A stretch of DNA of 64,000 nt from Candidatus Cloacimonadota bacterium. Its GTDB lineage: Bacteria > Cloacimonadota > Cloacimonadia > Cloacimonadales > Cloacimonadaceae. The stretch is from positions 335 to 64,334 of the forward strand of contig JAQVIX010000006.1 in assembly GCA_028695495.1 (NCBI GenBank). The letters run 5' to 3'. Position numbers and translations under genes: made by a program. Position 1 is the first letter of the stretch. Every line of letters begins with the position of its first letter. This document shows positions 1 through 64,000 of this stretch, one piece after another. Under the pieces are notes generated by a model. The model was not told the origin of the DNA. It worked only from the letters and a program-made list of their open reading frames with translations, and made no database searches.

Positions 1-89
1 TTCCTTATATTTATAAAGTGTTTTGGCTAAAAAGCAAGTTTGCCAATGGCGGGGTTTTTGGCAAGGATTATTTTAGGGGTTAGGTGGTA

Positions 90-113
90 GGTGATAGGTG
101 TTAGGCGCTGCGC
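90..113 (+). repeat. Left arm of a 24-nt inverted repeat bounding a ~590-bp repeat-mosaic block
   Basis: GGTGATAGGTGTTAGGCGCTGCGC is complementary at 22/24 positions to 659-682. It is embedded in TAGG-rich low complexity (TTAGGGGTTAGGTGGTAGGTGATAGG). Confidence 0.75.
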
Positions 114-211
114 ACGGTGCAAAGTATCGAGTTTGCAGTTGTGAGTTGTCAGTATATCTAATTCTTGGACAAAAAAGCATAGAGCTAAGGGCGGAAGGCT
201 AAAAGCAAAGG

Positions 212-451
212 GGCTGTCCAGTAATACGCAAACAACACAATATCAAGAAATGTCCACACCTGAAATGTAGGGGTTCAAGGCACCCAAACCCGCCGAATAT
301 TACACGCAACAGCTAATCATTACGGACTCAGTATCAATTTATTACGGTGTGTGCTGCGCACACGCTTTATTAAAAGCGGGCGCAAAGCCCTCAAGCCCCT
401 ATACTCCCAATGCGACAGATATCGTGCTTGGTTTTGGCATTTCGGGAAAGC
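212..451 (+). repeat. Repeat family A copy 1 (REPIN/MITE-like nested palindrome, ~240 bp)
   Basis: Outer inverted termini GGCTGTCCAGTAATACGC / GGCATTTCGGGAAAGC. Inner inverted GAAATGTAGGGG / CCCCTATAC. Central hairpin GTGTGC-TGC-GCACAC. Homologous to 27736-27974(-), 47643-47881 and 48115-48355. Confidence 0.85.
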
Positions 452-468
452 ATCCTACAATTACCGGT

Positions 469-517
469 TCAATTCGTGTTAATTTGTGTTAATTCGTGGA
501 CAAATAAAGCTAAGGGC
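469..517 (+). repeat. Phased ATTCGTG array (family F) copy 1
   Basis: Three exact 10-bp-phased units AATTCGTGTT/AATTTGTGTT/AATTCGTGGA followed by CAAATAAAGCTAAGGGC. The same module occurs at 38318-38365. Confidence 0.8.
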
Positions 518-558
518 CAAGAGCTTAGAGCAAGGGGCAGATGCATTTACCTGCCCCA

Positions 559-606
559 CAATTCACTGGTTCATTCGCGCTTCAATTCGCGGCTATTCGC
601 GGTAGC
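559..606 (+). repeat. Phased ATTCGCG array (family F variant)
   Basis: ATTCACT/ATTCGCG/ATTCGCG/ATTCGCG start at 561, 573, 585 and 595 (spacing 12, 12, 10 bp). Confidence 0.7.
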
Positions 607-658
607 ACTTTTCACGTACAGGCACCAGCCAACTCGCAACAAACTATGTCCGTCACGA

Positions 659-682
659 GCGCAGCGCCTATCACCTAACACC
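659..682 (-). repeat. Right arm of the 24-nt inverted repeat (partner of 90-113)
   Basis: GCGCAGCGCCTATCACCTAACACC is the reverse complement of the left arm with 2 mismatches. Confidence 0.75.
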
Positions 683-713
683 TATCCCCTATCACCTTGC
701 GGGTCTGCGAGCT

Positions 714-2162
714 TCAATCAAACCTCAAAATGAGATACCTCAGGTTTTTATTGCGGTCCATCACATAGAGTCGCATGGTTTTCCGCCCCTGCTTATCCAT
801 TTCTTCTTTGGCGCTGCCCAGTTTTTCCAAAAACTCGCTTACGCTATTTACTTCCTGATTTTCGATATTGAGAATTACAAATCCGGGTTGCAGTCCACTG
901 CGTGAAGCGGGTGAATTTGCATCCACATTACTTACCACCACGCCTTTTTCAGAGCTAACGTTCAGCCGTTTGGCAAATTGGGAATCTACGTTTTCCACAG
1001 TGATGCCAGTAGCCACAGCGGCTTTGCCGTTTTTCACTCCGGCTTGAGCCACGCTATCTTCGGGAAATGCTTCCAGGGTCACCTTTATCTTCATCTCTTT
1101 ATTATCCCGCAAAATCTTGAGTGGCAATTCCTCACCCACTTTGGAAGTAGCCACAGCGATGCGAAAACGCGCCACATTATTCACCTTTTCTTTGCCCACT
1201 TCCAATATCACGTCGCCTTCTTTTAGCCCGGCTTTGGCTGCGGGACTATCTTTTTCCACGTTTGCTATCAATACGCCGCTCACTTCTTTGAGGTTAAATG
1301 CTTCCATGATATCCACATCTATTTCCTGAGGCTGAATGCCGATATAGGCGCGTTGCACCTTTCCGCTCTCCACCAGATCATCCACCACGCGTTTGGCAAG
1401 ATTGATGGGGATGGCAAATCCGATGCCAATATTTCCGCCGCTGGTGCTGGCAATGGCAGAATTGATGCCGATTACCTCACCGTGGATATTGAGGAGTGGA
1501 CCACCGCTATTGCCGGGATTGATGGCAGCATCGGTTTGAATAAAATCCTGATATACGGGAGAGTTTTCGCCCAGGCTCATGCCCGAACGGCTCAGCGCGG
1601 AAATCACGCCCAGAGTAACGGTTCTGTCCAAGCCATCGGCAAAAGGATTGCCTATCGCAATCGCCCATTCGCCAATCTCCAGCCTACTGGAATCCCCCAA
1701 AGGCGCCACGGTCACTTTTTCACCTTCGCGCAGGGTTATCTTGATTACCGCCACGTCCGTATTCGGGTCCAGCCCCACCACGCTGGCAGTGTATGTCATT
1801 CTATCTGCAAGGGTTACCGTAATGGTGCCCTCTCTGCCACGCTCTACCACGTGGTTATTTGTCATAATATAAGCTTCGCGGGTGCCGCTATTGTATTCGT
1901 AGATAAAACCGCTGCCCATGGAGGTTACGGAGCGCTGTTGCGGCGGTTGAGGAAAGAAAAAGCGGAAGAAATCGTCATTGAAAAAAGGATTGCTTTGCAC
2001 AGCTACCTTGGCTTCCACTTTGATCTGCACCACGGCTTCACGCACATCCCGCACCACTTGCACCACGGGGTTTGGCTCACTGAACATGTAGGACTTCGCA
2101 TTTGCGCAGCTGCTTATCATTACAAGCAGCAGCAAGAGGTTGAGACTTTTCCAGAATTTCAT
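714..2162 (-). CDS. htrA: HtrA/DegP-family periplasmic serine endoprotease with two PDZ domains
   Basis: 482-aa ORF. Signal peptide MKFWKSLNLLLLLVMISSCANA. Trypsin-fold triad contexts TNNHVV (His), DVAVIKI (Asp) and GNSGGPLLN (Ser). Two PDZ-like C-terminal segments. Confidence 0.9.
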   Translation of the reverse strand: MKFWKSLNLLLLLVMISSCANAKSYMFSEPNPVVQVVRDVREAVVQIKVEAKVAVQSNPFFNDDFFRFFFPQPPQQRSVTSMGSGFIYEYNSGTREAYIMTNNHVVERGREGTITVTLADRMTYTASVVGLDPNTDVAVIKITLREGEKVTVAPLGDSSRLEIGEWAIAIGNPFADGLDRTVTLGVISALSRSGMSLGENSPVYQDFIQTDAAINPGNSGGPLLNIHGEVIGINSAIASTSGGNIGIGFAIPINLAKRVVDDLVESGKVQRAYIGIQPQEIDVDIMEAFNLKEVSGVLIANVEKDSPAAKAGLKEGDVILEVGKEKVNNVARFRIAVATSKVGEELPLKILRDNKEMKIKVTLEAFPEDSVAQAGVKNGKAAVATGITVENVDSQFAKRLNVSSEKGVVVSNVDANSPASRSGLQPGFVILNIENQEVNSVSEFLEKLGSAKEEMDKQGRKTMRLYVMDRNKNLRYLILRFD

Positions 2163-2408
2163 TTGTTCTTCTCCTGTTCATTTTGCTTATCCGGCAGCGC
2201 AGCCTTTGGCTTCCAAGTATTTTCCCAGGGCTTTTATCAAAAGGATATTCGCCACCAGAAAGCGTGCTTCTTTTATATTATATACACATCTGAGGTTAAA
2301 AACAAGCATTTTTTCTTGATAAACGTGGATGTTGTAAGTGATCTTTAGAAGTTGAGTGCCAAACAGCCCATTTTTGGCTAGTGTCTGCATCTTACATGAA
2401 GAATGTTC

Positions 2409-2480
2409 GTAACTCGTTAGTTACCCGTTGCTTGCACGGCGAATGGACGGGGAAGGGATGAGGAAGCAGCGTAAATGCAG
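2409..2480 (-). repeat. Repeat family E copy 1
   Basis: The reverse complement (CGCTGCTTCCTCATCCCTTCCCCGTCCATTCGCCGTGCAAGCAACGGGTAACTAACGAGTTAC) aligns with 63505-63585. Confidence 0.8.
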
Positions 2481-2644
2481 CAAATCAATACAAATATATA
2501 GAGTTAGCAAGGGTGGTGCGGGGTAATAAAATCAATAATACATCTCCTTGAAAAAGGGGGAAGCAGCGAAATCCCCCCGATTTTTCTTGACAGAGATAGC
2601 CAAAACTAAAAGCTGTAATCTTTAGAATATATCTGAGGTGAGAC

Positions 2645-3079
2645 TTGAAGAAATACCTTATATTGTTGCTCTTTACGCTTTCGCTGCTATATGCGGCAAG
2701 CCCCAGCCGCGCCATGCTCTATTCCGCGTTTGTGCCGGGTGGCGGGCAAATCTACAATAAAGCTTACCTCAAAGCTGGAGTGGTGGTGGGTTTACAATCA
2801 TATCTTTTGGCAAATACCCTGCATCAGGATGCCTTGGTGCAGGATTACAAGAGCAAAATCAACAAGGAAAACGACGCCTTTTTGATTCAAAGCTACCGGG
2901 ATAAACAGTATGAAGCCCGTCAGGCGCGCACCAGCGGCATCTGGTGGATGGCTATCGTAAGCACTTTGAGTGTCTTAGACGCCTACGTGGATGCTCATTT
3001 AACCGATTTTGAGGAGCAAAGAGAGGGTCTGCACCTTCGCTTTGAAGATGAAAAAATAACACTAATATATCGCTATTGA
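2645..3079 (+). CDS. Small secreted/membrane protein of unknown function (possibly DUF5683-like)
   Basis: 144-aa ORF with a TTG start preceded by GAGGTGAG. Signal peptide. The PGGGQIYNKAYLK motif resembles what I remember of DUF5683. Not verified. Confidence 0.45.
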   Translation: MKKYLILLLFTLSLLYAASPSRAMLYSAFVPGGGQIYNKAYLKAGVVVGLQSYLLANTLHQDALVQDYKSKINKENDAFLIQSYRDKQYEARQARTSGIWWMAIVSTLSVLDAYVDAHLTDFEEQREGLHLRFEDEKITLIYRY

Positions 3080-3094
3080 AAAAGGAAGATTTGT

Positions 3095-3883
3095 ATGAAC
3101 AGAAAGCTTATCCTATCCATTGTTATCATGCTCTTTGCGTTTGCCCTGATGGCGCAAAACGGAGTGTCGATTAAGAGTTTTGAGCTTCAGGTATTGCAGC
3201 TTACAAATATGGAACGCGCCAAATACGGACTAAAGGAATTGAAACACGATGAGGGGTTGGCAGATTTGGCAAGGCGGCATTCGCAAAACATGCACAAGCA
3301 TAATTTCTTTGCTCACAAGGATATTTGGGGCGACGAGGTGGGAGATCGCAAGCGGAAGTATTATCCCGAAATGCTGGTGAGCTCTGTGGGGGAAAATTTG
3401 GGCAAATTCACCAACTCCTGCAATGCTTTCAAACCGGAAGAATTGGTAAGAGGTTGGATGAACTCTCCCGGACACAGAGAGCAGATAATGGATTCGGAAT
3501 ATACGCATTTGGGGGTGGGGATTTCCGTAAAAAATGGCGTAATGTATGCCACGCAAAACTTTGCCGCAGCTTTGGTAAAGCTCTATAGCCCGCTGCCTGA
3601 AAGATTGAGTACCAAGGATACCTATACCCTGCGCTTTGAATACCTATGCGATTTGGATAAGGACTTTCTGGGCGCTACGCTTGTATATCCGAACCCAAAA
3701 ACCAAATACCGGCTTTCTGAAACCGAGGAAATGCTGGGTGGGCAGCCGCTTTCTATCAAATGGATTACGGATCAGATACTGGAGCTAAGAGTTCCCTTCC
3801 ATGCCGGTAGAGGAAATTACAAGCTTTGTTTTGGCTATGCCGGTGGTTATTTTCAAGAGGGCATTCCGCTCAAAGTAAAATAA
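3095..3883 (+). CDS. Secreted CAP/SCP (PR-1-like, YkwD-type) domain protein with extra C-terminal domain
   Basis: 262-aa ORF with a signal peptide. CAP-domain motifs LARRHSQNM...FFAH and GHREQIMDSEYTHLGVG. Confidence 0.75.
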   Translation: MNRKLILSIVIMLFAFALMAQNGVSIKSFELQVLQLTNMERAKYGLKELKHDEGLADLARRHSQNMHKHNFFAHKDIWGDEVGDRKRKYYPEMLVSSVGENLGKFTNSCNAFKPEELVRGWMNSPGHREQIMDSEYTHLGVGISVKNGVMYATQNFAAALVKLYSPLPERLSTKDTYTLRFEYLCDLDKDFLGATLVYPNPKTKYRLSETEEMLGGQPLSIKWITDQILELRVPFHAGRGNYKLCFGYAGGYFQEGIPLKVK

Positions 3884-3889
3884 GAACGC

Positions 3890-4660
3890 CTAAACCTCGA
3901 TTTCCACAAAGACCAGACAGTGGTCTGAACCCATGATGTCCTGACGGATACCGGCGTTTTTTACTCTGCCGAGACCTTCGGAATTTACAAAGAAATAGTC
4001 GATTCTCCAGCCAATATTGCGGGGGCGCGCACCGGCGCGATAGCTCCACCAGCTATATTGTTCGGCAGATTTATCGAAGTGGCGGAAGGTATCTACCCAG
4101 CCATATTCCACTATTTTGTCCAGCCAGGCGCGTTCGATGGGCAAGAATCCCGTTACATCCTCATTTTCTTTGGGACGCGCAAGGTCGATCTCCTTATGCG
4201 CCGTATTGTAATCTCCCGCTACTAATACCAGCTTCCCTTTTCTGCGGGTAAGCTCCATTATTTCCAATGCCTTATCGTAAAAACGCAGTTTGTAGGCAAG
4301 GCGTTCATCCCCCTGCCCCCCGTTTGGGAAATAGATATTGAAAAGGATAAAAGTCTCGTATTCGGCGATATTGATGCGCCCTTCGGTATCAAACTCTTCC
4401 ACGCCAAAGGTGCTGTTGAAGCTCAGCGGCTTTTCCTTGCTCAAAAGCGCAGTTCCGGAATATCCCTTGCGCAGGGCATGCGACCAAAACTGTTGATACT
4501 GGGAAAGTTCCGCCATTTCTTCCGGAATCTGATGCTCCTGCAATTTGGTTTCCTGCAAACCCAAAATGTCTGGATTTTCCCTTTCTATGGTAGCTAAAAA
4601 GTCCTTTTTCATTACCGCCCTTAGCCCATTTACATTCCAAGACCAAATCTTTTGTGTCAT
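3890..4660 (-). CDS. xth: Exodeoxyribonuclease III (AP endonuclease)
   Basis: 256 aa. N-terminal WNVNGLRA, QETK, and C-terminal GSDHCLVFVEI, all typical of the ExoIII/EEP fold. Confidence 0.9.
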   Translation of the reverse strand: MTQKIWSWNVNGLRAVMKKDFLATIERENPDILGLQETKLQEHQIPEEMAELSQYQQFWSHALRKGYSGTALLSKEKPLSFNSTFGVEEFDTEGRINIAEYETFILFNIYFPNGGQGDERLAYKLRFYDKALEIMELTRRKGKLVLVAGDYNTAHKEIDLARPKENEDVTGFLPIERAWLDKIVEYGWVDTFRHFDKSAEQYSWWSYRAGARPRNIGWRIDYFFVNSEGLGRVKNAGIRQDIMGSDHCLVFVEIEV

Positions 4661-4687
4661 TTATCTATCCTTTTATTCTTGATATAA

Positions 4688-5449
4688 TTAGCTCTTCATA
4701 TAGAGGCTCCATTCGTGCAGAGCCTTGTCCATTATATTGCAATCCAGCCCCACCGAAAGCAGGATGCGCTCCAAAACCTTTAATGCCGGGTATTCAGTGG
4801 CAAAATGACCAGCATCGAGGATGGGGATTTTGCTATCCAAAAATACATGGTAAGAGATATCGCCGGTAATCAGCACTTCGGCGCGGCGCTCTGCCAGGCT
4901 CAGTGCCGATGCGCCCGCCCCGCCGCAGATGGCAATACGGCTTAATTCCTGAGTTTCGCTTTTACCCGCCGTCCATAGCCGCAGCTGCTGGGTATTTAGG
5001 CGAGTTTTCACCCTTTCTGCCAGATCTGCCAGGCTTATCGCACTATGGTAGCGGCATAAAAGCCCCAGTTCGCCCTTTTCCACATCCCCCAAATCTTCCA
5101 GGATATCCAAGCCCAATTCCTCTGCCAAAGCGTGGTTTACTCCGCCCAAAGCAGCATCGAAATTGGTATGCAGGCTGATCAGCGAAATCTTTGCCTCAAT
5201 CATTTGCAAAATAACGGGATTGGTGATATTATACAGGGGTTTGAAGATGAGCGGATGGTGGCTGATAATGAGGTCGTAGCCGCCTTCGATGGCAAGCGCC
5301 AGCGCATTGGGAGTGGCGTCCAGGCAGATGAGCGCTTTGCGCACCCGCCTTGCCCCATCGCCTATCAAAAGCCCCACATTATCCCAGCTTTGTGCCAGTT
5401 CTTTGGGGGCGTAATTCTCTAAATGTTCCAAAACATCTTTGATCTGCAT
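4688..5449 (-). CDS. Nif3-like dinuclear metal centre protein (GTP cyclohydrolase I type 2 homolog family)
   Basis: 253 aa. WDNVGLLIG and ISHHPLIF motifs characteristic of the NIF3/YbgI family. Confidence 0.8.
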   Translation of the reverse strand: MQIKDVLEHLENYAPKELAQSWDNVGLLIGDGARRVRKALICLDATPNALALAIEGGYDLIISHHPLIFKPLYNITNPVILQMIEAKISLISLHTNFDAALGGVNHALAEELGLDILEDLGDVEKGELGLLCRYHSAISLADLAERVKTRLNTQQLRLWTAGKSETQELSRIAICGGAGASALSLAERRAEVLITGDISYHVFLDSKIPILDAGHFATEYPALKVLERILLSVGLDCNIMDKALHEWSLYMKS

Positions 5450-5458
5450 AAGATACTC

Positions 5459-7147
5459 CTATTGATACAGGAAGCGCTTGATCTTTTGGGTGGGGGTTTT
5501 CTCGAAGGGTTCTTTTTGCTCGATTATCTTGTGAATCTTGGAAAAAGAGGCTACATTGGCGTTTAGATGCGTGCGCAATTCTATAAGGTGCTTTTCGATA
5601 AAACGTTCGCTCTGGGCGCTGCCCATATTGGATATATTGTGCAATTTATCCAAAATCTCATAGTTCAAGAATACACGCGCCATGATGTGTCCGCCGCTTT
5701 CGTAAACCAGGGATTCCAATACTGTTTCCGCTTCGTTCAGCTTCGCTTCCAGCTCTTCGGCATAGATATTATCTCCATTGGGACCAATGATTACGTTTTT
5801 GATGCGCCCCTTGATATAGAGATAGTTATCCTTGGTATGTAGCCCCAAATCTCCGGTTTTGAAAAAGCCATCCGGCGAATATGCCGCTTCGGTGCGCTCT
5901 TTATCCCGATAGTAGCCCAGCATCACGGTAGGACCTTTTACCAGGATTTCGCCGATCTTGGTTTTGGGATCGGGATTATCGATGCGCACTTCCAATTCTG
6001 GCAAAACCGTTCCGGTGGAGCGGAATTTCACCACCTTAGGCGTGCAGCCGGCGATCAAAGGCGAGGTCTCGGTAAGCCCATAGCCAATAGCATAAGGGAA
6101 GCCCGCTTCAAACAAAAAGCGCTCCACATCGTGGGAAAGCAGCGCACCGCCAATGCCAAAGAAATGCAGGTGTCCGCCAAAGGTTTTCATCAACTTCTTG
6201 CCCGCTACCTTGTGCAGCGCTTTGCGGATGGGCGGCAGCTTATACATTTCGCGCATCACGAGATTCCGCGTAAGCTGCGGATATACCTGCATCTTAAAGA
6301 TTTTTTCGATAATCAGGGGCACTGTAAGAATCATCGTGGGGCGAATCTTTTGCATGGCGGGAATCAGGATGCGCGCTGTGGGCGGTTTATCCAGATAGTA
6401 AATCGCTGCCCCCGCCATCAGGGGAATAATGAAACCAATAGTACATTCATAAGTATGGGGCAAGGGCAAGACGGAGATCAGGCGGTCGTGCTCGTCTACC
6501 TTTTGGATGTGCAAGGTAAGCCAGGCGTCTTTCACCAGGTTTTTGTGCGATAGCATCACGCCTTTGCTGCTACCCGTGGTGCCAGAGGTATAGATCAACG
6601 CTGCCATATCGTTTTCAGCCGGTTCTTCCGAAATACCTACCGCCTCCAAAGCCATGTTTTTAAAGCGTTTAAAGGCGTAGCTGCCGCTTTGAATAATCTC
6701 GCTGAGCTTGTCTTTGGGAACCCGCGCTTCCACGGGGATAAGGGTATCCAGATTGATCATCAGGGGAAAAGGGTCCAGATCGCTATAGCCAATCTTGTCG
6801 TATTGGGCAGTGGAGACAAATACCGCTTTGGAACCGCTATGCCGGATAATATGCAGAATCTCATTTATATGAAAATCCACCAAAATGGGCACCACTACTG
6901 CGCCCATGGTGGTAATAGCCAAATACGCCACGCCCCAATTTGGCATATTTTGGGAAAGGATTGCCACGCGGTCGCCTTTGTGGATGCCGTATTGGCGCAA
7001 GAGGGCGATGGTATCCTCTATCATCTGCCCCAGTTCTGCATAAGTGATGGGTTTATCATCCACCATGGATAGTGCATTGCGCTCTGGATACTTTTGGATA
7101 GTGCGCATTATCATCGTTTTCAAATTGAAGCTTTCAAGCTGAATCAT
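5459..7147 (-). CDS. AMP-dependent synthetase / long-chain acyl-CoA ligase
   Basis: 562 aa. AMP-binding signature YTSGTTGSSKGVMLSHKN, GYGLTETS, and C-terminal TPTQKIKR. Confidence 0.85.
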   Translation of the reverse strand: MIQLESFNLKTMIMRTIQKYPERNALSMVDDKPITYAELGQMIEDTIALLRQYGIHKGDRVAILSQNMPNWGVAYLAITTMGAVVVPILVDFHINEILHIIRHSGSKAVFVSTAQYDKIGYSDLDPFPLMINLDTLIPVEARVPKDKLSEIIQSGSYAFKRFKNMALEAVGISEEPAENDMAALIYTSGTTGSSKGVMLSHKNLVKDAWLTLHIQKVDEHDRLISVLPLPHTYECTIGFIIPLMAGAAIYYLDKPPTARILIPAMQKIRPTMILTVPLIIEKIFKMQVYPQLTRNLVMREMYKLPPIRKALHKVAGKKLMKTFGGHLHFFGIGGALLSHDVERFLFEAGFPYAIGYGLTETSPLIAGCTPKVVKFRSTGTVLPELEVRIDNPDPKTKIGEILVKGPTVMLGYYRDKERTEAAYSPDGFFKTGDLGLHTKDNYLYIKGRIKNVIIGPNGDNIYAEELEAKLNEAETVLESLVYESGGHIMARVFLNYEILDKLHNISNMGSAQSERFIEKHLIELRTHLNANVASFSKIHKIIEQKEPFEKTPTQKIKRFLYQ

Positions 7148-7211
7148 TCATTTCTCCTTAAGTAAGGTGTAGCTAATAATTTAATCCGTTTTAGTAAATG
7201 GGCAACGCTTT

Positions 7212-8381
7212 TCATTTTAATAAGGCAGCCAGCATGCCCGTGGAAACTGCCATTTGGATGCTAAAGCCGCCGGTGGGCAACGTATATGCCAATAGCTCGC
7301 CGGCGAAATATAAACCTTTGATTAGTTTGGATTCCATCGTTCCCGCTTTTACCTCTTTGAGGCAGATACCGCCATAATCCCCCATGGCGATGCCTTCGCC
7401 GCCCAGGCTTCTTACCGTGAAAGGAACTTGCTGCAAGCTCTCGCAAATGCGGCGCATGTCCTTGTGTTTATACTCATGTAAGGCTTTATCCGGGGCAGAG
7501 ATGTGGCTAAGCAACGCCAGTGCCACTGCTTTGGGGATTCCTTTTGTTTGCAAATAACTGCTTAGCTTCCTGGCTTTGTGTTCGGTGGAGAGCGTGAGGA
7601 GATTGCTCTGGATAAAAGAAATCTGGATAGTGACGTCCGGCTGGAAAAGGTGGCTATTATCCAAAATAAGGGGACCGCTCAAGCCCTGATGCGTAAAGAG
7701 TAAATCCCCGCTGTAGCGCCGTTTGCCCAGACGAAGCTCGGCGCCCTTCAAGCTGATGCCCGCACAGTATTGAAAAGCGCCAAAGTTCTTTACCGTAATA
7801 TTGGTCAAAGCAGGGCGCGAGGGGATGATCGTATGCCCCAGCTTTGCCGCTAATTGATAGCAATTGCCATCGCTGCCGGTAGAAGCATAAGCAGCACCCC
7901 CGCCGGCTAAGATGAGCTTTTTACAGCGGTATTGGCGTTTATCTGCCGTAGATAGAATGAAGTAATCGCCTTCTTTGGTGATTTCGCTTACGCGGGTATC
8001 GTATTCAACTGATTGCCCGGCTTTGTGGAGAATCTTTAGCAAAGTGTCCCGCACTTCGCTGCTCTGCAGGCTTTGGGGAAATACCTTGCTGTCTTCGCGG
8101 ATGAAGGTAGCACAGGCGTTGGCTTCCAAGAGATCGATAAAGGCTTGATTGTCAAAATGGTAAAAGGCGGGTTTCAGGAAGTTCTTGTATTCACCCAAGC
8201 GCTGTAGGAACTCCTCCGGTGCGATGGCATTCGTAAAATTGCACTGTCCTTTACCAGAAAGCAGCAGTTTTTTGCCGGCAAAAGGATTACGCTCCAGGAT
8301 GATGGCGGGCACTTTGGCAGCAATACCCGCAGCCAATCCGGCAGGACCGGCACCGATGATGATGAGTTCGGATAGCGCCAT
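7212..8381 (-). CDS. HI0933/YhiN (BaiN-like) family FAD-dependent oxidoreductase
   Basis: 389 aa. N-terminal IIIGAGPAGLAAG Rossmann motif and C-terminal GLYFAGELL, typical of the family. Confidence 0.8.
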   Translation of the reverse strand: MALSELIIIGAGPAGLAAGIAAKVPAIILERNPFAGKKLLLSGKGQCNFTNAIAPEEFLQRLGEYKNFLKPAFYHFDNQAFIDLLEANACATFIREDSKVFPQSLQSSEVRDTLLKILHKAGQSVEYDTRVSEITKEGDYFILSTADKRQYRCKKLILAGGGAAYASTGSDGNCYQLAAKLGHTIIPSRPALTNITVKNFGAFQYCAGISLKGAELRLGKRRYSGDLLFTHQGLSGPLILDNSHLFQPDVTIQISFIQSNLLTLSTEHKARKLSSYLQTKGIPKAVALALLSHISAPDKALHEYKHKDMRRICESLQQVPFTVRSLGGEGIAMGDYGGICLKEVKAGTMESKLIKGLYFAGELLAYTLPTGGFSIQMAVSTGMLAALLK

Positions 8382-8771
8382 CGTTATCCCGCAACCCCGG
8401 GATTAGGATATTGCCAGGCGCGATTTAGGGGTTTTGCAGCATGGCGCAGACAGCTACAGGTAGAATAGCAGTACCTGATCTGGTATTTTAGGCATCTGTT
8501 TCGCATGGCATTATTCCTTTCTCATTTATTTAACCCACTATTTTGGGCTTTCAATTCCTGTCAATCCGAAAGGGGAAGCATTACGCGCATCAATGATATT
8601 TGCATAGAATATGAAATGACACTATCTACATCTAATACATTGCACTACGTAATTTTACATCCTGCATTTTGCCTTCTTCATTACCAGCTTGCTCGCTATA
8701 ATTGATAATTTACTTGACAGAAACATAATACCTCAAAAGAATCAAACCATCCTGACATATGGGAGGATAGG

Positions 8772-10370
8772 ATGAAAAAGAGTTGGTTTTTGCTTTGCCT
8801 TCTTTTGCCCCTGCTTTTATTCGCACAAGGCGTGGGACAAAACATTCCCGGCGATCCGATGCCGGAAGATGAATATGATGAAAACGAGGAATTGGAGTAT
8901 GGCATTGGGGGACGCCTGGGCACGGTAACGCACAATGGCGTAAGCTACACGCAAATACGTCTTTTTCCTCAGCTTAATATAGGTAAATTTGGTTTCGGTT
9001 TGGATATCGACCTTTTGATAGATGCGCAGGGAAAGGTGGATAAAGAGTATTGGGACGACTGGCAGGATTACCTAAACAAGGTCTTTTTTATCCGCTGGGG
9101 CAATCGCCGCGATCCCTTCTATTTCAAGGCGGGCTGCATTCCGGATTACACTCTGGGACATGGACTTATCTTCGACCACTTTTCCAATATGCTGCGCTAC
9201 CCCGCCGTAAAGAATGTGGGCAGTTATGTGGGCATAAATCTCCCCCTTTCAGGCTTGGGGTTTGAAGCCTATACGCATAATATCCACAAAAATGAGATTT
9301 TGGCGGCACGAGTGCATGCCAGACCCTTTGAATACCTTAATGTGCCTTTGGTGGAGAATATGAAGATTGGCATAAATGTGGGGAGAGACCGCAATCAATA
9401 TGGCAAATATCCGGATAGCGATGGTGATGGCATTCCGGACGTGTATGACATGTTTCCCAAAGACAAGAATAGCTGGCTGGATACGGATGGCGATGGCACG
9501 CCGGATAACCAGGATTTTGACATAAATGGAAACGGCATCATAGACCATCCAAATGACAACGAGCATGTATGGAATTGGCTGGGGCTTGAGCCTGGTGAGG
9601 ATGTAACTGAGCTTTACCCCCATCTTGTGTTTGATGATGATTTCTTCCAGGATGTAGCCGAGCCTCTGCCCGCCAAGAAAGCCGTAAACATTTATAGTGT
9701 GGATTACACCTTGCCCATCCTGGAAAACGATATGCTGCATCTGGATCATTATGCCGAGCTTGCCATCATCGATGGTTATGGAAACGGTATCATCTTCCCC
9801 GGCTTTTCTGCCTCTTTTGCTTTTATCGATGCCAAGCTGGAGTTTCGCAATTTTTCCGATGAATTTATCCCCGGCTATTTTGACCGTATTTACGACGAAC
9901 AGCGTTCGCGGGTGCGCATTGTGCAAGATGGCGAAAAATCCATATACAGCCTTTATGGCAAAGAAGAGCTACTAAAAAGCAGCAAAGCCGGACTGGGTTG
10001 GTTTGGCTATCTGCGCGCCAATATTGCCAATATCGGCTATGTAAAGCTGGCATATCAGGATATGTATGGGGAACAATCGAATATGGGCAAATCGGTTTGG
10101 GCAAATGCCACGCTTTCGCCGGCGGTGGTGCCAAAGCTAAAAGAAGCTGGCCTTTACTATTCCCAAGCTTATGTGCCCTATATCGACTTTCGGCGTCCAC
10201 GCAATTCTGCCGCTGCGCTTTCGGGAAAGCTCGTATGGGAAGTATCGGAAAATTCAAATCTCGTTGCGCGTTATAGCGAAACTTATAATGACCAGAATGG
10301 CGATGGAATAATAAAGGGTAAAGATGAGATCATCAGCTCTTTTGGCATGAGTATCGAGTTTAGTTTTTGA
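8772..10370 (+). CDS. Secreted, probable outer-membrane protein with thrombospondin type-3-like Ca-binding repeats
   Basis: 532 aa. Signal peptide MKKSWFLLCLLLPLLLFAQG. DSDGDGIPD / DTDGDGTPDNQD / DINGNGIID repeats. C-terminal ...SIEFSF ends in an aromatic residue like beta-barrel OMPs. Confidence 0.6.
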   Translation: MKKSWFLLCLLLPLLLFAQGVGQNIPGDPMPEDEYDENEELEYGIGGRLGTVTHNGVSYTQIRLFPQLNIGKFGFGLDIDLLIDAQGKVDKEYWDDWQDYLNKVFFIRWGNRRDPFYFKAGCIPDYTLGHGLIFDHFSNMLRYPAVKNVGSYVGINLPLSGLGFEAYTHNIHKNEILAARVHARPFEYLNVPLVENMKIGINVGRDRNQYGKYPDSDGDGIPDVYDMFPKDKNSWLDTDGDGTPDNQDFDINGNGIIDHPNDNEHVWNWLGLEPGEDVTELYPHLVFDDDFFQDVAEPLPAKKAVNIYSVDYTLPILENDMLHLDHYAELAIIDGYGNGIIFPGFSASFAFIDAKLEFRNFSDEFIPGYFDRIYDEQRSRVRIVQDGEKSIYSLYGKEELLKSSKAGLGWFGYLRANIANIGYVKLAYQDMYGEQSNMGKSVWANATLSPAVVPKLKEAGLYYSQAYVPYIDFRRPRNSAAALSGKLVWEVSENSNLVARYSETYNDQNGDGIIKGKDEIISSFGMSIEFSF

Positions 10371-10397
10371 TAAATAATATGAAGACCGAGGGCTACA

Positions 10398-11456
10398 ATG
10401 AACTCCTCTGAAAAAGAATTACGTTTGATCCGAATGCTGCTTACCATTATCGCGGTACCGATGGTGGTGATGATCTTTCGCACGCTCAAAGCCATCTTCA
10501 TTCCGCTGATGCTTGCCACATTCCTCAGCTTTGTATTTGCGCCGCTAAATGGCTGGTTGCGCAAGAAAAAGGTGCATATCAGCCTGGTAATGCTGATCAT
10601 GCTTATCATCATCAGCCTCCTGATGGTGGGAGCTTTTATGTTGCTAAATGCGGCTGCCGGCAGCTTGATCAGTGGCTTCCCCCGCTATCAATACCGGCTG
10701 GTATTGGAGCTGCAAAATTGGATTGAGTTCTTTGAAAACTGGAATATCAAGCTTGCTTCCGCTACCTCCTCTTTGCCCAAAATGGATATTTCGCGCCTGC
10801 TCTCGCCCGGTTCCTTTTCACTTTCCAAAACCCTTTCCAATGTAATGAGCACCACGGTGGGGATTGGCTGGAACTTCATTTTGATCATCATCTTTCTGAT
10901 GTTTATCGTGGCGCAGGATGGGCGGCTTAGCGAGCGGTTGGCGGCAGTATTGAAGGAAGAAGACCGTATTAAAACCACCAAAACACTACATAATATACAG
11001 GTGCAGATTCAGCGCTATCTGCTTACCAAAACCGTGATTAGCCTGCTTACGGCGATAGTGGGAATGGTATTTATGGCGCTTTATGGGGTAGATTTTATCC
11101 TGGTATGCGGCATCTTGCTATTTGTGCTAAACTTTATCCCCAATATCGGCAGCATTATCGCCAGCGGCATTCCTATCCTCATCTGCTTCTTGCAAGGCGG
11201 CTTGGATTGGCGCACAATTACCTTTTCGATGTGCATTATCGGTACGCAAATGCTCTTTGGCAATATCATCGAGCCGCAGATTCAGGGGGAAAGGCTCGAC
11301 CTCAGCCCCATCATGGTGTTGGTATCCCTCATCTTTTGGGGCTGGGTATGGGGAATAGTGGGTATGCTTTTGGCGGTGCCCATTACCTCCGCTATCAATA
11401 TCATGCTGAAGCAGATCAATGAAAAGAACCTGATTTCGGCGATTATCAGCGCATAG
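10398..11456 (+). CDS. AI-2E family transporter (PerM/UPF0118-like permease)
   Basis: 352 aa, multi-TM. FIPNIGSIIASGIPILI and LLAVPIT segments resemble the family consensus as I recall it. Confidence 0.75.
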   Translation: MNSSEKELRLIRMLLTIIAVPMVVMIFRTLKAIFIPLMLATFLSFVFAPLNGWLRKKKVHISLVMLIMLIIISLLMVGAFMLLNAAAGSLISGFPRYQYRLVLELQNWIEFFENWNIKLASATSSLPKMDISRLLSPGSFSLSKTLSNVMSTTVGIGWNFILIIIFLMFIVAQDGRLSERLAAVLKEEDRIKTTKTLHNIQVQIQRYLLTKTVISLLTAIVGMVFMALYGVDFILVCGILLFVLNFIPNIGSIIASGIPILICFLQGGLDWRTITFSMCIIGTQMLFGNIIEPQIQGERLDLSPIMVLVSLIFWGWVWGIVGMLLAVPITSAINIMLKQINEKNLISAIISA

Positions 11457-11726
11457 CGTTTTGAAAACATACTATTTTCAGTGCGGGGCAATGTCTTGTA
11501 CTGATATAGGTTGACTCTTTTTTGCCATGAATTCGGCATGATTTTTAGGTAAAATATTGAGGGTTTTCTCAGGCATTGCCAAAATGATGAGCAGGAACAC
11601 AGCTCATCGGCTGTGTTCCATTGTTCCAGCTCATTTTGGTTCCGGTTATCCCTGGCAGGTTGCTCCCCAGCAGAGCCTGTTTCCGTTTCACCGGACAGGC
11701 TCATACTGGGAATGTAGCTAATTATG

Positions 11727-12653
11727 TCAAGAAACATTATTTTCCTGTGCACTTTTAGGCGTTTTATTTATTGATTTTTCATAGACATAAGATGGTGTTT
11801 TGAGCTTCAGGCTTAAGTGTGGTCTTACGTCATTGTACAAGCGAATACTATCTTTGGTGATTAGCCGGACAGCATTAGTATTAGGGAAACTGACATCCAG
11901 TCCAAATTCCGTCTTCAAAATGCCATTGATCCTTTCTGCAACAGCATTATCAAAGCATTTGTCTGGACCGGTCATACTGATTTCTGCGCCGTGGTCTTTC
12001 AAGATAGCGACATAGTTTTTACAGCAATACTGTACACCATGATCGGAATGATGAATGAAACCAGGTTCAGGCTTAGCATATTTTAGGGCTTTTTGCAAGG
12101 CATCTTCTGCCCCTTCGGCGTTAAGGCTCGATCTTACCGCATATCCAAGCACTTTTCGGCTATACAAATCTGAGACAAGAAACAGGTAGCAAAACTTGCT
12201 TTCTGCGAGTCTAATATAAGTTATATCACTTACCCACACCTGATTAGCGCGCTCTGGTACCAGACCTTTGATTAAAAAAGGATAAACTGGCAGATCAGGT
12301 GCCGAAATTGACGTGTTTTTTCGACGTTTATACAATCTGGATTGCAAATTGTACTTCCTCAGAATGGCAAATAGCCGGTCACGACCAACAATTATGGGTA
12401 ATCCATAAGCTGGATCGGCAAGCATAGCTTGAAGCTTAAGACCTCCCAATGTTGGTAGGATTTTACGAATCTCTAATATCCGCATGACCACGATATTCTC
12501 CAATTCTAGCCTTTTTTCAAGCGCTATTTCGCGTTTGTACTTGGCTTGTTTGCTGATTCCATAGATTTTGCAGAACCTGTCGATGCTGAATTTGACTCCT
12601 CGCCGTAAAGCTTTCTCTTTGCTTCTAACAAGGCTTGGCTCCAGGGCTTTTTT
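11727..12653 (-). CDS. IS3-family transposase OrfB (rve/DDE integrase core), expressed only as an OrfAB fusion by recoding
   Basis: The frame is open from the TAA at 12654-12656. It translates KKALEPSLVRSKEKALRRGVKFSIDRFCKIYGISKQAKYKRE..., then WVSDITYI and HHSDHGVQY (DDE core). It is in the +1 frame relative to orfA as sequenced. Confidence 0.8.
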   Translation of the reverse strand, partial: KKALEPSLVRSKEKALRRGVKFSIDRFCKIYGISKQAKYKREIALEKRLELENIVVMRILEIRKILPTLGGLKLQAMLADPAYGLPIIVGRDRLFAILRKYNLQSRLYKRRKNTSISAPDLPVYPFLIKGLVPERANQVWVSDITYIRLAESKFCYLFLVSDLYSRKVLGYAVRSSLNAEGAEDALQKALKYAKPEPGFIHHSDHGVQYCCKNYVAILKDHGAEISMTGPDKCFDNAVAERINGILKTEFGLDVSFPNTNAVRLITKDSIRLYNDVRPHLSLKLKTPSYVYEKSINKTPKSAQENNVS

Positions 12654-12987
12654 TTATTGGTATTCCCAGCTCTTGCTCGGCTGATTCTACCATACTTTCC
12701 CACGCAATAGCGCGACATTCGGCTTCCTCCAATTGCTTTTTGAGCAAAGCTAATTCTCTTCGGAGGGTGATTAGCTCGGTTTCTTCGTACTTGGTCATGA
12801 TTACCACCTTTTTTCCTTTTTCTGCATTCATTCCATATATAGATAACCACCTATATACGGTCTCATTACCGCTAATGCCATAATATTTGGCTGCTTGATT
12901 TGCTGTCATAATACCGCATTCAATTTCGTTCACAACTGAACGCTTGAAAGCTTCACTATAGACTAGATTTGGTCTCTTTTTTTGCAT
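12625..12987 (-). CDS. IS3-family transposase OrfA (HTH DNA-binding, leucine-zipper-like C-terminus)
   Basis: 120 aa. YSEAFKRSVVNEIECGIMTANQAAKYYGISGNETVYRWL is a typical IS3 OrfA HTH. It ends just after the A8G run at 12648-12655. Confidence 0.85.
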   Translation of the reverse strand: MQKKRPNLVYSEAFKRSVVNEIECGIMTANQAAKYYGISGNETVYRWLSIYGMNAEKGKKVVIMTKYEETELITLRRELALLKKQLEEAECRAIAWESMVESAEQELGIPIKKSPGAKPC

Positions 12988-13066
12988 TGGTCAACTCCTA
13001 TTTTTTAGCGTTTTTTGGTCAACCAATTTCAGTACGGGACACAAAATCCGCCTCGCTACTCTATTC

Positions 13067-13132
13067 TCGCCCTCGCAATGCCCTCGCCTCTCCCCCGAAT
13101 TTGTGGGTAGAGATGACGGCATCATGAGGGCG
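13067..13132 (+). repeat. Palindromic repeat family B copy 1
   Basis: TCGCCCTCGCAATGCCCTCGCCTC...GAGATGACGGCATCATGAGGGCGG is a degenerate copy of the hairpin seen at 27655, 38073 and 47898. It lies 25 bp from the IS right end. Confidence 0.75.
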
Positions 13133-13300
13133 GCTATAGGGAAAGAATAAAGTAGCGGCAAGCTAATACCAGGTTTTGCGATATGCGAAAACCCGTGTTT
13201 CTCTGGCAAATCCCGATAAATATTCATCGAAAGGGTGGGCGCAGGGGTATCTGCCCCTGGTTTTGGGTAGCAATGAGCAGGCTTTTACTATTATCCGCTA

Positions 13301-14431
13301 TTAGTGCTTTTTGTGTTTTTTATTGATCGCCTTGGCGCGGTAGGTAAAAGCTTTTTCGGCAGGCAGGCTAAAGAGCATAGCGCGGGATTCATCTTCAAAG
13401 CAGGAAGTGGCTTCCAAAGCCTGGGTAATGGCTTCCACGCGCGCTGTGGGCACGATCATCTTGCAAATCTCGCGGGTATAGCGCTTTAGTTCCAGATTTT
13501 CATCCAGCTCCAGCATGCGCAATTTGCAGATCGTGGCGCCGGGGGCACCGCTGCTCATGGCGGCTTCCATTAGAGTAATGCCTTCAGCTTCTGCGCATAT
13601 GAGATTTAGCTCTGTAAGATCATGCAGATAGTCCCGAATCTTGGTGCCTTCCAGTTCCAGACTGGATTTGCGCCATTCCATACCGCCATTGATATTATCG
13701 ATAGCAGAAACCATCTGCTCGATGCTGGCGGCTTGGGCAATGCGCGAGCGGGATATCTTGGTATTTACAATGCCTTGCTTGATGGGAAACATATAGGCGA
13801 TGCCGCGACCGGGTTCATCCAGCTTGCCCACTTCGATATAAAGCTCCATTACGGATTGAGCGTCGTGTTTGCTAAGCACCAGATTCACCAATTCCTTTTC
13901 CGGCGGGATGGTGATGCGGAGCAAGCCCAGTTTGTCTCGCACACCGGAACCTTCGCCATGGGTGGTGGCGGGAACGCTGGCGCCGTAATTCAGGGCAATG
14001 CGGGAGATCTTATCACCTTCTCCGCGCTGCACGATGCACACAATGCCCATAAGCTGGTGAAAGAAGTTTTCGGATACCTGTTTTTGAAAGTGGATATTGC
14101 GGTTTACGTGGTAGCTACTATGCTGCTGCTCTATCGTCATATCATAGCTATAGATGCTACCCTTACCGGGGGTTTTGAGGTCGTATTTTTTGGCGATATA
14201 GCTTAGTATGCTGTGTTCAAATACTTCGTCCACGATTACGCTAAGGATTTCCACCTGGTAAGAAACCAGGCCTCTTAGCCCAAAGATACTGGGGAGATTG
14301 GAGTTTTCTCCCAAAACGGAGGAGCGTCCCATCTCGATAAAGAATTGCTTTACTCCCATGGCGATGAGATCATCCATGATGGACTTGGTAAGGTCTTTGT
14401 GGACGATGATGCTGATTCTTACGGCTTTCAT
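13301..14431 (-). CDS. Single-chain protein with three tandem PII-like (GlnB-fold) modules
   Basis: 376 aa. Three ~95-110-aa segments show a beta-alpha-beta-beta-alpha-beta pattern (MKAVRISIIVHKD..., LMGIVCIVQRGEGD...THGEGSGVRD...GRGIAYMFPI, LTELNLICAEAEG...). The start overlaps the upstream stop (ATGA). Confidence 0.65.
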   Translation of the reverse strand: MKAVRISIIVHKDLTKSIMDDLIAMGVKQFFIEMGRSSVLGENSNLPSIFGLRGLVSYQVEILSVIVDEVFEHSILSYIAKKYDLKTPGKGSIYSYDMTIEQQHSSYHVNRNIHFQKQVSENFFHQLMGIVCIVQRGEGDKISRIALNYGASVPATTHGEGSGVRDKLGLLRITIPPEKELVNLVLSKHDAQSVMELYIEVGKLDEPGRGIAYMFPIKQGIVNTKISRSRIAQAASIEQMVSAIDNINGGMEWRKSSLELEGTKIRDYLHDLTELNLICAEAEGITLMEAAMSSGAPGATICKLRMLELDENLELKRYTREICKMIVPTARVEAITQALEATSCFEDESRAMLFSLPAEKAFTYRAKAINKKHKKH

Positions 14432-16572
14432 AAGCTTGCCTCCTCAGTAGCGGCGGCAATTTCCAGATTTTCCTTAGGCGCTTCCTGTATCAAAGCTCTA
14501 CGGCGGTAATTTACCACCAGCCCCATGGAAAGAACCGAGATAATGGGACATACCGAAGCGGTGGCGAGGATGCCAAACCCTTGTTCCACACCCACCTGGC
14601 TGCCAATTCCCAAACCCATGGAGAGTACCAGCGGTACCGTGATAGGCCCCGTGGTTACCCCCGCACTATCCCAGCCAATGCTTACAAATTCCTCGGTGCT
14701 AAACTTCGTAATGAAAAAGAGGACAAGGTAGAGGGGGCATAAGAGCCAGAATAGCGGGATATTCCAGATAATCTGCGTGATGCCCAGCGAGATGCCGGTG
14801 CCCACTCCGATGGCTACCGCCTGAATAAGCGAGCTTTTGCGGAAGGCACCCACCGTTACATCTTCCACGGTAAGCCCCAGGGCGTTTAGCGCCGGCTCTG
14901 CCAGGGTGGCGGTATAGCCTAGGATAAAGGCAAATACCAATACCACCAGGATGCCCAGCGCACTATATGCTCCGCGCCCAAAGAGTGGACCGCGCATCGG
15001 AATATGGCGGTAAAGCTTTTGGCTATCATCGTAATTGTGCGCTTCAAACTGCACCGGGCTAATCTTGCCGGCTTCCTCTTCAAAATAGAAAAACTCATTG
15101 CTGCTGCCGTCCGGACGCACATAGTTATACACATTATCCAGGCTGAAATCCTTGATAATCTTCTGCTGGCTGGTGTTTTGCATTTGCGCAAAGGATACCG
15201 GCAGGTTCGAGCCTACCTGATCCCCAATGCGGGAAAGCCCCAGCTCGATGCCGCCGCCAAAGAGCGCCATTCCGATAACGGCAAATACCAGCCCCAGATA
15301 TACTTCGTCTGGGCGCCCCAGGCTCTCGCGGAGCACTATATACAAGATGCCCAATAGGAAGAGCGAGAGCGGAACGATGGCGCGCAAGGCTGCCAAGAGG
15401 TTCTTCAGGCTGTAATCCCGGATATTCATATCTTCCAAGCCGCCTTCGCCATTCTTGCCGGTGGAGCTATCGATCAAAAGCATCTCGGCAAATTGCTCTT
15501 TTAGCTCTTGATTGCCGTTTTGGATAAGCCAGGTGCGGAAATGGTCTTTGCTCCCAAATACCCTGCGGATATTGGCAGGCTCTTTGCCCAATTCGGATAC
15601 ATGCGCCATCAGGGCTGCTTTATCGTTATCAAATGCCTTCAGCTGCGCCTGGAAGCTGGCTTTTCCCAAGGCGTATTCCTGCATTTCTTCATTGCTATGA
15701 AAGAGATGCTGCGCTTTGCTATTTTGAGAATCGAAAAACTTTACATCACTGGTAGGATTTGGCACTACGTGGTTAACCAGCAAACCTAAAACCAAAACGG
15801 CGATTACCGGCACCAAAGATGCCATGGTTACCACGCCAAAGCCGCCCTCAACAGAACTTGCTCCCTTATTTGCCACGTGGCTAATGCCAATACCCAAAGC
15901 CAATACCAAAGGTACGGTGACGGGTCCCGTTGTAACGCCCCCGCTATCCCATGCCAAGCCTAGGATATGTTGCAAATTGGGATGGAAAGAGGAGTACAAA
16001 GAGAGAGCTAAAAGAATGCTAACTAATACATAGATAAAGGGCTTGAGCGACCAACCCTTGAAAAAGCGGAACATACTGAGGATAAGCGCACCGCCTACCC
16101 CTATGGCAATAGCGGCTACCAGATACACCGAGTATTTGTTTAATAGCAAAAAGAGTAGCGGCGCTTTCCAGGCAAGCACACTGCTGCCCGCTACTTTTAG
16201 TACCCCAATGGCGGGTTCGGCAAAGGTGGCTACCACGCCCAAGATAAAGCCAATAAAGAGGATGCTGCCAAACTTTGCCCGCTGCGGCAGGCGGATGCCA
16301 ATCTCCTCGCCCATGGGCATAATCCCCAAAAGCAGCCCTTCCATAAAGAAACTCAAACCCAAGATCACCATTACCAGCCCCATTCCAATCACCGAAGCAT
16401 GCAGTATCGGAATCCCTAAGATAATGGTTTGGAACAAGATCAGATAGATAATGATGCCGGATACGGATTTTATCTGCTCCAATACCTTAATCTTGATGTA
16501 GCGCAAGATCATCTTGAGGGCTTCTTCGCTACTCACCTTAAAGCGCGGACTTTCCGCTTTTTTTCGTTTCAT
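14428..16572 (-). CDS. Fused double DUF1538-domain integral membrane protein (putative transporter)
   Basis: 714 aa and highly hydrophobic. Two homologous halves each carry WDSGGVTTGPVTVPLVLALGIG / WDSAGVTTGPITVPLVLSMGLG. Hydrophilic inserts lie between and within the halves. Confidence 0.7.
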   Translation of the reverse strand: MKRKKAESPRFKVSSEEALKMILRYIKIKVLEQIKSVSGIIIYLILFQTIILGIPILHASVIGMGLVMVILGLSFFMEGLLLGIMPMGEEIGIRLPQRAKFGSILFIGFILGVVATFAEPAIGVLKVAGSSVLAWKAPLLFLLLNKYSVYLVAAIAIGVGGALILSMFRFFKGWSLKPFIYVLVSILLALSLYSSFHPNLQHILGLAWDSGGVTTGPVTVPLVLALGIGISHVANKGASSVEGGFGVVTMASLVPVIAVLVLGLLVNHVVPNPTSDVKFFDSQNSKAQHLFHSNEEMQEYALGKASFQAQLKAFDNDKAALMAHVSELGKEPANIRRVFGSKDHFRTWLIQNGNQELKEQFAEMLLIDSSTGKNGEGGLEDMNIRDYSLKNLLAALRAIVPLSLFLLGILYIVLRESLGRPDEVYLGLVFAVIGMALFGGGIELGLSRIGDQVGSNLPVSFAQMQNTSQQKIIKDFSLDNVYNYVRPDGSSNEFFYFEEEAGKISPVQFEAHNYDDSQKLYRHIPMRGPLFGRGAYSALGILVVLVFAFILGYTATLAEPALNALGLTVEDVTVGAFRKSSLIQAVAIGVGTGISLGITQIIWNIPLFWLLCPLYLVLFFITKFSTEEFVSIGWDSAGVTTGPITVPLVLSMGLGIGSQVGVEQGFGILATASVCPIISVLSMGLVVNYRRRALIQEAPKENLEIAAATEEASL

Positions 16573-16647
16573 CTTTCTAAACTCTCCAGAATAATACTTA
16601 TGTGTATCTGCCTCCTTCGGGGAGGTCAGATGGCAAGGGGTAATGCT

Positions 16648-17226
16648 TTACCCTATTATCAAATACAAGATCATGTTCATTACGCCCACGATGAAATTCA
16701 GCGCAATGATGAAGTACATTAAATATTTATGAACGTATAGGTTATAGTATCTTAGGAAGAAATCAATGCTAAACTGGAAGTCATAATCGTCAATACGGTG
16801 TTCCACCCTGTATTGCTCCAAAAGCCGGGGCACGGTTCTTCTTAGGAATTTCGATGCCACTCCGGTAAAGGAATCGGCTATCATATCCCGTATTTTGAGC
16901 TTCATCTTGGCGGTAAGGAAAAGCCAGCCATCTACAAACTCACTCTTTTCCCAGATGAAATTGCGGATCATGCCTTCCCATTTCTTTAGGTAGCCATCGC
17001 TCAGCTTGGGGTTTTCGGCTTGGCGCAGGTAGTCGTGCAAGAGGTCGCGCACTTTTACAAAAAGCCATTCACGCTTGCGCACCAAAAAGCCGGGGGTTAA
17101 AATGCAGCGCTTGCCAAAGAAATAGCGCGCTTTGCCATTGAACAAGAACCATCTGAGGAAATAGACCAAGCCCATGCCCAGCACTATGTTCCACACGATA
17201 AACAGTAATGATTTTAAAAATAACAT
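16648..17226 (-). CDS. Membrane protein of unknown function
   Basis: I start it at the internal ATG (MLFLKSLLFIVWNIV...), 1 nt after the TPM gene stop. The longer 255-aa ORF would overlap the Gly-rich tail of the upstream gene. TM helices at both ends. Confidence 0.55.
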   Translation of the reverse strand: MLFLKSLLFIVWNIVLGMGLVYFLRWFLFNGKARYFFGKRCILTPGFLVRKREWLFVKVRDLLHDYLRQAENPKLSDGYLKKWEGMIRNFIWEKSEFVDGWLFLTAKMKLKIRDMIADSFTGVASKFLRRTVPRLLEQYRVEHRIDDYDFQFSIDFFLRYYNLYVHKYLMYFIIALNFIVGVMNMILYLIIG

Positions 17227-17227
17227 T

Positions 17228-18046
17228 CTAAAAACCTCCTCTGGCTCCACCGCCGCCGGAGCGTCCGCCACCGGTGCCACCAAATCCACCAAAACCACCA
17301 CCACTACTTTTGCCACCGGAAGAGCCGCCTGAAGAGCCTCCGCCCGTCCAGGGGCCGCCGCCTGTCCAGGGACCGCCACCACTGAAGGGACCTCTTGGAC
17401 CGCCACCTCTACCACCAGTCCAGAAGAACCAACCCAAGAGATTTCCGCGCGTCCACAAAATGAATACTACCAGCAAAATGATGATAACTATCACCTTGGA
17501 TGGTATCCTACTGGAGCCTTGCCTTTGCGACCAATCTGATGTGCCGGTAAGCGTTACGCCTTTTTCGAGGGCAACCTTTTCCAGCAGATAAAGGGCTCCT
17601 TGGGTAAAAGCCATATCCCAATCTTCACTGCCTTTAGCCAGATAGCGCTTCATATCCTCGCGCAGCTGGCTGGCAAAGGCATCGGTAATATAGCCTTCAC
17701 AGCCATAGCCCACCTCAATCCCCAGGCGCCGCTCTTTCAAAGCGAGCCAGATCAGTACGCCTTCGTCTTGCTTGGAGCCTATCTTCCAGCTTTGGTATAT
17801 CCTATCCCCAAAGAGCAGGTCGTCTTCTCCCCCATTCTCTTTGAAGGTGGCGATCATAAAGTCAACATCCGTCTTTTCACGCAGTTCAATCGCCCAGTCG
17901 TTAATCCTGTTTCTGGCATCTTCGCTGAGGAGCTTGGCAAAGTCGTTCACAAAGCCTTCCGGCTCTGGTATCTGGAGCTCCTTTGCCATCAGCAGGCTGC
18001 CCAATATCAGCAGCAAAATGCAGAGATATAGCGATTTATACTTCAT
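17228..18046 (-). CDS. TPM-domain (YgcG-like) protein with TM helix and glycine-rich C-terminal tail
   Basis: 272 aa. Signal peptide. [36 protein letters not shown] is a typical TPM domain. TM segment [11 protein letters not shown]. Tail [31 protein letters not shown]... Confidence 0.8.
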
Positions 18047-19268
18047 GAAGGATGTGTCCCATCTTCTCTTTCTTGGTTTTCAGATAGTGCTCGTTATCCT
18101 CTTTGGGATGTATCTCAATAGGCACCCGCTCCACTATTTCCAGCCCGTAACCGCTTAAGCCCACAATCTTTTGGGGGTTATTGGTAAGCAGCCGGATCTT
18201 GCGCAAGCCCAGGTCTTTTAATATCTGTGCGCCAATGCCGTAATCCCGCAGGTCTTCCGGAAAGCCGAGGGCGAGATTTGCCTGCACGGTATCGGCTCCG
18301 TTATCCTGCAAATGGTATGCCTTGATCTTATTCAAAAGCCCGATGCCGCGCCCTTCCTGCCGCATATAGAGGATTACGCCACGCCCAAGCTTTGAGATAA
18401 CTTCGTAGCTCTTGGCAAGCTGTTCGCCACAATCGCAACGCTGGCTAAAGAGTGCATCGCCGGTAAGGCATTCCGAATGTACGCGCACCAAAACGGGTTC
18501 AGCACCGGAGATATCGCCTTTGATAAGCGCAATATGATGCTCTCCAGATACATCGCTGGCAAAGGTGACAATCTCAAAAAGCCCGTATTTGGTAGGCAGA
18601 TGCGCCTGCGATACCCGGTGGATGAGCTTCTCTTTCTTGCGCCGGTAATGGATTAGCTTTTCGATGGTTGTTATTTTGAGCTTATGCTTTTGGGCAAAGG
18701 GGATAAGGTAGTCCAGCCGCGCCATTTCGCCATCCGGACGGATAATCTCGCAGATGGCGCCTACAGGGTTCAAGCCCGCCAGGAGCGCCAAATCCACTGC
18801 GGCCTCGGTATGCCCCGCACGTTTCAACACTCCCCCCCGCTCGGCGATAAGAGGAAAGATATGCCCCGGACGCATAAACATCCCAGCACTGCTATCCGGA
18901 TTTGCCAATGCTAAAAGGGTTTGCGCTCGCTCTTTGGCAGAGATGCCGGTGGTGGTGCCTTCGATGAGATCAACAGATACGGTAAACTTCGTGCCGTGCC
19001 GCTCGTTATTCTTCAGCGTCATTAGCGGAATCTCCAGCCGCTCTGCTACGCTTTCCGCCATGGGTGCGCAAAGCAAGCCTTTGCCTTCGCTTATCATGAA
19101 ATTAACCGCTGCGGGGGTGATGAGGTCTGCCGCCATGAGCAGGTCTCCTTCGTTTTCGCGGTTTTCATCGTCCACCACGATGAGCATCTCACCGCGGGCT
19201 ATGCCTTGCGCAGCCTCTTCAATGCTGCAAAAAACATCTTCATTATGTGTATTCTTTGTATCTACCAC
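18036..19268 (-). CDS. ribBA: Bifunctional 3,4-dihydroxy-2-butanone-4-phosphate synthase / GTP cyclohydrolase II
   Basis: 410 aa. DHBPS motif [13 protein letters not shown] zinc motif [23 protein letters not shown]. Confidence 0.92.
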
Positions 19269-20296
19269 TGTTTGTTTTCCTCTAAGAGCAAGTTAATTGA
19301 GGGGCTATCTGTGTCAATAGCAAAATAGCGTTCCAGCCAATTTAGAGTATAGAGTATGTCCTCTGGCAGCGGCGCATATAGCTCCAGCTCTTTGCCAGTA
19401 ATGGGGTGAATAAACTTCAATTGCCAGGCATGCAGAGCTTGCCTAAGCAAATGCCCTGTAAGCAATTCCGTGGCTTTTCGCTTCATGTTTTGGGGCATCA
19501 ACGAATGCACATAGCGCCGGGTATTATAGAGCAAATCCCCCAAAATGGGCATATTAGCATGGGCAAATTGCACGCGGATTTGGTGCATTCTGCCCGTTTC
19601 CAGATTCACCTTTACCAGCGCAAAATAGTGGAAACATTTGATGCACTTGTAATGGCTAAGCGCCCTCTTGCCTTCGGAAGCCACACACATCTGGCGGGGG
19701 TTGCTCAGCGAGCGGGCAATACAGTTTTCCAGCCTGCCTTCCAGGGGGTCTGGGATGCCGGAACTAATCGCCAGATAGGTCTTTTGAATCTCACGGCGGG
19801 CAAAAAGATCGCCCAAAGCCGCCTGAGTGCGGTCATCTTTGGCAATGATAATAAGCCCGGAAGTGCCTCTATCCAGGCGATGTACGATGCCCGGACGGCT
19901 GGGATGCCTGCCCGTGGAAAGCTGCTCGGCAAAGCGGAAAAGAATGGCATTTACCAAAGTGCCATCTGGATTGCCATGCCCCGGATGCACGATCATCCCC
20001 GGTTCTTTGTTGATTACCGCCAAGTGTTCATCTTCATATATCACATCCAGGGGGATATTCTCGGGCTGCAGCTCAATCTCCGGCGCTTCCGGCAGCGAGA
20101 TCTGAATCTCGTCATTCTCCTGCAAGAGATAGCTTTTCTTTACAGGGATGCTATTTACCAGGATGGCGTCTTCGGCAATGAGGTTTTCGATAAAAGTGCG
20201 GGAGTGCAATTCCTGCAAACGCAGGTTTGCCAAGTGTTTATCCAGGCGCAATGGCTCAGGCTCGGTATATACGATATGTATCTTAGTTCTTTTCAC
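19262..20296 (-). CDS. rluD: RluA-family 23S rRNA pseudouridine synthase (RluD-like) with S4 domain
   Basis: 344 aa. [16 protein letters not shown] catalytic motif and [10 protein letters not shown]. Confidence 0.88.
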
Positions 20297-21020
20297 CGCT
20301 ATATTCCAGGGTGAATACCGCTCCCGAAGCGTTGCCTTTGGTATTGCGCACGATAGAGCCTTTGATCAAGACCTGCTGCTTGCCCTCTTCATCTACTAAT
20401 ACTTCGTCGTAGATATTATTCCCCAGGCGCAGGGCATCTTGCAGGGTATCAAAGATTTGCGTATTGTATTTATCCTTAAAAAAGAGTTCATTGAGGTTCA
20501 TGCCGTCATCAATGGCGGGATAGCGCAGGCGAAACTTATCATTAAGATACACCAAGTCCCCGCTAATACCGGCGATGATCACATCCATCGGCAAGAGGTC
20601 GATAAGCTGTCCGATGCGCTGATGATGCTCATAGATCTTCTCGCTTTTGGCGCTATCAAAGCGCCGCAGGATATCCAGCATCTTTTGCAGGGCGTAGATA
20701 AGCTCCGTAAAGTCCTCATCCTGCCCCAGGAGCGAGCTTTCGATATCCAGATGGTAATTGCCTTCCGAGATTTCTTCCACCAGCTCGCGTACACGGTCTA
20801 TGGAGCGTTTCAGCTTGAAGGGCAGATAGTTATAGATAATCACCAGATAGATAAATAAGGCAAAAAGAAAGATGAGCAGGATGGACTGGATATCCGATGC
20901 CATACGCATGATATCACGGGCGCCGGAGATGCTATAAAGCACTGCTACAAATTGCAATATGATAATCAGAAAGAGAATGGCGAGCATTGCATGATAGCGT
21001 TTCTTGAGAGAGTGTTTCAT
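20283..21020 (-). CDS. Membrane sensor protein with HAMP-like and PAS-like domains and no output domain
   Basis: 245 aa. Two TM helices, a HAMP-like SIDRVRELVEEISEGNYHLDIE, and a C-terminal PAS-like ~110 aa. Confidence 0.55.
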   Translation of the reverse strand: MKHSLKKRYHAMLAILFLIIILQFVAVLYSISGARDIMRMASDIQSILLIFLFALFIYLVIIYNYLPFKLKRSIDRVRELVEEISEGNYHLDIESSLLGQDEDFTELIYALQKMLDILRRFDSAKSEKIYEHHQRIGQLIDLLPMDVIIAGISGDLVYLNDKFRLRYPAIDDGMNLNELFFKDKYNTQIFDTLQDALRLGNNIYDEVLVDEEGKQQVLIKGSIVRNTKGNASGAVFTLEYSGEKN

Positions 21021-21029
21021 CTTAGGCTC

Positions 21030-21728
21030 CTACTTTTGGGTGAGTTCGTGGATCAATCTATCCACCTTGGCTTGGGGTCCCATCATAATCAGCACATCGC
21101 CTTCATTTACGATGTCGCTGGCGCCGGGCATATCGTTTACCTTCTTTTCCACCACGTTGCGCCCATCCTCGGTTACAGAAAAGCTATCGCTCTTAATGGC
21201 AATGATATTCACGCCCTTTTCCGAGGGCAACGCCAGCTCCTGCAATTCTTTACCGATATAAGAGCGCGGTGCCAGCATTTCCATCACCACGTGCCCGCTA
21301 CTAAGGCTGATGTATTCGCGCACGTTTTTGGAGATCAGAGTTTTAGCAAGCTGGGTGCCCACTATTTCTTCGGGCAAAAGGATGTGTTGCACGCCGATAA
21401 GCTCCAGGATGCGCCCATGCAGGCGGTTTTCCACCTTGGCGTAGATAATGCCCACGCCTATCTTGCGCAGGATGGCGGCAGTTAAGATGCTTTCCTGGAT
21501 GTTGCTGCCAATGGCGAGGATTACGGCATCTGCCTCGTTCAGATTTAGCAAGCGCAAAGCTGCTTCATCTGTGGCGTCCATGCAGATGGCAGAGCTTACC
21601 CGCGAGGAGATTTCATCTACCAGTTCCTGTTTCTTTTCGATGGCGATTACTTCCATACCACTATCGAAGAGGATGTTTGCCACCGTTGTGCCAAATCTGC
21701 CCAATCCTATTACCGCGTATCTTGCCAT
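21030..21728 (-). CDS. trkA: K+ transport NAD-binding regulatory subunit (TrkA/KtrA, RCK N+C domains)
   Basis: 232 aa. VIGLGRFGTTVA Rossmann motif and a TrkA-C-like C-terminus. Adjacent to trkH. Confidence 0.88.
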   Translation of the reverse strand: MARYAVIGLGRFGTTVANILFDSGMEVIAIEKKQELVDEISSRVSSAICMDATDEAALRLLNLNEADAVILAIGSNIQESILTAAILRKIGVGIIYAKVENRLHGRILELIGVQHILLPEEIVGTQLAKTLISKNVREYISLSSGHVVMEMLAPRSYIGKELQELALPSEKGVNIIAIKSDSFSVTEDGRNVVEKKVNDMPGASDIVNEGDVLIMMGPQAKVDRLIHELTQK

Positions 21729-21738
21729 AATTCTCTCC

Positions 21739-23523
21739 TTAGCCGATCATTACTTTTTCTTCGGCAAAACTAAGCCGGGGTTGCACTTTGCGCATGGATA
21801 GAGCATAGATCATAGTAAGAGGTCCAATGCGCCCGATATACATGAGTAAGATGATAATAAGCTTGCCCAGATTGCTGAGGTAAGGCGTAATGCCCATGCT
21901 CAGCCCGCAGGTGCTAAATGCGGATATCGCCTCAAACGCCACTGTGCTAAAGGTTTTTTGCTCGATTAGAAGCAGGAAAAAGGTGCTGATAAGCAGGATG
22001 AAGGTAATAAGGCTGAGCAGCGCCACCGCCTCCCGCAGATTGGACATCGGGATTTTGCGATTGAATACCGTAAGTTCCCGCCGTCCGCGAAGGATTGAGA
22101 TTACCGAGATTACGAGCAACGCCAAAGTAGTGGTTTTCATGCCCCCGCCGGTAGAACCGGGAGAAGCGCCTACAAACATCAAAGCCTGGCAAGTAAGCAC
22201 CGTAGCCGGGCTGATATGCTCGAAAGCGATGGTATCGAAGCCTGCCGTGCGGCTGGAGACGGATTGAAACCAGGAGCTAAAAAGCCGCTTATCCAAGTCA
22301 AAGCCCGCCATGGTATTATTATATTCCGCCCAAAAGAAACCCAGAAAACCCACTAAAAGCAAAGCCGCAGTGGTGCTAAGCACGATCTTGCTATGCAGTG
22401 ATAGCTGATGATTATTCCGGCTAAAAAAGCGGTGATAAAGATCGATAATTACAGCAAATCCCACTCCACCCAGAATGATGAGCAAGGTAATGACAATATT
22501 TAAAAGAGGCGCTTCCACATAGTGAGTAAGCGAATCCGTAAAGAGCGAAAAGCCGGCATTGCAAAAGGCAGATACCGAGTGAAAGATGGAGTGATAGATC
22601 GCCTGCGCCGGACTCATCTCCTGCGAGAAAACAAAGAAGAGCAGTGTAGCCCCCACCAGCTCGATGATGACGGTAACCAAAACCACGCTTTTAAGAAGCT
22701 GAAAGATATCCAGCCGCCGGTCTTTACCCATTACCGAATACATGATATTTTCCAGCTTGAGGGTAAGCCGTTGCCCCATAATGAGCGCAAAAGCGGTGGA
22801 GATGGTCATAATCCCCAGCCCGCCAATTTGGATGAGAAGCAACACCACAAGCTGCCCCATCAGTGTAAGCGTGGAACCGATATCAAATACCGATAGACCG
22901 GTTACGCAGGTGGCAGAAGTAGCAATAAACAGCGCATCTATGGGGGCGGTAACGCGATGCAACACCGATGCTGAAGGCAGCATCAAAAGCACTGTGCCTA
23001 CAAAGATTACCAAAGCGAAGCTCAGCATCAGGCTCACTGGCGGATTATCCGAAAGTAGCTTGAATAGCTTTCCTTCCATCGCCCGAAAGAGCAGATATTG
23101 CAAAAAGAAATAGGTTTGACGGATAAGTAGAAGAAAGATCAGGATTTTGGGCTGGAAAAAGAGCAAAATCACCCCTGGGATAAAGAGCACGAGGTCAAAC
23201 ATCACGCGTTTATTATCCCTTAGCGCTTTCCCGCCCAAAAGGCGCGCCAGAGTGCTAAGCCCCAAAAAGAGCAGATTGGCAATTGCCGTATAGATTTCCA
23301 CCTGTTGATAGGGTGCATAGTAGCTGATGATGGTCTCAAAAAAGAGCACCAAAAAGCTCCACAAGGCGATAAGATATGCCAGCCTTTCGATATTGCGCAG
23401 GTATCTGCCCGGTAGCGCTTTAGCCAAACTATATATCTCCCCAGTAATCTGCCATAATAACCGCGTGAATCTCCTGAATCGAGCCTTCGGCAGAGATATT
23501 TTGCAGATAGCCCATGCGTTCAA
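21739..23523 (-). CDS. trkH: TrkH/KtrB-family K+ transporter with long N-terminal extension (start uncertain)
   Basis: 594-aa ORF. The TrkH-like core starts near LSFALVIFVGTVLLMLP. About 150 extra N-terminal residues carry additional hydrophobic helices. The ORF start overlaps the adk 3' end by 95 nt. Confidence 0.8.
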   Translation of the reverse strand: MNAWAICKISLPKARFRRFTRLLWQITGEIYSLAKALPGRYLRNIERLAYLIALWSFLVLFFETIISYYAPYQQVEIYTAIANLLFLGLSTLARLLGGKALRDNKRVMFDLVLFIPGVILLFFQPKILIFLLLIRQTYFFLQYLLFRAMEGKLFKLLSDNPPVSLMLSFALVIFVGTVLLMLPSASVLHRVTAPIDALFIATSATCVTGLSVFDIGSTLTLMGQLVVLLLIQIGGLGIMTISTAFALIMGQRLTLKLENIMYSVMGKDRRLDIFQLLKSVVLVTVIIELVGATLLFFVFSQEMSPAQAIYHSIFHSVSAFCNAGFSLFTDSLTHYVEAPLLNIVITLLIILGGVGFAVIIDLYHRFFSRNNHQLSLHSKIVLSTTAALLLVGFLGFFWAEYNNTMAGFDLDKRLFSSWFQSVSSRTAGFDTIAFEHISPATVLTCQALMFVGASPGSTGGGMKTTTLALLVISVISILRGRRELTVFNRKIPMSNLREAVALLSLITFILLISTFFLLLIEQKTFSTVAFEAISAFSTCGLSMGITPYLSNLGKLIIILLMYIGRIGPLTMIYALSMRKVQPRLSFAEEKVMIG

Positions 23524-24085
23524 AATAGCTCTTTAGCATATATGTTTGCTCGTAAAAAGCGCGGATACGCTCGCGGGTAGCCTCTGGCGAATCATCTGCC
23601 CGCGTAATTAAGAGATGCCCGCATTCATCGCAGATACCGGCTTGCTGGGGAGGGTGAAAGACCAGATGATAGTTTACCCCGCAACCGCTACAGATGCGGC
23701 GCCCCTCAATGCGTGCAATGGCGTCATGCTCATTTAGCTCCAGATAGTAAACCTTGAGCAAACGGAAATGCTGGATTAGGTATTCCGCCTGATTCAGGGT
23801 GCGCGGAAAGCCATCGAAGATCACTCCGGCATATTCCTGCCGGAAGGTTTCGGCGATAAACTCAAATGCCAGCTCGTCGGACACCATTTCCCCTTTATCG
23901 ATTACGCTCTTTACCCTTAGCCCCAGGGGGTTATTAACGGCAGATTTGGCGCGCAAAAGCTCGCCCATATTCAAATGATAAAAGCCAATACGCTCTGCTA
24001 AAAGCTTGGCTTGAGTGCCTTTGCCGCTGCCCTGAATACCCAAAATAACAATGGCATCTATCATAATTACCTCTTTTTTGCTCAA
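23429..24085 (-). CDS. adk: Adenylate kinase (long form with Cys4 zinc lid)
   Basis: 218 aa. P-loop GIQGSGKGTQ. Lid CSGCG...CDECG. Confidence 0.92.
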   Translation of the reverse strand: MSKKEVIMIDAIVILGIQGSGKGTQAKLLAERIGFYHLNMGELLRAKSAVNNPLGLRVKSVIDKGEMVSDELAFEFIAETFRQEYAGVIFDGFPRTLNQAEYLIQHFRLLKVYYLELNEHDAIARIEGRRICSGCGVNYHLVFHPPQQAGICDECGHLLITRADDSPEATRERIRAFYEQTYMLKSYFERMGYLQNISAEGSIQEIHAVIMADYWGDI

Positions 24086-24103
24086 GCTTGATGAAAAGCT
24101 TTC

Positions 24104-24499
24104 TTATGTCAAGCCGTTTTTCGCACCCTGCTCCAGAATTACAAAAGCAGTGGCATATTCACGCTCGTGGCTTAGTGAAAGATGCCAGATTCCCGCCCCC
24201 AAAGCCTGCGCCAGTTTGAGCGCCACTCCGCTTAGCTCCAGAGATGGCTTGCCGTTTGTATCCACCGTCACCTGAATCTCCTGCCAGGAAATGTTTTCTG
24301 CCCAACCCGTGCCCAAGGCCTTCATCAGCGCTTCTTTGGCGGCAAAACGCGCGGCAAAGCTCTCGGCTTTGTTTGCCCTTTTCTCGCAATAGGCGATCTC
24401 GCTTTCGGAAAATACTTTGCGGATAAAAGCGGGGTTCTTTTCCAGTATCCGCCGTATCCTTGCGATGGCTACGATATCCGTGCCGATACCTACTATCAT
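24104..24499 (-). CDS. acpS: Holo-[acyl-carrier-protein] synthase
   Basis: Internal start MIVGIGTDIVAIARI (131 aa). The upstream 80 aa of the 211-aa ORF overlap ogt and look non-coding. ATGA overlap with the ogt stop. Confidence 0.88.
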   Translation of the reverse strand: MIVGIGTDIVAIARIRRILEKNPAFIRKVFSESEIAYCEKRANKAESFAARFAAKEALMKALGTGWAENISWQEIQVTVDTNGKPSLELSGVALKLAQALGAGIWHLSLSHEREYATAFVILEQGAKNGLT

Positions 24500-25011
24500 G
24501 AGCGCTTTAGCACCTCTTGCTCGTGCGCCAATAGCATGCTTTTGATGGGCAATCCGCCTCCAAAACCGGTAAGCTTGCCGGTGGAACCCACAATGCGGTG
24601 GCAGGGGATGATGATGGGAATGGGGTTTGCCCCCAAGGCAGCACCCACTGCGCGGGCAGCTTTGGGACGCCCAATCCGCCGTGCTAATTCTCCATACGAG
24701 ATGGTTTCGCCATAAGGTATCTTCAGCGTTTCCTCCCACACCATCAGCTGGAAGGGCGTTCCGGTGGCGAAAAAGGGCAGGTCAAATTCGCGGATTTCAC
24801 CCTCAAACCAGGCTTCCATCTGGCGCATTATACCCCGCGAGAGCGCGCCTTCCACCACGGTATTTAAGGCTTTATCACAAAAGTTGATGGCGATAATGGT
24901 ATCGTCTTCAATCTCAAATTCCAAGCAAATCTTGGCATGATCGAAGTATAATATTTGCAAGATCTTCTCCCCATATTCAAAAAGTGAAAGCCCCTCAGGC
25001 TGAGCTTGCAT
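24496..25011 (-). CDS. ogt: Methylated-DNA--protein-cysteine methyltransferase
   Basis: Active-site IIIPCHRIVGSTG. Start taken at the internal Met (MQAQPEGL...), because the longer ORF runs into rplS. Confidence 0.88.
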   Translation of the reverse strand: MQAQPEGLSLFEYGEKILQILYFDHAKICLEFEIEDDTIIAINFCDKALNTVVEGALSRGIMRQMEAWFEGEIREFDLPFFATGTPFQLMVWEETLKIPYGETISYGELARRIGRPKAARAVGAALGANPIPIIIPCHRIVGSTGKLTGFGGGLPIKSMLLAHEQEVLKRS

Positions 25012-25048
25012 TCCGAGGGGCTTAAGGTGTTTTGTTTCTTTACGGTAT

Positions 25049-25402
25049 TTACACTGTAAATCTTCTACGTTCCTTGATTCTTCCGGCTTTACCTTTGGCA
25101 CTGCGCAGATAGAAAAGCTTCGCTCTACGAACCTGACCATGGCGAACGATTTCGAGTTTATCGATATTCGGGGAGTTTTGAGGGAAAATCCTCTCTACTC
25201 CTACGCCGCTGGAAACTTTACGAACTGTGAAGGATTTGGAAATGCCTGCACCCTTCTTCTGGATTACAATCCCCTGGAAGATCTGGATGCGCTCTTTGCT
25301 ACCTTCTTTTATTTTATAATGGACTTTTACGGTATCACCTACCCGGTAATCCGGAAAGTCAGTTCTGATTTGGTCTCTGCCAATTACTTGCAGAATATCC
25401 AT
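25049..25402 (-). CDS. rplS: 50S ribosomal protein L19
   Basis: [47 protein letters not shown]... is canonical L19. GGGAGGA lies 7 nt upstream of this ATG. Confidence 0.93.
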
Positions 25403-25624
25403 TTGGGTTCCTCCCATATATATACTCGGAGCAGCCATTACCGCGGCGCCAGATACAGCGGGCAGCGCAAAACTGAAAGAGCTCATACACACAGTTTTGC
25501 CTTGGCACTTACCCAGAATGCCATTAAGTGGGGGCATCCCGGTTCCCGTTCTATCCAGCAGCCATTATGCAGTTAAATGGCTTTCCTGATTGGTTTTCAA
25601 ACCAGTGTTACTATCATAAAAAAC
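25403..25624 (-). promoter_or_regulatory. Long structured leader between trmD and rplS (candidate r-protein autoregulatory leader)
   Basis: 222-nt gap inside an otherwise overlapping operon. Contains a 9-bp hairpin GCAAAACTG/CAGTTTTGC (25467-25500) and GCCATT/AATGGC. Confidence 0.3.
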
Positions 25625-26293
25625 TCAAAGCAACTCCGGCCGGCGCGCTTTGCTAAGCTGCCGTGCCTGCTCGCCTGCCCATGCCTCTACAAGGGCATGA
25701 TTGCCGCTGAGCAATACTTCAGGCACCTTCTGCCCCAAATACTCCGGCGGGCGGGTATAGCAGGGGAAGCCCAAAGCTTCGTGATAAAAAGAATCGCTGG
25801 TAGCGCTGGCGGGGTCTCCCAAAACTCCGGGAAGCAGCCGTGCCAGTCCATCGATAAAGACCTGCGCAGCCAGCTCTCCCCCGCTAAAAACGTAATCTCC
25901 CAAAGAAATCTCGTCGCTCACCGCCAGCCGGCGAAAGCGCTGGTCTATCTCTTTGTAATGACCGCATACCAGGATGAGCCGCTCTTCAGAAGCATAATGC
26001 TTTAATATGCTTTGCTTTAGCTGCCGTCCTTGCGGGCTAAAATAGATTACTGGCGCGGGTGAATCTCCCAAAACGCTTTCCAAAGCGCTCCACAAAGGCT
26101 GGATGCTGCCCACCATGCCGGCAAAACCGCCATAAGGGTAATCATCCACCTGATGGTGCTTATTATCCGCATGGGGGCGAATATCTTCCAGATTTACTTT
26201 GAGCGCCTCTTTGGCAATGGCTCGCGCCACGATGCTGGCTTGAAGAAAACTCTCAAAACTTTCCGGAAAGAGGCTCAAGACCTCTATCGTCAT
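25625..26293 (-). CDS. trmD: tRNA (guanine37-N1)-methyltransferase
   Basis: 222 aa. SPOUT/TrmD motifs GGELAAQVFIDGLARLLPGVLG. Conserved rimM-trmD-rplS context. Confidence 0.92.
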   Translation of the reverse strand: MTIEVLSLFPESFESFLQASIVARAIAKEALKVNLEDIRPHADNKHHQVDDYPYGGFAGMVGSIQPLWSALESVLGDSPAPVIYFSPQGRQLKQSILKHYASEERLILVCGHYKEIDQRFRRLAVSDEISLGDYVFSGGELAAQVFIDGLARLLPGVLGDPASATSDSFYHEALGFPCYTRPPEYLGQKVPEVLLSGNHALVEAWAGEQARQLSKARRPELL

Positions 26294-26889
26294 GCTTCCC
26301 TATACTCCAGGGCGCCAGCTTTTATATAAAAGCCGCTTACCGCCAAAAGCTCATCCAGATTCTCAAATACCAGGGCATCCAGAACTTCGCCATATTCCGG
26401 TAGAAAATGCTCCACCGCGGGAACCATAAAGTCCTCGTCAAACGCTGTGGCGATTACCAATACATCCTGCGCACCGTTGTAAAATATATCCACCACGTTG
26501 CCCAAAAGCACGCCTTGGTAAACGGCATCGCGCCCCAGTACATCCAGGCTCTCATCCGCTTCCAGATCGCTATCTTCCAGCGCCAAAATCACTTCCTTGT
26601 GCTTCTTGCGCTCTTCAGCCACGCCATCTTCGCGAAACTTCAGCCAAATCTTCTTATCACACGTTTTCCTATCGCAGATAGTAACGTAAAACACTCTATC
26701 GCTGTTAAAGATCAAGTAAAGGTCGTCCGTGAGGTCAAACTCATCTCTAAAAGATGGCTTGACCATCACATGGTGCCAACCTTCTTCGTCCGTACCGCCC
26801 AATCTTCCAATGCCAATGAGGTGAGGGGCAGCAGATTTACTCAATGATTTCCAGTTCGGCTCTCTTGCCCTGTTTGGTGGAAACTGCAC
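26290..26889 (-). CDS. rimM: 16S rRNA processing protein RimM (start uncertain)
   Basis: 199-aa ORF. LIGIGRLGG...GWHHVMVKP is a RimM N-domain-like segment, followed by a PRC-barrel-like C-terminus. Operon context. Confidence 0.8.
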   Translation of the reverse strand: MQFPPNRAREPNWKSLSKSAAPHLIGIGRLGGTDEEGWHHVMVKPSFRDEFDLTDDLYLIFNSDRVFYVTICDRKTCDKKIWLKFREDGVAEERKKHKEVILALEDSDLEADESLDVLGRDAVYQGVLLGNVVDIFYNGAQDVLVIATAFDEDFMVPAVEHFLPEYGEVLDALVFENLDELLAVSGFYIKAGALEYREA

Positions 26890-27088
26890 TGATAATAGTG
26901 CGGATGGAATTTGCAGTGCGACCGCGCTTTCCTATTACCTTGCCAATATCAGCCTGTGCCACCCGAAGCTCGTATATAGTTACTTTATCACCATTGATCT
27001 CGGTGATGGCTACTTCGCTGGGATCGTCCACCAGTGCCTTTACGATAAATTCAATGAGATCTTTCATACTTTCCTCAGATTCTCCCAA
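26837..27088 (-). CDS. KH-domain RNA-binding protein (YlqC/UPF0109 family)
   Basis: 83 aa. GKVIGKRGRTANSIRTI GXXG motif. Located between rpsP and rimM, as in many bacteria. Confidence 0.88.
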   Translation of the reverse strand: MGESEESMKDLIEFIVKALVDDPSEVAITEINGDKVTIYELRVAQADIGKVIGKRGRTANSIRTIISAVSTKQGKRAELEIIE

Positions 27089-27094
27089 ATAGTG

Positions 27095-27370
27095 TTAATC
27101 CGCCTTAGCGATTTTGCGCTCGTGCCAGATTTGTAAAACTCCGGCTTTACGCAAGAGCGAACGCACGGTTTCGGTGGGCTGTGCACCCACAGAAAGCCAA
27201 TGGATAGCCCGCTCGGTTTCTATATTGATCTTGGATGGATTTGGTTTTGGATCGTACCAACCTACGCATTCGATGTATTTCCCGCCCTGTTTCACGCGGG
27301 AATCTACAGCAACAATGCGATAGAAAGGTTGGTCGTTTGCTCCCATCCTTCTCAGTCTTAGCTTGACCAT
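27095..27370 (-). CDS. rpsP: 30S ribosomal protein S16
   Basis: MVKLRLRRMGANDQPFYRIVAVDSR... is canonical S16. Confidence 0.93.
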   Translation of the reverse strand: MVKLRLRRMGANDQPFYRIVAVDSRVKQGGKYIECVGWYDPKPNPSKINIETERAIHWLSVGAQPTETVRSLLRKAGVLQIWHERKIAKAD

Positions 27371-27654
27371 TATGTCTCCTTAGATATTATCTATAAATAT
27401 TTTCTTAAGATTTACACTCTTTTTTAAGCGCCTCTTTACGTCAAGTTTTTTTTTGAGAAGCAATCCTTTTTTAATATTTTTGAGCGTTTTAAGGCGCTAC
27501 GTAGGCGGCAGGCAGCAGGCGCAGGTGGCGGATCGCCGCAGCAGTTTCGATAATATTTGTTCTTTTTTAGATCGTTCTGAGATTCAGGAAGATGAAATTA
27601 ACCGCAAATGAGTGCAATTGAATCTTGCAATCAAAACCGGCGGTTGCTCGTCTG

Positions 27655-27720
27655 ATGCCCTCGCAATGCCCTCATCTCTACCGGCTTTTTGTGGGTCGAG
27701 GCGAGGGCATTGTGAGGGCA
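27655..27720 (-). repeat. Palindromic repeat family B copy 2
   Basis: TGCCCTCGCAATGCCCTCATCTCTACC-GGCTTTTTGT-GGGTCGAGGCGAGGGCATTGTGAGGGCA is the reverse complement of the 47898-47962 copy with a few changes. Confidence 0.85.
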
Positions 27721-27735
27721 ACAAAGGAGGAAGGA

Positions 27736-27974
27736 GGCTGTCCCGAAATGCCAAAACCAAGCACGATATCTGTCACATTGGAAATGTAGGGGCGCATTGC
27801 TTTGCGTCCGCTTTTAACAAATCGTGCGCAAAGCGCACACCGCAATAAATTGATACTGAGTCCGTAATGATTACCTGTTGCGTGTAAAATTCGGCGGGTT
27901 CAATGCCTTGAACCCCTACATTTCAGGTGTGGACATTTCTTGATATTGTGTTGTTTGCGTATTACTGGACAGCC
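27736..27974 (-). repeat. Repeat family A copy 2
   Basis: GGCTGTCCCGAAATGCC...GCGTATTACTGGACAGCC. Contains the perfect GTAG-headed palindrome (reverse complement) GTAGGGGTTCAAGGCATTGAACCC. Confidence 0.85.
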
Positions 27975-28276
27975 TCACCGTTAAAGAATTGGTATATATA
28001 TTGCGTAATGATTGTATGATGTTTTTGAATTTTGCGGGCTTTGGCGCCCTCAAGCCCCTACAGACATATTCCAAGCTTATCTTGATGATTGTGTTCATTT
28101 TCGTAAATGTGAAGATTTTGAGGGCATACACGCAGGTCTGCCCCTACAATTCCATGGTGGCATTCGCGTAAATTAGCGGTTAAAACCCTTATGCCGCAGT
28201 TCGTGAAGTCAATGTCGCTTCCAAATGCGCTCTATTATTATTCAGGCGGATAAGCGCCATTAATTCCACGCCTGGC

Positions 28277-28322
28277 TTAATTCGTGGTCATTCGTGTTTT
28301 CATTCGTGTTAATTAGTGGTAG
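28277..28322 (+). repeat. Phased ATTCGTG array (family F) copy
   Basis: ATTCGTG at 28280, 28290 and 28302, and ATTAGTG at 28312 (spacing 10, 12, 10 bp). Confidence 0.75.
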
Positions 28323-28443
28323 TGTCTTCTATTCCAGCTCTACTTTATGTCGCTTCCAACACATTATGTTTCAAACGAGCGCAGCTACAATCAACCTGCG
28401 CTTGCGCAGCCGCCATTATTCATTGCAATTGAGTGCGTTGCCC

Positions 28444-29340
28444 CTAAAGCTGCTTCAACAGCAAATCCCAAATACTCACCGGTATTTTCCCGCTAAATTG
28501 ATACGGCTCTCTTATCGTCATGCCCAAGGCATCGATTATTACCGTGCCTTTCACGGTATAGGCTATCTCGCCTTTGAACACCCCTTTGGCGGCGCCCACT
28601 ACGGATTTGAGGTTTGAAAGCTCAAAAATCATGGTGCCATCTTTGTAAAAGATATGCTCGTTAAAGCTCATCTGGCTTTTAAGCTGTCCACTACCCACCT
28701 CTTTATCGTCGATATAGATTTTGGCGGGAAAGCCTTTGAGATTGAAGCTAAAGCCATAAGGATTCATCAGGATAAAATCCGCATTCAGGCTGGATTTACT
28801 TAAGCCCACTTCGTCCAAATAGGTGCGGGTAAGCTTAAAGAGATCCTGTCCGCTGCCCTTCAAACTGCCCAGCGCTTTTTCCAGATGTTCTTTTAGCGAA
28901 ACACTATAGGGTTCTTCAAAGCTGAACTTTTTGCCGATACCCATCGCCTTGGCTTCGCCTTTTGCCGAGATATAAAACTGCACATCCTGATTCAGGTTGT
29001 TTACGCTTTTGATCAAAGGGCGGGTATAAAGCGTCACCTTCAGATCCAGATTCGTGCTCTTTTTGCCGGGTAAATCCAGATGTTTGGCTAACTGGGATTC
29101 GCCCACTATATTGCGGTTTTTATCCATCAAATCAAGCTTCAGGCTGCTTAGGCGGATGCTGTATTTATTGGGGTTTTTGATCATTAGCGATAGCTTTAGT
29201 TCGCTTCTATCTGGCGAAAAGGAAACCAATTGCAAATCCAATATCTTCTGCAGCTCCGGCTTTTTGAAAAGCATTTTGCAAGAACTAAGCAACATTAGCA
29301 AAACTACAAGGCTAAGGATATATTTTACTTTCATCATCAC
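28444..29340 (-). CDS. Lipoprotein with two LEA_2/WHy-like (LEA14-type) domains
   Basis: 298 aa. Lipobox LLMLLSSC. Two repeated segments (LKLSLMIKNPNKYSIRLSSLKLDL... and LNADFILMNPYGFSFNLKGFPAKIYI...) resemble LEA_2 domains. Confidence 0.6.
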   Translation of the reverse strand: MMMKVKYILSLVVLLMLLSSCKMLFKKPELQKILDLQLVSFSPDRSELKLSLMIKNPNKYSIRLSSLKLDLMDKNRNIVGESQLAKHLDLPGKKSTNLDLKVTLYTRPLIKSVNNLNQDVQFYISAKGEAKAMGIGKKFSFEEPYSVSLKEHLEKALGSLKGSGQDLFKLTRTYLDEVGLSKSSLNADFILMNPYGFSFNLKGFPAKIYIDDKEVGSGQLKSQMSFNEHIFYKDGTMIFELSNLKSVVGAAKGVFKGEIAYTVKGTVIIDALGMTIREPYQFSGKIPVSIWDLLLKQL

Positions 29341-29345
29341 CTCTT

Positions 29346-31298
29346 TTAGCCAAACTTACGTGCCCAGATTTCCAGGGCGATTACATTGAACAAAGTCTCG
29401 GCATCTCTGGTTTTCCCTTTCAGATAGCCCTGCCAATGCTCGTGAATGCGGGGAAGATCCCAGATGCCGCGCTTTCTAAACTCGATGCTATGCAGTATTT
29501 CGTTGATAAAGCCCTTCATTTCGCTGCGCATCCAGCTTTGGGTAATGGGGCTGCCAAATACGCTCTTATCCTTACGTTCATAGATTTCGCGCGGGATTGA
29601 TGGCTCCATCGCCTTGCGATGTATGTGTTTACGATACGGCGGCTGAATCTTGTAATGCGAGGGCAGGCTAAATACAAAATCCACCAAACGGTAATCCAAA
29701 AAGGGCACTCTGCCTTCCACGCTATTGCCCATGCTCATACGGTCTTCAAAGTGCAATTGACTCTGAATAGAGGTATTACGCATCATGTTGTAAAGGAAGT
29801 TTGAGAGCCGCGAGCTTTTAATATCGTAAATCTCGCCTAATATATGCCCCTTTTCCTGCCGCCGCGCCTGCTGAATAAAATCAGCCGCAAAGGGTTCAAA
29901 ACGGTAGCTTTTTAGTTCCAGATAGTAAAGCCAGGATTCCAGGCAAAAGCTGCTGAGCGCTATCTTGCCCATTGTGGCGATATTTTCCAGGGGATTCGGT
30001 TCCAAAAAACTGTCAATTTCACGGCTGAACTTGCCAAACTCCCGCCCCCGCAGAAGGTCGGCAAAATAGCGGTACGTGGCATGGCGGTAACCAGCGGAGA
30101 TTTCGTCTGAACCGTGCCCCGAAAGCAAGACCGTTACCCCGCGTTCCCGTGCCCGTTTCATGATCGCATATTGCGAGATAAAGCCATGATTTACCGGAAG
30201 ATCGTTCAGGTAAGTGGCATCTTCCCAAGCGGCAATGGCGTCCGCGGCAGTAGGGGCGATAAGCTCGTTTTTTACACCCGTTTCCCGCACCATTATCTCG
30301 ATCCATTTGCGTTCATCCAACGCCGCTGCTTCCGGATAGTAGGTGGAAAAAGTCTGCATGGGATAATCCAGTATCTGGCTGGCAGCGCTTACAATAGCGC
30401 CGGAATCCATCCCGCCGGAAAGCGTGGCGCCCACCTCCACATCGCAGCGGAGGTTCAGGCTCAAGGAATCCAAAAATAGCTCGCGATAGTGCGCTACGGC
30501 ATCCTCAAAAGGCATTTGGCTGGTTTCAAATGTACCCACATCCAGCGCATAATACTCGCTCTGGGTAATTTCGCCATTTTCGATGCTGATATAATGCCCC
30601 GGTACCAACGCTTTAATCTCCTGCCAAAAGCTTTGGTCTTCATACGCTAAAAGACCATTTATCTTCATATTGCGCCATAGCATGGCGGGGTTCCAGGCTT
30701 TGGAGATGGGGCACTGGAGAAGCTGCTTCAGTTCACTGCCCCAATAGATGGTGCCGCTTTCTATAGCGTAATAAAAGGGTTTGATGCCAAAGCGGTCGCG
30801 GCTAAGTAGCAGCCTGCGTTTATTGTTGTCCCAGATCGCAAATGCCCACATGCCGTTTAGGCGGCTCTGCATGGCGTCGCCCCAGGCGTGGTAAGCCTTT
30901 AAGATCACCTCGGTATCGCTCTTGCTAAAGAACTTATATCCCATACTGGTAAGCTCTTGGCGCAATTCTATGTGATTGTAAATCTCGCCATTGAAGATAA
31001 TTGCCAGGTTTAGCTCGCTATCGTGCATGGGTTGATGCCCGCTCGCCTGCAATTCCACGGTGGGTAAACGCCGGAAACCAAAGCCCAAAACTGGGTTATG
31101 CCGACTGTGTTCCTGCCAGTATTCTTTCAAGCTGCATTTGCCGTCATAAGCGTGGATTTCGCCCTTTTGCGGCTGCACCAGCAGATAGCCCTCGTCATCG
31201 GGTCCCCGGTGAATAATGAGGCCTGTCATGCGTTTCAGCAGCTCAAAATCTATGCCTTTATGCTCCTTATAACTGTATATTCCAGATATTCCGCACAT
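29346..31298 (-). CDS. asnB: Asparagine synthase (glutamine-hydrolysing)
   Basis: 650 aa. N-terminal MCGI nucleophile and PP-loop LSGGMDSGAIVS. Confidence 0.88.
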   Translation of the reverse strand: MCGISGIYSYKEHKGIDFELLKRMTGLIIHRGPDDEGYLLVQPQKGEIHAYDGKCSLKEYWQEHSRHNPVLGFGFRRLPTVELQASGHQPMHDSELNLAIIFNGEIYNHIELRQELTSMGYKFFSKSDTEVILKAYHAWGDAMQSRLNGMWAFAIWDNNKRRLLLSRDRFGIKPFYYAIESGTIYWGSELKQLLQCPISKAWNPAMLWRNMKINGLLAYEDQSFWQEIKALVPGHYISIENGEITQSEYYALDVGTFETSQMPFEDAVAHYRELFLDSLSLNLRCDVEVGATLSGGMDSGAIVSAASQILDYPMQTFSTYYPEAAALDERKWIEIMVRETGVKNELIAPTAADAIAAWEDATYLNDLPVNHGFISQYAIMKRARERGVTVLLSGHGSDEISAGYRHATYRYFADLLRGREFGKFSREIDSFLEPNPLENIATMGKIALSSFCLESWLYYLELKSYRFEPFAADFIQQARRQEKGHILGEIYDIKSSRLSNFLYNMMRNTSIQSQLHFEDRMSMGNSVEGRVPFLDYRLVDFVFSLPSHYKIQPPYRKHIHRKAMEPSIPREIYERKDKSVFGSPITQSWMRSEMKGFINEILHSIEFRKRGIWDLPRIHEHWQGYLKGKTRDAETLFNVIALEIWARKFG

Positions 31299-31460
31299 TC
31301 ATCTACTCCTTTGAGATTCACAGACAAAATATTGGGATAAAAGTCAAGCAGAATAATTTAAAGAGGGATTTACCCGAGCAAAATCGAAAACAACGGAGAA
31401 TTTGATTGACAGTATTTGCCCCACTTAATACCCTGCATCTATCAAGAAGGAGTGATCTAA

Positions 31461-32507
31461 ATGAGTGCAAAAAAAGTGCTTGGACAGTATTTCACCAAAA
31501 AAGACCTCTGGCTGAAGCCGCAGGTGGAAGCTTTTATCGTAAATAGTAAATGCAGTATTGCTTACGACCCTTTTGCCGGCAATGGCGATATGCTGGAAAC
31601 TATCAAAGGTATAGGTGAAATCAAACAAACGGTGGGCTTGGACATTGACCCCAAGCTTTCCTGGCGGCTAAATGACAGCCTCCAAGCCATCCCTGCGCTC
31701 GAAAACGCCATCATCATTACCAATCCCCCTTATCTGGCAAAATACAGCGCCAAACGTAAACAAATCCATCATGAATTGGAATATTATTACCAAAAAAGTG
31801 GATTCGTAGATATCTATCAATTGGCGCTGTTTAACACCCTGCAAAGCGCAAAATATGTGGTGGCGATCATCCCCGAAACCTTTGTAAACAGCCGCTTTTC
31901 CTATATGAACCGCTTAAGCCAGATTACGGTATTGGAAGAAAACCCTTTTGAAGATACGGAAAACCCCGTTTGCGTGGTTTGCTTCGATGGCAAAATCAAG
32001 AATTACGACCAGATAAAGATTTACAAAAACGATAAATACATCTGCACTTTGGACGATCTGGAACGGCACCGCCTAAAACCCAGATTTAGTGCAAGAATCA
32101 CCTTCAATACCCCAGAAGGGAAGATCGCCCTGCGCGGAGTGGATTCTACCAATACCCAAAACCCCATCAGCTTTATGCGTGAAGATGAATTGGATTATGA
32201 CACCAAACTTGTGAAAGCCAGCTCCCGCCTGATTACACTCATTGATATCGACTCACGCTATCAGCCCTATGTAGATGACATAATCCAGGAATCAAACCAA
32301 ATCCTGAAAAACTATCGCAATATTACAAAAGACCTGCTGCTCTCCCCCTTCAAAGGAAATCAAAAGAATGGAGTGCGCCGCCGCCGCCGGCTGGATTACA
32401 AGAGCGCCCGCGCCATCCTGGAGATGGCGATAGACCGGGTGAACGGAAATAATGATTCGTGCTCAAACTTGGTGAGTAATTCAGGATGGTTTGGGGTGTC
32501 TGTATAA
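31461..32507 (+). CDS. Type II N6-adenine DNA methyltransferase (gamma-class motif order), no cognate nuclease seen
   Basis: 348 aa. LGQYFTKK (motif X), DPFAGNGDML (motif I, FxGxG), IIITNPPY (motif IV). RBS AAGGAG 8 nt upstream. Confidence 0.8.
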   Translation: MSAKKVLGQYFTKKDLWLKPQVEAFIVNSKCSIAYDPFAGNGDMLETIKGIGEIKQTVGLDIDPKLSWRLNDSLQAIPALENAIIITNPPYLAKYSAKRKQIHHELEYYYQKSGFVDIYQLALFNTLQSAKYVVAIIPETFVNSRFSYMNRLSQITVLEENPFEDTENPVCVVCFDGKIKNYDQIKIYKNDKYICTLDDLERHRLKPRFSARITFNTPEGKIALRGVDSTNTQNPISFMREDELDYDTKLVKASSRLITLIDIDSRYQPYVDDIIQESNQILKNYRNITKDLLLSPFKGNQKNGVRRRRRLDYKSARAILEMAIDRVNGNNDSCSNLVSNSGWFGVSV

Positions 32508-32529
32508 CCTGCTATTTGTGAACATTAAG

Positions 32530-32732
32530 CCAGTCTTGTCCCATCAGGGACAGTGGTTTAGATAGCCCAGGGTGTTAGTGTTCCAATATGAGCTTGCGAA
32601 TATTGGAACACGATCACCCTGGGTAAGGGTAGCGTATTGATGTATGTTGTTTTATCCCCCGTCCTCCTCTTTTTTTATGTCCAAAATCTGCGGATTTTGG
32701 ACATAAAAAAAGAGGAGGGACGGGTTTTATTT
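32530..32732 (+). repeat. Structured element family C copy 1 (candidate ~200-nt ncRNA or hairpin recombination site)
   Basis: Conserved 5' module with hairpin TGTCCC-ATCA-GGGACA. Closing helix CCCAGGGTG/CACCCTGGG around a copy-specific 12-bp hairpin. A ~30-bp near-perfect hairpin is followed by GGGTTTTATTT. Aligns with 63794-63996. Confidence 0.8.
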
Positions 32733-32750
32733 CCTCATAAAAACTTCATT

Positions 32751-32831
32751 TTACCCAGGGTTTATTTTGCCCAAAATTAGCATTTTGGACAAAAACACCC
32801 TGGGCTATCTGAAATGCCGTTCCTACGGAAC
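32751..32831 (-). repeat. Family C partial copy, inverted, converging on copy 1
   Basis: The reverse complement reads GTTCC-GTA-GGAAC GGCATTTCAGATAGCCCAGGGTG [TTTTGTCCAAAAT-GCTA-ATTTTGGGCAAAA] ACCCTGGGTAAA. It has the same architecture with different stem sequences. Confidence 0.75.
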
Positions 32832-32907
32832 TCCATTCGGAGTGCATGTTTGGCATTTGCGGAAAGCCGTAACGCTGATTATATATGTATAGGGATACCC
32901 ACCCTGT

Positions 32908-33102
32908 TTGAAAGAGAGCCCTTATTTAGATGGCTTCTATTTCAATATCATAATCAAAAAGGAGTTGGAAAGAACCCAGAGCCGTGCCCGCCGGCAGTCC
33001 AAGCCACAAATCCAATTACGCAATATCCGCCAAAACCTTGCAAATAACGGCTCAAACTATTTTGTAAATACCGCGGGCTTCAAAGAGCTGATCAGCCGCT
33101 AA
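32908..33102 (+). CDS. Possible small basic protein or gene remnant (very uncertain)
   Basis: 64-aa ORF with a TTG start (frame open only from 32893). Basic stretch KKELERTQSRARRQSKPQIQLRNIRQ. Followed 25 nt later by a hairpin at 33127-33154. No family recognised. Confidence 0.2.
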   Translation: MKESPYLDGFYFNIIIKKELERTQSRARRQSKPQIQLRNIRQNLANNGSNYFVNTAGFKELISR

Positions 33103-33126
33103 TACCTTTGCATTTCCCCAAATATC

Positions 33127-33154
33127 AAAAGGCGGGCATCACACCTGCCTTTCA
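33127..33154. terminator. Terminator-like hairpin, direct-repeat copy of the hairpin at 35070-35097
   Basis: AAAAGGCGGGCATCACACCTGCCTTTCA has stem AAAGGCGGG/CCTGCCTTT (one G-T). The U-tract is better on the minus strand, although no minus-strand gene ends here. Confidence 0.5.
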
Positions 33155-33417
33155 CTAATCTACCGTATATAGAGAGTTGAGGAACCGGTTTGGACTTCAA
33201 ACTGCATTTCCGGTGATTTGAAATCCAATCTGGCGCATAACTATCTGTATATGTATAGTTTGTGAAGCTGCCATGAACTGCAAAGTGTCAAAGCGGAGTA
33301 TGACACCCCAATCCGACAAAATCCCATAAAACCCTATCGTAAAAAGCATCGTCTCCAATAAACAATCCGCGTAATCTGCGCACTTTTCAGATCTGTGTAT
33401 ATCTGCGTGAAACCCAA

Positions 33418-33470
33418 AAACACCCTTGGATTTACACGGAAAACCTCGCTAAACACCCTTGGATTTACAC
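33418..33470 (+). promoter_or_regulatory. Two exact 20-bp direct repeats upstream of the ATPase gene (candidate operator/iteron pair)
   Basis: AAACACCCTTGGATTTACAC at 33418-33437 and 33451-33470 (33-bp period). A TTGACA hexamer follows at 33489-33494. Confidence 0.4.
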
Positions 33471-33549
33471 ATTACATCAAAATAACACTTGACATAAATC
33501 CCACTATTGCAAGATGCTACACCATAGTATCAAAAAGGAGATATGCACG

Positions 33550-34890
33550 ATGCTTTTTTGGCGAAAAACTTTGGATGATCTGCGTGCCTGGGCTGCCTCA
33601 CCCTACCGCCGTTCTTTAATCCTCAGGGGTGCGCGCCAGGTAGGAAAAACTACGGTAGTGCGCCTCTTTGCGGCAGATTTTGATACCTTTATCGAGCTCA
33701 ATCTGGAAAGAGAAAACGATCGGGATTTGTTTTTTAGCGGGACTGAAGTGCAAAAGGTTTTAAACAACATCAAAATCGCCAAAAACATCGGTGATACCAG
33801 CGGCAAAACCCTGCTTTTTATCGATGAAATCCAAAACTCAGCCAATGCACTCCTCAGTTTGCGCTATTTTTACGAACTAATGCCAGAGCTTTACGTAGTG
33901 GCGGCGGGTTCGCTATTGGATGCCTATTTGGCAAAAGGGAGATTCCAGGTTTCGGTAGGCCGGATCGAGTATCTATGGGTCTATCCGCTGGACTTTGAAG
34001 AGTATCTGAATGCCCTTGATCTGAAACCGCTTTTGCAGGCTTTGGATGCAGACGCAATCCCCCAATACATATACCCCACTCTGAGAACGCATTACACCGA
34101 GTTTGCCATGGTGGGTGCGATGCCGGAAGTGGTAAAAATCTGGCAACAAAGCCGGGATATTGCGGTTGTGCGCGGAGTACAAGCGGCTATTGTGGCTGCT
34201 TTTCGGGACGACGTGGCAAAATACGCCGCGAATCCGGCGCAAAATGAACTCATTTTGCAGGTCTTGGATAATGCCTATCAGCATGTCTCAAAGCGCATTA
34301 GCTTTGAAAACTATGGTGGTACAGCGGCCCGCAGCGATCAGGTGAAAGCCGTGTTTCAGCTTTTGGAACAGGTGAATCTCTTCTTTCTCTTGTACCCCAC
34401 TTCCGCGCTTGAAATCCCCGCTTTGCCAAAATATCAGAGAAGACCAAAGCTTTTGGCTTACGATCTGGGTATGGTAAACTATGTACTGGGAATCCAAGAT
34501 AACTACTACGGAAATGATGATTTACACTCTATTTTCAAAGGGGCGGCGATGGAACAAATGGTGGGGCAAGAACTGAGAAGTCTGCAACATAAAGAAAACT
34601 TTAAGCTAAAATATTGGGTGCGGGATCGCCGCAATTCCAGCGCAGAAATCGATTATTTATTGGATTGGCAAGGTGAATTGATCCCAGTGGAAGTAAAAGC
34701 GGGCAAAAGCGGTAGCATGAAATCGCTTTTTATCTTTATGGATGAAGCCAAAACGGATATTGCGATCCGTATTCACGATGGCTTGACCGCTTGGGAAGAG
34801 CTTACGACCAGTTCCGGGAAAAAGTTCCGCTTGCTAAATCTCAATCTGGCTTTGGTAAATAAAGTATTTGGGTATTTGAAGAAGGGATAG
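33550..34890 (+). CDS. AAA+ ATPase with C-terminal DUF4143-like domain
   Basis: Walker A RGARQVGKTT and Walker B LLFIDEIQ. C-terminal EIDYLLDW...IPVEVKAGKS is typical of the DUF4143 family. I prefer the ATG at 33550 (AAGGAG 9 nt upstream) to the ORF-track start at 33514. Confidence 0.8.
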   Translation: MLFWRKTLDDLRAWAASPYRRSLILRGARQVGKTTVVRLFAADFDTFIELNLERENDRDLFFSGTEVQKVLNNIKIAKNIGDTSGKTLLFIDEIQNSANALLSLRYFYELMPELYVVAAGSLLDAYLAKGRFQVSVGRIEYLWVYPLDFEEYLNALDLKPLLQALDADAIPQYIYPTLRTHYTEFAMVGAMPEVVKIWQQSRDIAVVRGVQAAIVAAFRDDVAKYAANPAQNELILQVLDNAYQHVSKRISFENYGGTAARSDQVKAVFQLLEQVNLFFLLYPTSALEIPALPKYQRRPKLLAYDLGMVNYVLGIQDNYYGNDDLHSIFKGAAMEQMVGQELRSLQHKENFKLKYWVRDRRNSSAEIDYLLDWQGELIPVEVKAGKSGSMKSLFIFMDEAKTDIAIRIHDGLTAWEELTTSSGKKFRLLNLNLALVNKVFGYLKKG

Positions 34891-34939
34891 TATCGGGTTC
34901 AAGGTTCAAGGTAGCTGCGCTAAATGCGTAGAGCTGGGG

Positions 34940-34985
34940 ATATTCGTGAGAATTCGTATAAGCATTCGTGTTCATTAGTGGTAAA
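34940..34985 (+). repeat. Phased ATTCGTG array (family F) copy
   Basis: ATTCGTG 34942, ATTCGTA 34952, ATTCGTG 34964, ATTAGTG 34974. The 10, 12, 10 spacing matches the copy at 28280. Confidence 0.75.
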
Positions 34986-35069
34986 ACCGTCGTCTTTCCC
35001 GGTAGTGAAAAACCCGGTGTTCTCGATGGTAGATAATCTGCATGAAACACAAGCACTTCAGCACGCAAA

Positions 35070-35097
35070 AAAAGGCGGGCATCACACCCGCCTTTCA
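35070..35097 (-). terminator. Rho-independent terminator of the CoADR-fusion gene (also closes the convergent ATPase gene)
   Basis: Stem AAAGGCGGG/CCCGCCTTT with a 7-nt loop. On the minus strand it is followed by TTTTTTTG. It lies 20 nt downstream of the stop at 35118. Confidence 0.8.
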
Positions 35098-35117
35098 TAC
35101 ATTATTATCTTTTCTCT

Positions 35118-37598
35118 TTAGATAAAGAGGTTCAGGTTGCTCTGTTCGGCTTCTTCCAGATAAGTGGCTACACCGCCGATGGTAACGCCATCGATTAGCT
35201 CGCTGGCATCCACGCCCATGATATCCATGCTCATCTGGCAGGCAATCATCTGTACTCCGGCGCGTTTGGCTTGCATTATCATCATTTCCAGGGAATCTAC
35301 ATTCTTATCTTTCATGCGCTTACGCATCAGCGCAGAACCCATGCCGGCAAAATTGATTTTGGAGAGACCCAGCCCTTGCGAGCTTTTGGGTAGCATCATG
35401 CCAAACATCTTGCCCATGGTATCTTTATTAGCTGCGCTGCCGCCGGCCTTTTTGATCACGTTCAGTCCCCAGAAGGTAAAGAACATGGTTACTTTCTTGC
35501 CGGTAGAGGCGGCACCATTGGCGATTACAAAGGAGGCAAGCGCACGATCCAGATCGTCGCTAAATACGATTAGGGTCTTGTTTTTACCCCCGCCGGAAAC
35601 TGCGGGAGCCACAGCGACGCCGCCGCCTTTTTGCACGGTGGCAATTATCTTCTTGCCTTCGGTGCTTACGCTAAGAAGCCGATTCCCGGTCATATTGCAC
35701 CAGGAAGGGGCATCTTTGGCAAAGCCGGGATCGCTGGCGGTAATCTTCAAAATATCGCCGTCATTTAGCTTATCCATCTCCAGCTTCATGCGCATAATGG
35801 GACCGGGGCATTGCAAGCCGCTGGCGTTTACTTCCACCACTTTCGCTTCGGCTGCCACGGGAGCCATGGGAGCACCGGGCGCTTCGCCCTGATAGATGTG
35901 GTCGTCTTTACCGATGTATTCGCCGCTAAAGATATCCTCGTTGCTCTGCTTTTGGGTAGCAGTTTCGTAAGTAACGTATCCGCCGCTTAAGTTCTTCACA
36001 TTATCAAAGCCATTTTGCACCAGGATGCGATAGGCAAAATACGAGCGTAAACCGGTGCCGCAATTTACGATAATCTCCTTATTTTTGGGGATTTCGCTCA
36101 TGCGGGAGCGCAGGGAATCCACGGGGATATTGATGCTGCCTTCGATATTGCCCAGGGCATATTCTTCTTCGGTGCGCACGTCCAAAATCACGGTATCTTT
36201 GAGGTTTACATTGCGAATCTCATCCCAATGCACTATTTTTACCCATTCTTTTAAGATATTTTCTGCTACCAAACCCGCCACATTTACCGGGTCTTTGGCG
36301 CTGGAGAAGGGCGGTGCGTAGGCGTGTTCGATCTCTTGCATTTCATAGATAGTTTCGCCATGCTTCAAAATGTGTGCCAGCATGTCTATGCGTTTATCCA
36401 CGCCATCAAAGCCCACAATTTGCGCGCCAAAGAGTTTGCCATCTTTGGGGCTGAAAACGATCTTGAGGGTGAGCGGCAGGGCGTCTGGATAGTAGCCAGC
36501 GTGGGAGGAAGCATGGATGATGCTGGATACATAAGGGATGCCCGCTTTGCGGAGTACCTTTTCGGATACACCAGTGGCGCCCACGGTGAGATCAAATACC
36601 TTGGCGATGGCAGTGGCAATGCTGCCTTTATATACGCGGTTGTTGTTATTTACAATGTTGCAAGCCACCATGCGCCCCTGTTTATTTGCAGGGCCCGCCA
36701 GATAGGTGTGGCTTTCTTCGCCGGTAATGGGATTTGGGAATACGATGGCATCGCCCAAAGCGTAAATATCCGGATCGCTGGTTTGCAAATGCTTATTTAC
36801 CCGAATACCTTTATTGATACCCAGTTCCAAGCCGGCATCTTCGGCAAGCTTGCTATCCGGGCGCACGCCGATGGAAAGAATTACCATGTCTGTAGGCAGT
36901 GAACGTCCGCTTTTTAGCCGCACAAAGAGTCCGCCCTTTTCGCGCACAAAAGAGCTTACGCCATCTTTAAGGTAAAACTCTACGTTCTTGGTTTTTAAGT
37001 GTTGGTGCACGGCGGCTGCCATTTCATAATCCAAGGGAGTCATCACCTGCTCCGCCATCTCCACGATGGTAACGCGGATGCCTTTGTGGTGCAGGTTTTC
37101 CGCCATTTCCAGCCCGATAAACCCGGCTCCCACGATTACAGCATGGCGCACATCGTGAGTATGCACAAAATCTACAATTTTATCTGTATCCGGCACATTG
37201 CGCAGGGTGAAAATCTGTTCGTCTTGAATGCCGGGGATGGGCGGACGCAAGGGTTCGGCGCCGGGAGAAAGCACCAGTTTATCATAAGTTTCCTGATATT
37301 CAGAGCCATCACGGCGACGCACGGTAACGCTCTTATTTTCGCGATCGATAGCCACTACTTCCTGACGAATGCGCACATCCACATTTAGTCGCGCTTTAAA
37401 GCTTTCGGGAGTTTGCACAAAAAGCATTTCCCGCTCGGTGATCACTTCACCTATGTAATATGGCAAACCGCAATTTGCATAAGAAATGTAATCACCACGT
37501 TCAAACATGATGATATCGGCATGTTCATCCAGGCGCCTCAGGCGCGCAGCAGTAGTAGCACCACCCGCCACTCCGCCTACAATGAGGTATTTAGCCAT
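35118..37598 (-). CDS. CoA-disulfide/persulfide reductase-like flavoprotein fused to rhodanese, TusA-like and DsrE/DsrF-like domains
   Basis: 826 aa. GGVAGGATTAARL FAD motif, redox Cys in SYANCGLPYY, rhodanese loop VNCGTGLRS, TusA motif LQCPGPIMRMK. C-terminal DsrE-like domain (LIVFSDDLDRALASFVIANGAA...IACQMSMD). Confidence 0.85.
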   Translation of the reverse strand: MAKYLIVGGVAGGATTAARLRRLDEHADIIMFERGDYISYANCGLPYYIGEVITEREMLFVQTPESFKARLNVDVRIRQEVVAIDRENKSVTVRRRDGSEYQETYDKLVLSPGAEPLRPPIPGIQDEQIFTLRNVPDTDKIVDFVHTHDVRHAVIVGAGFIGLEMAENLHHKGIRVTIVEMAEQVMTPLDYEMAAAVHQHLKTKNVEFYLKDGVSSFVREKGGLFVRLKSGRSLPTDMVILSIGVRPDSKLAEDAGLELGINKGIRVNKHLQTSDPDIYALGDAIVFPNPITGEESHTYLAGPANKQGRMVACNIVNNNNRVYKGSIATAIAKVFDLTVGATGVSEKVLRKAGIPYVSSIIHASSHAGYYPDALPLTLKIVFSPKDGKLFGAQIVGFDGVDKRIDMLAHILKHGETIYEMQEIEHAYAPPFSSAKDPVNVAGLVAENILKEWVKIVHWDEIRNVNLKDTVILDVRTEEEYALGNIEGSINIPVDSLRSRMSEIPKNKEIIVNCGTGLRSYFAYRILVQNGFDNVKNLSGGYVTYETATQKQSNEDIFSGEYIGKDDHIYQGEAPGAPMAPVAAEAKVVEVNASGLQCPGPIMRMKLEMDKLNDGDILKITASDPGFAKDAPSWCNMTGNRLLSVSTEGKKIIATVQKGGGVAVAPAVSGGGKNKTLIVFSDDLDRALASFVIANGAASTGKKVTMFFTFWGLNVIKKAGGSAANKDTMGKMFGMMLPKSSQGLGLSKINFAGMGSALMRKRMKDKNVDSLEMMIMQAKRAGVQMIACQMSMDIMGVDASELIDGVTIGGVATYLEEAEQSNLNLFI

Positions 37599-37723
37599 GA
37601 TATTTTTTCTCCTTTTGTTAGTTCATATATTCTTTACCTTAAAGTATAATTGGTTGAGGATATTTGGCAAGGGCAATTATTTTCTATTAGGTGTTAGGGG
37701 TTAGGAGCGAGCAAGCTCGCAAA

Positions 37724-37757
37724 TGAATGATGAATGATGAATGATGAATAATGAAGG
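37724..37757 (+). repeat. Heptanucleotide microsatellite (TGAATGA)n
   Basis: TGAATGA x3 perfect plus TGAATAA and TGAAGG. Flanked by inverted GAGCGAGCAAGCTCGC / GCTCGCAAGCTCGC. A short related tract lies at ~38156-38176. Confidence 0.8.
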
Positions 37758-37762
37758 TATTG

Positions 37763-37947
37763 CTCGCAAGCTCGCAATGGTTTATTAGATGCTGACGCAT
37801 GGTGTGTGAAAGAAGATGGCAGGTGGCAGATTGCAGGCGCTGACGCTGGGGGTGTAATTGGGGAAAACCTTTTGAACTCCGAAGCGCTAAATAAAGGCGT
37901 TGAAAGAACTGATAGGCGGATAAGCGCTTTGAAGTCCAAAAAGCTGG
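37763..37947 (+). repeat. Repeat family D copy 1
   Basis: GCTCGCAAGCTCGC...CTGACGCAT...CTTTTGAACTCC...AGGCGGATAAGCGC...GAAGTCCAAAAAGCTGG aligns with 38178-38315, with a ~45-nt insertion. Confidence 0.7.
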
Positions 37948-38072
37948 TGGCGGAGTTATCAACTAAGGTGACCGAAGCTTTATAAATATTTCAGAAGCGG
38001 CAAGATGCCGATTTTACTTTCAAGCGACAAGATGCCGCTTCCACTTAACTGCCTTGGGTGTCTCCCGTTTCT

Positions 38073-38137
38073 CTCCCTCGTGATGCCCTCGCCTCAACCC
38101 AGAATTTACCGGTAGAGACGATGGCATTGTAAGGGCA
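38073..38137 (+). repeat. Palindromic repeat family B copy 3 (degenerate)
   Basis: CTCCCTCGTGATGCCCTCGCCTCAACCC...GGTAGAGACGATGGCATTGTAAGGGCA. Confidence 0.75.
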
Positions 38138-38177
38138 ACAGACGGGTAAAAGCCGATAATGAATAATGAATGATGCC

Positions 38178-38315
38178 GGCTGCGCAAGCGCAGCTTAATC
38201 TAAAAACTGACGCATTATCGCATAATCTGGGAAAGTCTTTTGAACTCCTGCCCGCTTGCATAAGGCGGTGACAGCAATGAAAGGCGGATAAACGGGATGA
38301 AGTCCAAAAGACTGG
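38178..38315 (+). repeat. Repeat family D copy 2
   Basis: GGCTGCGCAAGCGCAGC...CTGACGCAT...CTTTTGAACTCC...AGGCGGATAAACGG...GAAGTCCAAAAGACTGG. Confidence 0.7.
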
Positions 38316-38317
38316 CA

Positions 38318-38365
38318 TAATTCGTGTTAATTTGCGTTAATTTGTGGACAAAAAAACTAAGGGCA
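38318..38365 (+). repeat. Phased ATTCGTG array (family F) copy
   Basis: AATTCGTGTT/AATTTGCGTT/AATTTGTGGA in exact 10-bp phase, then CAAAAAAACTAAGGGC. Homolog of 469-517. Confidence 0.8.
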
Positions 38366-38485
38366 ATGCGGTTCGTGAAGTCCATGCCGGCTGATAGTTT
38401 CTGTATCGGCATAGATTTCTTGCCGCTATGAACTCCGCGCCTGGTGGAGGGGCTGGGATTTTATCTACCATGAATGAACAGGCGC

Positions 38486-38528
38486 CCAAAAAGGATGAAG
38501 GGTTTAGAACATGGTGCTAAACCCTTCA
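38486..38528 (-). terminator. Rho-independent terminator of the 1309-aa surface-protein gene
   Basis: Minus strand ATGAAGGGTTTAG-caccatgtt-CTAAACCCTTCAT followed by CCTTTTTGGG, about 17 nt after the stop. Confidence 0.8.
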
Positions 38529-38544
38529 TAATCTATATTCTACA

Positions 38545-41500
38545 TCATTCAGTGCCTCTTGCTTTCACTACAAAGAAGAGGCGATCTATATAAGGGGTTA
38601 CTTCGGGGAAATAGAAGGAAGTTTCGGTAGTAATATCCACGAGGTTGCCGATATCCGGCGTTTCATCGGGGGTGGTAAGCACATAGATTTCGTATCCGGC
38701 TACTACTAAGGGGCTGCCCGTAGTATCGGTGGTTACTTCGTCCCAGGAGATGAGCAGGTCTTCGCCAAAGATTTCCAGGCGCAGATTTTGGGGCGCAGCC
38801 GGTATTCCGCCGCTTTTGGAGAGCGGATTGGAGATAGCGGCGCTGGAGCTTACACTATTTGTATAGCGTGCTTTTACTGCCCAATAGTAGTCTCCTTGAG
38901 GCAGGTTTTCCCACTCGGCATCGAGGTAGCTATTTGCCGCTATGGGTTCGGAATTGATCTGCTGCCAGGCGGCGGGATTGTGCAGATTTGCCGCCGTAAA
39001 ACGAAATACATCATAGGCTTCCAGGCTGCGCGGGCTACGGGCAAAAGAGGATAGCACCTGGAAATTATCGATAAACCAATCGTACCAAAGCCCGTCATCT
39101 TCCGAGCCGGCAAGGGCATGGAAAGCGATGCGGATATAGCGACCGGAATATTCGGAAATATCCAGACTGATGGGCGTTTGATAATCGTTCCAGCCGGTGG
39201 GTAGAGTAGCGGCATTCCAGAGGGTAATCCAGTTTTGCCCGGCATCGGTACTTAGCTTTAGCATATAGCTATCGCCATTTTCCGAGCCGTAATACACGCG
39301 GGTATCGAAACTGAGGATGGCATCGGAGGGGCAGGTAAAATCTTCGGTAATCAGCCATTCATTTTGGTAGTTGTAATCCCACCACAAACCCGCCTGAAAG
39401 GAGTCATCGCTGGGGCTTACCAAAGTGGAACCACTGGAAATCTCGCCCACGCGCTCCCAATGGGGATAGGCGCCATTGGAAAGTATGCCGCCGCTATTTG
39501 TGATAATGCGGCTCCAATTTGCCGGCGGAAACTGTGCATTTTCAAAGCTTTCCTGGATGCCGATGGCGTTGGGATTGGGAGTATGCCAGCTTAAAGCCAC
39601 GCCGCGGGGGTCTGCCGAAATAGCGGCTTGCAAATTGTACGGCGCAAAGGCAAGCTCATCCATCTGCAAACTGCCAAAAGAATAATTCTGATCCTGCAAT
39701 TCCAGGATGCCGGTGATATTGCTATAGCCCGGATGGCTGAATTTGTATTGATAGCTATGCTGTGCAAAAACCTGCGGGAATACGAATCTGCCATCGGCGG
39801 CGCTTTGGACATGGTAATCCTCATAACCCTGTAAGCTGATATTTACGCCGGCAATGGGGGCTAAAGTATCGCTGGCAATTATCATGCCAGATACCATAAC
39901 CTGAGGCAGGCTTTGCAGGGTGATCTCCAGAGAAAGCTCATCATCTTCTTGAAGCTGTAGCACTTGCTCCCAATCGAAATAGCCATGTTTGTGAAATGAT
40001 AGATGATATTCATTGGGGAGAAGGTTCATAAAGGCAAAGCTGCCATCTGCCGCCGTCATTTGCGGATTGGTATTGTGATTCAGATGCACCGCCACGCCGC
40101 TTAAGGGCAGCCCCTCAGCATTTTTTACCACGCCAGTGATATGCCCAACGCCGCCGGGAATTACCACAAAGGTAGTTTTGGGATATACACCCGTGGCGCT
40201 GCCGCCGGAAGGGGAATAGGGATCGTAATCTGTGGTATCGCTCATCATATTGCGGGCGCGATTGCTGGCATCGCTACTGGTTAAAAACAGATCCGACGAG
40301 CTAAAATAAGAGCCATCCAGAGGACGCTGCACCATCATTACCAGGTTGCCGCCTTCCAAAAAGAGGAAAGGCTCTGGAAATGTAATATTGATGGTATTAC
40401 TGCCGGAAGGAAAATCCGCCACGCCATTGTAAACCAGGGTCATCTCCGAGGCGGGTATCCAGCCAGAGCTGAGGTCATTTTGCGTAGTTCTGCCCAGCCA
40501 GATTTTTACGGGTTTTGCCATAAGGTTTGAGCTGAACTGGTTATAGAACTTGATGCCGGTAATCATTCCAATGAAGTTATTTAGCTCATTTGCCGTAAAG
40601 ATAGTTTCATAGAGCGAGCTCTTGTAATAGAAATCCATGGGTATGCGCCCCGTTTGATTGCCATAGCCGATAGTGATATCATTTATTCCATTACCCGTAA
40701 GCTGGATGCTGTGGGTTCTGCGCTCGCCCTGATCGTCTGTAATGGTAATAAGGGCGCTATCGGTTCCCAGCAGCAGCGGGGTATAAATCACATTAAAACT
40801 GAGTGCGGCAAAGCTATTTAAAGATACGGGAAGCTGTGGCAGATCGCTAAGCCGGAAGGCGGAAGAGCCGGAAATAGTGATGCTCTGGATGCCCAAGCCG
40901 TCACCGCCGATATTCATGATATTGAAGTTCTGGCTACTACTACCACCGATATTTACATCACCAAAACTGTGGGAACTAGGAGTTATATAAAACTCGGGGG
41001 CGCCCGTGGTGCTGCCGGATACGGCAAAGCGGAGATTGGGGCGGTTTGTTTGTGCACTACCGCCGGTGAGATTGGCGCCGTTATTGCTATCCGCATTGTG
41101 CGCCCAGGTTTTGCCCGGCGCACTGGTGGCATACACGCTGCTATTTCCGCTCCAGCTACTATTATCGAAGGATACATCTACCAAAAGGTTGCCGCCTCCG
41201 GTATATAGAAAAGGCTCGCTAAATTGGAAAGTATTCCAGCCGGTGCCGGAAAGAGGAGCGCTGGATGTATGACAGCTCTGGAAGCTATTGGCATCGGTAT
41301 CAAAGCCGCTTAAGGTAGTAGCATTGGTGTGTTTAAGGCGAACTAAGAAGTTATTTACCGCAATGGCATTTGCAGATTGTACATCGAAGGCAATGCTGCT
41401 GATCTCCATGCCCGGAAACATCCCATGCGCTGCTAATTCATCTGTGGTAAAAAGCATCTGGGTGCGCGCATCTTCATAAAGCGTGTAAAAGGGAAAGCTC

Positions 41501-42474
41501 GAAGTAGTGGTGCCGGTACCGATGGTAATATGTTGGGTTCCTTCCGCCAATACGGTAATATCCAGGCTGGGGCTATCGTTATTGGCGAGGTTTTCATCGG
41601 CAGCAAATATCACTCTGCCAAAAAGCAGCATACTGCCGGTAGCTGTAGGAATCCAGCTAAAGCTAAAGTTCCGCTCTTCCATGGATGCCAAAGCGCTGCC
41701 CGGCAGGCTGGCAAGCTCCTGATTTGGGCTTGCCATCAGCTTCAGGCTATAGTTTGATACGCTATTGGGAGAGAGGTTTTTTACCCTAAGTACGTAGTTT
41801 GCATTAGCGCCCACAGAAGGGGTGATATTTCCCTCTAAACTAAGTGCTGCCAAATCCTGAACATTGGGTAAAGCCATAGTGAAGCGCATATTGGAGCGAT
41901 TGCGGGCAGCGGTACCGCTGGTGGCATTGGTGCCGGAAGTACTATCGCTTTGGTAGCGCAGCGAGCTATTGAAAGTGGTGCTGCTATAATACACGCTGGG
42001 GTTGCGGGCATAACTTCCTACACACAGATCCGTCATGATATCCACCAAGAGGTTGGAAGTGCCATTCCAATGGAACGGTGCGCTAAAGGTATGGGTATTC
42101 CAGCCCACTACGGGAATGAAGCTATCTGCCTGAAATACCTGAGTGTAGGTGCCCGTTTCAAAGGAACTGCTAAGCGAAGTTTGGTTCGTGGTTTTCAGGC
42201 GAATGCGGTAGTTATTCATGGGGGTAGTATTATTTAAGGCACTCACCTGAAAGGCAATGGAATAGATATTACCGGCATTGCCGCCGGCATTGTTCAATTC
42301 GCTGGCAAGCACCAGGTATTGCTGCCGAAATGCCTTGTACCAGGTACCATAAGGTACAGGTGCGCCGGTATCGGTATTGGTAGTGGTGCCGGTACCTATC
42401 ACCACTTGCGTTTGCGCCAATAGGGCAAGGCAAAGGCTAAGTGCCAGTACTATGAAAATAAGCTTTTTATACAT
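38545..42474 (-). CDS. Giant secreted surface protein: three N-terminal ~280-aa repeats, carboxypeptidase-regulatory-like and choice-of-anchor-J/MAM-like regions, C-terminal FN3-like domain
   Basis: 1309 aa. Signal peptide MYKKLIFIVLALSLCLALLAQ. Repeat starts VVIGTGTTTNTD / ITIGTGTTTSSF / ITIGYGNQTGRI. ESFENAQFPPANW segment. The C-terminal ~85 aa are homologous to the C-terminus of the neighbouring gene. Confidence 0.75.
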   Translation of the reverse strand: MYKKLIFIVLALSLCLALLAQTQVVIGTGTTTNTDTGAPVPYGTWYKAFRQQYLVLASELNNAGGNAGNIYSIAFQVSALNNTTPMNNYRIRLKTTNQTSLSSSFETGTYTQVFQADSFIPVVGWNTHTFSAPFHWNGTSNLLVDIMTDLCVGSYARNPSVYYSSTTFNSSLRYQSDSTSGTNATSGTAARNRSNMRFTMALPNVQDLAALSLEGNITPSVGANANYVLRVKNLSPNSVSNYSLKLMASPNQELASLPGSALASMEERNFSFSWIPTATGSMLLFGRVIFAADENLANNDSPSLDITVLAEGTQHITIGTGTTTSSFPFYTLYEDARTQMLFTTDELAAHGMFPGMEISSIAFDVQSANAIAVNNFLVRLKHTNATTLSGFDTDANSFQSCHTSSAPLSGTGWNTFQFSEPFLYTGGGNLLVDVSFDNSSWSGNSSVYATSAPGKTWAHNADSNNGANLTGGSAQTNRPNLRFAVSGSTTGAPEFYITPSSHSFGDVNIGGSSSQNFNIMNIGGDGLGIQSITISGSSAFRLSDLPQLPVSLNSFAALSFNVIYTPLLLGTDSALITITDDQGERRTHSIQLTGNGINDITIGYGNQTGRIPMDFYYKSSLYETIFTANELNNFIGMITGIKFYNQFSSNLMAKPVKIWLGRTTQNDLSSGWIPASEMTLVYNGVADFPSGSNTINITFPEPFLFLEGGNLVMMVQRPLDGSYFSSSDLFLTSSDASNRARNMMSDTTDYDPYSPSGGSATGVYPKTTFVVIPGGVGHITGVVKNAEGLPLSGVAVHLNHNTNPQMTAADGSFAFMNLLPNEYHLSFHKHGYFDWEQVLQLQEDDELSLEITLQSLPQVMVSGMIIASDTLAPIAGVNISLQGYEDYHVQSAADGRFVFPQVFAQHSYQYKFSHPGYSNITGILELQDQNYSFGSLQMDELAFAPYNLQAAISADPRGVALSWHTPNPNAIGIQESFENAQFPPANWSRIITNSGGILSNGAYPHWERVGEISSGSTLVSPSDDSFQAGLWWDYNYQNEWLITEDFTCPSDAILSFDTRVYYGSENGDSYMLKLSTDAGQNWITLWNAATLPTGWNDYQTPISLDISEYSGRYIRIAFHALAGSEDDGLWYDWFIDNFQVLSSFARSPRSLEAYDVFRFTAANLHNPAAWQQINSEPIAANSYLDAEWENLPQGDYYWAVKARYTNSVSSSAAISNPLSKSGGIPAAPQNLRLEIFGEDLLISWDEVTTDTTGSPLVVAGYEIYVLTTPDETPDIGNLVDITTETSFYFPEVTPYIDRLFFVVKARGTE

Positions 42475-42492
42475 GTTTTCTCCCTCAATCCT

Positions 42493-45400
42493 TTAAGGAT
42501 TTACGGTTACTTTGAAGAATCTGCGGTTTTGATTTGCGGTGGGAATGCTGAAGCTATTGGTAGCGGTAGAGCCAATGAAGCTTTCAGCATTAAGCTCAAA
42601 ATAAGGCGTATCCGAGGCATAAACCTTATATCCGCTTATGCTGATGGGATTGCCCAAGAGGTCGCTATTTACAGCATCCCAGCTTAGGATCAGGTTTTGC
42701 GCTTGCATTTGAAGGCTGATATTCTGCGGGGCGATGGTAAATATACCCAAAGAGAAAGTGAGGGCATCGCTTAGTTCACTGGCATTGCCGGAAAGATCAA
42801 GCGCCCGTATCGCCAGGGTGTAGATGGCTTCGGGCAAGCCGGAGATGCTAAGGGCAGAGGTTTCCATATTGCCCAAAGCGGGGTATTCTGCCACGGAATA
42901 CATGGGCGAACTAAGGCTTACGCTGTTGCCTTCTGCCAGATACACTTCATAGTGGCTAAAATGGAGGTCAAAGGAAGGTTCCCAGCTTATCTGGATATTG
43001 CCATTTGCCGCTGAGACTAATAGTACATTATTCACCTGAGTGGGCGCCGTGGTATCCGGCACCAAGCCGCTGAGGCTGAGATCATCGATAATCCAATGAT
43101 TTGCAAATCCAGATGTATTCGCCGGGGCGGAATATGTCCAGCGCAAACGCACGGAGCTTTTATTATCCAGCGCCGGTAGCGAGTATTCTCGATAACCCCG
43201 GTAAGCGCTACTAAAAGCATCGATATTTACCCAGGTGATATTATTGAAGGAATACTGCAAGAGCGAGCTTGCCGTTCCCAAGGGCTGATAATCCATCCAA
43301 AAACGCAATTTGGTATTTTGGAAAGTGCTGAGATTGAAGCTGGCGGTGCTGAGGCGTTCATTGGCAGTATTACCGGGGGAGGCAGAGCATTGCATAAAGT
43401 GGTTATCCCAATCGTTTTGGGCAATCTGCCAGCCGCTGGTGGTATTGCCCAGGTGCCCAATCTGCCAACCGGTAGGCAAGCTGCCAGATTCAAAATCCTG
43501 CACAAGGCAATAGGCATTTTCCACCGAGAGCTGTAAATATTGCTCGATGTGCCGCCCCATGGGGTCGCTGGCTTTGATGCCCAGCTGGGTATCGCCATAA
43601 TACTCTGCCGCGGGAATGATGCGCAGCGTTTTACCATGTACTTCAGCTACAATCTCCGGATGTTCTATTAGAGAATAGCTGAGGTAAGCGGTGCTGTGGA
43701 AATAGCTATCCAAATCCTCGATCAGATAGGTTTCACCCTGACGCAAAGCGACATCCCCAAAGGGGGCGAGGGTGGCGGGAGCATCGTACATGGAGGGGTT
43801 ATTTGTAATATAGAGCGCTTTGCCACTGCTCAAAGGCGCCGCAGCGGTGGGGTATATATTATTGAACGTATATTCCAGCCCGCGGGTGCCGCTATGGTCT
43901 TCAATACCAATGGTGCTGTAATTTCCATGACGATTGCCGCTTTGGGCATCTACGTTATTGAAAGTATGATATTGGAACTTGATGGGACCATCGCCCAGGC
44001 TGCTGTAATAGTAATTTTGGTCATACAAAATCACCTGAAAGGTTTCGGGTGAGCTGCCGTTGTAACCATTACGCATATTGTACCATTCCACGATGAAGCG
44101 GCGATTGGGGCGATCGAACCAATAGGATATGCTGCTGCCGGAATGGGTAGCGAGGTCGTCCCAGAAGGGGGCAATCATCGGGCTGGGACCCATGGCACCG
44201 GGCAGGCGGAAATTGCGGAATTCGGCATTCCCCGTTTCGCCCAAAGCGATGAAGCCATTGGAACAAACGGTTATCACATCGTACAGCCTGCCATAGAACT
44301 GGAAGGCAAAGGGTAAGTTTACCACCGCGAGGGACTGGGCGCCTACCTGGTCTCCTTCAGTGCTGGTATAGGGGTCGTTGATTGCCAGCGCAGTGCCCAT
44401 CCCGCCAGCATTGGGAGCTATTTCTACCCATTCATATACCGGCGCTTCGCTATAGGCAGTATCCGTCCAGTCGTAAATCACATAACCGTAGCTATCGGGA
44501 CCCAGCGGGTGCTGCTGGGAAACGGTGCCAATCTCCAAATTGAAGGGCACAATCTGCTCAAAGCCGCCCGCAGTATAGAGCCTGAGGCGCAGGGGCATGA
44601 GCATGCCGGGCAGGGTAGGTGTGCGACAAAAGACCTGGAAATTGTCGTTATTACAATTCACGGTGGAGTTTATGCCAAAATTGCCAAAAAAGGCGCTATC
44701 ATCCACTACTTCCAGCAGATCGTTATCCGATATAAGCTCGCCGAAAAGGTTTTGCTGAGTGGCGGCGCCGATATTTTTGATGCTGATACTAAGGCGGGCA
44801 GTTTCGCCGGGGTCTAAAACCGCATTGGCATTGTCGATCACCGCGTAGGAAATATACTGTGCCAAGGCAGATTCCACGGGTAAAAACTCGGACACATCGT
44901 AAATGCCTCCCATGGAATTATCCAGAAGCAGGTGCAGGCGTAGCATGGTATTATGCGGGGTATCTGGCGCTACAGAAATTACCAGAGGGCTATTTGGAGT
45001 AGCACTGCCACCGGCAGGGATGGAAGGATAGCTTACATGCCCTTGCAGGATTTGCACCCAGGGGCTTTCGGTATAAAGAACGCCACCCACGCGATTAAGC
45101 GGGCTGGAACCGGTATTGCGCAAGCCAAAATAGAGATTCACCGTTTCGCCGCCATTTACAATGCCGTTGTTATTGCCCTCTATAGAATCATCTACCACCA
45201 TGGAAGCGGGCACCAGGGTGGCGGTATTTTGGATCTGAATATTGTGTTGCAAAGGCTTGAAATCGTGGGAGTGTATAGTAAGAATTGCGGCACCAGCGCT
45301 CATGGAAGCAGGCAGTACCAGGATTACATTACCTTCCGCATCCGTATAGCCACGGGATAAGATATTGGCGCCTTGCGAAAGCACCACCGAAGCGCCTTCC

Positions 45401-47196
45401 ACGGGGTTGCCGGCAGAGTTTTTCACTGCTACATCCAAAAGTGAAAGCCCCACAGGGATATTGGGGATGGTAGCAATCTGGAAGCTATCGGGCACTTTTA
45501 CAAAGACTTCCATGGTGGGATCTCCTATCAGATTGCACCAATGCGTAAACTTCTCTACGTTTGTTGGAGACGATACGCCAAAGATTTCGTTCATATACAG
45601 CTTACCATGCAAGAGACCTTCACCCATGGTACGCATGCCTCTTACAAATACGCCTTCAAAAAAGCCGCCATGCAATACATTATTGAAGGTAGTGTGGGTA
45701 CTGGAGGTAGCCATGCCAATGGCGGTAACGGAGCCTTTGGGGGCAGCGGTAGTGCCCATGCGGGTAATGGTCTCCGTTTCTGAGGTGCCAGAATAATTGC
45801 CGGTTCCGCAAGTAGTTAATACAGCATGCGGCAATTTGTAGCTATTACTTATGGAGCCATCGGAAGGAGGGCTGAAATCTATATAACCTCGAAAGCTATA
45901 GAAGCCAATGCCCTGATTTAATGCGTTATTTACCGAGCTTACGTTTTCATTGAAATTGGGCGTATAAAGCTCGGTAAAAGTGGCTTCGGGGTTTATTTCC
46001 AGCGCCATTTCTTTGATGTATTTGCTGATATAGATGGTAGAAATACCGGAATAATAGTAATTTGCCACCAAAAGATGGTGGTTTAGCCAAGAGGCTGTAT
46101 CGATATTGATATCCTTTTCATAAAGGAAAACCTTATTGAGCATTACCAAAAATTGAGAGCTATTTTCTACCGAAATGCGACCGATAAATACATCACCAAG
46201 TATATCTCCGGTATTCATAAAGCTATAAGGATAATCTGTACTACCGCCATTATTGCTAAAACAAGGGATGGTGAAGCTACCTGAAGTATCGCCAATAAGC
46301 ACCACATAGTCTGGACGCGTGGCAGAGTTATTGTAGCGATTCCGAATATAGGTTTGAATGGAAGAAGTGGAAGAGCCGGCGCTATTGGTAGCAGTAGTAG
46401 CGATATCCACATCCGCACCCTTCTGCCTTTTCCAAAGTACATAAGCGTTTAAGGCATTGAGGAAAGTATTATCTGTGGTATTGCCATGGATAATCAGGTA
46501 GCGGGGCGGAGTATTTGCCAAGAGGAGATGGCGATAATCTTCAAAATTGAGAATAAAGGATTCGTAAGTTTTGGCAAATGCTGCGCTGAGGAATTGCGGT
46601 TCGGCTGGCAATTCGTTGCTGCTGGCATCGTTTGTGTAGTTTACGCGCAATTCGATCTTTTGCCTTACGCAAAGCTCACCCGTGGCAGCATCATACACAA
46701 AAGGGCTTATCGATATATTTACAATGCGCAGCTCGCGCAAGAGCATGGGGGCGCTATGGCTTACAAAGTTTGCAGGATATTGCCCCTGTCCGCGGTAAAA
46801 ACCTTCACTATAGCTAAAGCTGCGGGCGGTTTCCGGTAAGCTGGCATCTTGCACCGGATAGGGATTGATGCCACTTAGTACGCTCATTTGGCTATTTTGC
46901 ACTTCCAGCGAAATGCCGCCCTGGGCAGGAATAGCGATATAGGTATTAAAAAGCGGTAATTCCGGAAGACCTGTTTCGGCTAAATAGTGTGCTTCTGCCA
47001 GCTCAATCTTTTGAAAGCTTTTTCCAGCAGCCTGTAGCTCGCTCAATCTGTATTCAGGTAAGTGAAACTGGATCTTCATTCCCTGGCTATCGCGCTGTAA
47101 AATGCGATATGGCGAGGGACTTACGGTTAATTCCGGTGTAAGTGCAATAAGTTGCCAAGCCCAAAGACTCAGCACCAAAAGCAAGAATCTCTTCAT
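42493..47196 (-). CDS. Giant secreted peptidase-C25 (gingipain)-like surface protein
   Basis: Start taken at MKRFLLLVLSLWAWQLIA (47196). Propeptide-like N-terminus. C25-like core (YVVLIGD..., LPHAVLTTCGTGNY aligns with the gingipain Cys context). Choice-of-anchor-J-like QDFESGSLPTGW. Two FN3-like C-terminal domains. Confidence 0.75.
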   Translation of the reverse strand: MKRFLLLVLSLWAWQLIALTPELTVSPSPYRILQRDSQGMKIQFHLPEYRLSELQAAGKSFQKIELAEAHYLAETGLPELPLFNTYIAIPAQGGISLEVQNSQMSVLSGINPYPVQDASLPETARSFSYSEGFYRGQGQYPANFVSHSAPMLLRELRIVNISISPFVYDAATGELCVRQKIELRVNYTNDASSNELPAEPQFLSAAFAKTYESFILNFEDYRHLLLANTPPRYLIIHGNTTDNTFLNALNAYVLWKRQKGADVDIATTATNSAGSSTSSIQTYIRNRYNNSATRPDYVVLIGDTSGSFTIPCFSNNGGSTDYPYSFMNTGDILGDVFIGRISVENSSQFLVMLNKVFLYEKDINIDTASWLNHHLLVANYYYSGISTIYISKYIKEMALEINPEATFTELYTPNFNENVSSVNNALNQGIGFYSFRGYIDFSPPSDGSISNSYKLPHAVLTTCGTGNYSGTSETETITRMGTTAAPKGSVTAIGMATSSTHTTFNNVLHGGFFEGVFVRGMRTMGEGLLHGKLYMNEIFGVSSPTNVEKFTHWCNLIGDPTMEVFVKVPDSFQIATIPNIPVGLSLLDVAVKNSAGNPVEGASVVLSQGANILSRGYTDAEGNVILVLPASMSAGAAILTIHSHDFKPLQHNIQIQNTATLVPASMVVDDSIEGNNNGIVNGGETVNLYFGLRNTGSSPLNRVGGVLYTESPWVQILQGHVSYPSIPAGGSATPNSPLVISVAPDTPHNTMLRLHLLLDNSMGGIYDVSEFLPVESALAQYISYAVIDNANAVLDPGETARLSISIKNIGAATQQNLFGELISDNDLLEVVDDSAFFGNFGINSTVNCNNDNFQVFCRTPTLPGMLMPLRLRLYTAGGFEQIVPFNLEIGTVSQQHPLGPDSYGYVIYDWTDTAYSEAPVYEWVEIAPNAGGMGTALAINDPYTSTEGDQVGAQSLAVVNLPFAFQFYGRLYDVITVCSNGFIALGETGNAEFRNFRLPGAMGPSPMIAPFWDDLATHSGSSISYWFDRPNRRFIVEWYNMRNGYNGSSPETFQVILYDQNYYYSSLGDGPIKFQYHTFNNVDAQSGNRHGNYSTIGIEDHSGTRGLEYTFNNIYPTAAAPLSSGKALYITNNPSMYDAPATLAPFGDVALRQGETYLIEDLDSYFHSTAYLSYSLIEHPEIVAEVHGKTLRIIPAAEYYGDTQLGIKASDPMGRHIEQYLQLSVENAYCLVQDFESGSLPTGWQIGHLGNTTSGWQIAQNDWDNHFMQCSASPGNTANERLSTASFNLSTFQNTKLRFWMDYQPLGTASSLLQYSFNNITWVNIDAFSSAYRGYREYSLPALDNKSSVRLRWTYSAPANTSGFANHWIIDDLSLSGLVPDTTAPTQVNNVLLVSAANGNIQISWEPSFDLHFSHYEVYLAEGNSVSLSSPMYSVAEYPALGNMETSALSISGLPEAIYTLAIRALDLSGNASELSDALTFSLGIFTIAPQNISLQMQAQNLILSWDAVNSDLLGNPISISGYKVYASDTPYFELNAESFIGSTATNSFSIPTANQNRRFFKVTVNP

Positions 47197-47642
47197 GTTA
47201 TTTCCCTTATTTAATATTGTAAAGAATAAAAAACGTTCAGCTAAATTGTTGAGATTTTGCTTGAACACACTTTTTTGAGGGGGAAGGAATTGTCAAGCAG
47301 GGATTTGCCGTATTTCTATATTAGTTGCACAGTCAATATTTGCTGGCAAAAAACTGATAATTAGGGAGGATATTCAAGATAATGATAATAAGGGATTTAG
47401 CCTGGAAGTATGGGGCTATTATTGAGAATAATTGAAGGCATAAAAAGCGCTTGAGTCAGTTTTTATTTGCTGCCCGGAAAGGGGATATTTTGGCGATAAC
47501 CAAGATATTTTATTACAGGCTTTGTAAACAGGGTGGGTAAGCCATTAATAGTTTTGCAAGCAAGTATTATCCCCGAAATTGTGGGTTTGCAGCCAAGTTA
47601 AAGGCTGTCCGGAAATGCTGGCAACATGCCTGCCGTATTTGG

Positions 47643-47881
47643 GGCTGTCCAGAAATACGCAAACATCACCATATCAAGAAATGAACACACCTGAAATGTA
47701 GGGGTTCAAGGCACCCAAACCCGCCGTATTTTACGCGCAACAGGTAATCATTATGGATTGTGTATCAATAAATAACGGTGTGCGCTACGCGCACGCTTTG
47801 TCAAAAGCGGGCGCAAAGCATTGCGCCCCTACATTTCCAATGTTACAGATATCGTGCTTGGTTTTGGCATTTCGGGACAGC
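47643..47881 (+). repeat. Repeat family A copy 3
   Basis: GGCTGTCCAGAAATACGC...GAAATGTAGGGGTTCAAGGC...GTGCGC-TAC-GCGCAC...GCATTGCGCCCCTACATTTC...GGCATTTCGGGACAGC. Confidence 0.85.
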
Positions 47882-47897
47882 ATCCTGCCTCCTTTGT

Positions 47898-47962
47898 TGC
47901 CCTCGCAATGCCCTCGCCTCGACCCACAAAAAGCCGGTAGAGACGAGGGCATTGCGAGGGCA
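47898..47962 (+). repeat. Palindromic repeat family B copy 4 (best-preserved hairpin)
   Basis: TGCCCTCGCAATGCCCTCGCCTCGACCC-ACAAAAAGCC-GGTAGAGACGAGGGCATTGCGAGGGCA. The outer 19 bp are perfectly complementary. Confidence 0.85.
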
Positions 47963-47977
47963 GCAGACGGGTAGCCG

Positions 47978-48082
47978 TGTCTTATACTGAAGTAGGGTGC
48001 CGCTTTTTTGCAATAGAATTGGCATTGTTTGGGGGATGTTTTTGAGGGTTTTCTCGGGCATTGCCAAAATGATGTGCTGGAC
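47978..48082 (+). mobile_element. Solo remnant of the IS3-family left end
   Basis: TGTCTTATACTGAAGTAGGGTGCC...TGAGGGTTTTCTCGGGCATTGCCAAAATGATG aligns with the first ~105 nt of the IS at 11492 (last ~38 nt nearly identical). No transposase follows. Confidence 0.7.
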
Positions 48083-48114
48083 TCATGCTATTTGAGATCA
48101 ATAAACGAACTTGA

Positions 48115-48355
48115 GGCTGTCCAGTAATACGAAAAACAACATAACAACAAGAAATGTCCACACCTGAAATGTAGGGGTTCAGGGCACCCAAACCCGCCGA
48201 AAATTACACGCAACATGTAAGCATTATGGATTGTGTATCAATAAATAACGGTGTGCGCTACGCGCACGCTTTGTCAAAAGCGGGCGCAAAGCATTGCGCC
48301 CCTACATTTCCAATGTTACAGATATCGTGCTTGGTTTTGGCATATCGGAACAGCC
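48115..48355 (+). repeat. Repeat family A copy 4
   Basis: Near-identical to copy 3 over its right two-thirds. It ends CATATCGGAACAGCC, 10 nt from the stop of the response-regulator gene. Confidence 0.85.
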
Positions 48356-48365
48356 CCCATAAATC

Positions 48366-48995
48366 TTATTTTTCGCTTTTCAGCTTCTCCATCTCCGGCT
48401 TTACTTTCGTTTCGTAGCAATCCGGACAGATGGAATGTGAGAAAATGGTATCCGTATGTTCGGAAATATAGCCTTCCACCTCTTGCCAATAGTTATTGTC
48501 CGAACGGATTTTCTTGCAGTAGGAGCAGATGGGGAGTAGCTTTTCCAGGGAGCGTATCTGCGTGGCGGCAGCTTCCAATTCCTGACGCTGCTTTTCCAGC
48601 CTCAGGGCAGATTTTACGCGCTGCACCAATTCCAAATTCGAGAAGGGTTTGCTAATGAAATCCATGGCGCCCAGCTCGAAGCTGCGAGCCAAAGGCTCCA
48701 TATTGTCATCCAACGAAGCAGCGGTAATCATAATCACCGGAATATAGGAAAGCGTGCTATCCTGCTTGATCCATTCCAATACATCATAGCCGCTTACCCC
48801 CGGCATCATGATATCCAAAAGCAGGAGGTCTGGGGGATTCAGACCTATTACTTCCATCATCTCTTTGCCATTCGTAAAAAGCGTTTGATTTGTAAATCCG
48901 GCTTGGTTCAGCACGGTTTTGATGAGCTTTAGGTTAATGGCATCGTCATCCAACACATAGATAGTCATCTTTTTAATAGCTTCATTGGGAGTCAT
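48366..48995 (-). CDS. Response regulator: receiver domain + coiled coil + C-terminal Cys-rich (CxxC...CxxC) domain
   Basis: 209 aa. Receiver motifs VLDDD and LLLLDIMMPGVSGYDV. C-terminal LPICSYCKKIRSDNNYWQEVEGYISEHTDTIFSHSICPDCYE. Confidence 0.8.
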   Translation of the reverse strand: MTPNEAIKKMTIYVLDDDAINLKLIKTVLNQAGFTNQTLFTNGKEMMEVIGLNPPDLLLLDIMMPGVSGYDVLEWIKQDSTLSYIPVIMITAASLDDNMEPLARSFELGAMDFISKPFSNLELVQRVKSALRLEKQRQELEAAATQIRSLEKLLPICSYCKKIRSDNNYWQEVEGYISEHTDTIFSHSICPDCYETKVKPEMEKLKSEK

Positions 48996-48998
48996 GGC

Positions 48999-50603
48999 TT
49001 ACCTCTTTTTCTTTTTCAGGGAATCTGCGTGTTCAAACATCGCATCCAGGGTTTTGTGGCGGTCAAATAGCGCTAAGGTCTGTTGCAACTGTTTATCTTG
49101 CAAGGCGGTAATCTTGTATGCCTCCAGGTCTCCATATACTTTGCGCACCATTTCGCTTTTGAGCGTGTTTTCAATGTAGGCGCGGGCGCTATCGAGATCT
49201 GCCAAAGTGTAATCTACTTCGTTTTTGCGAGCATAGCTGAGGAACTCCTGCATCATCATATCCGTAATGCGGGGGTCTTTGGATACCTTGATATCGTGCT
49301 CCAAAAGGTAATCCACGGTGAAATTGAAGAAGATGTTTTTGCGGCGCAATTCAGCGGAAAACTTGGTTAAGAACTCGTTTTCCATCTCGATATCCGGCGT
49401 AATGCCGCCGCCGCCAAATACTTCCCTGCCTTGGGCGGTATAATACACTTTGTTATGGTTTTCCTCATCTTCTTTGCTGAGGTCTTCCTTGCTTACTTCT
49501 TTGCCTTTCAGGCGTTTATCATTACTCATCTTGTGAATGCAGCGTCCGGATTTGATGTAATAATAGGAAGTGGTAATCTTTACACCATTGCCATTGGAAA
49601 GCGGCAGAAGCTGTTGCACGCTGCCTTTGCCAAAGGTATTTCTGCCCACTACCAGCCCCTTATCCCAATCCTGCAAGCTGCCGGCAAAGATTTCCGATGC
49701 CGAGGCTGAGGCTTCGTTTACCATTACCACGATGGGATAATCCCGCGCTTTGGTATTATAGCGGGTATAAAGGGCATCCTGGCGCGTGCGTCCCTTGGTT
49801 TCCACCACCAGTTTATTGCCACCGATAAATTCATTTACGGTATCCACTGCCTGGTCGAGAAGTCCGCCGGGATTGAAGCGCAAATCCACGATCAAGCCGG
49901 TAATTCCTTCCGCTTCCAGGTTCTTTAAGGCTTCGCGCACTTCGGAACTTGTGTTTTCATTGAACTGGCTAATGCGCATATAGCCCGTGCCATTGGCAGT
50001 TTTGAAGTAATAGGGCACGCTTTTGATCTTGATAATCTCGCGCACGATGGTAAAATCTATGGGATCGGCTACTCCGGGGCGCATGATGGTGATAATCACC
50101 GTGCTGCCCACATCACCCCGCATGTGTTTGATGGATTCATCGGTGGTCATGCCCACCACGTTTTTGCCATCCACCTTGATGATCTTATCTCCGGCGGTAA
50201 TGCCCATGCGATAGGCGGGAGTACCTTCCATGGGCGAAACCACTGTAATATAATCCCCTATCTTATCGATCTGAATACCCAAACCGCCAAAAGAGCCTTT
50301 GGTGCTGGTGGTAAAATCCTTGAACTCATCGGCAGTGAAGTAATTGGTATGCGGGTCTGTGGAATCCAGCATTCCCTTGATGGCAGCTTCGATAAGCTCC
50401 TCGTCTGAAAGCTCGGTAACGTAATTCTGCTTCAGCTTCATTAGCACTTCGCTAAAAAGCTGCAACTGAGTATATACGTTTCCAGAACCAACTGCCCGGG
50501 CTTGCGCCTGAGCAAAAGAATTGGTGGCAAATAGCAAGAGTACGGCAGTAAGAATCCATACTGCCGATATGGTAATAAGCGCTCTTTTTTGTTTGGGTTT
50601 CAT
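48999..50603 (-). CDS. ctpA: Carboxy-terminal processing peptidase (S41 family) with PDZ domain
   Basis: 534 aa. Signal/TM segment, a PDZ segment, S41 motifs RFNPGGLLDQAV, NEASASASEIFAG and FGKGSVQ. Confidence 0.88.
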   Translation of the reverse strand: MKPKQKRALITISAVWILTAVLLLFATNSFAQAQARAVGSGNVYTQLQLFSEVLMKLKQNYVTELSDEELIEAAIKGMLDSTDPHTNYFTADEFKDFTTSTKGSFGGLGIQIDKIGDYITVVSPMEGTPAYRMGITAGDKIIKVDGKNVVGMTTDESIKHMRGDVGSTVIITIMRPGVADPIDFTIVREIIKIKSVPYYFKTANGTGYMRISQFNENTSSEVREALKNLEAEGITGLIVDLRFNPGGLLDQAVDTVNEFIGGNKLVVETKGRTRQDALYTRYNTKARDYPIVVMVNEASASASEIFAGSLQDWDKGLVVGRNTFGKGSVQQLLPLSNGNGVKITTSYYYIKSGRCIHKMSNDKRLKGKEVSKEDLSKEDEENHNKVYYTAQGREVFGGGGITPDIEMENEFLTKFSAELRRKNIFFNFTVDYLLEHDIKVSKDPRITDMMMQEFLSYARKNEVDYTLADLDSARAYIENTLKSEMVRKVYGDLEAYKITALQDKQLQQTLALFDRHKTLDAMFEHADSLKKKKR

Positions 50604-50617
50604 GTATCTATAGTCTC

Positions 50618-51229
50618 CTAAACTAATTCCAAAGCTTTCAGAACTGCCCGATGCAGATCTTCCGGTGCTTTTGAAGCGTCGAGTACAAGGTATCTGTACT
50701 GCTGTTTTTTGGCAATAACTAAAAACTGTTCGCGTACTTTTTGGTGAAAAGAAAGAGCTTCCTGCTCCAATCTATCAAGGCTACGCTCCCGAATGCGAGC
50801 CAAACCTTCCTCGGCGGGAAGATCCAGCAAAATAGTAAGATGCGGCTGCAAGCCAAAGGTGGCAAAACGGGTAAGCACGTCGATAAAATCTGTATTGAGT
50901 TTCCGCGCCGCACCCTGATAGGCATAAGTGCTATCATAGTAGCGATCCGAGATTACCATCTTGCCTTTAGCTATGGCGGGCAGGATAAGCTCTCCCGTAT
51001 GCTGGGCGCGCGAGGCACTATAAAGCAGAAGCTCGGTTTCCGGCAGCATTTCGGGCGTGGCGGGGTCCAGGATAACGCGGCGGATGGCTTCGGCAATGGT
51101 AGTGCCGCCAGGCTCGCGGGTGCTAAGAAAAGGGATGCCCTTGCGTTCGAGGTATTCGCATAAGAGCTTTATCTGCGTGCTCTTGCCGCAACCTTCTATG
51201 CCTTCAAATGTAATGAACTTGCCTTTCAT
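50618..51229 (-). CDS. tmk: Thymidylate kinase
   Basis: 203 aa. FITFEGIEGCGKSTQ P-loop, TREPGGT and DRY motifs. Confidence 0.92.
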   Translation of the reverse strand: MKGKFITFEGIEGCGKSTQIKLLCEYLERKGIPFLSTREPGGTTIAEAIRRVILDPATPEMLPETELLLYSASRAQHTGELILPAIAKGKMVISDRYYDSTYAYQGAARKLNTDFIDVLTRFATFGLQPHLTILLDLPAEEGLARIRERSLDRLEQEALSFHQKVREQFLVIAKKQQYRYLVLDASKAPEDLHRAVLKALELV

Positions 51230-51234
51230 GATGC

Positions 51235-52836
51235 CTACAAAATGGTATCGTGCAGATAGTGGAGATCGTCCCGACTGGGGTTATCGATGAGGTAATGTGC
51301 GCCGCGGCTTTCTTTGCGCGCCAGGGCACTGCGGGTAACGGCAATGGCAATCACCGCCATATTACGGGTTTCCACCACTTCACGGCGCACCGCATTGTGT
51401 TGATAGAAGTTATTAATCTCGTTATAGATATTTTCCAGGCGTGAAAGGGCGTATTTGAGCAGGCGGCGGGAACGGCGAATACCCACATAGCCCTGCATGA
51501 TGGTGCCCAATATCTCGCGGTTATGGCTAATCACCACCCATTCGTTTTCGTTAAAATCCCCCATCAGGCGCCAACGGGGAATCCTGGGAAACGCCACATC
51601 CTCATCCATCGAGGGGTGATTTGCCGCATTATACGCCACTACCAGCGCTTCCAAAAGGGAGTTCGATGCCAAGCGGTTTGCCCCATGCAAGCCGGTGCAG
51701 GATACTTCGCCGGCGCAATAGAGATTGCGGATATCCGTAATGCCATCGATGGTGGAAAGCACGCCGCCGCAGAAGTAATGTGCTGCCGGCGCAACGGGGA
51801 TAAGCTCCACGGTAAAATCAATATCCCGCTCCTTTAAGCGGCTATCAATATAGGGGAAATGGCTTTTAAGCTGCTCGGTAGGCACCTTGGTGGCATCCAG
51901 CCAGCAAAACTTCTCCCCCCGGCGTTTTAGCTCGCTATCGATAGCGCGGGAAACGATATCGCGCGGAGCGAGATTTGCCTTGGGATGGTAGTTTTCCATA
52001 AAAGAGCTGCCATCCGAGAGCCTCAATTGCGCACCTTCGCCTCTTAAAGCCTCGGAGATGAGGAAGGTATCGCCTTCGGGACTCCAGAAGGCAGTGGGAT
52101 GGAACTGCACAAACTCCATATTCGCCAGCCGGGCACCTGCAAGGCGCGCCATCGCCATACCATCGCCAGTAGCTACTTCCGGATTTGTATTATGGCTATA
52201 AATCTGGGCAGCGCCGCCGGTAGCAAGCATGGTTTTACGGGCTTTAAAGATATCCACCGCGTAAGTGGCGGAATCCATTACATAAGCGCCCCAGCATGAG
52301 ATGCCGGGGATAAAGCATTCGTCATTGGCTACATGGTGTTGGGTAATAAGGTCGATAGCAATGCGGTTTTCGTAAATATCGATATTCACATTGCTGAGGC
52401 AATTGCGGATAAGCGCATGCATGATCTGGTGTCCGGTACTATCTGCGGAATATGCCACGCGGCGATGGCGATGCCCGCCTTCCATGGTAAGTGAGAGGTT
52501 TTCCAGGCGGTGATCATAGCTGGGATCGCGACGCGTAAAATCCGTGCCCAAATCCATCAGGTATTGGATAAGCCCCGGTCCTTGCTCGATAATCTGGCGA
52601 ATCACCTGCTTTTTGCCCAGCTCGGCACCGGCACTAAAGGTATCCTCTATGTGTTCATCAAAGCTATCCGTAGCATCGATGGCGGCGGCTATCCCGCCCT
52701 GGGCATATTCGGTATTGCAATCCTGCAGGCTGCGTTTGGTTACTACCGCTACCTTGCCTTTCTTGGCTGCTTCCAAGGCAAATACCAAGCCGGCAATGCC
52801 GCTGCCCAAAACCAGATAATCATATTCATATACCAC
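51235..52836 (-). CDS. nadB: L-aspartate oxidase
   Basis: 533 aa. VLGSGIAGL FAD motif and a fumarate-reductase/succinate-dehydrogenase flavoprotein fold. Its length and lack of partner subunits fit NadB. Confidence 0.82.
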   Translation of the reverse strand: MVYEYDYLVLGSGIAGLVFALEAAKKGKVAVVTKRSLQDCNTEYAQGGIAAAIDATDSFDEHIEDTFSAGAELGKKQVIRQIIEQGPGLIQYLMDLGTDFTRRDPSYDHRLENLSLTMEGGHRHRRVAYSADSTGHQIMHALIRNCLSNVNIDIYENRIAIDLITQHHVANDECFIPGISCWGAYVMDSATYAVDIFKARKTMLATGGAAQIYSHNTNPEVATGDGMAMARLAGARLANMEFVQFHPTAFWSPEGDTFLISEALRGEGAQLRLSDGSSFMENYHPKANLAPRDIVSRAIDSELKRRGEKFCWLDATKVPTEQLKSHFPYIDSRLKERDIDFTVELIPVAPAAHYFCGGVLSTIDGITDIRNLYCAGEVSCTGLHGANRLASNSLLEALVVAYNAANHPSMDEDVAFPRIPRWRLMGDFNENEWVVISHNREILGTIMQGYVGIRRSRRLLKYALSRLENIYNEINNFYQHNAVRREVVETRNMAVIAIAVTRSALARKESRGAHYLIDNPSRDDLHYLHDTIL

Positions 52837-52837
52837 C

Positions 52838-53284
52838 CTATACCTCCTTATTTATCAGATACAAACCCATTACCAAGGCATTCTCAGGAGGCTCCTGATA
52901 GTAGTTTTTGCGGGTGCCCAAGCTCTGAAAACCCAGGCTTTGATATAGCCGGATAGCGGGCAGATTGGATTCTCTTACATCCAGGTAAAAGTACCAGTGC
53001 CCTCTTTGGATAAGGCTCTGCATGCTTTCTTTTAAGAGCAGGCGACCGTAACCCTGCCTTTGATACTTTGGATCCACGCCAAAATTGATAATCACAGCTT
53101 CATCCAACGCCACAAGATAGATGATATAGCCCAAGAGCTTGCCCTCTTTTTCCAATACCCAGGCAGTGCCGAAGGGTAAATCTCCAAAGGCTTCCAGCGG
53201 CCAGGGGTCTGGGAAGACCCGGGTTTCCAATTCGTGGATGGCGGGAAGGTCTTGAGGAATAGCAAGGCGAAACTCAGGCTCCAT
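52838..53284 (-). CDS. rimI: GNAT N-acetyltransferase, RimI-like (ribosomal-protein-alanine acetyltransferase)
   Basis: 148 aa. Acetyl-CoA motif YQRQGYGRLLL. Confidence 0.75.
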   Translation of the reverse strand: MEPEFRLAIPQDLPAIHELETRVFPDPWPLEAFGDLPFGTAWVLEKEGKLLGYIIYLVALDEAVIINFGVDPKYQRQGYGRLLLKESMQSLIQRGHWYFYLDVRESNLPAIRLYQSLGFQSLGTRKNYYQEPPENALVMGLYLINKEV

Positions 53285-53289
53285 TTTTC

Positions 53290-54942
53290 TTACATCTTTT
53301 CCGGGGCGGAAATGCCCATGAGGTCAAATACTATGCCCATCACCGTCTTGGTGGTATCCAATAGCATCAGCCGCGCCAAAGAAAGCTCTTTGGACTTTGC
53401 GCTTACTATCTGATAGCGGGCATAATATCGGTGGATAATGGCGGAAAGCTCTTCCAGATAGGTAGCAAGGCGGTGCGGCTCCCGATACTCTGCAATAAGC
53501 TCGAGCAGCTCCGGCAGATCGGCTAATCTCTGAATGATTGCCAGCTCTTCCGGTTTAGTGAGCTTTTTCACCAGGTCTTTCTTGAAGCTGCGCGGCCAAA
53601 CCTTATCTTTACGCGCCTTTTTGATGATGCTACAGATGCGGGCGTGGGCGTATTGGCAGTAATAAACGGGGTTTTCGTTATTCTGCTTCAGCGCCAGCTC
53701 CAGGTCAAAATTGAGATGCGCATTCGCCTTGCGGGCAATGAAGAAATAGCGGGCGGCATCTTTGCCCACCTCGCTTACAAGGTCGTCCATCGTTACTATC
53801 TTACCGGCGCGTTTGCTCATCTTTACCCGTTCGCCGCTTTCAAAGAGATTTACCTGCTGCAAATAGATGATTTCCAGCATCTCATCATCATAACCCATGG
53901 CGCGGAAGGCAGCGCGGATGCGCGGAACATAGCCGTGGTGGTCTGGACCAAAGATATCGATCAAGGTATCGAATCCACGCTGAATCTTGGTAAGATGATA
54001 GGCAAGATCGGGCACGAAATAGGTGATGCTGCCGTCGGATTTCATCAGCACGCGGTCTTTATCATCGCCGTATTTGCTGGAAGCAAACCAGATGGCTTCT
54101 TCCTTTTCATAAGTGCAATCCGCTTCGGTAAGGTAAGATAGCACTTCTTCTACCACCCCTTCGGCACGCAGGGTCTTCTCGGATACCCAGCCATCGAAAT
54201 ATACATCAAAGCGTTCCAGAGAATTGCGCTGCATTTCCAATAGCTCGGATAAGGCAAAATCCTTAAGGCGCTCCATCCGGTCTTTTTCCGTCATCATAAA
54301 TACGCGGATGCCATCTGTGGCATTCAATTTGTGCGCCAAATGCTTTACATATTCGCCGTGATATGCCTCGTATGGGAATTCGCCTATACGATCTCCCTGA
54401 ATCTCACGCAGGCGAAGCTCCAGCGATTCCGCCAGGATATCCACCTGATTACCGGCATCGTTGATGTAAAACTCACGGGCGGGATCAAAGCCCACGCGCC
54501 TCATTACCCGGTACAAGGTATCCCCAAAGGCAGCGGCACGGGCACTTACGATATTCAGAGGTCCCGTGGGATTGGCAGATACAAATTCCAGCAGCACGCG
54601 CTCACCCTTGCCAAAATCCGAGGTGGCATATTCCGCGCCGGTAGCGCGTATTTCGCTAAAGACGCGCTGATAAAAGGAGGGCGAGAGGTAAAAATTGATA
54701 AAGCCGGGACCAGCAAGCTCTACCTTCTTGTAGTTCTTGCTTTTCTTTAGCTCTTTGATGAGCGCTTCCGCCAGGGATTTGGGTGCTTTTTTGTTATCTT
54801 TTGCCAAGATCATGGCGCAATTTGTAGAGAAATCCCCATGTTCGGTATTATTGGGGATTTCCACGCTGTATTCGCGCTCGCGCTTTAGCTTTAGTTTATC
54901 TATCACTTCCGTGATGTGAGCATGAATAATCTCTTTGATCAT
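53290..54942 (-). CDS. argS: Arginine--tRNA ligase (non-canonical HIGH region)
   Basis: 550 aa. FVSANPTGPLNIVSARAAAFGD, YINDAGNQV, KMSKR, and a C-terminal DALR anticodon-binding domain. Confidence 0.9.
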   Translation of the reverse strand: MIKEIIHAHITEVIDKLKLKREREYSVEIPNNTEHGDFSTNCAMILAKDNKKAPKSLAEALIKELKKSKNYKKVELAGPGFINFYLSPSFYQRVFSEIRATGAEYATSDFGKGERVLLEFVSANPTGPLNIVSARAAAFGDTLYRVMRRVGFDPAREFYINDAGNQVDILAESLELRLREIQGDRIGEFPYEAYHGEYVKHLAHKLNATDGIRVFMMTEKDRMERLKDFALSELLEMQRNSLERFDVYFDGWVSEKTLRAEGVVEEVLSYLTEADCTYEKEEAIWFASSKYGDDKDRVLMKSDGSITYFVPDLAYHLTKIQRGFDTLIDIFGPDHHGYVPRIRAAFRAMGYDDEMLEIIYLQQVNLFESGERVKMSKRAGKIVTMDDLVSEVGKDAARYFFIARKANAHLNFDLELALKQNNENPVYYCQYAHARICSIIKKARKDKVWPRSFKKDLVKKLTKPEELAIIQRLADLPELLELIAEYREPHRLATYLEELSAIIHRYYARYQIVSAKSKELSLARLMLLDTTKTVMGIVFDLMGISAPEKM

Positions 54943-55361
54943 GGTGATTCCTCTATCGGACTCTCGCTTTTTACTTTCTCAAACAGTTCATCTATTTTGT
55001 AATAATCGCGGGTATGCGGCAGGAAGATGTGCACGATGAGATCTGCCAAGTCGATCAAAATCCATTGGGCATATTCCAGCCCTTCCTTGCTCAAAACCTT
55101 TAGCTTATGCTCTTTCGCCATATCTATGAGGTAATTTGCAATTGCCTTATTGTGCAGGTCTGAATTACCTTCGCATACCACGATGATATCCGTATAATCC
55201 GTTTTACCCTGCACTTCATAAGTGCGGATATTCTCCGCTTTCTTTTCCTGTAGCCATTCTATAATGGCATTATACTTGATATTGTCCGGCAATATCTCCT
55301 CCACTTTATCACTTGATATATTCTTCATAATCGCGTCCCACGATGATATCAAAATCCGCAC
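54939..55361 (-). CDS. rsfS: Ribosome silencing factor RsfS (start probably at the internal Met near 55328)
   Basis: 140-aa ORF. TDYTDIIVVCEGNSDLHNKAIANYL and WILIDLADLIVHIF are typical of RsfS/IojAP. Confidence 0.85.
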   Translation of the reverse strand: MRILISSWDAIMKNISSDKVEEILPDNIKYNAIIEWLQEKKAENIRTYEVQGKTDYTDIIVVCEGNSDLHNKAIANYLIDMAKEHKLKVLSKEGLEYAQWILIDLADLIVHIFLPHTRDYYKIDELFEKVKSESPIEESP

Positions 55362-55764
55362 TGTGGTATTCGTTCATCGCACTCGTCCAGCGGCTGATTC
55401 CGGTCATCTTTTGCAAGCGCTTAAGGTCTTGCATATCGCCTTTGCGAATTACGATAATGGATTTATCGTAGATGGGGCGGGGAGTATCTCCCAGGCTCAC
55501 CACCTCGATATTCTTATGCGCAATGGCAGCGGCAAATTCAGCCGCCAATTGCTCGTATCCGCAGCCATTTAGCACCAATACCTTGATGGCGGGCAATTGG
55601 TCTTCCAAATACTCACCAGTATCCGGCGCGGCATTTTTGCTCTTCAGATATACGAAAAACCCCAGCCCCAGCAGGATAAGCGCTATAGCGGGGTAAATCA
55701 ACCAAGGGCTTGTGAACCACTTTTTTTGAGGCGCCCCATTTGTCAAATCCATATCTTCAGGCAT
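55309..55764 (-). CDS. LytR_C-domain membrane protein
   Basis: 151 aa. One TM helix, then IKVLVLNGCGYEQLAAEFAAAIAHKNIEVVSLGDT, resembling the LytR C-terminal domain. Confidence 0.65.
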   Translation of the reverse strand: MPEDMDLTNGAPQKKWFTSPWLIYPAIALILLGLGFFVYLKSKNAAPDTGEYLEDQLPAIKVLVLNGCGYEQLAAEFAAAIAHKNIEVVSLGDTPRPIYDKSIIVIRKGDMQDLKRLQKMTGISRWTSAMNEYHSADFDIIVGRDYEEYIK

Positions 55765-56260
55765 GGCTTTGAACTACCTCATTTATCGTTTTCTTTAGCT
55801 TACTAAAGCTGGTCTCAAAGGGTTCGGGGATCACCCTTTGCCCGCTTACCACGTGCATGAAATTGCTATCCCCATGCCAGCGCGGCACCAAGTGCAAATG
55901 CAAGTGCTCGGCAATGCCTGCTCCGGCAGCTTCACCCAGGTTCATACCGATATTTACGCCATCCGGATGATACACCCGCCTTAGCGCCTGCTCGCAGATG
56001 CGCGTTATCTCATTCATTTCCTGCCAGATGGCCTTATCCAGCTTGCTCAGGCAGCTCTCGTGCACATAAGGAACCACCATCAGATGCCCGTTATTATATG
56101 GATAGCGGTTTAGCATTACATAGCAGTAAGTTGCACGGTATAAAATGAGATTTCCCTCGTCATCCTTTAGGCTATTTGCCCGGCACATTACGCAATCTGT
56201 GGGCTTTTCGCCCAAGATGTATTCCATGCGCCAGGGGGAATAGAGGTATTCTCGACTCAT
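55757..56260 (-). CDS. HIT-family nucleotide hydrolase/transferase (Ap4A phosphorylase-like)
   Basis: 167 aa. Histidine triad EHLHLHLVPRW and N-terminal YSPWRMEYI. Confidence 0.85.
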   Translation of the reverse strand: MSREYLYSPWRMEYILGEKPTDCVMCRANSLKDDEGNLILYRATYCYVMLNRYPYNNGHLMVVPYVHESCLSKLDKAIWQEMNEITRICEQALRRVYHPDGVNIGMNLGEAAGAGIAEHLHLHLVPRWHGDSNFMHVVSGQRVIPEPFETSFSKLKKTINEVVQSHA

Positions 56261-56266
56261 TGCTTT

Positions 56267-57751
56267 TTAATCCCGTATGCGCTTTTCGCCAAAGAATAGC
56301 TTACTCTCTGGCGCTATCTCGTTTTGATAAACTATGTTATGCCCTGGTAAAACGCTATTTGCGCCGATTGTGGCATCCTCGATAAGGCTATTGGGTCCCA
56401 GATACACGCCGGATTCTACGCGGCATTTGCCTTGCAGGATGCTACCGGCGCCTATCTCCACATCCTTTGATAGCTCCACCTCATCACCTATGTAGATGGT
56501 GGCGGGGTTGTACATCATCACGCCATTATTTAGCCAATACTTACGTACCCGATCCACATAGATATCTTCCAGCTCGGCTAATTGCTCTTGCGAATTGACG
56601 CCGGATACTTCCATAAGGTCTTCCAATACTACGCCTTCCACAATCTCGCCAGCTTTATATAAAATGCTCAAAGTATCGGTAAGGTAATACTCGCCTTGTT
56701 CATTTTCGTTTTTGATCTCTGCCAAAGCCCGAAAGAGCTGCGCTTTATCGAAGCAGTAGATTCCGGTATTAAATTCCTGAATCTTACGCTCTTCCTCGCT
56801 GGCATCTTTATATTCCACAATGCCTTTGATTTTGCCTCTCGCATCCCGAAGCATCCTGCCATATTTGCCGGCATCTTCCAAGATGGCGGTAAGCACGGTT
56901 GCCGCCGCCCCCGTCTCTTTATGCGCTTTGTAAAGCTTTTGAAGGGTTTGGGCAGTAAGCAGCGGAACGTCTCCACAGAGGATAAACACATCGCCTTCAA
57001 AGCCTTCCAAAGCATATTCCGCCACCTGCACGGCATGGCCGGTGCCCAGCTGCTCCGTCTGCTCCGCAAATACGATGCGCTCATCTGGAGAAAGGCAGGC
57101 AATTACGCTTTCTTTTTGCCAGCCAATCACCACGGCAATCCTTTGGCAATTAAGGCTTACAGCGGTATCCACCACCCTTTGCACCATCGGCTTTTCCGCA
57201 ATGGGAAAGATTACCTTGGCATATTCGCTTTTCATGCGCGTGCCTTTACCGGCAGCCAATACTATCGCAGCAAGTGCTTTCATTTTATTCTCCTGTTTAT
57301 TCAGCTCGCAAAAAAGCTGACGCATAGTTTTATCTAATACCGGGTGCAGCGCCTCCGGCACCAAATTACTCATCAATTCCAAAGCAAAAAGGCGACGATG
57401 AAAATCCGCATGCGGTATAGTCAAATCCGCAGTTTCCAGCACCATATCCTCCGCCAAAAGGATATCGATATCGATATTGCGGGGACCCCATTTGAAGTCC
57501 CGCCGGCGTCCCATGGCGTTTTCGATATCCATTGTTAGCCTTAGCAGTGCTTCCGGCTTTAGTTCGCTTTCAATCTCAAGCACCTGATTCCAAAAGTTCG
57601 GCTGCTCCTCATATCCATAAGCCTTGCTTTCCAAAAGGGGCGAAGTGCGCCGCAGCTTTAGCTCCGGGCGCTCTTGCAGTTTCGCCAGTGCTATGGAGAT
57701 TTGCCGTATGGGTTCATCCAGATTTGAACCCAGGATCAGGTGATAAATCAT
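56267..57751 (-). CDS. folK: In-frame fusion: HPPK (FolK) + GlmU-like sugar-1-phosphate nucleotidyltransferase with short LbH tail
   Basis: 494-aa continuous ORF. Residues 1-~150 are HPPK-like (RDFKWGPRNIDIDILL, TIPHADFHRRLFAL). From M157 it reads MKALAAIVLAAGKGTRM..., a GlmU N-domain followed by ~90 aa of hexapeptide repeats. An internal AGGAG lies 6 nt before the ATG at 57283. Confidence 0.75.
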   Translation of the reverse strand: MIYHLILGSNLDEPIRQISIALAKLQERPELKLRRTSPLLESKAYGYEEQPNFWNQVLEIESELKPEALLRLTMDIENAMGRRRDFKWGPRNIDIDILLAEDMVLETADLTIPHADFHRRLFALELMSNLVPEALHPVLDKTMRQLFCELNKQENKMKALAAIVLAAGKGTRMKSEYAKVIFPIAEKPMVQRVVDTAVSLNCQRIAVVIGWQKESVIACLSPDERIVFAEQTEQLGTGHAVQVAEYALEGFEGDVFILCGDVPLLTAQTLQKLYKAHKETGAAATVLTAILEDAGKYGRMLRDARGKIKGIVEYKDASEEERKIQEFNTGIYCFDKAQLFRALAEIKNENEQGEYYLTDTLSILYKAGEIVEGVVLEDLMEVSGVNSQEQLAELEDIYVDRVRKYWLNNGVMMYNPATIYIGDEVELSKDVEIGAGSILQGKCRVESGVYLGPNSLIEDATIGANSVLPGHNIVYQNEIAPESKLFFGEKRIRD

Positions 57752-58107
57752 GCCCGCTGCCGCGAAATCTCTACTTCCACGCTGCGCAAGCTGCCTTTTA
57801 TAGGCACTGCCGGCTTTTGGATGCAGATTTTGAGACCGGTAAGCAGCGGATAATCCGCCAAAAGCTTATCCGCAATAGCATTGGCGCAACATTCCAAAAG
57901 CTGGAATTGCTGGCTTTCCATGGTGTCTTTGATATCGTTGTAAACCATCGTATAATCCACGGTATCCGCCAGATGACGGATGCTTGTATCCAGCGCCGGA
58001 TCGGTATAAAGCGTTGCACTTACGATAAATCGCTGCCCCAAGCTGCGCTCTTCGGCATGCACACCGTGAAATCCGTAAAAGACCATTTCATTCAGTCGTA
58101 TCTTCAA
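57748..58107 (-). CDS. folB: Dihydroneopterin aldolase
   Basis: 119 aa. FYGFHGVHAEERSLGQRFIVS is typical of FolB. ATGA overlap with folK. Confidence 0.88.
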   Translation of the reverse strand: MKIRLNEMVFYGFHGVHAEERSLGQRFIVSATLYTDPALDTSIRHLADTVDYTMVYNDIKDTMESQQFQLLECCANAIADKLLADYPLLTGLKICIQKPAVPIKGSLRSVEVEISRQRA

Positions 58108-58513
58108 TTTTCCTCACAATTTCCACTTTGAACTTATCGCCAAATATGCGATCAAAATACCTTATTATTAAAAAACTAAGCGCCATTGCCGCAAAAGCAA
58201 GAGCAATGCTGATGAGTTCGCCAAAGAAAAGCTGTGCAACGAGAAATGCCCCAAAGAGAAAGGCGATGGGCATTACAAAGATGATCAGGCTCGCCAAAAT
58301 GCGGTCTTTGGCAGAAATATCCAGCTCCACCCTATCCCCCACCTGTAGCGGCAGAGCGCTGGAAAGCGTAAAAACCGCCGGCGTATTCTTGGAAAAGCAG
58401 AAGCCCCGCATCTGGCAGGATTTGCAGCCGCTGCCGCGCTGAACTTCCACCTTTACAGTGCTGCCATTTACCTCGCACACCACGCCGCTATCGGCTACAT
58501 GTTCACTACTCAT
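58088..58513 (-). CDS. RseC/MucC-family (SoxR-reducing system) membrane protein
   Basis: 141 aa. N-terminal Cys cluster GSGCKSCQMRGFC followed by two TM helices. Confidence 0.75.
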   Translation of the reverse strand: MSSEHVADSGVVCEVNGSTVKVEVQRGSGCKSCQMRGFCFSKNTPAVFTLSSALPLQVGDRVELDISAKDRILASLIIFVMPIAFLFGAFLVAQLFFGELISIALAFAAMALSFLIIRYFDRIFGDKFKVEIVRKIEDTTE

Positions 58514-58979
58514 GTCCCATCTTCCTCAATATATTCGTGCTGCTTTTGCCTTCGGTAAAGCCCAAACTCTTTACCTCTCCCCCATTTGCCAATACCTCAC
58601 GCGCGCCCACAATCTGCTCTGGCGCCCAGTCTCCGCCTTTTACCAATATATCCGGCAAAATGGCAGTAATCAGCTTCAATGGCGTATCTTCATGAAAGAT
58701 GCAGATATAGCTTACGGATTCGAGGGCTGCCAAAACCAGTGCGCGGTCTTCCTGAGAGTTTAGCGGTCGCCCTTCGCCCTTTAGCCTTTTTACCGAACTA
58801 TCGCTATTTAAGCCCAATACCAGATAATCCCCCAGTGCCCGCGCTTCCGCCAGATAGCGCACGTGTCCGGCATGCAGGATATCGAAACAGCCATTGGAAA
58901 AGACTATTTTCTTTCCCGCTTTTCTGGCGTTTGTCACCACTTGCTGTAGTTCTGGCAGGCTTAGTATCTTATTTTCCAT
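58506..58979 (-). CDS. hldC: D-glycero-beta-D-manno-heptose 1-phosphate adenylyltransferase (RfaE domain II type)
   Basis: 157 aa. Cytidylyltransferase motif FSNGCFDILHAGHVRYL. Confidence 0.85.
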   Translation of the reverse strand: MENKILSLPELQQVVTNARKAGKKIVFSNGCFDILHAGHVRYLAEARALGDYLVLGLNSDSSVKRLKGEGRPLNSQEDRALVLAALESVSYICIFHEDTPLKLITAILPDILVKGGDWAPEQIVGAREVLANGGEVKSLGFTEGKSSTNILRKMGHE

Positions 58980-59946
58980 CTTTCAGATACTCCAATATCT
59001 CCTGTGTATTTACGGTGGCAGTGCCCATTTTGCTTACCACTACTCCCGCGGCGGTATTTGCCAGCCTTGCGGCAGTTTCGATATCCGCACCGGCTGCAAA
59101 CGCCAGGCTCAGCGCACTTATCACCGTATCTCCCGCACCAGATACATCATACACCTCTCTTGCCGCAGTAGGCAAATGCAATGCTTCCGGCGCCTTGCCA
59201 AAGATAAACATCCCTTTGGAGCCGCGCGTTACCACCAAATACTGGATTTTCATTCGCGCACGCAAGCCAAAGGCTTGGCTATGAAACTCGCTTTCGCTCT
59301 CGAAGCTAAGCCCCAGATTCAGTATGAGTTCCTTGTAATTCGGTTTAAATATCTCCACACCTTCATAAGCAAAGAAGTTCTTTTGCTTTGGGTCCACACT
59401 TACGCCCACCCGGTATTCTTTACAGAGCTTTAGCGTGGCGGAGATGATTTCCGGACTCAGCAGCCCCTTATTATAGTCTTCTATCACCAAAAAGTCGCAG
59501 TTTTTAAGCTCTTTTTTGATGCTCTTTATCAATCGCGCACTAATCTTTTCATTGGGGTAAAAGGTGTCCTCAATATCAATGCGCACTATCTGCTGATTCA
59601 CCGCACCAATACGGGTTTTGATGGTGCTCTTGCGCGCCGCATCTGCTACCAAGCCTTCCGTGTTAAGCCCCTTTTCGTTAAATAGCTTATGAATGATTTT
59701 GGCAGTGCTGTCTTTGCCCGTAAGCCCCACACAACATACCTCTGCCCCCAAAGACGCTATATTCAGCGCCACGTTTGCCGCCCCGCCCAGCCGGTATTCT
59801 TCGCGGTTTATCTCGATTACCGGTACCGGCGCTTCCGGCGAAATGCGCTGCACCTTGCCCCACTGATAGCTATCCAGCATAATGTCCCCCAAAACCATCA
59901 CCTTCAGCCCCTTAAAGGCTTGGCACAAAGCTTGCATCTTAGGCAT
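58969..59946 (-). CDS. hldA: D-glycero-beta-D-manno-heptose-7-phosphate kinase (RfaE domain I, PfkB family)
   Basis: 325 aa. PfkB motifs GGAANVA and DVSGAGDTVISAL. Confidence 0.85.
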   Translation of the reverse strand: MPKMQALCQAFKGLKVMVLGDIMLDSYQWGKVQRISPEAPVPVIEINREEYRLGGAANVALNIASLGAEVCCVGLTGKDSTAKIIHKLFNEKGLNTEGLVADAARKSTIKTRIGAVNQQIVRIDIEDTFYPNEKISARLIKSIKKELKNCDFLVIEDYNKGLLSPEIISATLKLCKEYRVGVSVDPKQKNFFAYEGVEIFKPNYKELILNLGLSFESESEFHSQAFGLRARMKIQYLVVTRGSKGMFIFGKAPEALHLPTAAREVYDVSGAGDTVISALSLAFAAGADIETAARLANTAAGVVVSKMGTATVNTQEILEYLKDGK

Positions 59947-61327
59947 TTGTCTTTACCTCCAGCGGCGGAACAGGATAGTTTCCGTTAAAGCAAGCGTAGC
60001 AATAGTTTTCCGGATGTTCCACGCAGCTTTTTAGTCCCGCCAAATCTATATGTTTCAGGCTTTCCACTCCGATGCTCTGACGGATTTCTTCCAAAGAAAA
60101 GCGGTTTGCCGCCAGCTCTTCCACCCGTGGCGTATCGATGCCATAATAGCAGCTATAACGCACTTGCGGGCTTCCAATGCGCAGGTGGATTTCCGCCACG
60201 CCCACGGCTTTTAAGAGCGCCACAATCTTGCGGATGGTGGTGCCGCGCACGATGCTATCATCTATCAGTACAATGCGTTTGCCGGTAAATATGTTTGGCA
60301 ATACATTAAACTTCTGCCTTACGCTCTCGTCCCGGCTGCTCTGCTGCGGTTTGATAAAGGTTCTGCCGATATAGTGATTGCGGATTAGCCCCAGCGAAAG
60401 CGGAATGCCACTTTGGGCGCTATAGCCCATCGCGATGAAGTTTGAAGAATCCGGCACCGGCACCACATAATCTGCCATTAGCCCCGCATCCTGCTTTGCC
60501 AAAGCCTGCCCCAGCCGCTCGCGCACGCGGTAAACATCTTCGCCAAAATGGAAGCTATCCGGTCTTGAGAAATAAATATGCTCAAAGCTGCAATGTTGCG
60601 GGCGCTTGATATCGCGATAGAGATTGGGATCGTTTTCAATAATGCGGATGCCTTCGGCGCTTACCTTTACAATGCCCGCCGCCGGGATTTCCTTGCGGTC
60701 TTTTACGCCCAGCGTATCTAAGGCACAGCTTTCAGATGCCACTACCACCGCACCACCCTCCAAACGCCCCCACATCATGGGGCGAATGCTATAGGGATCG
60801 CGAAACATATACATGGCATCGCGCACACAAAGCACTGTGGAATATGCGCCTTGAATATCCCGCATGAGATGGCGGATGGCTTCGATAATGCCTTCGCCTT
60901 TGCGCATTACCTGCCAGGCAATGTATTTTACCAGTAGCTCACCATCGTTATCGCTTTTGAAATAAACGTTTTCGCTCTCCAAAAACTCCCGCATGGCAGC
61001 ATAATTTACCACATCGCCATTGGATGCCAAAGCGTAAGCAGGCCCCGCCAAAGTCTCCACCATATGCGGCTGAGTATTAAACTCCGTAGCCGAACCCTTA
61101 GTGGGGTAGCGAACGTGTCCAATGGCAATGCTGCCAGGCAATTCCGCCAGACCTTCGTCGTTGAAAACCTCTTTGATAAGCCCCATCTTTTTGCGCAGGC
61201 GAATTATCCGCCCATCCGATACCGCCATCCCACAGCTTTCCTGCCCTCGGTGTTGGATGGCAAAAAGCCCCAGCGCCACGAGTTTTGCCGCTTCCGGGCT
61301 TCCGTAAACTCCCATTATTCCGCACAT
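59939..61327 (-). CDS. purF: Amidophosphoribosyltransferase
   Basis: 462 aa. MCGIMGVYG N-terminal nucleophile, PRPP motif VLIDDSIVRGTT, and C-terminal Cys ligands CYACFNGNYP. Confidence 0.92.
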   Translation of the reverse strand: MCGIMGVYGSPEAAKLVALGLFAIQHRGQESCGMAVSDGRIIRLRKKMGLIKEVFNDEGLAELPGSIAIGHVRYPTKGSATEFNTQPHMVETLAGPAYALASNGDVVNYAAMREFLESENVYFKSDNDGELLVKYIAWQVMRKGEGIIEAIRHLMRDIQGAYSTVLCVRDAMYMFRDPYSIRPMMWGRLEGGAVVVASESCALDTLGVKDRKEIPAAGIVKVSAEGIRIIENDPNLYRDIKRPQHCSFEHIYFSRPDSFHFGEDVYRVRERLGQALAKQDAGLMADYVVPVPDSSNFIAMGYSAQSGIPLSLGLIRNHYIGRTFIKPQQSSRDESVRQKFNVLPNIFTGKRIVLIDDSIVRGTTIRKIVALLKAVGVAEIHLRIGSPQVRYSCYYGIDTPRVEELAANRFSLEEIRQSIGVESLKHIDLAGLKSCVEHPENYCYACFNGNYPVPPLEVKTNA

Positions 61328-61965
61328 CAGCGTTTTCCTTTTTTACTAAAAGTGATTTTATTTTCTCTGCCGTTTCTTAGGCGGCTTATGTTTTCTTTGT
61401 GTTTATAGATTATCATTCCCACCACCAGGATGGTAAAGCAAAGTAGCGCAATATTCGGCAGTTCCGCCCGCCATTCTTTGATAATCTCATATATAAGCAG
61501 CGATAGCGCCGCAAGTATCGAACCCAGCGATACATAGCGCGAAGCCGCCACTACCAGAATGAATACGCCCAGCGCCAAAAGCAAGCCCCAGGGCAGTAGC
61601 GCCAAAACCACGCCTGCCGCTGTGGCTACCCCCTTGCCGCCTTTGAACTTTAGCCACACGGGGAAGATGTGCCCCAAGATGGCAATCAAGCCACAAAGCA
61701 CCACCAGCGCCGGCAGTTCCGGATAAACCCCTTTTGCCAGTAGCACCGCCACTATCCCCTTGCCCATATCCAAGAGCAGCACCAACACGCCCACCAGGGT
61801 GCCAAATTGCCTTAAGGCATTGGTGGCGCCAATATTCCCGCTGCCCCCCGCGCGGATATCTGTCCTAAAGAAAAGCCGCGCCAATATCCAGCCGATGGGG
61901 ATACTGCCCAAAAGGTAAGCTATTAGCGGCATTATGTATTTAATCATCTGCATATTCGGGATCAT
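61327..61965 (-). CDS. plsY: Glycerol-3-phosphate acyltransferase PlsY
   Basis: 212 aa, multi-TM. GSGNIGATN and FKGGKGVAT motifs. Confidence 0.9.
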   Translation of the reverse strand: MIPNMQMIKYIMPLIAYLLGSIPIGWILARLFFRTDIRAGGSGNIGATNALRQFGTLVGVLVLLLDMGKGIVAVLLAKGVYPELPALVVLCGLIAILGHIFPVWLKFKGGKGVATAAGVVLALLPWGLLLALGVFILVVAASRYVSLGSILAALSLLIYEIIKEWRAELPNIALLCFTILVVGMIIYKHKENISRLRNGRENKITFSKKGKR

Positions 61966-63286
61966 CCTTGCCCCGCCCTTTGAAGACCAGACGGATGCTT
62001 ACGCCTTCAAATTTGAAGATCTCGCGGATTTGGTTATGGATAAATTTCCGGTAATTTTCCGTAATCAGCGCCGGCGCATTGCAGAAAAAGATAAAGACCG
62101 GTGGTTTTACCTGCGCCTGCGTAATATAATAGATCTTTACATGGCGTCCGGAAGGGTGCGTAGGCGGACGCTTATTTACCACGCGTTCCATGAACTTATT
62201 TAGTTCCGAAGTGGGAATGCGTTTCTCGCTTTCTTCCTCGATTTTCATGATGCTTTCCATCAGTTTATGAATGCGTTGATGCGTTTTTGCGGAGATAAAG
62301 ATTACCGGCGCAAATTGCAGAAAAGGCATTTCGTAATGCAGGTTTTTGATGTATTTACCCGTGCTGCCGCTATCTTTTTCTACCAAATCCCATTTGTTAT
62401 AGACGATTAGGATTTCTTTCATCTTGCGTTGGGCATAGCTGGCAATTTTGAGGTCTTGCTGCGAGATTTCCTCGGAAGCATCCAATACAAGCACTACGAT
62501 GTCGCTTCTATCCACCGCCTCAATGGTGCGCATTACGCTAAAGTATTCCACGCCATATTCCACCTTTGTGCGGCGCCGTAGCCCGGCGGTATCCACCAAA
62601 ATGTAATCCCGCCCATGGTAGCGGATGGGGCTATCGATGCTATCCCGCGTGGTGCCGGGAATCTCGGTGACAATCTGTTTTTCATCTTTTAAGAGCAGAT
62701 TGATGATGGAGCTTTTGCCCACATTGGGCTTGCCCACCACGGCGATGCGGGTATTTTCCTTTTTCTCTTCGTGCCCCGCCGGCATGGCATCTGGCATCAG
62801 CTTGCAAAGCTCGTCCAGGAAGTTGCCCGTATTTCTGCCATGCGAAGCCGAGATGGGAACGGCATCGCCAAAGCCAAGCTGCAGGAAGTCATAAAGCTCC
62901 CATTCCAGCTTCTCATTATCCGCCTTATTTGCCACCAATAATACACGGTCGCGATGCGGATAGAGAATCTTGGCAATGGCTTTATCCAAATCCGTTGCCC
63001 CCGTTTGCGCATCCACCATAAAGAGGATGATGTCGCTCTCCTCAATGGCAAGAAGCGCCTGATGCATGATCATCTTATCCATGCTGTCTGCGCTATCGTA
63101 CACGATGCCGCCGGTATCCACGATGATGAATACTTTACCGTTCCATTCCACCTCTTCGTGCTTGCGGTCGCGCGTGATTCCCGCTTCAAAATCCACAATG
63201 GCAGAGCGCTTGCGGGAAAAGCGATTGAACAAAGTGGATTTACCCACGTTTGGTCTGCCTAAAATTGATACTATATATTTTTTCAT
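61940..63286 (-). CDS. der: Ribosome-associated GTPase Der/EngA
   Basis: 448 aa. Two G-domains (GRPNVGKST...DTGG, GKPNVGKSS...DTAG) plus a KH-like C-terminus. Confidence 0.92.
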   Translation of the reverse strand: MKKYIVSILGRPNVGKSTLFNRFSRKRSAIVDFEAGITRDRKHEEVEWNGKVFIIVDTGGIVYDSADSMDKMIMHQALLAIEESDIILFMVDAQTGATDLDKAIAKILYPHRDRVLLVANKADNEKLEWELYDFLQLGFGDAVPISASHGRNTGNFLDELCKLMPDAMPAGHEEKKENTRIAVVGKPNVGKSSIINLLLKDEKQIVTEIPGTTRDSIDSPIRYHGRDYILVDTAGLRRRTKVEYGVEYFSVMRTIEAVDRSDIVVLVLDASEEISQQDLKIASYAQRKMKEILIVYNKWDLVEKDSGSTGKYIKNLHYEMPFLQFAPVIFISAKTHQRIHKLMESIMKIEEESEKRIPTSELNKFMERVVNKRPPTHPSGRHVKIYYITQAQVKPPVFIFFCNAPALITENYRKFIHNQIREIFKFEGVSIRLVFKGRGKDDPEYADD

Positions 63287-63504
63287 GCTTTTACTACCTT
63301 AATCTTAAATTAGTTCCAGCATTTTTTAAGCCCCATATTTGTCAAGAAATGCCGCTGAATTTCAAAGGAGACAGACGCTACGCCCATTACGAAGCTGCCA
63401 GTAGTATGCCCGAAAACCATCAAAAGGGGAATGTGAGGTTCAAGATTCTTTGTTGTATGTTCATTTTGTATTTCCGTATTGCCACGATAATCCTTTATTT
63501 TTCT

Positions 63505-63585
63505 GTGCATTAGCTGTGTTTGCGCTGCTTCCCCGTCCCTTCCCCGTCCGTTGTCCGTGGAAGCAACGGGTAAATAACGAGTTAC
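63505..63585 (+). repeat. Repeat family E copy 2
   Basis: CGCTGCTTCCCCGTCCCTTCCCCGTCCGTTGTCCGTGGAAGCAACGGGTAAATAACGAGTTAC aligns with the reverse complement of 2409-2480. Confidence 0.8.
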
Positions 63586-63793
63586 TAATGCTTTTCTTGG
63601 CAATGCCGATTTTGGTTTACCAAAGTTGAATTCATTTGAGGAGATTCATATTTGATAATAGGCGATGAAATATGACATTTATAAAGAATCATAAAACTCA
63701 AGCTTGTGCAATTTTAAAAGGCTCACTTTCAAACTTGGTGGGTAGCCATCGAATATATTGGATGCGATTATTTCCCGAAATGATGGCATCCTA

Positions 63794-63996
63794 CCAGTCT
63801 TGTCCCGTCAGGGACAGTGGTTCAGGTAGCCCAGGGTGTGCTTGCCAAAAACGAGCTTGCGAGTTTTAGGCAAGATCACCCTGGGTAATGGTTGCGTTTT
63901 GATGGTTGTCTTTTATCCCCCAGCCTCCCCTTAGATTTACTCCCCAAAAAAGCGTTTTTGGGGAGTAAATCTAAGGGGAGGGCTGGGGTTTTATTT
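63794..63996 (+). repeat. Structured element family C copy 2 (candidate ~200-nt ncRNA or hairpin recombination site)
   Basis: It has the same conserved modules as 32530-32732. Both variable hairpins have different sequence but retained pairing (CTTGCCAAAAAC/GTTTTAGGCAAG; AGCCTCCCCTTAGATTTACTCCCCAAAAA/TTTTTGGGGAGTAAATCTAAGGGGAGGGCT). It ends GGGGTTTTATTT. Confidence 0.8.
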
Positions 63997-64000
63997 ATCA

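Follow-up and report, generated by a model that had tools for sequence, protein, structure and literature searches.

A coupled gene pair in a Cloacimonadota genome encodes a fused DUF1538 membrane protein and a three-module PII-like protein, its proposed gate

The locus lies in a 64,000-nucleotide stretch of a Candidatus Cloacimonadota contig (the window) and consists of two minus-strand open reading frames, coding for proteins of 714 aa (16572..14428) and 376 aa (14431..13301), exactly where a sequence-only reading of the same DNA had placed them. The genes and the features within and beside them are as follows.

14428..16572, minus strand: gene for the 714-aa single-chain double-DUF1538 putative transporter, a UmpA-like half followed by a UmpB-like half (ORF, two PF07556 stretches, NCBIfam, AF2)
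15910..15951, minus strand: signature 1, WDSGGVTTGPVTVP, residues 208-221, a motif at which the helix is broken; D209 is invariant (conservation, model)
15403..15753, minus strand: insert 1, residues ~274-390, a helical soluble domain between the DUF1538 halves, predicted to be cytoplasmic (AF2, positive-inside rule)
14962..15204, minus strand: insert 2, residues ~457-537, a small beta domain in the TM2'-TM3' loop, predicted to be cytoplasmic (AF2, half alignment)
14632..14673, minus strand: signature 2, WDSAGVTTGPITVP, residues 634-647, the second-half counterpart of signature 1; D635 is invariant (conservation, half alignment)
14428..14445, minus strand: coupling junction, with a Shine-Dalgarno sequence GAGGAGG (14445-14439) within the end of the transporter gene, then the ATGA stop/start overlap (sequence)
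13301..14431, minus strand: gene for the 376-aa PII-like protein, with three modules in one chain (ORF, AF2, Foldseek, homologue clusters)
14123..14431, minus strand: PII module M1, residues 1-103, with a variable T-loop (41-54) and a retained PGxG B-loop (AF2, conservation)
13769..14053, minus strand: PII module M2, residues 127-221, the orthodox module (hhalign, alignment)
13895..13957, minus strand: M2 T-loop, residues 159-179, GEGSGVRDKLGLLRITIPPEK, the proposed gating element (conservation)
13664..13735, minus strand: conserved core of the M2-M3 linker, residues 233-256, QAASIEQ..A.D...G...WR (conservation, AF2)
13343..13627, minus strand: PII module M3, residues 269-363, with a short variable T-loop and a degenerate B-loop (AF2, hhalign, conservation)
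13242..13259, strand unassigned: GC-rich hairpin 42 nt past the stop codon, at which the transcription unit may end (terminator-like scan, sequence)

The junction between the genes reads ...GAGGAGGcaagcttATGA; the ATG of the second gene (14431-14429) overlaps the TGA of the first (14430-14428), forming at 14431-14428 the ATGA reported earlier, and a -4 overlap of this kind is also the commonest junction among related loci. Judged from this arrangement, the DUF1538 gene and the triple-PII gene are a tightly, translationally coupled pair. The downstream hairpin comes from a terminator-like scan in which the hairpin count was not above the shuffled background. What had been taken for a long operon with trkA and trkH, ending in the pair, proved to be a row of housekeeping genes that share a strand but are unrelated, among them those for RibBA, a pseudouridine synthase, Adk and TrmD. 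None of the neighbouring genes in the window is conserved outside close relatives, and the trkA/trkH link is likewise not conserved.

The 714-aa protein matches PF07556 (DUF1538) in two stretches that cover both halves (E=3.1e-106; 353.8 bits against a gathering cutoff of 22.6), and its N and C halves align with one another (local alignment score 300), which bears out both the domain assignment and the internal duplication proposed for it. The halves match the UmpA and then the UmpB equivalog models of NCBIfam, in A-then-B order, the N half scoring 192.3 bits against NF041627 (cutoff 490) and the C half 152.7 bits against NF041628 (cutoff 500). By these scores the protein is a distant UmpA/UmpB relative, below equivalog level. 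Each half also bears the repeated signature described for it (WDSGGVTTGPVTVPLVLALGIG and WDSAGVTTGPITVPLVLSMGLG). Among 52 homologues, the invariant columns are W208, D209, G211, V213, T215, G216, P217, V218, T219, V220 and P221 in signature 1, and W634, D635, A637, T640, T641, G642, P643, T645, V646 and P647 in signature 2. The AF2 model (pLDDT 82, pTM 0.81) places a helix break at residues 213-219 of signature 1, and structure comparison of this model found no solved relative of the DUF1538 fold. Three acidic pairs, E78/E443, E119/E559 and D209/D635, are invariant or near-invariant in predicted membrane helices; the conserved charged residues of the membrane motifs are thus these six acidic ones, with no basic residue conserved there.

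Two hydrophilic inserts are present as claimed, at about 274-390 and about 457-537, although their sizes are slightly above those first given. Insert 1 is modeled as short helices at residues 276-365 (pLDDT about 90) and is missing from the ~500-aa fused homologues that are paired with a two-module PII protein. Insert 2 is modeled with strands at 471-523, and the half-to-half alignment sets it in the loop equivalent to residues 88-100 (R94, R98, K100). Neither insert has a sequence match in the PDB. By the positive-inside rule the N terminus, with 10 K/R in 32 aa, looks cytoplasmic, and so do the TM2-TM3 loop and the C-terminal end with its RRR, which would put both inserts in the cytoplasm, on the side of the PII protein.

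Against PF00543 (P-II), the 376-aa protein scores 18.7 bits, under the cutoff of 25, and the expected Pfam match was not obtained; the PII fold itself is predicted by structure. The AF2 model (pLDDT 83, pTM 0.82) contains three beta-alpha-beta-beta-alpha-beta modules with the ferredoxin-like fold, in which the T-loop joins beta2 to beta3 and the B-loop precedes beta4. Foldseek matches each module to solved PII, GlnK or CPII chains, with CutA chains also among the matches (probability about 1.0, target TM 0.6–0.7), and hhalign relates M1 to M2 (96%) and M2 to M3 (95%), as expected if three PII-like modules lie in one chain. The single chain and the pTM of the model imply that the three modules pack in a fixed way, which may be a PII-like pseudo-three-fold arrangement; the protein is not a homotrimer. 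The profile of the family, which comprises 207 homologue clusters at 90% identity and 266 at 50% identity (E<=1e-30), matches Corynebacterium glutamicum GlnK (6yc6, E=3e-4). The closest PDB sequence relatives of this family and of the other PII partners are GlnK and GlnB rather than CutA, and no SbtB chain is among the Foldseek or sequence matches listed for the 376-aa family. An approximate Escherichia coli GlnB query aligns only to M1 (84%).

The three modules are conserved very unequally. The majority fraction of the T-loop is 0.89 in M2 versus 0.36 in M1 and 0.35 in M3, and the M2 T-loop, in which G159, G161, G163, R165, G169, L170, T174 and K179 are invariant, is the most conserved stretch of the whole protein. 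It has low pLDDT in the model and is probably flexible. The T-loop bases of M1 (GRSSVL) and M2 (GEGSGVRDK) differ from the canonical GlnB/GlnK sequence GFGRQKG with Tyr51 (or Ser49), and the B-loops, PG(K/R)G in M1 and M2 and absent from M3, differ from the canonical TGxxGDGKIF; the motifs that bind effectors (ATP, ADP and 2-OG) in canonical PII proteins are recognizable only in part. In the M2-M3 linker (conservation 0.72), A235, D245, W253 and R254 are invariant and S236, E238, Q239 and G249 near-invariant, with a helix modeled at 237-248 at low pLDDT.

Genome comparisons provide evidence that the two genes belong together. First, the triple-PII protein is encoded in 310 species genomes, and in 62 of the 63 loci with enough flanking DNA the gene immediately upstream, in the same orientation, is a fused DUF1538 gene. 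Second, when loci were sampled from the transporter side, all 11 DUF1538 loci had an adjacent PII gene. The pairing held from both directions and across phyla, and the arrangement seen in the window is far beyond chance. Third, the 80 loci compared share no further conserved gene beside the pair, which behaves as self-contained, in keeping with the compact two-gene module first described. No paper on a DUF1538-PII module, or on the function of this exact module, was found in the corpus searched.

The number of PII modules follows the state of the transporter. Split A and B DUF1538 subunits are partnered by a one-module PII protein, the ~500-aa DUF1538 fusion by a two-module protein, and the ~710-aa fusion with two extra domains, the form in the window, by the three-module protein. 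Transporter and regulator thus appear to have been co-fused stepwise, a graded co-evolution read from these sequences. Genes for one- or two-module partners, annotated as 'P-II family nitrogen regulator', lie beside split or ~500-aa DUF1538 genes in Methylocystis, Chelativorans, Paraclostridium, Peptoclostridium, Vescimonas, Subdoligranulum and Acetoanaerobium. Unlike the 376-aa protein, they pass the Pfam P-II cutoff (32–66 bits), and their profile matches PII/GlnK structures at 1e-8 to 1e-5. They belong to the same subfamily as M2 (hhalign 95.6–97.6%) and share with it the T-loop GxGxG...(I/T)xPEKE; M2 is co-linear with the single-module partners, the gaps being two columns before the last two residues and end gaps. 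Gene order is the same as in the window and the junctions are tight, whereas the partners have one or two modules rather than three and their transporters lack the two inserts. No experimental study of these partners was found in the corpus searched.

DUF1538 had been described as lacking an experimentally defined substrate, a statement that is outdated. The split DUF1538 pair UmpAB, known from Halomonas zhaodongensis and covered by NCBIfam equivalogs, was characterized by E. coli KNabc complementation and everted vesicles as a pH-dependent Na+(Li+,K+)/H+ antiporter; it was active in E. coli from a clone without any PII gene, and the paper mentions no PII partner (PMC5484666). The antiporter assignment comes from one paper (PMC5484666). 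Like UmpAB, the 714-aa protein has PF07556 in both parts in A-then-B order, a paired architecture (a pseudo-dimer in the window, a hetero-dimer in UmpAB), and conserved AEPA and (W/Y)DSGGVTT motifs, which also occur in the UmpAB-like split pair of locus L060. It differs in that the separate subunits are one chain, to which two soluble domains have been added, one of about 115 aa and the other of about 80 aa. In a model that predicts pH from genomes, DUF1538 is also listed as a key feature of pH adaptation, alongside TrkH, Kdp, K_trans and Mrp/Mnh (PMC13255231). The 714-aa protein would most probably be a monovalent-cation (Na+/K+/Li+)/proton antiporter.

Because both halves score far under the UmpA and UmpB cutoffs, this transfer of substrate spans a large distance, and the same scores favor a different possibility, namely that a PII-regulated DUF1538 transporter carries something other than a monovalent cation. 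Candidates are bicarbonate, ammonium, organic acids, divalent metals and compatible solutes, and the antiport seen for UmpAB would then be a side activity or confined to its subfamily. The known PII-gated transporters of the GlnK-AmtB and SbtB-SbtA systems carry nitrogen or carbon nutrients, GntP, ClC, CitMHS and amino-acid permeases are among the neighbors at other DUF1538 loci, and the fold has no solved relative that would constrain its chemistry. Nevertheless, we consider this alternative unlikely. The six acidic residues of the membrane motifs, with no basic counterparts, favor cations, and the sole experimental datum is cation/H+ antiport (PMC5484666). The recurrent neighbors are also of this kind rather than genes of nitrogen or carbon assimilation: RCK-domain K+ channels, KtrA-like proteins and CPA2 exchangers with RCK domains flank the module in 10 of 80 loci from several phyla, a count that includes related genomes and has no background rate beside it, and one split DUF1538 module has a P-type cation ATPase and a Na+/H+ exchanger at its flanks. 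The surroundings of the module in the window contain neither glnA nor amtB nor carboxysome genes.

Few signal transducers are as widespread as the PII proteins, which are best understood, in their direct action, as plugs of transporters such as AmtB and SbtA. GlnK is a homotrimer that plugs the homotrimeric ammonium channel AmtB in a 3:3 complex, and in cyanobacteria SbtB, a homotrimer with a C-terminal redox R-loop, regulates the trimeric Na+/bicarbonate symporter SbtA by T-loop insertion under the control of adenine nucleotides. The genetic linkage that marks such systems is found here in the 62 of 63 and 11 of 11 loci described above. As in GlnK-AmtB, a PII-fold gene adjoins and is co-transcribed with a membrane transporter gene, and a long flexible T-loop carries a conserved Arg. 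However, in the window the transporter gene comes first, the transporter is pseudo-dimeric and of an unrelated family, and the regulator, under the P-II HMM cutoff, has three modules per chain with one conserved T-loop. SbtB-SbtA likewise has a dedicated PII-like gene directly downstream of its transporter gene, whereas the SbtA fold is unrelated to that of the DUF1538 protein. PII gating of the 714-aa transporter is plausible by analogy with these two systems.

It is also conceivable, though improbable, that the PII-like protein is a constitutive stability or assembly subunit or a CutA-like binder of metal or cofactor, its T-loop motif serving as a permanent structural interface rather than as part of a ligand-controlled gate. 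Translational coupling and the fusion trends suggest a fixed stoichiometry, the canonical effector motifs are degenerate with the B-loop of M3 lost, and CutA chains are among the Foldseek matches. Set against this, UmpAB is active in E. coli without a PII gene (PMC5484666), M1 and M2 keep PGxG B-loops, the GxGxG T-loop base of M2 is typical of nucleotide-binding PII proteins, the nearest sequence relatives in the PDB are GlnK and GlnB, and the M2 T-loop is predicted to be flexible.

The reading we favor, and hold to be reasonably likely, is a self-contained coupled module in which a fused UmpAB-type cation/H+ antiporter is gated by a dedicated fused PII pseudo-trimer. The first gene would encode a secondary transporter of the DUF1538/UmpAB family whose A and B parts were fused into one pseudo-dimeric chain and supplemented with two soluble, presumably cytoplasmic domains. 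The second would encode a dedicated regulator of the PII superfamily, in which the three subunits of a trimer were fused and then diverged until only M2 kept the conserved T-loop of the DUF1538-associated subfamily. The limitation of T-loop conservation to the middle module suggests that one asymmetric pseudo-trimer gates one pseudo-dimeric transporter. The pseudo-trimer may dock on the cytoplasmic face, with the two inserts as a platform, and a small-molecule effector (an adenine nucleotide or a second messenger) bound in the clefts between modules would trigger a change by which the Arg/Lys-bearing M2 T-loop is inserted or withdrawn, blocking or opening the acidic ion pathway, much as in GlnK-AmtB and SbtB-SbtA. 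Membrane sequestration is an established PII mode, AmtB-bound GlnK controlling DraG, and other partners could bind to the surfaces of M1 and M3 and to the conserved motif of the linker, but the reverse arrangement, with the DUF1538 protein mainly as a membrane sensor or anchor that sequesters a PII-like protein whose real targets lie elsewhere, is very improbable given that no third gene is conserved with the pair in 80 loci and that co-fusion of the two partners in three steps points to a closed system of two components.

A broader proposal, which we put forward more tentatively and at slightly less than even confidence, is that DUF1538 and its dedicated PII subfamily form an apparently universal, previously undescribed partnership, which would join AmtB and SbtA as a third major class of transporters under PII control, built up by stepwise co-fusion to one, two and three modules. 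The window would then hold the first single-chain, symmetry-broken PII pseudo-trimer, in which one specialized T-loop gates a pseudo-dimeric cation/proton antiporter of structurally unsolved fold and the remaining two modules now serve as surfaces for docking to, or sensing, the two new cytoplasmic domains. If so, the problem of matching a regulator of three-fold symmetry to a two-fold target would have been solved by fusing the trimer and keeping one functional T-loop, and PII signaling would be tied to K+, Na+ and pH homeostasis rather than to nitrogen or carbon supply. The only functional DUF1538 study, that of UmpAB, would be reframed, as a regulator that probably accompanies the transporter was absent from it. 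The two genes would offer a testable system, with R165 and K167 of the M2 T-loop, and E78, E119 and D209 with their second-half equivalents, as mutational targets. PII control would also extend to an entire structurally unsolved transporter family, which comprises thousands of sequence clusters (6752 hits).

Two minus-strand ORFs occupy the positions reported in the sequence-only reading, and they overlap by a stop/start junction as described there:
16572..14428, minus strand: 714-aa fused double-DUF1538 membrane protein
14431..13301, minus strand: 376-aa protein with three PII-like modules (M1, M2 and M3)

The 714-aa gene ends in ...GAGGAGGcaagcttATGA, and its TGA (14430-14428) overlaps the ATG of the 376-aa gene (14431-14429). 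Because this overlap is combined with a strong Shine-Dalgarno sequence inside the 714-aa gene, 7 nt 5' of the second start, the junction has the sequence hallmarks of textbook translational coupling. Scanning the surroundings of the pair for promoter and terminator consensus sequences gave counts no greater than the shuffled background. The top matches to the pair are 99–100% identical proteins of a 'Candidatus Cloacimonetes' MAG, which makes the host an uncultured member of the Cloacimonadota.

The pairing is conserved well beyond this contig. The triple-PII protein is represented by 207 clusters at 90% identity and by 266 clusters at 50% identity (E<=1e-30), nearly all of 365–395 aa. A conservation scan with one genome per species recovered relatives in 310 species, and neighbourhoods were taken from the 80 best loci, which derive from MAGs throughout. 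These are mainly Cloacimonadota (about 22) and Desulfobacterota/'delta' lineages (about 27), together with Spirochaetota/Leptospirales (7), Fibrobacterota (4), Syntrophales (3), and singletons in Calditrichota, Elusimicrobia, Myxococcota and Bacteroidota. Upstream DNA extends to 2.3 kb or more at 63 of these loci, and 62 of the 63 carry a ~700-aa fused double-DUF1538 gene directly upstream on the same strand, and the identical 4-nt overlap is the most frequent junction. In the sole exception, L056, a SNF2-type helicase gene (1061 aa) lies on the opposite strand where the DUF1538 gene is expected, and a Ser/Thr kinase-like gene follows (L056:2518-7116); this locus may represent a rearrangement or an orphan PII. 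When all flanking ORFs were clustered, only the two genes of the module were conserved (73 and 71 loci), and the third most frequent neighbour family reached 8 of the 80 loci, close relatives exclusively. The module is autonomous. Paralogous copies occur in two Cloacimonadota MAGs, two in UBA5456 (loci L012 and L021) and three in AS05jafATM_99 (L013, L022 and L050), with 45–60% identity to the window protein, which hints at functional diversification inside one cell.

The same association is seen from the DUF1538 side. In a small sample of loci found by searching with DUF1538 proteins only, a PII gene lies directly downstream of DUF1538 in 11 of 11, several of the split pairs being mutually related so that the loci are not fully independent. 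The conservation of the pairing that the sequence-only reading had left to be surveyed is thus borne out from both directions. The PII partners differ in size with the form of the transporter:

DUF1538 forms and their one- and two-module PII partners
Methylocystis and Chelativorans: split A+B DUF1538; PII partner of 112–122 aa
Four metagenomic/genomic split pairs: split A+B DUF1538; PII partner of 108–111 aa, PF00543
Second module in L060, a Desulfobacterales locus: split A+B DUF1538; PII partner of 115 aa
Paraclostridium, Peptoclostridium, Vescimonas, Acetoanaerobium and Subdoligranulum: ~500–517-aa DUF1538 fusion; PII partner of 217–240 aa, two modules

Three grades are therefore represented: a one-module PII goes with split subunits, a two-module PII with a fused protein, and a three-module PII with a fused protein that carries two inserts. 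The one- and two-module partners clear the Pfam P-II cutoff at 32–66 bits. Their best profile-profile match in the window protein is M2 (95.6–97.6%), which can be aligned to them from end to end apart from a short gap just ahead of the last residues, and they have the T-loop motif GxGxG...(I/T)xPEKE in common with it. Two grades stand side by side in one Desulfobacterales MAG (L060:3803-11099), where three units follow in a row: a fused DUF1538 and triple-PII pair, a UmpAB-like split pair with its one-module PII (115 aa), and a K+ channel that bears two RCK domains.

Pfam assigns DUF1538 (PF07556) twice in the 714-aa protein (E=3.1e-106) and nothing else over its full length, inserts included. 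The N and C halves align with each other, and both carry the signature WDS(G/A)GVTTGP(V/I)TVP; the duplicated DUF1538 architecture first recognised from this signature is upheld, and sequence places the protein in the DUF1538 family. The top NCBIfam matches are UmpA for the N half (192 bits) and UmpB for the C half (153 bits). The equivalog cutoffs, 490 and 500 bits respectively, are far above these scores, so the 714-aa protein is a distant fused relative of UmpAB, neither an orthologue nor an equivalog. A confident AlphaFold2 model built with 52 homologues (pLDDT 82.2, pTM 0.81) contains two repeats, each a helical bundle, whose helices are broken at the conserved AEPA and WDSGGVTTGP motifs. 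Insert 1 (about 274–390) is modelled as a helical soluble domain separating the halves, and insert 2 (about 457–537) as a small beta domain in the loop joining helices 2 and 3 of repeat 2. Sequence searches of both inserts against the PDB gave zero matches. Foldseek of the whole model against the PDB returned nothing meaningful (best E=7e-3, TM about 0.15), so the DUF1538 fold is without a solved representative; AcrB-type matches were dismissed as noise (rmsd above 30 A, TM about 0.15). Three symmetric acidic pairs, E78/E443, E119/E559 and D209/D635, are invariant or near-invariant within predicted membrane helices and would be compatible with cation or proton binding. Basic residues are concentrated at the N terminus (10 K/R in 32 residues), in the TM2-TM3 loop (R94, R98, K100) and at the C terminus (RRR), and this positive-inside pattern, together with the homology of the halves, would place both inserts in the cytoplasm.

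For the 376-aa protein, an hmmscan assignment to P-II, proposed as a check on the sequence-only reading, formally failed (18.7 bits against a cutoff of 25), and an NCBIfam scan gave no match. Naming the family from Pfam or NCBIfam alone, with only a sub-threshold P-II match, was dropped in favour of structure and profile-profile comparison, and these support the three PII-like modules. The AlphaFold2 model (50 homologues; pLDDT 83.0, pTM 0.82) contains three successive beta-alpha-beta-beta-alpha-beta units, M1 (1–103), M2 (127–221) and M3 (269–363), each with a low-confidence loop at the PII T-loop position. In Foldseek searches, single modules match Arabidopsis, Mycobacterium and Synechococcus PII, CPII, CutA, and the GlnK proteins of B. 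subtilis, M. jannaschii and C. glutamicum (probability about 1.0, target TM 0.6–0.7); a solved chain spanning all three modules was not found. The modules also match one another in profile-profile comparison (M1-M2 96%, M2-M3 95%), and the family profile matches GlnK sequences in the PDB (E=3e-4). By fold and transitive homology, the protein belongs to the PII superfamily, without being a canonical GlnB/GlnK. Together with the number of modules, the high pTM suggests that M1–M3 pack as a PII-like pseudo-trimer. Among solved structures, the DUF1538-associated PII subfamily has its best sequence match in PDB 9p1x_H (E=1.2e-8), a 105-aa chain named 'P-II family nitrogen regulatory protein' whose T-loop is short; the entry is recent and contains 12 such chains.

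In a canonical PII homotrimer, the T-loops of all three subunits are identical and face a target with three-fold symmetry. Across 50 members of the triple-PII family, the M2 T-loop (residues 159–179, GxGxGxRDKLGLLRITIPxEK) is the most conserved part of the protein (majority fraction 0.89), and the T-loops of M1 (0.36) and M3 (0.35) are the least conserved. The B-loop PGxG is kept in M1 and M2 and lost in M3, and the long M2-M3 linker holds a conserved AS.EQ...A.D...G...WR element. In the 376-aa protein, only the M2 T-loop is constrained, and the target is pseudo-two-fold. The main mechanistic proposal, as the simplest reading, is that the 376-aa protein would bind the 714-aa transporter in a 1:1 complex, in which the single Arg/Lys-bearing M2 T-loop would reach the single acidic transport pathway, and M1 and M3 would form the docking surface together with inserts 1 and 2. 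The inserts occur in the three-module grade only.

The earlier statement that DUF1538 has no defined substrate is superseded. UmpA and UmpB, which the halves match, are the subunits of a Halomonas zhaodongensis Na+(Li+,K+)/H+ antiporter, which was studied in vesicle assays and by complementing E. coli KNabc, and was shown to be a membrane hetero-dimer (PMC5484666). The clone active in E. coli contained one truncated ORF, an MFS gene and umpAB, and nothing else (PMC5484666). PII is therefore not required for transporter function, and by analogy this activity fits a regulatory, probably inhibitory, role for PII. Among the loci seen, the split pair of L060 comes closest to UmpAB (359 and 318 bits), and it has an adjacent K+ channel. 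As to a PII neighbour of Halomonas umpAB, this pair is the nearest proxy, and it does have a PII partner. A homology search with a Methylocystis query retrieved relatives of the Methylocystis protein only, with no Halomonas-labelled entries.

Other neighbours point to cations. In 10 of 80 loci, drawn from different phyla, the module adjoins genes for RCK-domain K+ channels, KtrA-like RCK proteins or CPA2+RCK exchangers. Additional K+ channel or CPA2 genes were also seen as neighbours, and a Na+/H+ exchanger and a P-type cation ATPase flank one split module. RCK-type genes make up about 2% of the ORFs flanking the module; among genes in general, rather than in these genomes specifically, the figure is roughly 0.1–0.2%. 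In the window, trkA/trkH lie 4.5 kb upstream:
21030-23523: trkA/trkH

RibBA, a pseudouridine synthase, a TPM-domain protein and two unknowns intervene. The proposed long operon with trkA/trkH was rejected as a conserved feature, since these intervening genes are unrelated housekeeping genes and any third family is limited to 8 of the 80 loci at most; even so, the shared theme of K+ transport may be more than coincidence. DUF1538 is also listed among key pH-adaptation features beside TrkH, Kdp, K_trans and Mrp/Mnh (PMC13255231). Taken with the UmpAB precedent, the conserved acidic pairs, the K+ neighbours and the split-module flanks, this favours monovalent cation/proton exchange by the 714-aa protein, by analogy with one distant characterised homologue and from context.

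Like GlnK-AmtB and SbtB-SbtA, the module encodes a PII-fold protein with a long T-loop together with its transporter. Unlike in those systems, the transporter belongs to a family and fold unrelated to AmtB and SbtA, the regulator would be a diverged pseudo-trimer within one chain, and a different stoichiometry is implied. In the literature searched, neither a DUF1538-PII link nor multi-module (tandem, fused or three-module) PII chains are described, so the module is not a published one there; the UmpAB paper, the only functional treatment of DUF1538 in that literature, never mentions PII (PMC5484666). Annotation pipelines already give DUF1538 neighbours the label 'P-II family nitrogen regulator', so the pairing can be seen in databases, yet it has apparently drawn no comment.

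Several features border the module in the window. Just upstream of the 714-aa gene, a mechanically called 255-aa ORF (16648-17415, minus strand) probably starts at an internal Met (MLFLKSLLF...), as does its homologue at locus L002, giving ~195 aa; the N-terminal excess shares DNA, read in a different frame, with the Gly/Pro-rich tail of the preceding TPM-domain protein (17228-18046, minus strand). The 195-aa membrane protein has no Pfam match, and its synteny is kept within Cloacimonadota only (7 loci). Downstream, ~310 nt from the PII gene, lies an IS3-type element (11727-12987, minus strand):
11727-12503, minus strand: rve-integrase ORF
12625-12987, minus strand: 120-aa ORF upstream of the integrase, no Pfam match, probably the OrfA part

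The original downstream neighbour of the PII gene may have been displaced by this element. About 2 kb from the module, an AI-2E/UPF0118 family permease (10398-11456, plus strand; PF01594, E=2e-54) is a second candidate cation/proton exchanger, since members of this family are also reported as Na+(Li+)/H+ antiporters (PMC7221264).

Follow-up and report, generated by a model that had tools for sequence, protein, structure and literature searches.

Two copies of a hairpin element among housekeeping genes

The DNA analyzed here (the window, 64,000 nt) is a stretch of housekeeping chromosome in which a domain scan of the ORFs identified AsnB, Der, PlsY, and PurF. The encoded Der shares 84% identity with Cloacimonadota MAGs, and the chromosome belongs to a Candidatus Cloacimonadota bacterium. 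Two copies of a hairpin element, Family C, lie solitary amid these genes, adjoining AsnB and a methylase-like ORF, and Der, with no cassette array. Copy A is preceded by a 348-aa ORF (31461-32507), placing its terminal palindrome and T-run 3′ of this ORF; no gene lies ahead of copy B. The sole transposase in the window was an rve-domain ORF (11727-12503), with no motif resembling the head of the element near it, and no integrase was found among the 19 window ORFs scanned. The same genome carries further families that are palindromic or bounded by inverted repeats, and other repeat families are nested beside Family C arms. No relation of the element to tRNA or tmRNA was found.

The original prediction delimited two copies of ∼200 nt (32530-32732 and 63794-63996), and both are real, with every part that it described in place. 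On the plus strand, copy A was found to carry the F5 module (32530-32565), with the small hairpin TGTCCC-ATCA-GGGACA (32537-32552) and the tail GTGGTTTAGATAG, followed by the M hairpin (32566-32623). M is made up of a 9-bp base helix (CCCAGGGTG/CACCCTGGG, 32566-32574 paired with 32615-32623), an internal loop of T.T and purine.purine mismatches, a 12-bp variable stem, and the apex GAGCTTGCGA (32590-32599). A T-type linker (TAAGGGTAGCGTATTGATGTATGTTGTTTTAT; 32624-32655, plus strand) leads into the H2 palindrome (32656-32732, plus strand), in which 31 Watson-Crick pairs (32658-32724) and one bulged G precede TTTTATTT (32725-32732). The plus-strand modules of copy B are the F5 module (63794-63829; small hairpin TGTCCC-GTCA-GGGACA, 63801-63816), an M hairpin (63830-63885; base helix 63830-63838 with 63877-63885) with one A.A mismatch in its variable stem and the identical predicted loop, a T-type linker (63886-63916), and H2 (63917-63996), in which 33 Watson-Crick pairs (63918-63988) and one bulged G again precede TTTTATTT. 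The window ends 4 nt past the H2 of copy B, and any partner arm would be out of view. A covariance model, R1, recovered the M hairpins of copies A and B with 100.3 and 87.2 bits, respectively.

The ends assigned to the element were too narrow. Similarity begins ∼75 to 88 nt further 5′, at a 25-nt head, and copy A continues 3′ to 32920. The head of copy B (GGCTCACTTTCAAACTTGGTGGGTA; 63720-63744, plus strand) is an exact match to the consensus and marks where the similarity of 11 aligned copies begins; it is followed by the U1 module (63745-63793, plus strand), which includes a GGATGC..GCATCC hairpin and is common to 10 other copies. The head of copy A (GATTCGTGCTCAAACTTGGTGAGTA; 32454-32478, plus strand) is degenerate and sits inside the terminal codons of the 348-aa ORF. 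With six mismatches to the 25-nt consensus it is by itself at noise level; its core, CTCAAACTTGGTGAGTA, equals the copy B head at 15 of 16 positions and lies at a comparable distance 5′ of the small hairpin.

On the other side of the copy A H2 lies M′ (32748-32816, minus strand), a second M unit that is inverted, has a shortened apex, and was recovered by R1 with 55.8 bits (E value, 3.4e−11). It is the convergent partner arm of copy A, with mismatch hits at 32754 and 32796, and this partial inverted unit is probably what the original prediction counted as a third instance. The right arm continues with the U3 module (32833-32895, minus strand), a third head-proximal alternative of which parts recur in loci L024 and L005, and ends in a head motif (GGCTCTCTTTCAAACAGGGTGGGTA; 32896-32920, minus strand) with one mismatch to the consensus, where shuffles expect none. 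Copies A and B have 46 nt in common at 93% identity. The predicted folding energy was −115 kcal/mol for copy A (z = −12.1) and −117 kcal/mol for copy B (z = −11.6); none of 200 shuffles folded as well, and pattern counts far exceeded those in shuffles.

Copies elsewhere and their neighbors

Approximately 30 further copies were identified in two metagenomes. A shared 22-mer was present in 24 metagenome contigs (∼29 sites), and hence this is a real repeat family rather than a chance resemblance. The 22-mer was absent from 185,579 GTDB species genomes, and no M unit was detected using R1 in 14 related Cloacimonadota der loci. A phage origin was considered and rejected, as viral contigs contained neither the 22-mer nor the M pattern. 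The metagenome loci and the window had only the repeats in common, without shared flanking sequence. No empty site was found; short-read contigs carrying the same flanking proteins all break inside the repeat. The family is probably mobile and lineage specific.

A protein gene consistently linked to the copies, such as one for a recombinase, nuclease, or RT, had been suggested as worth seeking. All-against-all BLASTP of 100 flanking ORFs identified no recombinase or transposase recurring beside copies, the sole recurrent neighbor family being small pilin-like ORFs with no Pfam match. Genes of the Y1/HUH, RAYT, or IS200/IS605-like types were found neither in the scanned window ORFs nor beside any copy, and no autonomous IS whose ends match those of the element was identified in the window. 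The literature yielded no paper describing repeats in Cloacimonadota.

Mosaic architecture of the arms

An arm of the family consists, in order, of the 25-nt head, one alternative module of ∼50 to 90 nt, the small hairpin, the 58-nt M, a linker, and the 31- to 35-bp palindrome H2. The alternatives found behind one common head number at least three (U1, U2, and U3), and M is flanked by small hairpins on one or both sides. Arms are solitary, or face each other across one shared M or across H2, the last arrangement occupying 32454-32920 in the window. Convergent M pairs were found in the window and in L012, L017, L020, and L024. Since H2 lies between convergent arms, it can take either polarity relative to a given arm, and among 14 arms, 10 were T-type and 4 were inverted. 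Heads can likewise form inverted pairs, equivalent to terminal inverted repeats, as in L018 (1736-2031) and in the window (32454-32920, the left head being degenerate); in the related MAG locus L034 (3318-3497), such a pair encloses different cargo. Two arms of one element can also hold different internal modules. F5 was 95% identical over 14 copies, but these copies had been retrieved using the F5 motif. What was proposed as a discrete ∼200-nt sRNA gene is a single arm within a larger family of shuffled hairpin repeats located between genes, with alternative 5′ modules, inverted partners, and H2 in either polarity.

No target-site duplications were identified at the heads; the flanks of 15 heads were A/T-rich, with no direct repeat around complete units. 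Upstream of the head, where similarity ends in the 11-copy alignment, neither a conserved promoter nor a σ70-type site was found. The reversed head contains (T/C)AnnTTTG, as in an outward-facing Bacteroidota-type promoter, but no −33 TTTG at the right spacing; the outward head direction matched that of the next gene in only 9 of the 13 cases that could be scored, and this promoter reading was not adopted. The head-U1-F5 arm lacks palindromic symmetry and folds better on the plus strand (−38.9 versus −29.6 kcal/mol on the minus strand; z = −3.3 versus −2.0), using G-U pairs, with no pair in the U1 arm changed on both sides. A short coding sequence was also considered, since U2 copies often have a 23-codon ORF (MQPKMASNSS..LSRQGQWFR*) after GAGAAAATG. 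This was rejected because U1 copies use another frame for the common hairpin and several copies have early stops.

Conservation and covariation of the M hairpin

Identity between copies varied by part, from 100% in the apical loop and 96% in the base helix to 70% in the hairpin arms of M, ∼60% in the H2 arms, and ∼55% on average in the linker. The predicted alternation of conserved modules with covarying stems held up, as 24 of 50 pairs were changed on both sides, a count that none of the shuffles attained (mean, 14.9). The hairpin sequences had been described as unrelated between the two copies; with 14 to 26 copies they prove to be homologous variants along a continuum, the first hairpin being GTGCCCAAAWAY-like across copies, with mixed or mismatched arms in some.

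Within M, the base helix, apical loop, and mismatches are conserved while the middle stem covaries, 7 of 13 variable-stem pairs having changed on both sides. The mismatches are symmetric, and there are no bulges. TAG lies directly 5′ of the base helix in all 25 copies, extended to GTAG in 8. Wobble pairs were uninformative (14 G.T versus 10 A.C, with no strand bias); the strand reading GAGCUUGCGA folds better by 3.25 kcal/mol on average.

The H2 palindrome

H2 has the general form CCCCC..CCCCTCC..TTTA..GCACAAAAY. Between copies, its arms are ∼60% identical and diverge as fast as the linker, yet across 14 distinct copies 463 pairs are Watson-Crick and 2 are G-U, and 20 of 24 pairs were changed on both sides. 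Of the 16 H2 copies listed, 7 are palindromic through the center, representing at least four distinct variants, with CCGCGG, TCCGGA, CACGTG, and CCG-G-CGG (one central base) among the centers seen. TTTTAT is directly repeated on both sides of H2 and could be a target duplication or merely part of the module. The 463:2 pairing, the palindromic centers, the divergence with pairing kept, and the TTTTAT flanks argue for maintenance at the DNA level, and the pairing together with the palindromic centers is the signature of a DNA palindrome and not of an RNA. The bulged G, predicted to be conserved, does occupy the same place of the 3′ arm in both window copies; it was absent from this position in all 12 other distinct H2 copies and is a one-base difference in C-run length between the arms.

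As predicted, in each of the two window copies the H2 stem and the following TTTTATTT resemble a plus-strand intrinsic terminator, and a stem followed by TTTTATTT occurs in 10 of 14 arms. The GC-rich stem ends and the T-run directly after them are shared with Rho-independent terminators. However, the 31 to 35 perfect pairs of H2 are far above the usual stem length, the T-run is present on both sides as a direct repeat, and H2 is a homologous repeat module instead of a gene-specific one, inconsistently oriented relative to neighboring genes. A co-directional gene lay upstream of the T-run in 8 of 14 scorable cases. H2 was not flagged by a simple consensus terminator scan, probably owing to its bulge and stem length. 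H2 may act as a terminator, with weak backing from its genomic context.

Possible relationship to the Acido-Lenti-1 motif

At gathering thresholds, neither the window nor any of 20 metagenome loci and 14 related MAG loci matched an Rfam family, which agrees with the original view that the element is no recognized RNA family. In permissive scans, H2 and M attracted only generic miRNA-hairpin matches, taken as noise, and the one other hit was a sub-threshold match to Acido-Lenti-1 (RF01687) at 32754-32832 on the plus strand (31.7 bits against a gathering score of 37; E value, 2.3e−5 for a 601-nt scan). This stretch comprises the base helix of M′, GCUAUCUGAAAUGCCGU, and the hairpin GUUCC-UAC-GGAAC, and covers the whole 46-position model, with a compensated pair in the small hairpin. 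RF01687 did not match the two reported copies even at an E value of ≤1.

As here, Acido-Lenti-1 has a first hairpin with a CCYAG..CURGG base, GGCUA and an ∼10-nt linker ending in AUGCCGU, and a 5-bp hairpin; the GGCUA...AUGCCGU linker joining two hairpins is present in M′ and the next 28 nt. The F5-M unit repeats this arrangement on the opposite strand, with a diverged linker sequence, and F5 on its other strand (CUACCUGAACCACUGUCCCUGACGGGACA) is similar to Acido-Lenti-1 seed sequences (e.g., ..GGGCUACUAUCAGAUGUCCCUUCGGGACA) in their 3′ half. Both families are multicopy, partly clustered, and of unknown function. Acido-Lenti-1 sometimes lies near group II introns (Weinberg et al. 2010, PMC2864571). 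Unlike in Acido-Lenti-1, where it measures ∼22 nt, the first hairpin here extends to 58 nt and carries a conserved apex of its own, the phylum is Cloacimonadota, and the heads, U modules, and H2 of the larger mosaic have no counterpart. The best-folding strand here is also the opposite of the one annotated in Rfam, in which orientation the Acido-Lenti-1 seed contains 36 A.C and 8 G.U pairs. These likenesses suggest that the family is weakly related to this orphan motif.

Nature and possible origin of the repeat

We favor the reading that Family C is an arm of a lineage-specific, noncoding, interspersed mosaic repeat that is MITE- and REP/BIME-like, and assign it, inclusive of the mechanism outlined here, a rough probability of 0.55. 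That the arms are modular, that many copies are dispersed, that the stems covary, and that H2 pairs almost perfectly by Watson-Crick rules is shown by the data; the mechanism is inferred from them. The family may have spread through some form of transposition or recombination. M would then be the likely recognition site, sequence and shape specific and read on a folded single strand, given that its base helix, apical loop, and mismatches are fixed while the middle stem varies. H2 could be a separate palindromic insertion between the direct TTTTAT sequences, its arms kept identical by DNA-level correction of the template-switch type and not by RNA-level selection. Once transcribed, H2 and its T-run would be expected to terminate or insulate strongly in one direction, and could in this way end the transcript of the 348-aa ORF.

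Bacterial MITEs (Correia, BOX, ERIC/IRU, and RUP) are similarly noncoding, intergenic, and a few hundred base pairs long, with terminal inverted motifs (here the heads) and a structured, modular interior that can carry terminators or promoters. The family differs from MITEs in that no target-site duplications were seen at the heads, no matching autonomous IS was found, and the two arms may differ in modules. A match to a known MITE, raised in the original prediction, was not obtained, although the MITE/REP-like organization comes near to one. The REP/BIME/REPIN sequences of Proteobacteria likewise are many dispersed, extragenic, imperfect palindromes forming mosaics of motifs and linkers, often in inverted pairs, with a short conserved head beside the stem and possible terminator or transcript-stabilizing side effects. 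Compared with REPs, the units here are longer (58-nt M, 70-nt H2, and ∼270-nt arms), TAG and not GTAG is conserved, no RAYT was found in the window or loci, and the phylum differs.

Rather unlikely, in our judgment, is that each arm is a structured sRNA gene of ∼275 nt in a multicopy family, transcribed on its own or released from a 3′ UTR. Such an RNA would begin with a head hairpin, continue through a three-way junction formed by U1 and the small hairpin, then M and the linker, and end in H2, which would serve as its intrinsic terminator. This order of structured 5′ modules, GC-clamped stem, and U-run is sRNA-like, and the abrupt start of similarity at the head would be expected of a transcription start, but the sequence upstream of the head holds no conserved promoter or σ70-type site. 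The better plus-strand fold of head-U1-F5, with its G-U pairs, and the greater stability of M on the GAGCUUGCGA strand would suit an RNA, as would the apex, in which a CUUG loop could be closed by tandem G.A pairs on this strand only; set against these are the lack of strand bias in the M wobble pairs and of pairs changed on both sides in the U1 arm. Copy B and L013 have no co-directional upstream gene, so there H2 would end only the transcript of the arm itself, whereas in 4 of 14 arms its polarity is wrong, as it must be for one member of each convergent pair. The composite partly resembles Acido-Lenti-1, which is an sRNA entry in Rfam. Selection on an RNA does not predict 2 G-U among 465 H2 pairs together with palindromic centers, and the free shuffling, truncation, inversion, and nesting with other repeats would be unusual for RNA genes.

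We consider it improbable that the hairpins are single-stranded DNA recombination or transposition sites for a tyrosine enzyme (Y1/HUH, RAYT, or IS200/IS605-like) or one of the integron type. The fixed base helix, mismatches, and loop of M around a free middle stem fit a hairpin read by its shape and a few bases, the invariant TAG with occasional GTAG recalls the head of REPs, M units often form REPIN-like inverted pairs, and heads without target duplications are what Y1-type elements predict. No such enzyme was encoded in the scanned window ORFs or beside copies, however, and the 58-nt M exceeds the typical REP length. The analogy with integron attC drawn in the original prediction rested on a conserved base, a variable but paired top, a function that would need a folded single strand, and one extrahelical base in each window copy. 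It does not extend to the R″/R′ core sites (RYYYAAC/GTTRRRY), which are absent, the base of M being CCCAGGGTG/CACCCTGGG and the flanks of H2 TTTTAT/TTTTATTT. Nor is an extrahelical base found family-wide, the 12 other distinct H2 copies lacking it, and the copies are solitary amid housekeeping genes, without a cassette array or a nearby integrase.

A more speculative proposal, which we regard as similarly doubtful, is that M and its small companion hairpin are an expanded Acido-Lenti-1 unit, the cis site of a folded-single-strand recognition system common to Cloacimonadota, Lentisphaerota, and Acidobacteriota. The candidates for such a system would be a single-stranded DNA transposase or recombinase or an RNA-binding protein, and H2 would be a by-product of hairpin-templated copying. 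If true, Acido-Lenti-1 would gain a function, probably on the strand opposite to its Rfam annotation. Finally, the notion of ordinary gene-specific terminators or chance palindromes, alike by accident, has in its favor that the second hairpin and T-run follow the 348-aa ORF in copy A, but it is refuted by the 46 nt at 93% identity, the ∼30 further copies, fold z scores near −12, pattern counts far above shuffles, and copy B, which follows no gene.

On present evidence, the family reveals neither a new RNA class nor a new recombination system. If the interpretation as a mosaic repeat holds, it would give Cloacimonadota, a phylum with no cultured members, an undescribed family of palindromic repeats and would account for the breaks at the repeat sites in short-read assemblies of this organism. 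It would also tie Acido-Lenti-1, a 16-year-old orphan Rfam motif, to the biology of repeat elements. H2 would furthermore be a natural case of hairpin arms that diverge like unconstrained DNA yet remain perfectly Watson-Crick paired, and such arms would be useful for telling DNA-level from RNA-level covariation in genome screens for structured RNAs.

Modular organization of Family C

Both Family C copies, copy A (32530-32732) and copy B (63794-63996), were recovered with all described parts, including the bulged G. The repeat finder paired 32530-32575 with 63794-63839 (93% identity), the base-helix word CCCAGGGTG was over-represented in the window, and each ~215-nt stretch folded to ~−115 kcal/mol, compared with −55 to −65 kcal/mol in dinucleotide shuffles (z = −12.1 and −11.6). 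The ~200 nt originally taken for the whole element is one arm of a mosaic. Arms start with a head (GGCTCNCTTTCAAAYNNGGTGGGTA; 17 matches), exactly where similarity begins, followed by one of three mutually unrelated U modules (U1, U2, or U3), a small hairpin with the tail ..TTYAGNTAG (F5), a 58-nt hairpin (M, which contains hairpin 1), a linker, and a terminal 31- to 35-bp palindrome (H2, or hairpin 2). M comprises a 9-bp base helix, a conserved internal loop of T.T and purine.purine, a variable ~12-bp stem, and the invariant apex GAGCTTGCGA. Relative to the apex orientation of M, the small hairpin always lay 5′, with TAA, linker, and H2 on the 3′ side unless a second, inverted small hairpin took their place.

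Arms occurred singly, convergent across a single M (locus L018, 296 bp between the two heads), or convergent across H2 (loci L012, L017, L020, and L024, and copy A). The composite containing copy A spans ~32454 to 32920. Its left part consists of a degenerate head within the last codons of an ORF, F5, M, linker, and H2; its right part carries an inverted M unit (M′, 32748-32816; 55.8 bits with R1, the covariance model of M), a companion small hairpin, U3, and an inverted head with one mismatch. Copy B has a perfect head at 63720 and is cut off by the window end after H2. In U2-type copies (e.g., L005 460-531, L013, L017, and L018), a 23-codon ORF, M[QK][PA]KMAS[NY]SS..KVLSRQGQWF[RS]*, follows GAGAAAATG and spans the small hairpin, with the invariant TAG preceding M as its stop. 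This ORF was intact in 8 of 10 distinct copies, with early stops in two. U1 copies read the small hairpin in another frame. In a related Cloacimonadota genome, a ~180-bp unit upstream of der (L034 3318-3497) lies between inverted head-like motifs, GGCTCTCTTCCAACTCGAGTGGGTA and GGATCACCTTCAAACCAAGTGGCTA, with an interior unrelated to Family C; thus, the head motif predates the M and H2 modules and has a wider distribution.

Constraint on the M and H2 hairpins

Mean pairwise identity across 14 arms was 100% for the M apex, 96% for its base helix, and 95% for F5 (a partly circular value, as copies were retrieved with the F5 motif), then 70% for the hairpin 1 arms, 59 to 62% for the H2 arms, 55% for the linker, and 46% for the H2 centre. 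Hairpins 1 and 2, first described as unrelated between the copies, are instead variants of common ancestors, and some hairpin 1 copies (L007 and L013) had mixed or mismatched arms. The proposed covariation is real: over the full arm, 24 of 50 pairs had changed on both sides, with shuffles and slid registers nowhere near, and 95% of cells were paired versus 83% in shuffles. Counted by module, changes on both sides affected 20 of 24 pairs in H2 and 7 of 13 in the variable stem of M.

H2 behaves like a DNA palindrome. Its 14 distinct copies (31 to 35 bp) contained 463 Watson-Crick pairs versus 2 G-U pairs, and 7 of 16 listed copies, representing at least four distinct variants (CCGCGG, TCCGGA, CACGTG, and one with a single central base), were palindromic through the centre, for which an RNA hairpin offers no reason. 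TTTTAT flanks H2 in direct orientation on both sides. The H2 arms drift at the linker rate and never show changes on one side only, a pattern consistent with each arm being corrected to match its partner. Quasi-palindromes are known to mutate by template-switch repair, and we infer that this process acts on H2. M differs in that its mismatches and apex stay unchanged even under any correction of this kind, pointing to selection for a particular fold. The GAGCUUGCGA strand of M folded better than its complement by 3.25 ± 0.6 kcal/mol, and wobble pairs in M were without strand bias (14 G.T and 10 A.C).

The suggestion that each arm is a dedicated sRNA gene ending in a terminator is rather unlikely. 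The non-palindromic head-U1-F5 part folded better on the same plus strand, via G-U pairs, and no compensatory change was seen in it. A T-run lay downstream in 10 of 14 arms retrieved through F5 and inverted flanks in 4 of 14; because H2 sits between convergent arms, its T-run matches only one of the two.

Relationship to known elements

No Rfam family was found at gathering score in the window, so the original view that the element matches no known RNA family stands at that threshold. Below it, the sole nontrivial lead was Acido-Lenti-1 (RF01687) at 32754-32832 (31.7 bits; gathering score, 37; E value, 2.3e−5 in a 601-nt scan). The match extends over the base helix of M′, GCUAUCUGAAAUGCCGU, and a 5-bp hairpin that includes a compensated pair. 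Both reported copies and all loci scanned stayed below the threshold. Since published seed sequences such as ..GGGCUACUAUCAGAUGUCCCUUCGGGACA resemble the reverse complement of what was originally called the 5′ module, F5-M looks like a unit of the Acido-Lenti-1 architecture that has expanded and diverged. Two similar companion hairpins stand in tandem in L043, a locus from a related MAG. Acido-Lenti-1 has been described only as a multicopy candidate RNA found in Acidobacteria and Lentisphaerae, in some cases close to group II introns (PMC2864571). In annotated orientation its seed stems contain 36 A.C versus 8 G.U pairs (65 distinct, nonindependent sequences; PMC2864571, supplement 183), hinting that the other strand, on which the 36 A.C would read as 36 G.U, or DNA is relevant; the Rfam strand may be wrong, or else this motif could be a DNA repeat. 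Many seed copies occur in tandem arrays with periods of 69 to 192 nt.

Family C partially fits REP/BIME and MITE organization in its extragenic mosaics, inverted pairs, and terminal inverted heads. However, GTAG is not conserved, unlike in REP/BIME-type elements. No target duplication was found in the head flanks inspected, and no associated enzyme gene among the window ORFs scanned and the genes beside copies. A single-stranded-DNA recombination site of the REP/RAYT or IS200 type appears distinctly improbable. The integron attC comparison was rejected, as the defining attC features were absent, and chance resemblance of the two copies was excluded.

Distribution and genomic context

The 22-mer TGTCCCNTCAGGGACAGTGGTT had no match in 185,579 GTDB species genomes or in viral contigs. 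It occurred at ~29 sites on 24 contigs from two metagenomes, which share repeats with the window and not flanking sequence. Short-read contigs encoding exact copy A flanking proteins stop within the repeat, at 32563-32573 (left) and ~32805 (right), as is typical of a multicopy element. In the proposed covariance-model search, the window yielded three M units, and ~100 kb of sequence drawn from 14 related Cloacimonadota genomes yielded none; therefore, the family is confined to a narrow lineage.

The window is ordinary chromosome, in which no tRNAs were found. Copy A neighbours asparagine synthase, a 348-aa Eco57I-like methylase-family ORF, and a DUF4143 ATPase gene; copy B sits upstream of der-plsY-purF, and Der shares 80 to 84% identity with Candidatus Cloacimonadota MAGs. 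The last ~17 codons of the methylase-family ORF (31461-32507, + strand; ..CSNLVSNSGWFGVSV*) correspond to the degenerate head (32454-32478) and the element start, so the 3′ end of this gene has apparently been replaced or lengthened by the repeat. Around 63287-63544, five of six listed short-read contigs with exact Der end ~258 to 262 nt upstream of der, ~175 nt before the copy B head, and the sixth ends 65 nt upstream; this suggests another repeated or variable sequence at the break point.

Intergenic regions of this genome are densely packed with repeat families. D1 (~245 bp; 212-454, 27734-27977 on the − strand, 47639-47884, and 48110-48355) is MITE-like, with terminal inverted repeats GGCTGTCCnGAAATRC and an internal hairpin GCGGGCGCAAAGCATTGCGCCC, and directly abuts M units in several metagenome loci. 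D2, a ~81-nt palindrome (GCCCTCGCAATGCCCTCGCCTC...GAGACGAGGGCATTGCGAGGGC; 13063-13143, 27651-27731, 38068-38148, and 47893-47973), is restricted to long intergenic regions in which D1 is also present; arm complementarity was 79 to 90% in the two copies found by inverted-repeat scan. D3 is a 93-nt pair (37855-37947 and 38223-38315; 74% identity), and a ATTCGTGTTAATT-type 20-mer occupies five intergenic sites (472-491, 28280-28321, 34964-34983, and 38320-38339). Between repeat-rich intergenic regions lie two huge adjacent ORFs (42493-47268 and 38545-42474, both − strand), encoding a 1591-aa gingipain-type peptidase C25 with propeptide and a 1309-aa protein with CarboxypepD_reg domains. An rve/rve_3 integrase-core ORF (DDE transposase; 11727-12503, − strand) had no head-like motif nearby and is thus not an evident partner for Family C. 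Beside this ORF lies a 40-nt sequence (11557-11596) that recurs at 48042-48081 (93% identity). Small paralogous proteins (MGTQQILLIVLSVIIVGAAIAVGIQMF...; L009 924-1460, L025 7370-7891, identical to L027 1674-2195, and L027 3013-3471) have a pilin-like hydrophobic N terminus and no Pfam match, and each gene has Family C and D1 clusters on both sides.

Proposed role of Family C

We read Family C as a lineage-specific, probably mobile, mosaic repeat, with a probability of roughly 0.55. M would likely serve as a recognition hairpin, and H2 would be an inserted palindrome whose perfect pairing is maintained at the DNA level. Where transcribed, H2 could stop transcription in one direction only, for instance, behind the 348-aa ORF, which takes its last codons from the element. 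Heads pointed away from the neighbouring gene in 9 of 13 cases and a codirectional gene preceded the H2 T-run in 8 of 14, tallies that are not decisive. The element represents a new family within a well-known type of bacterial repeat and not a new RNA class or recombination site; its wider interest lies in the subthreshold link to Acido-Lenti-1 and in how cleanly M, a hairpin constrained in shape, differs from H2, a DNA palindrome that corrects itself.
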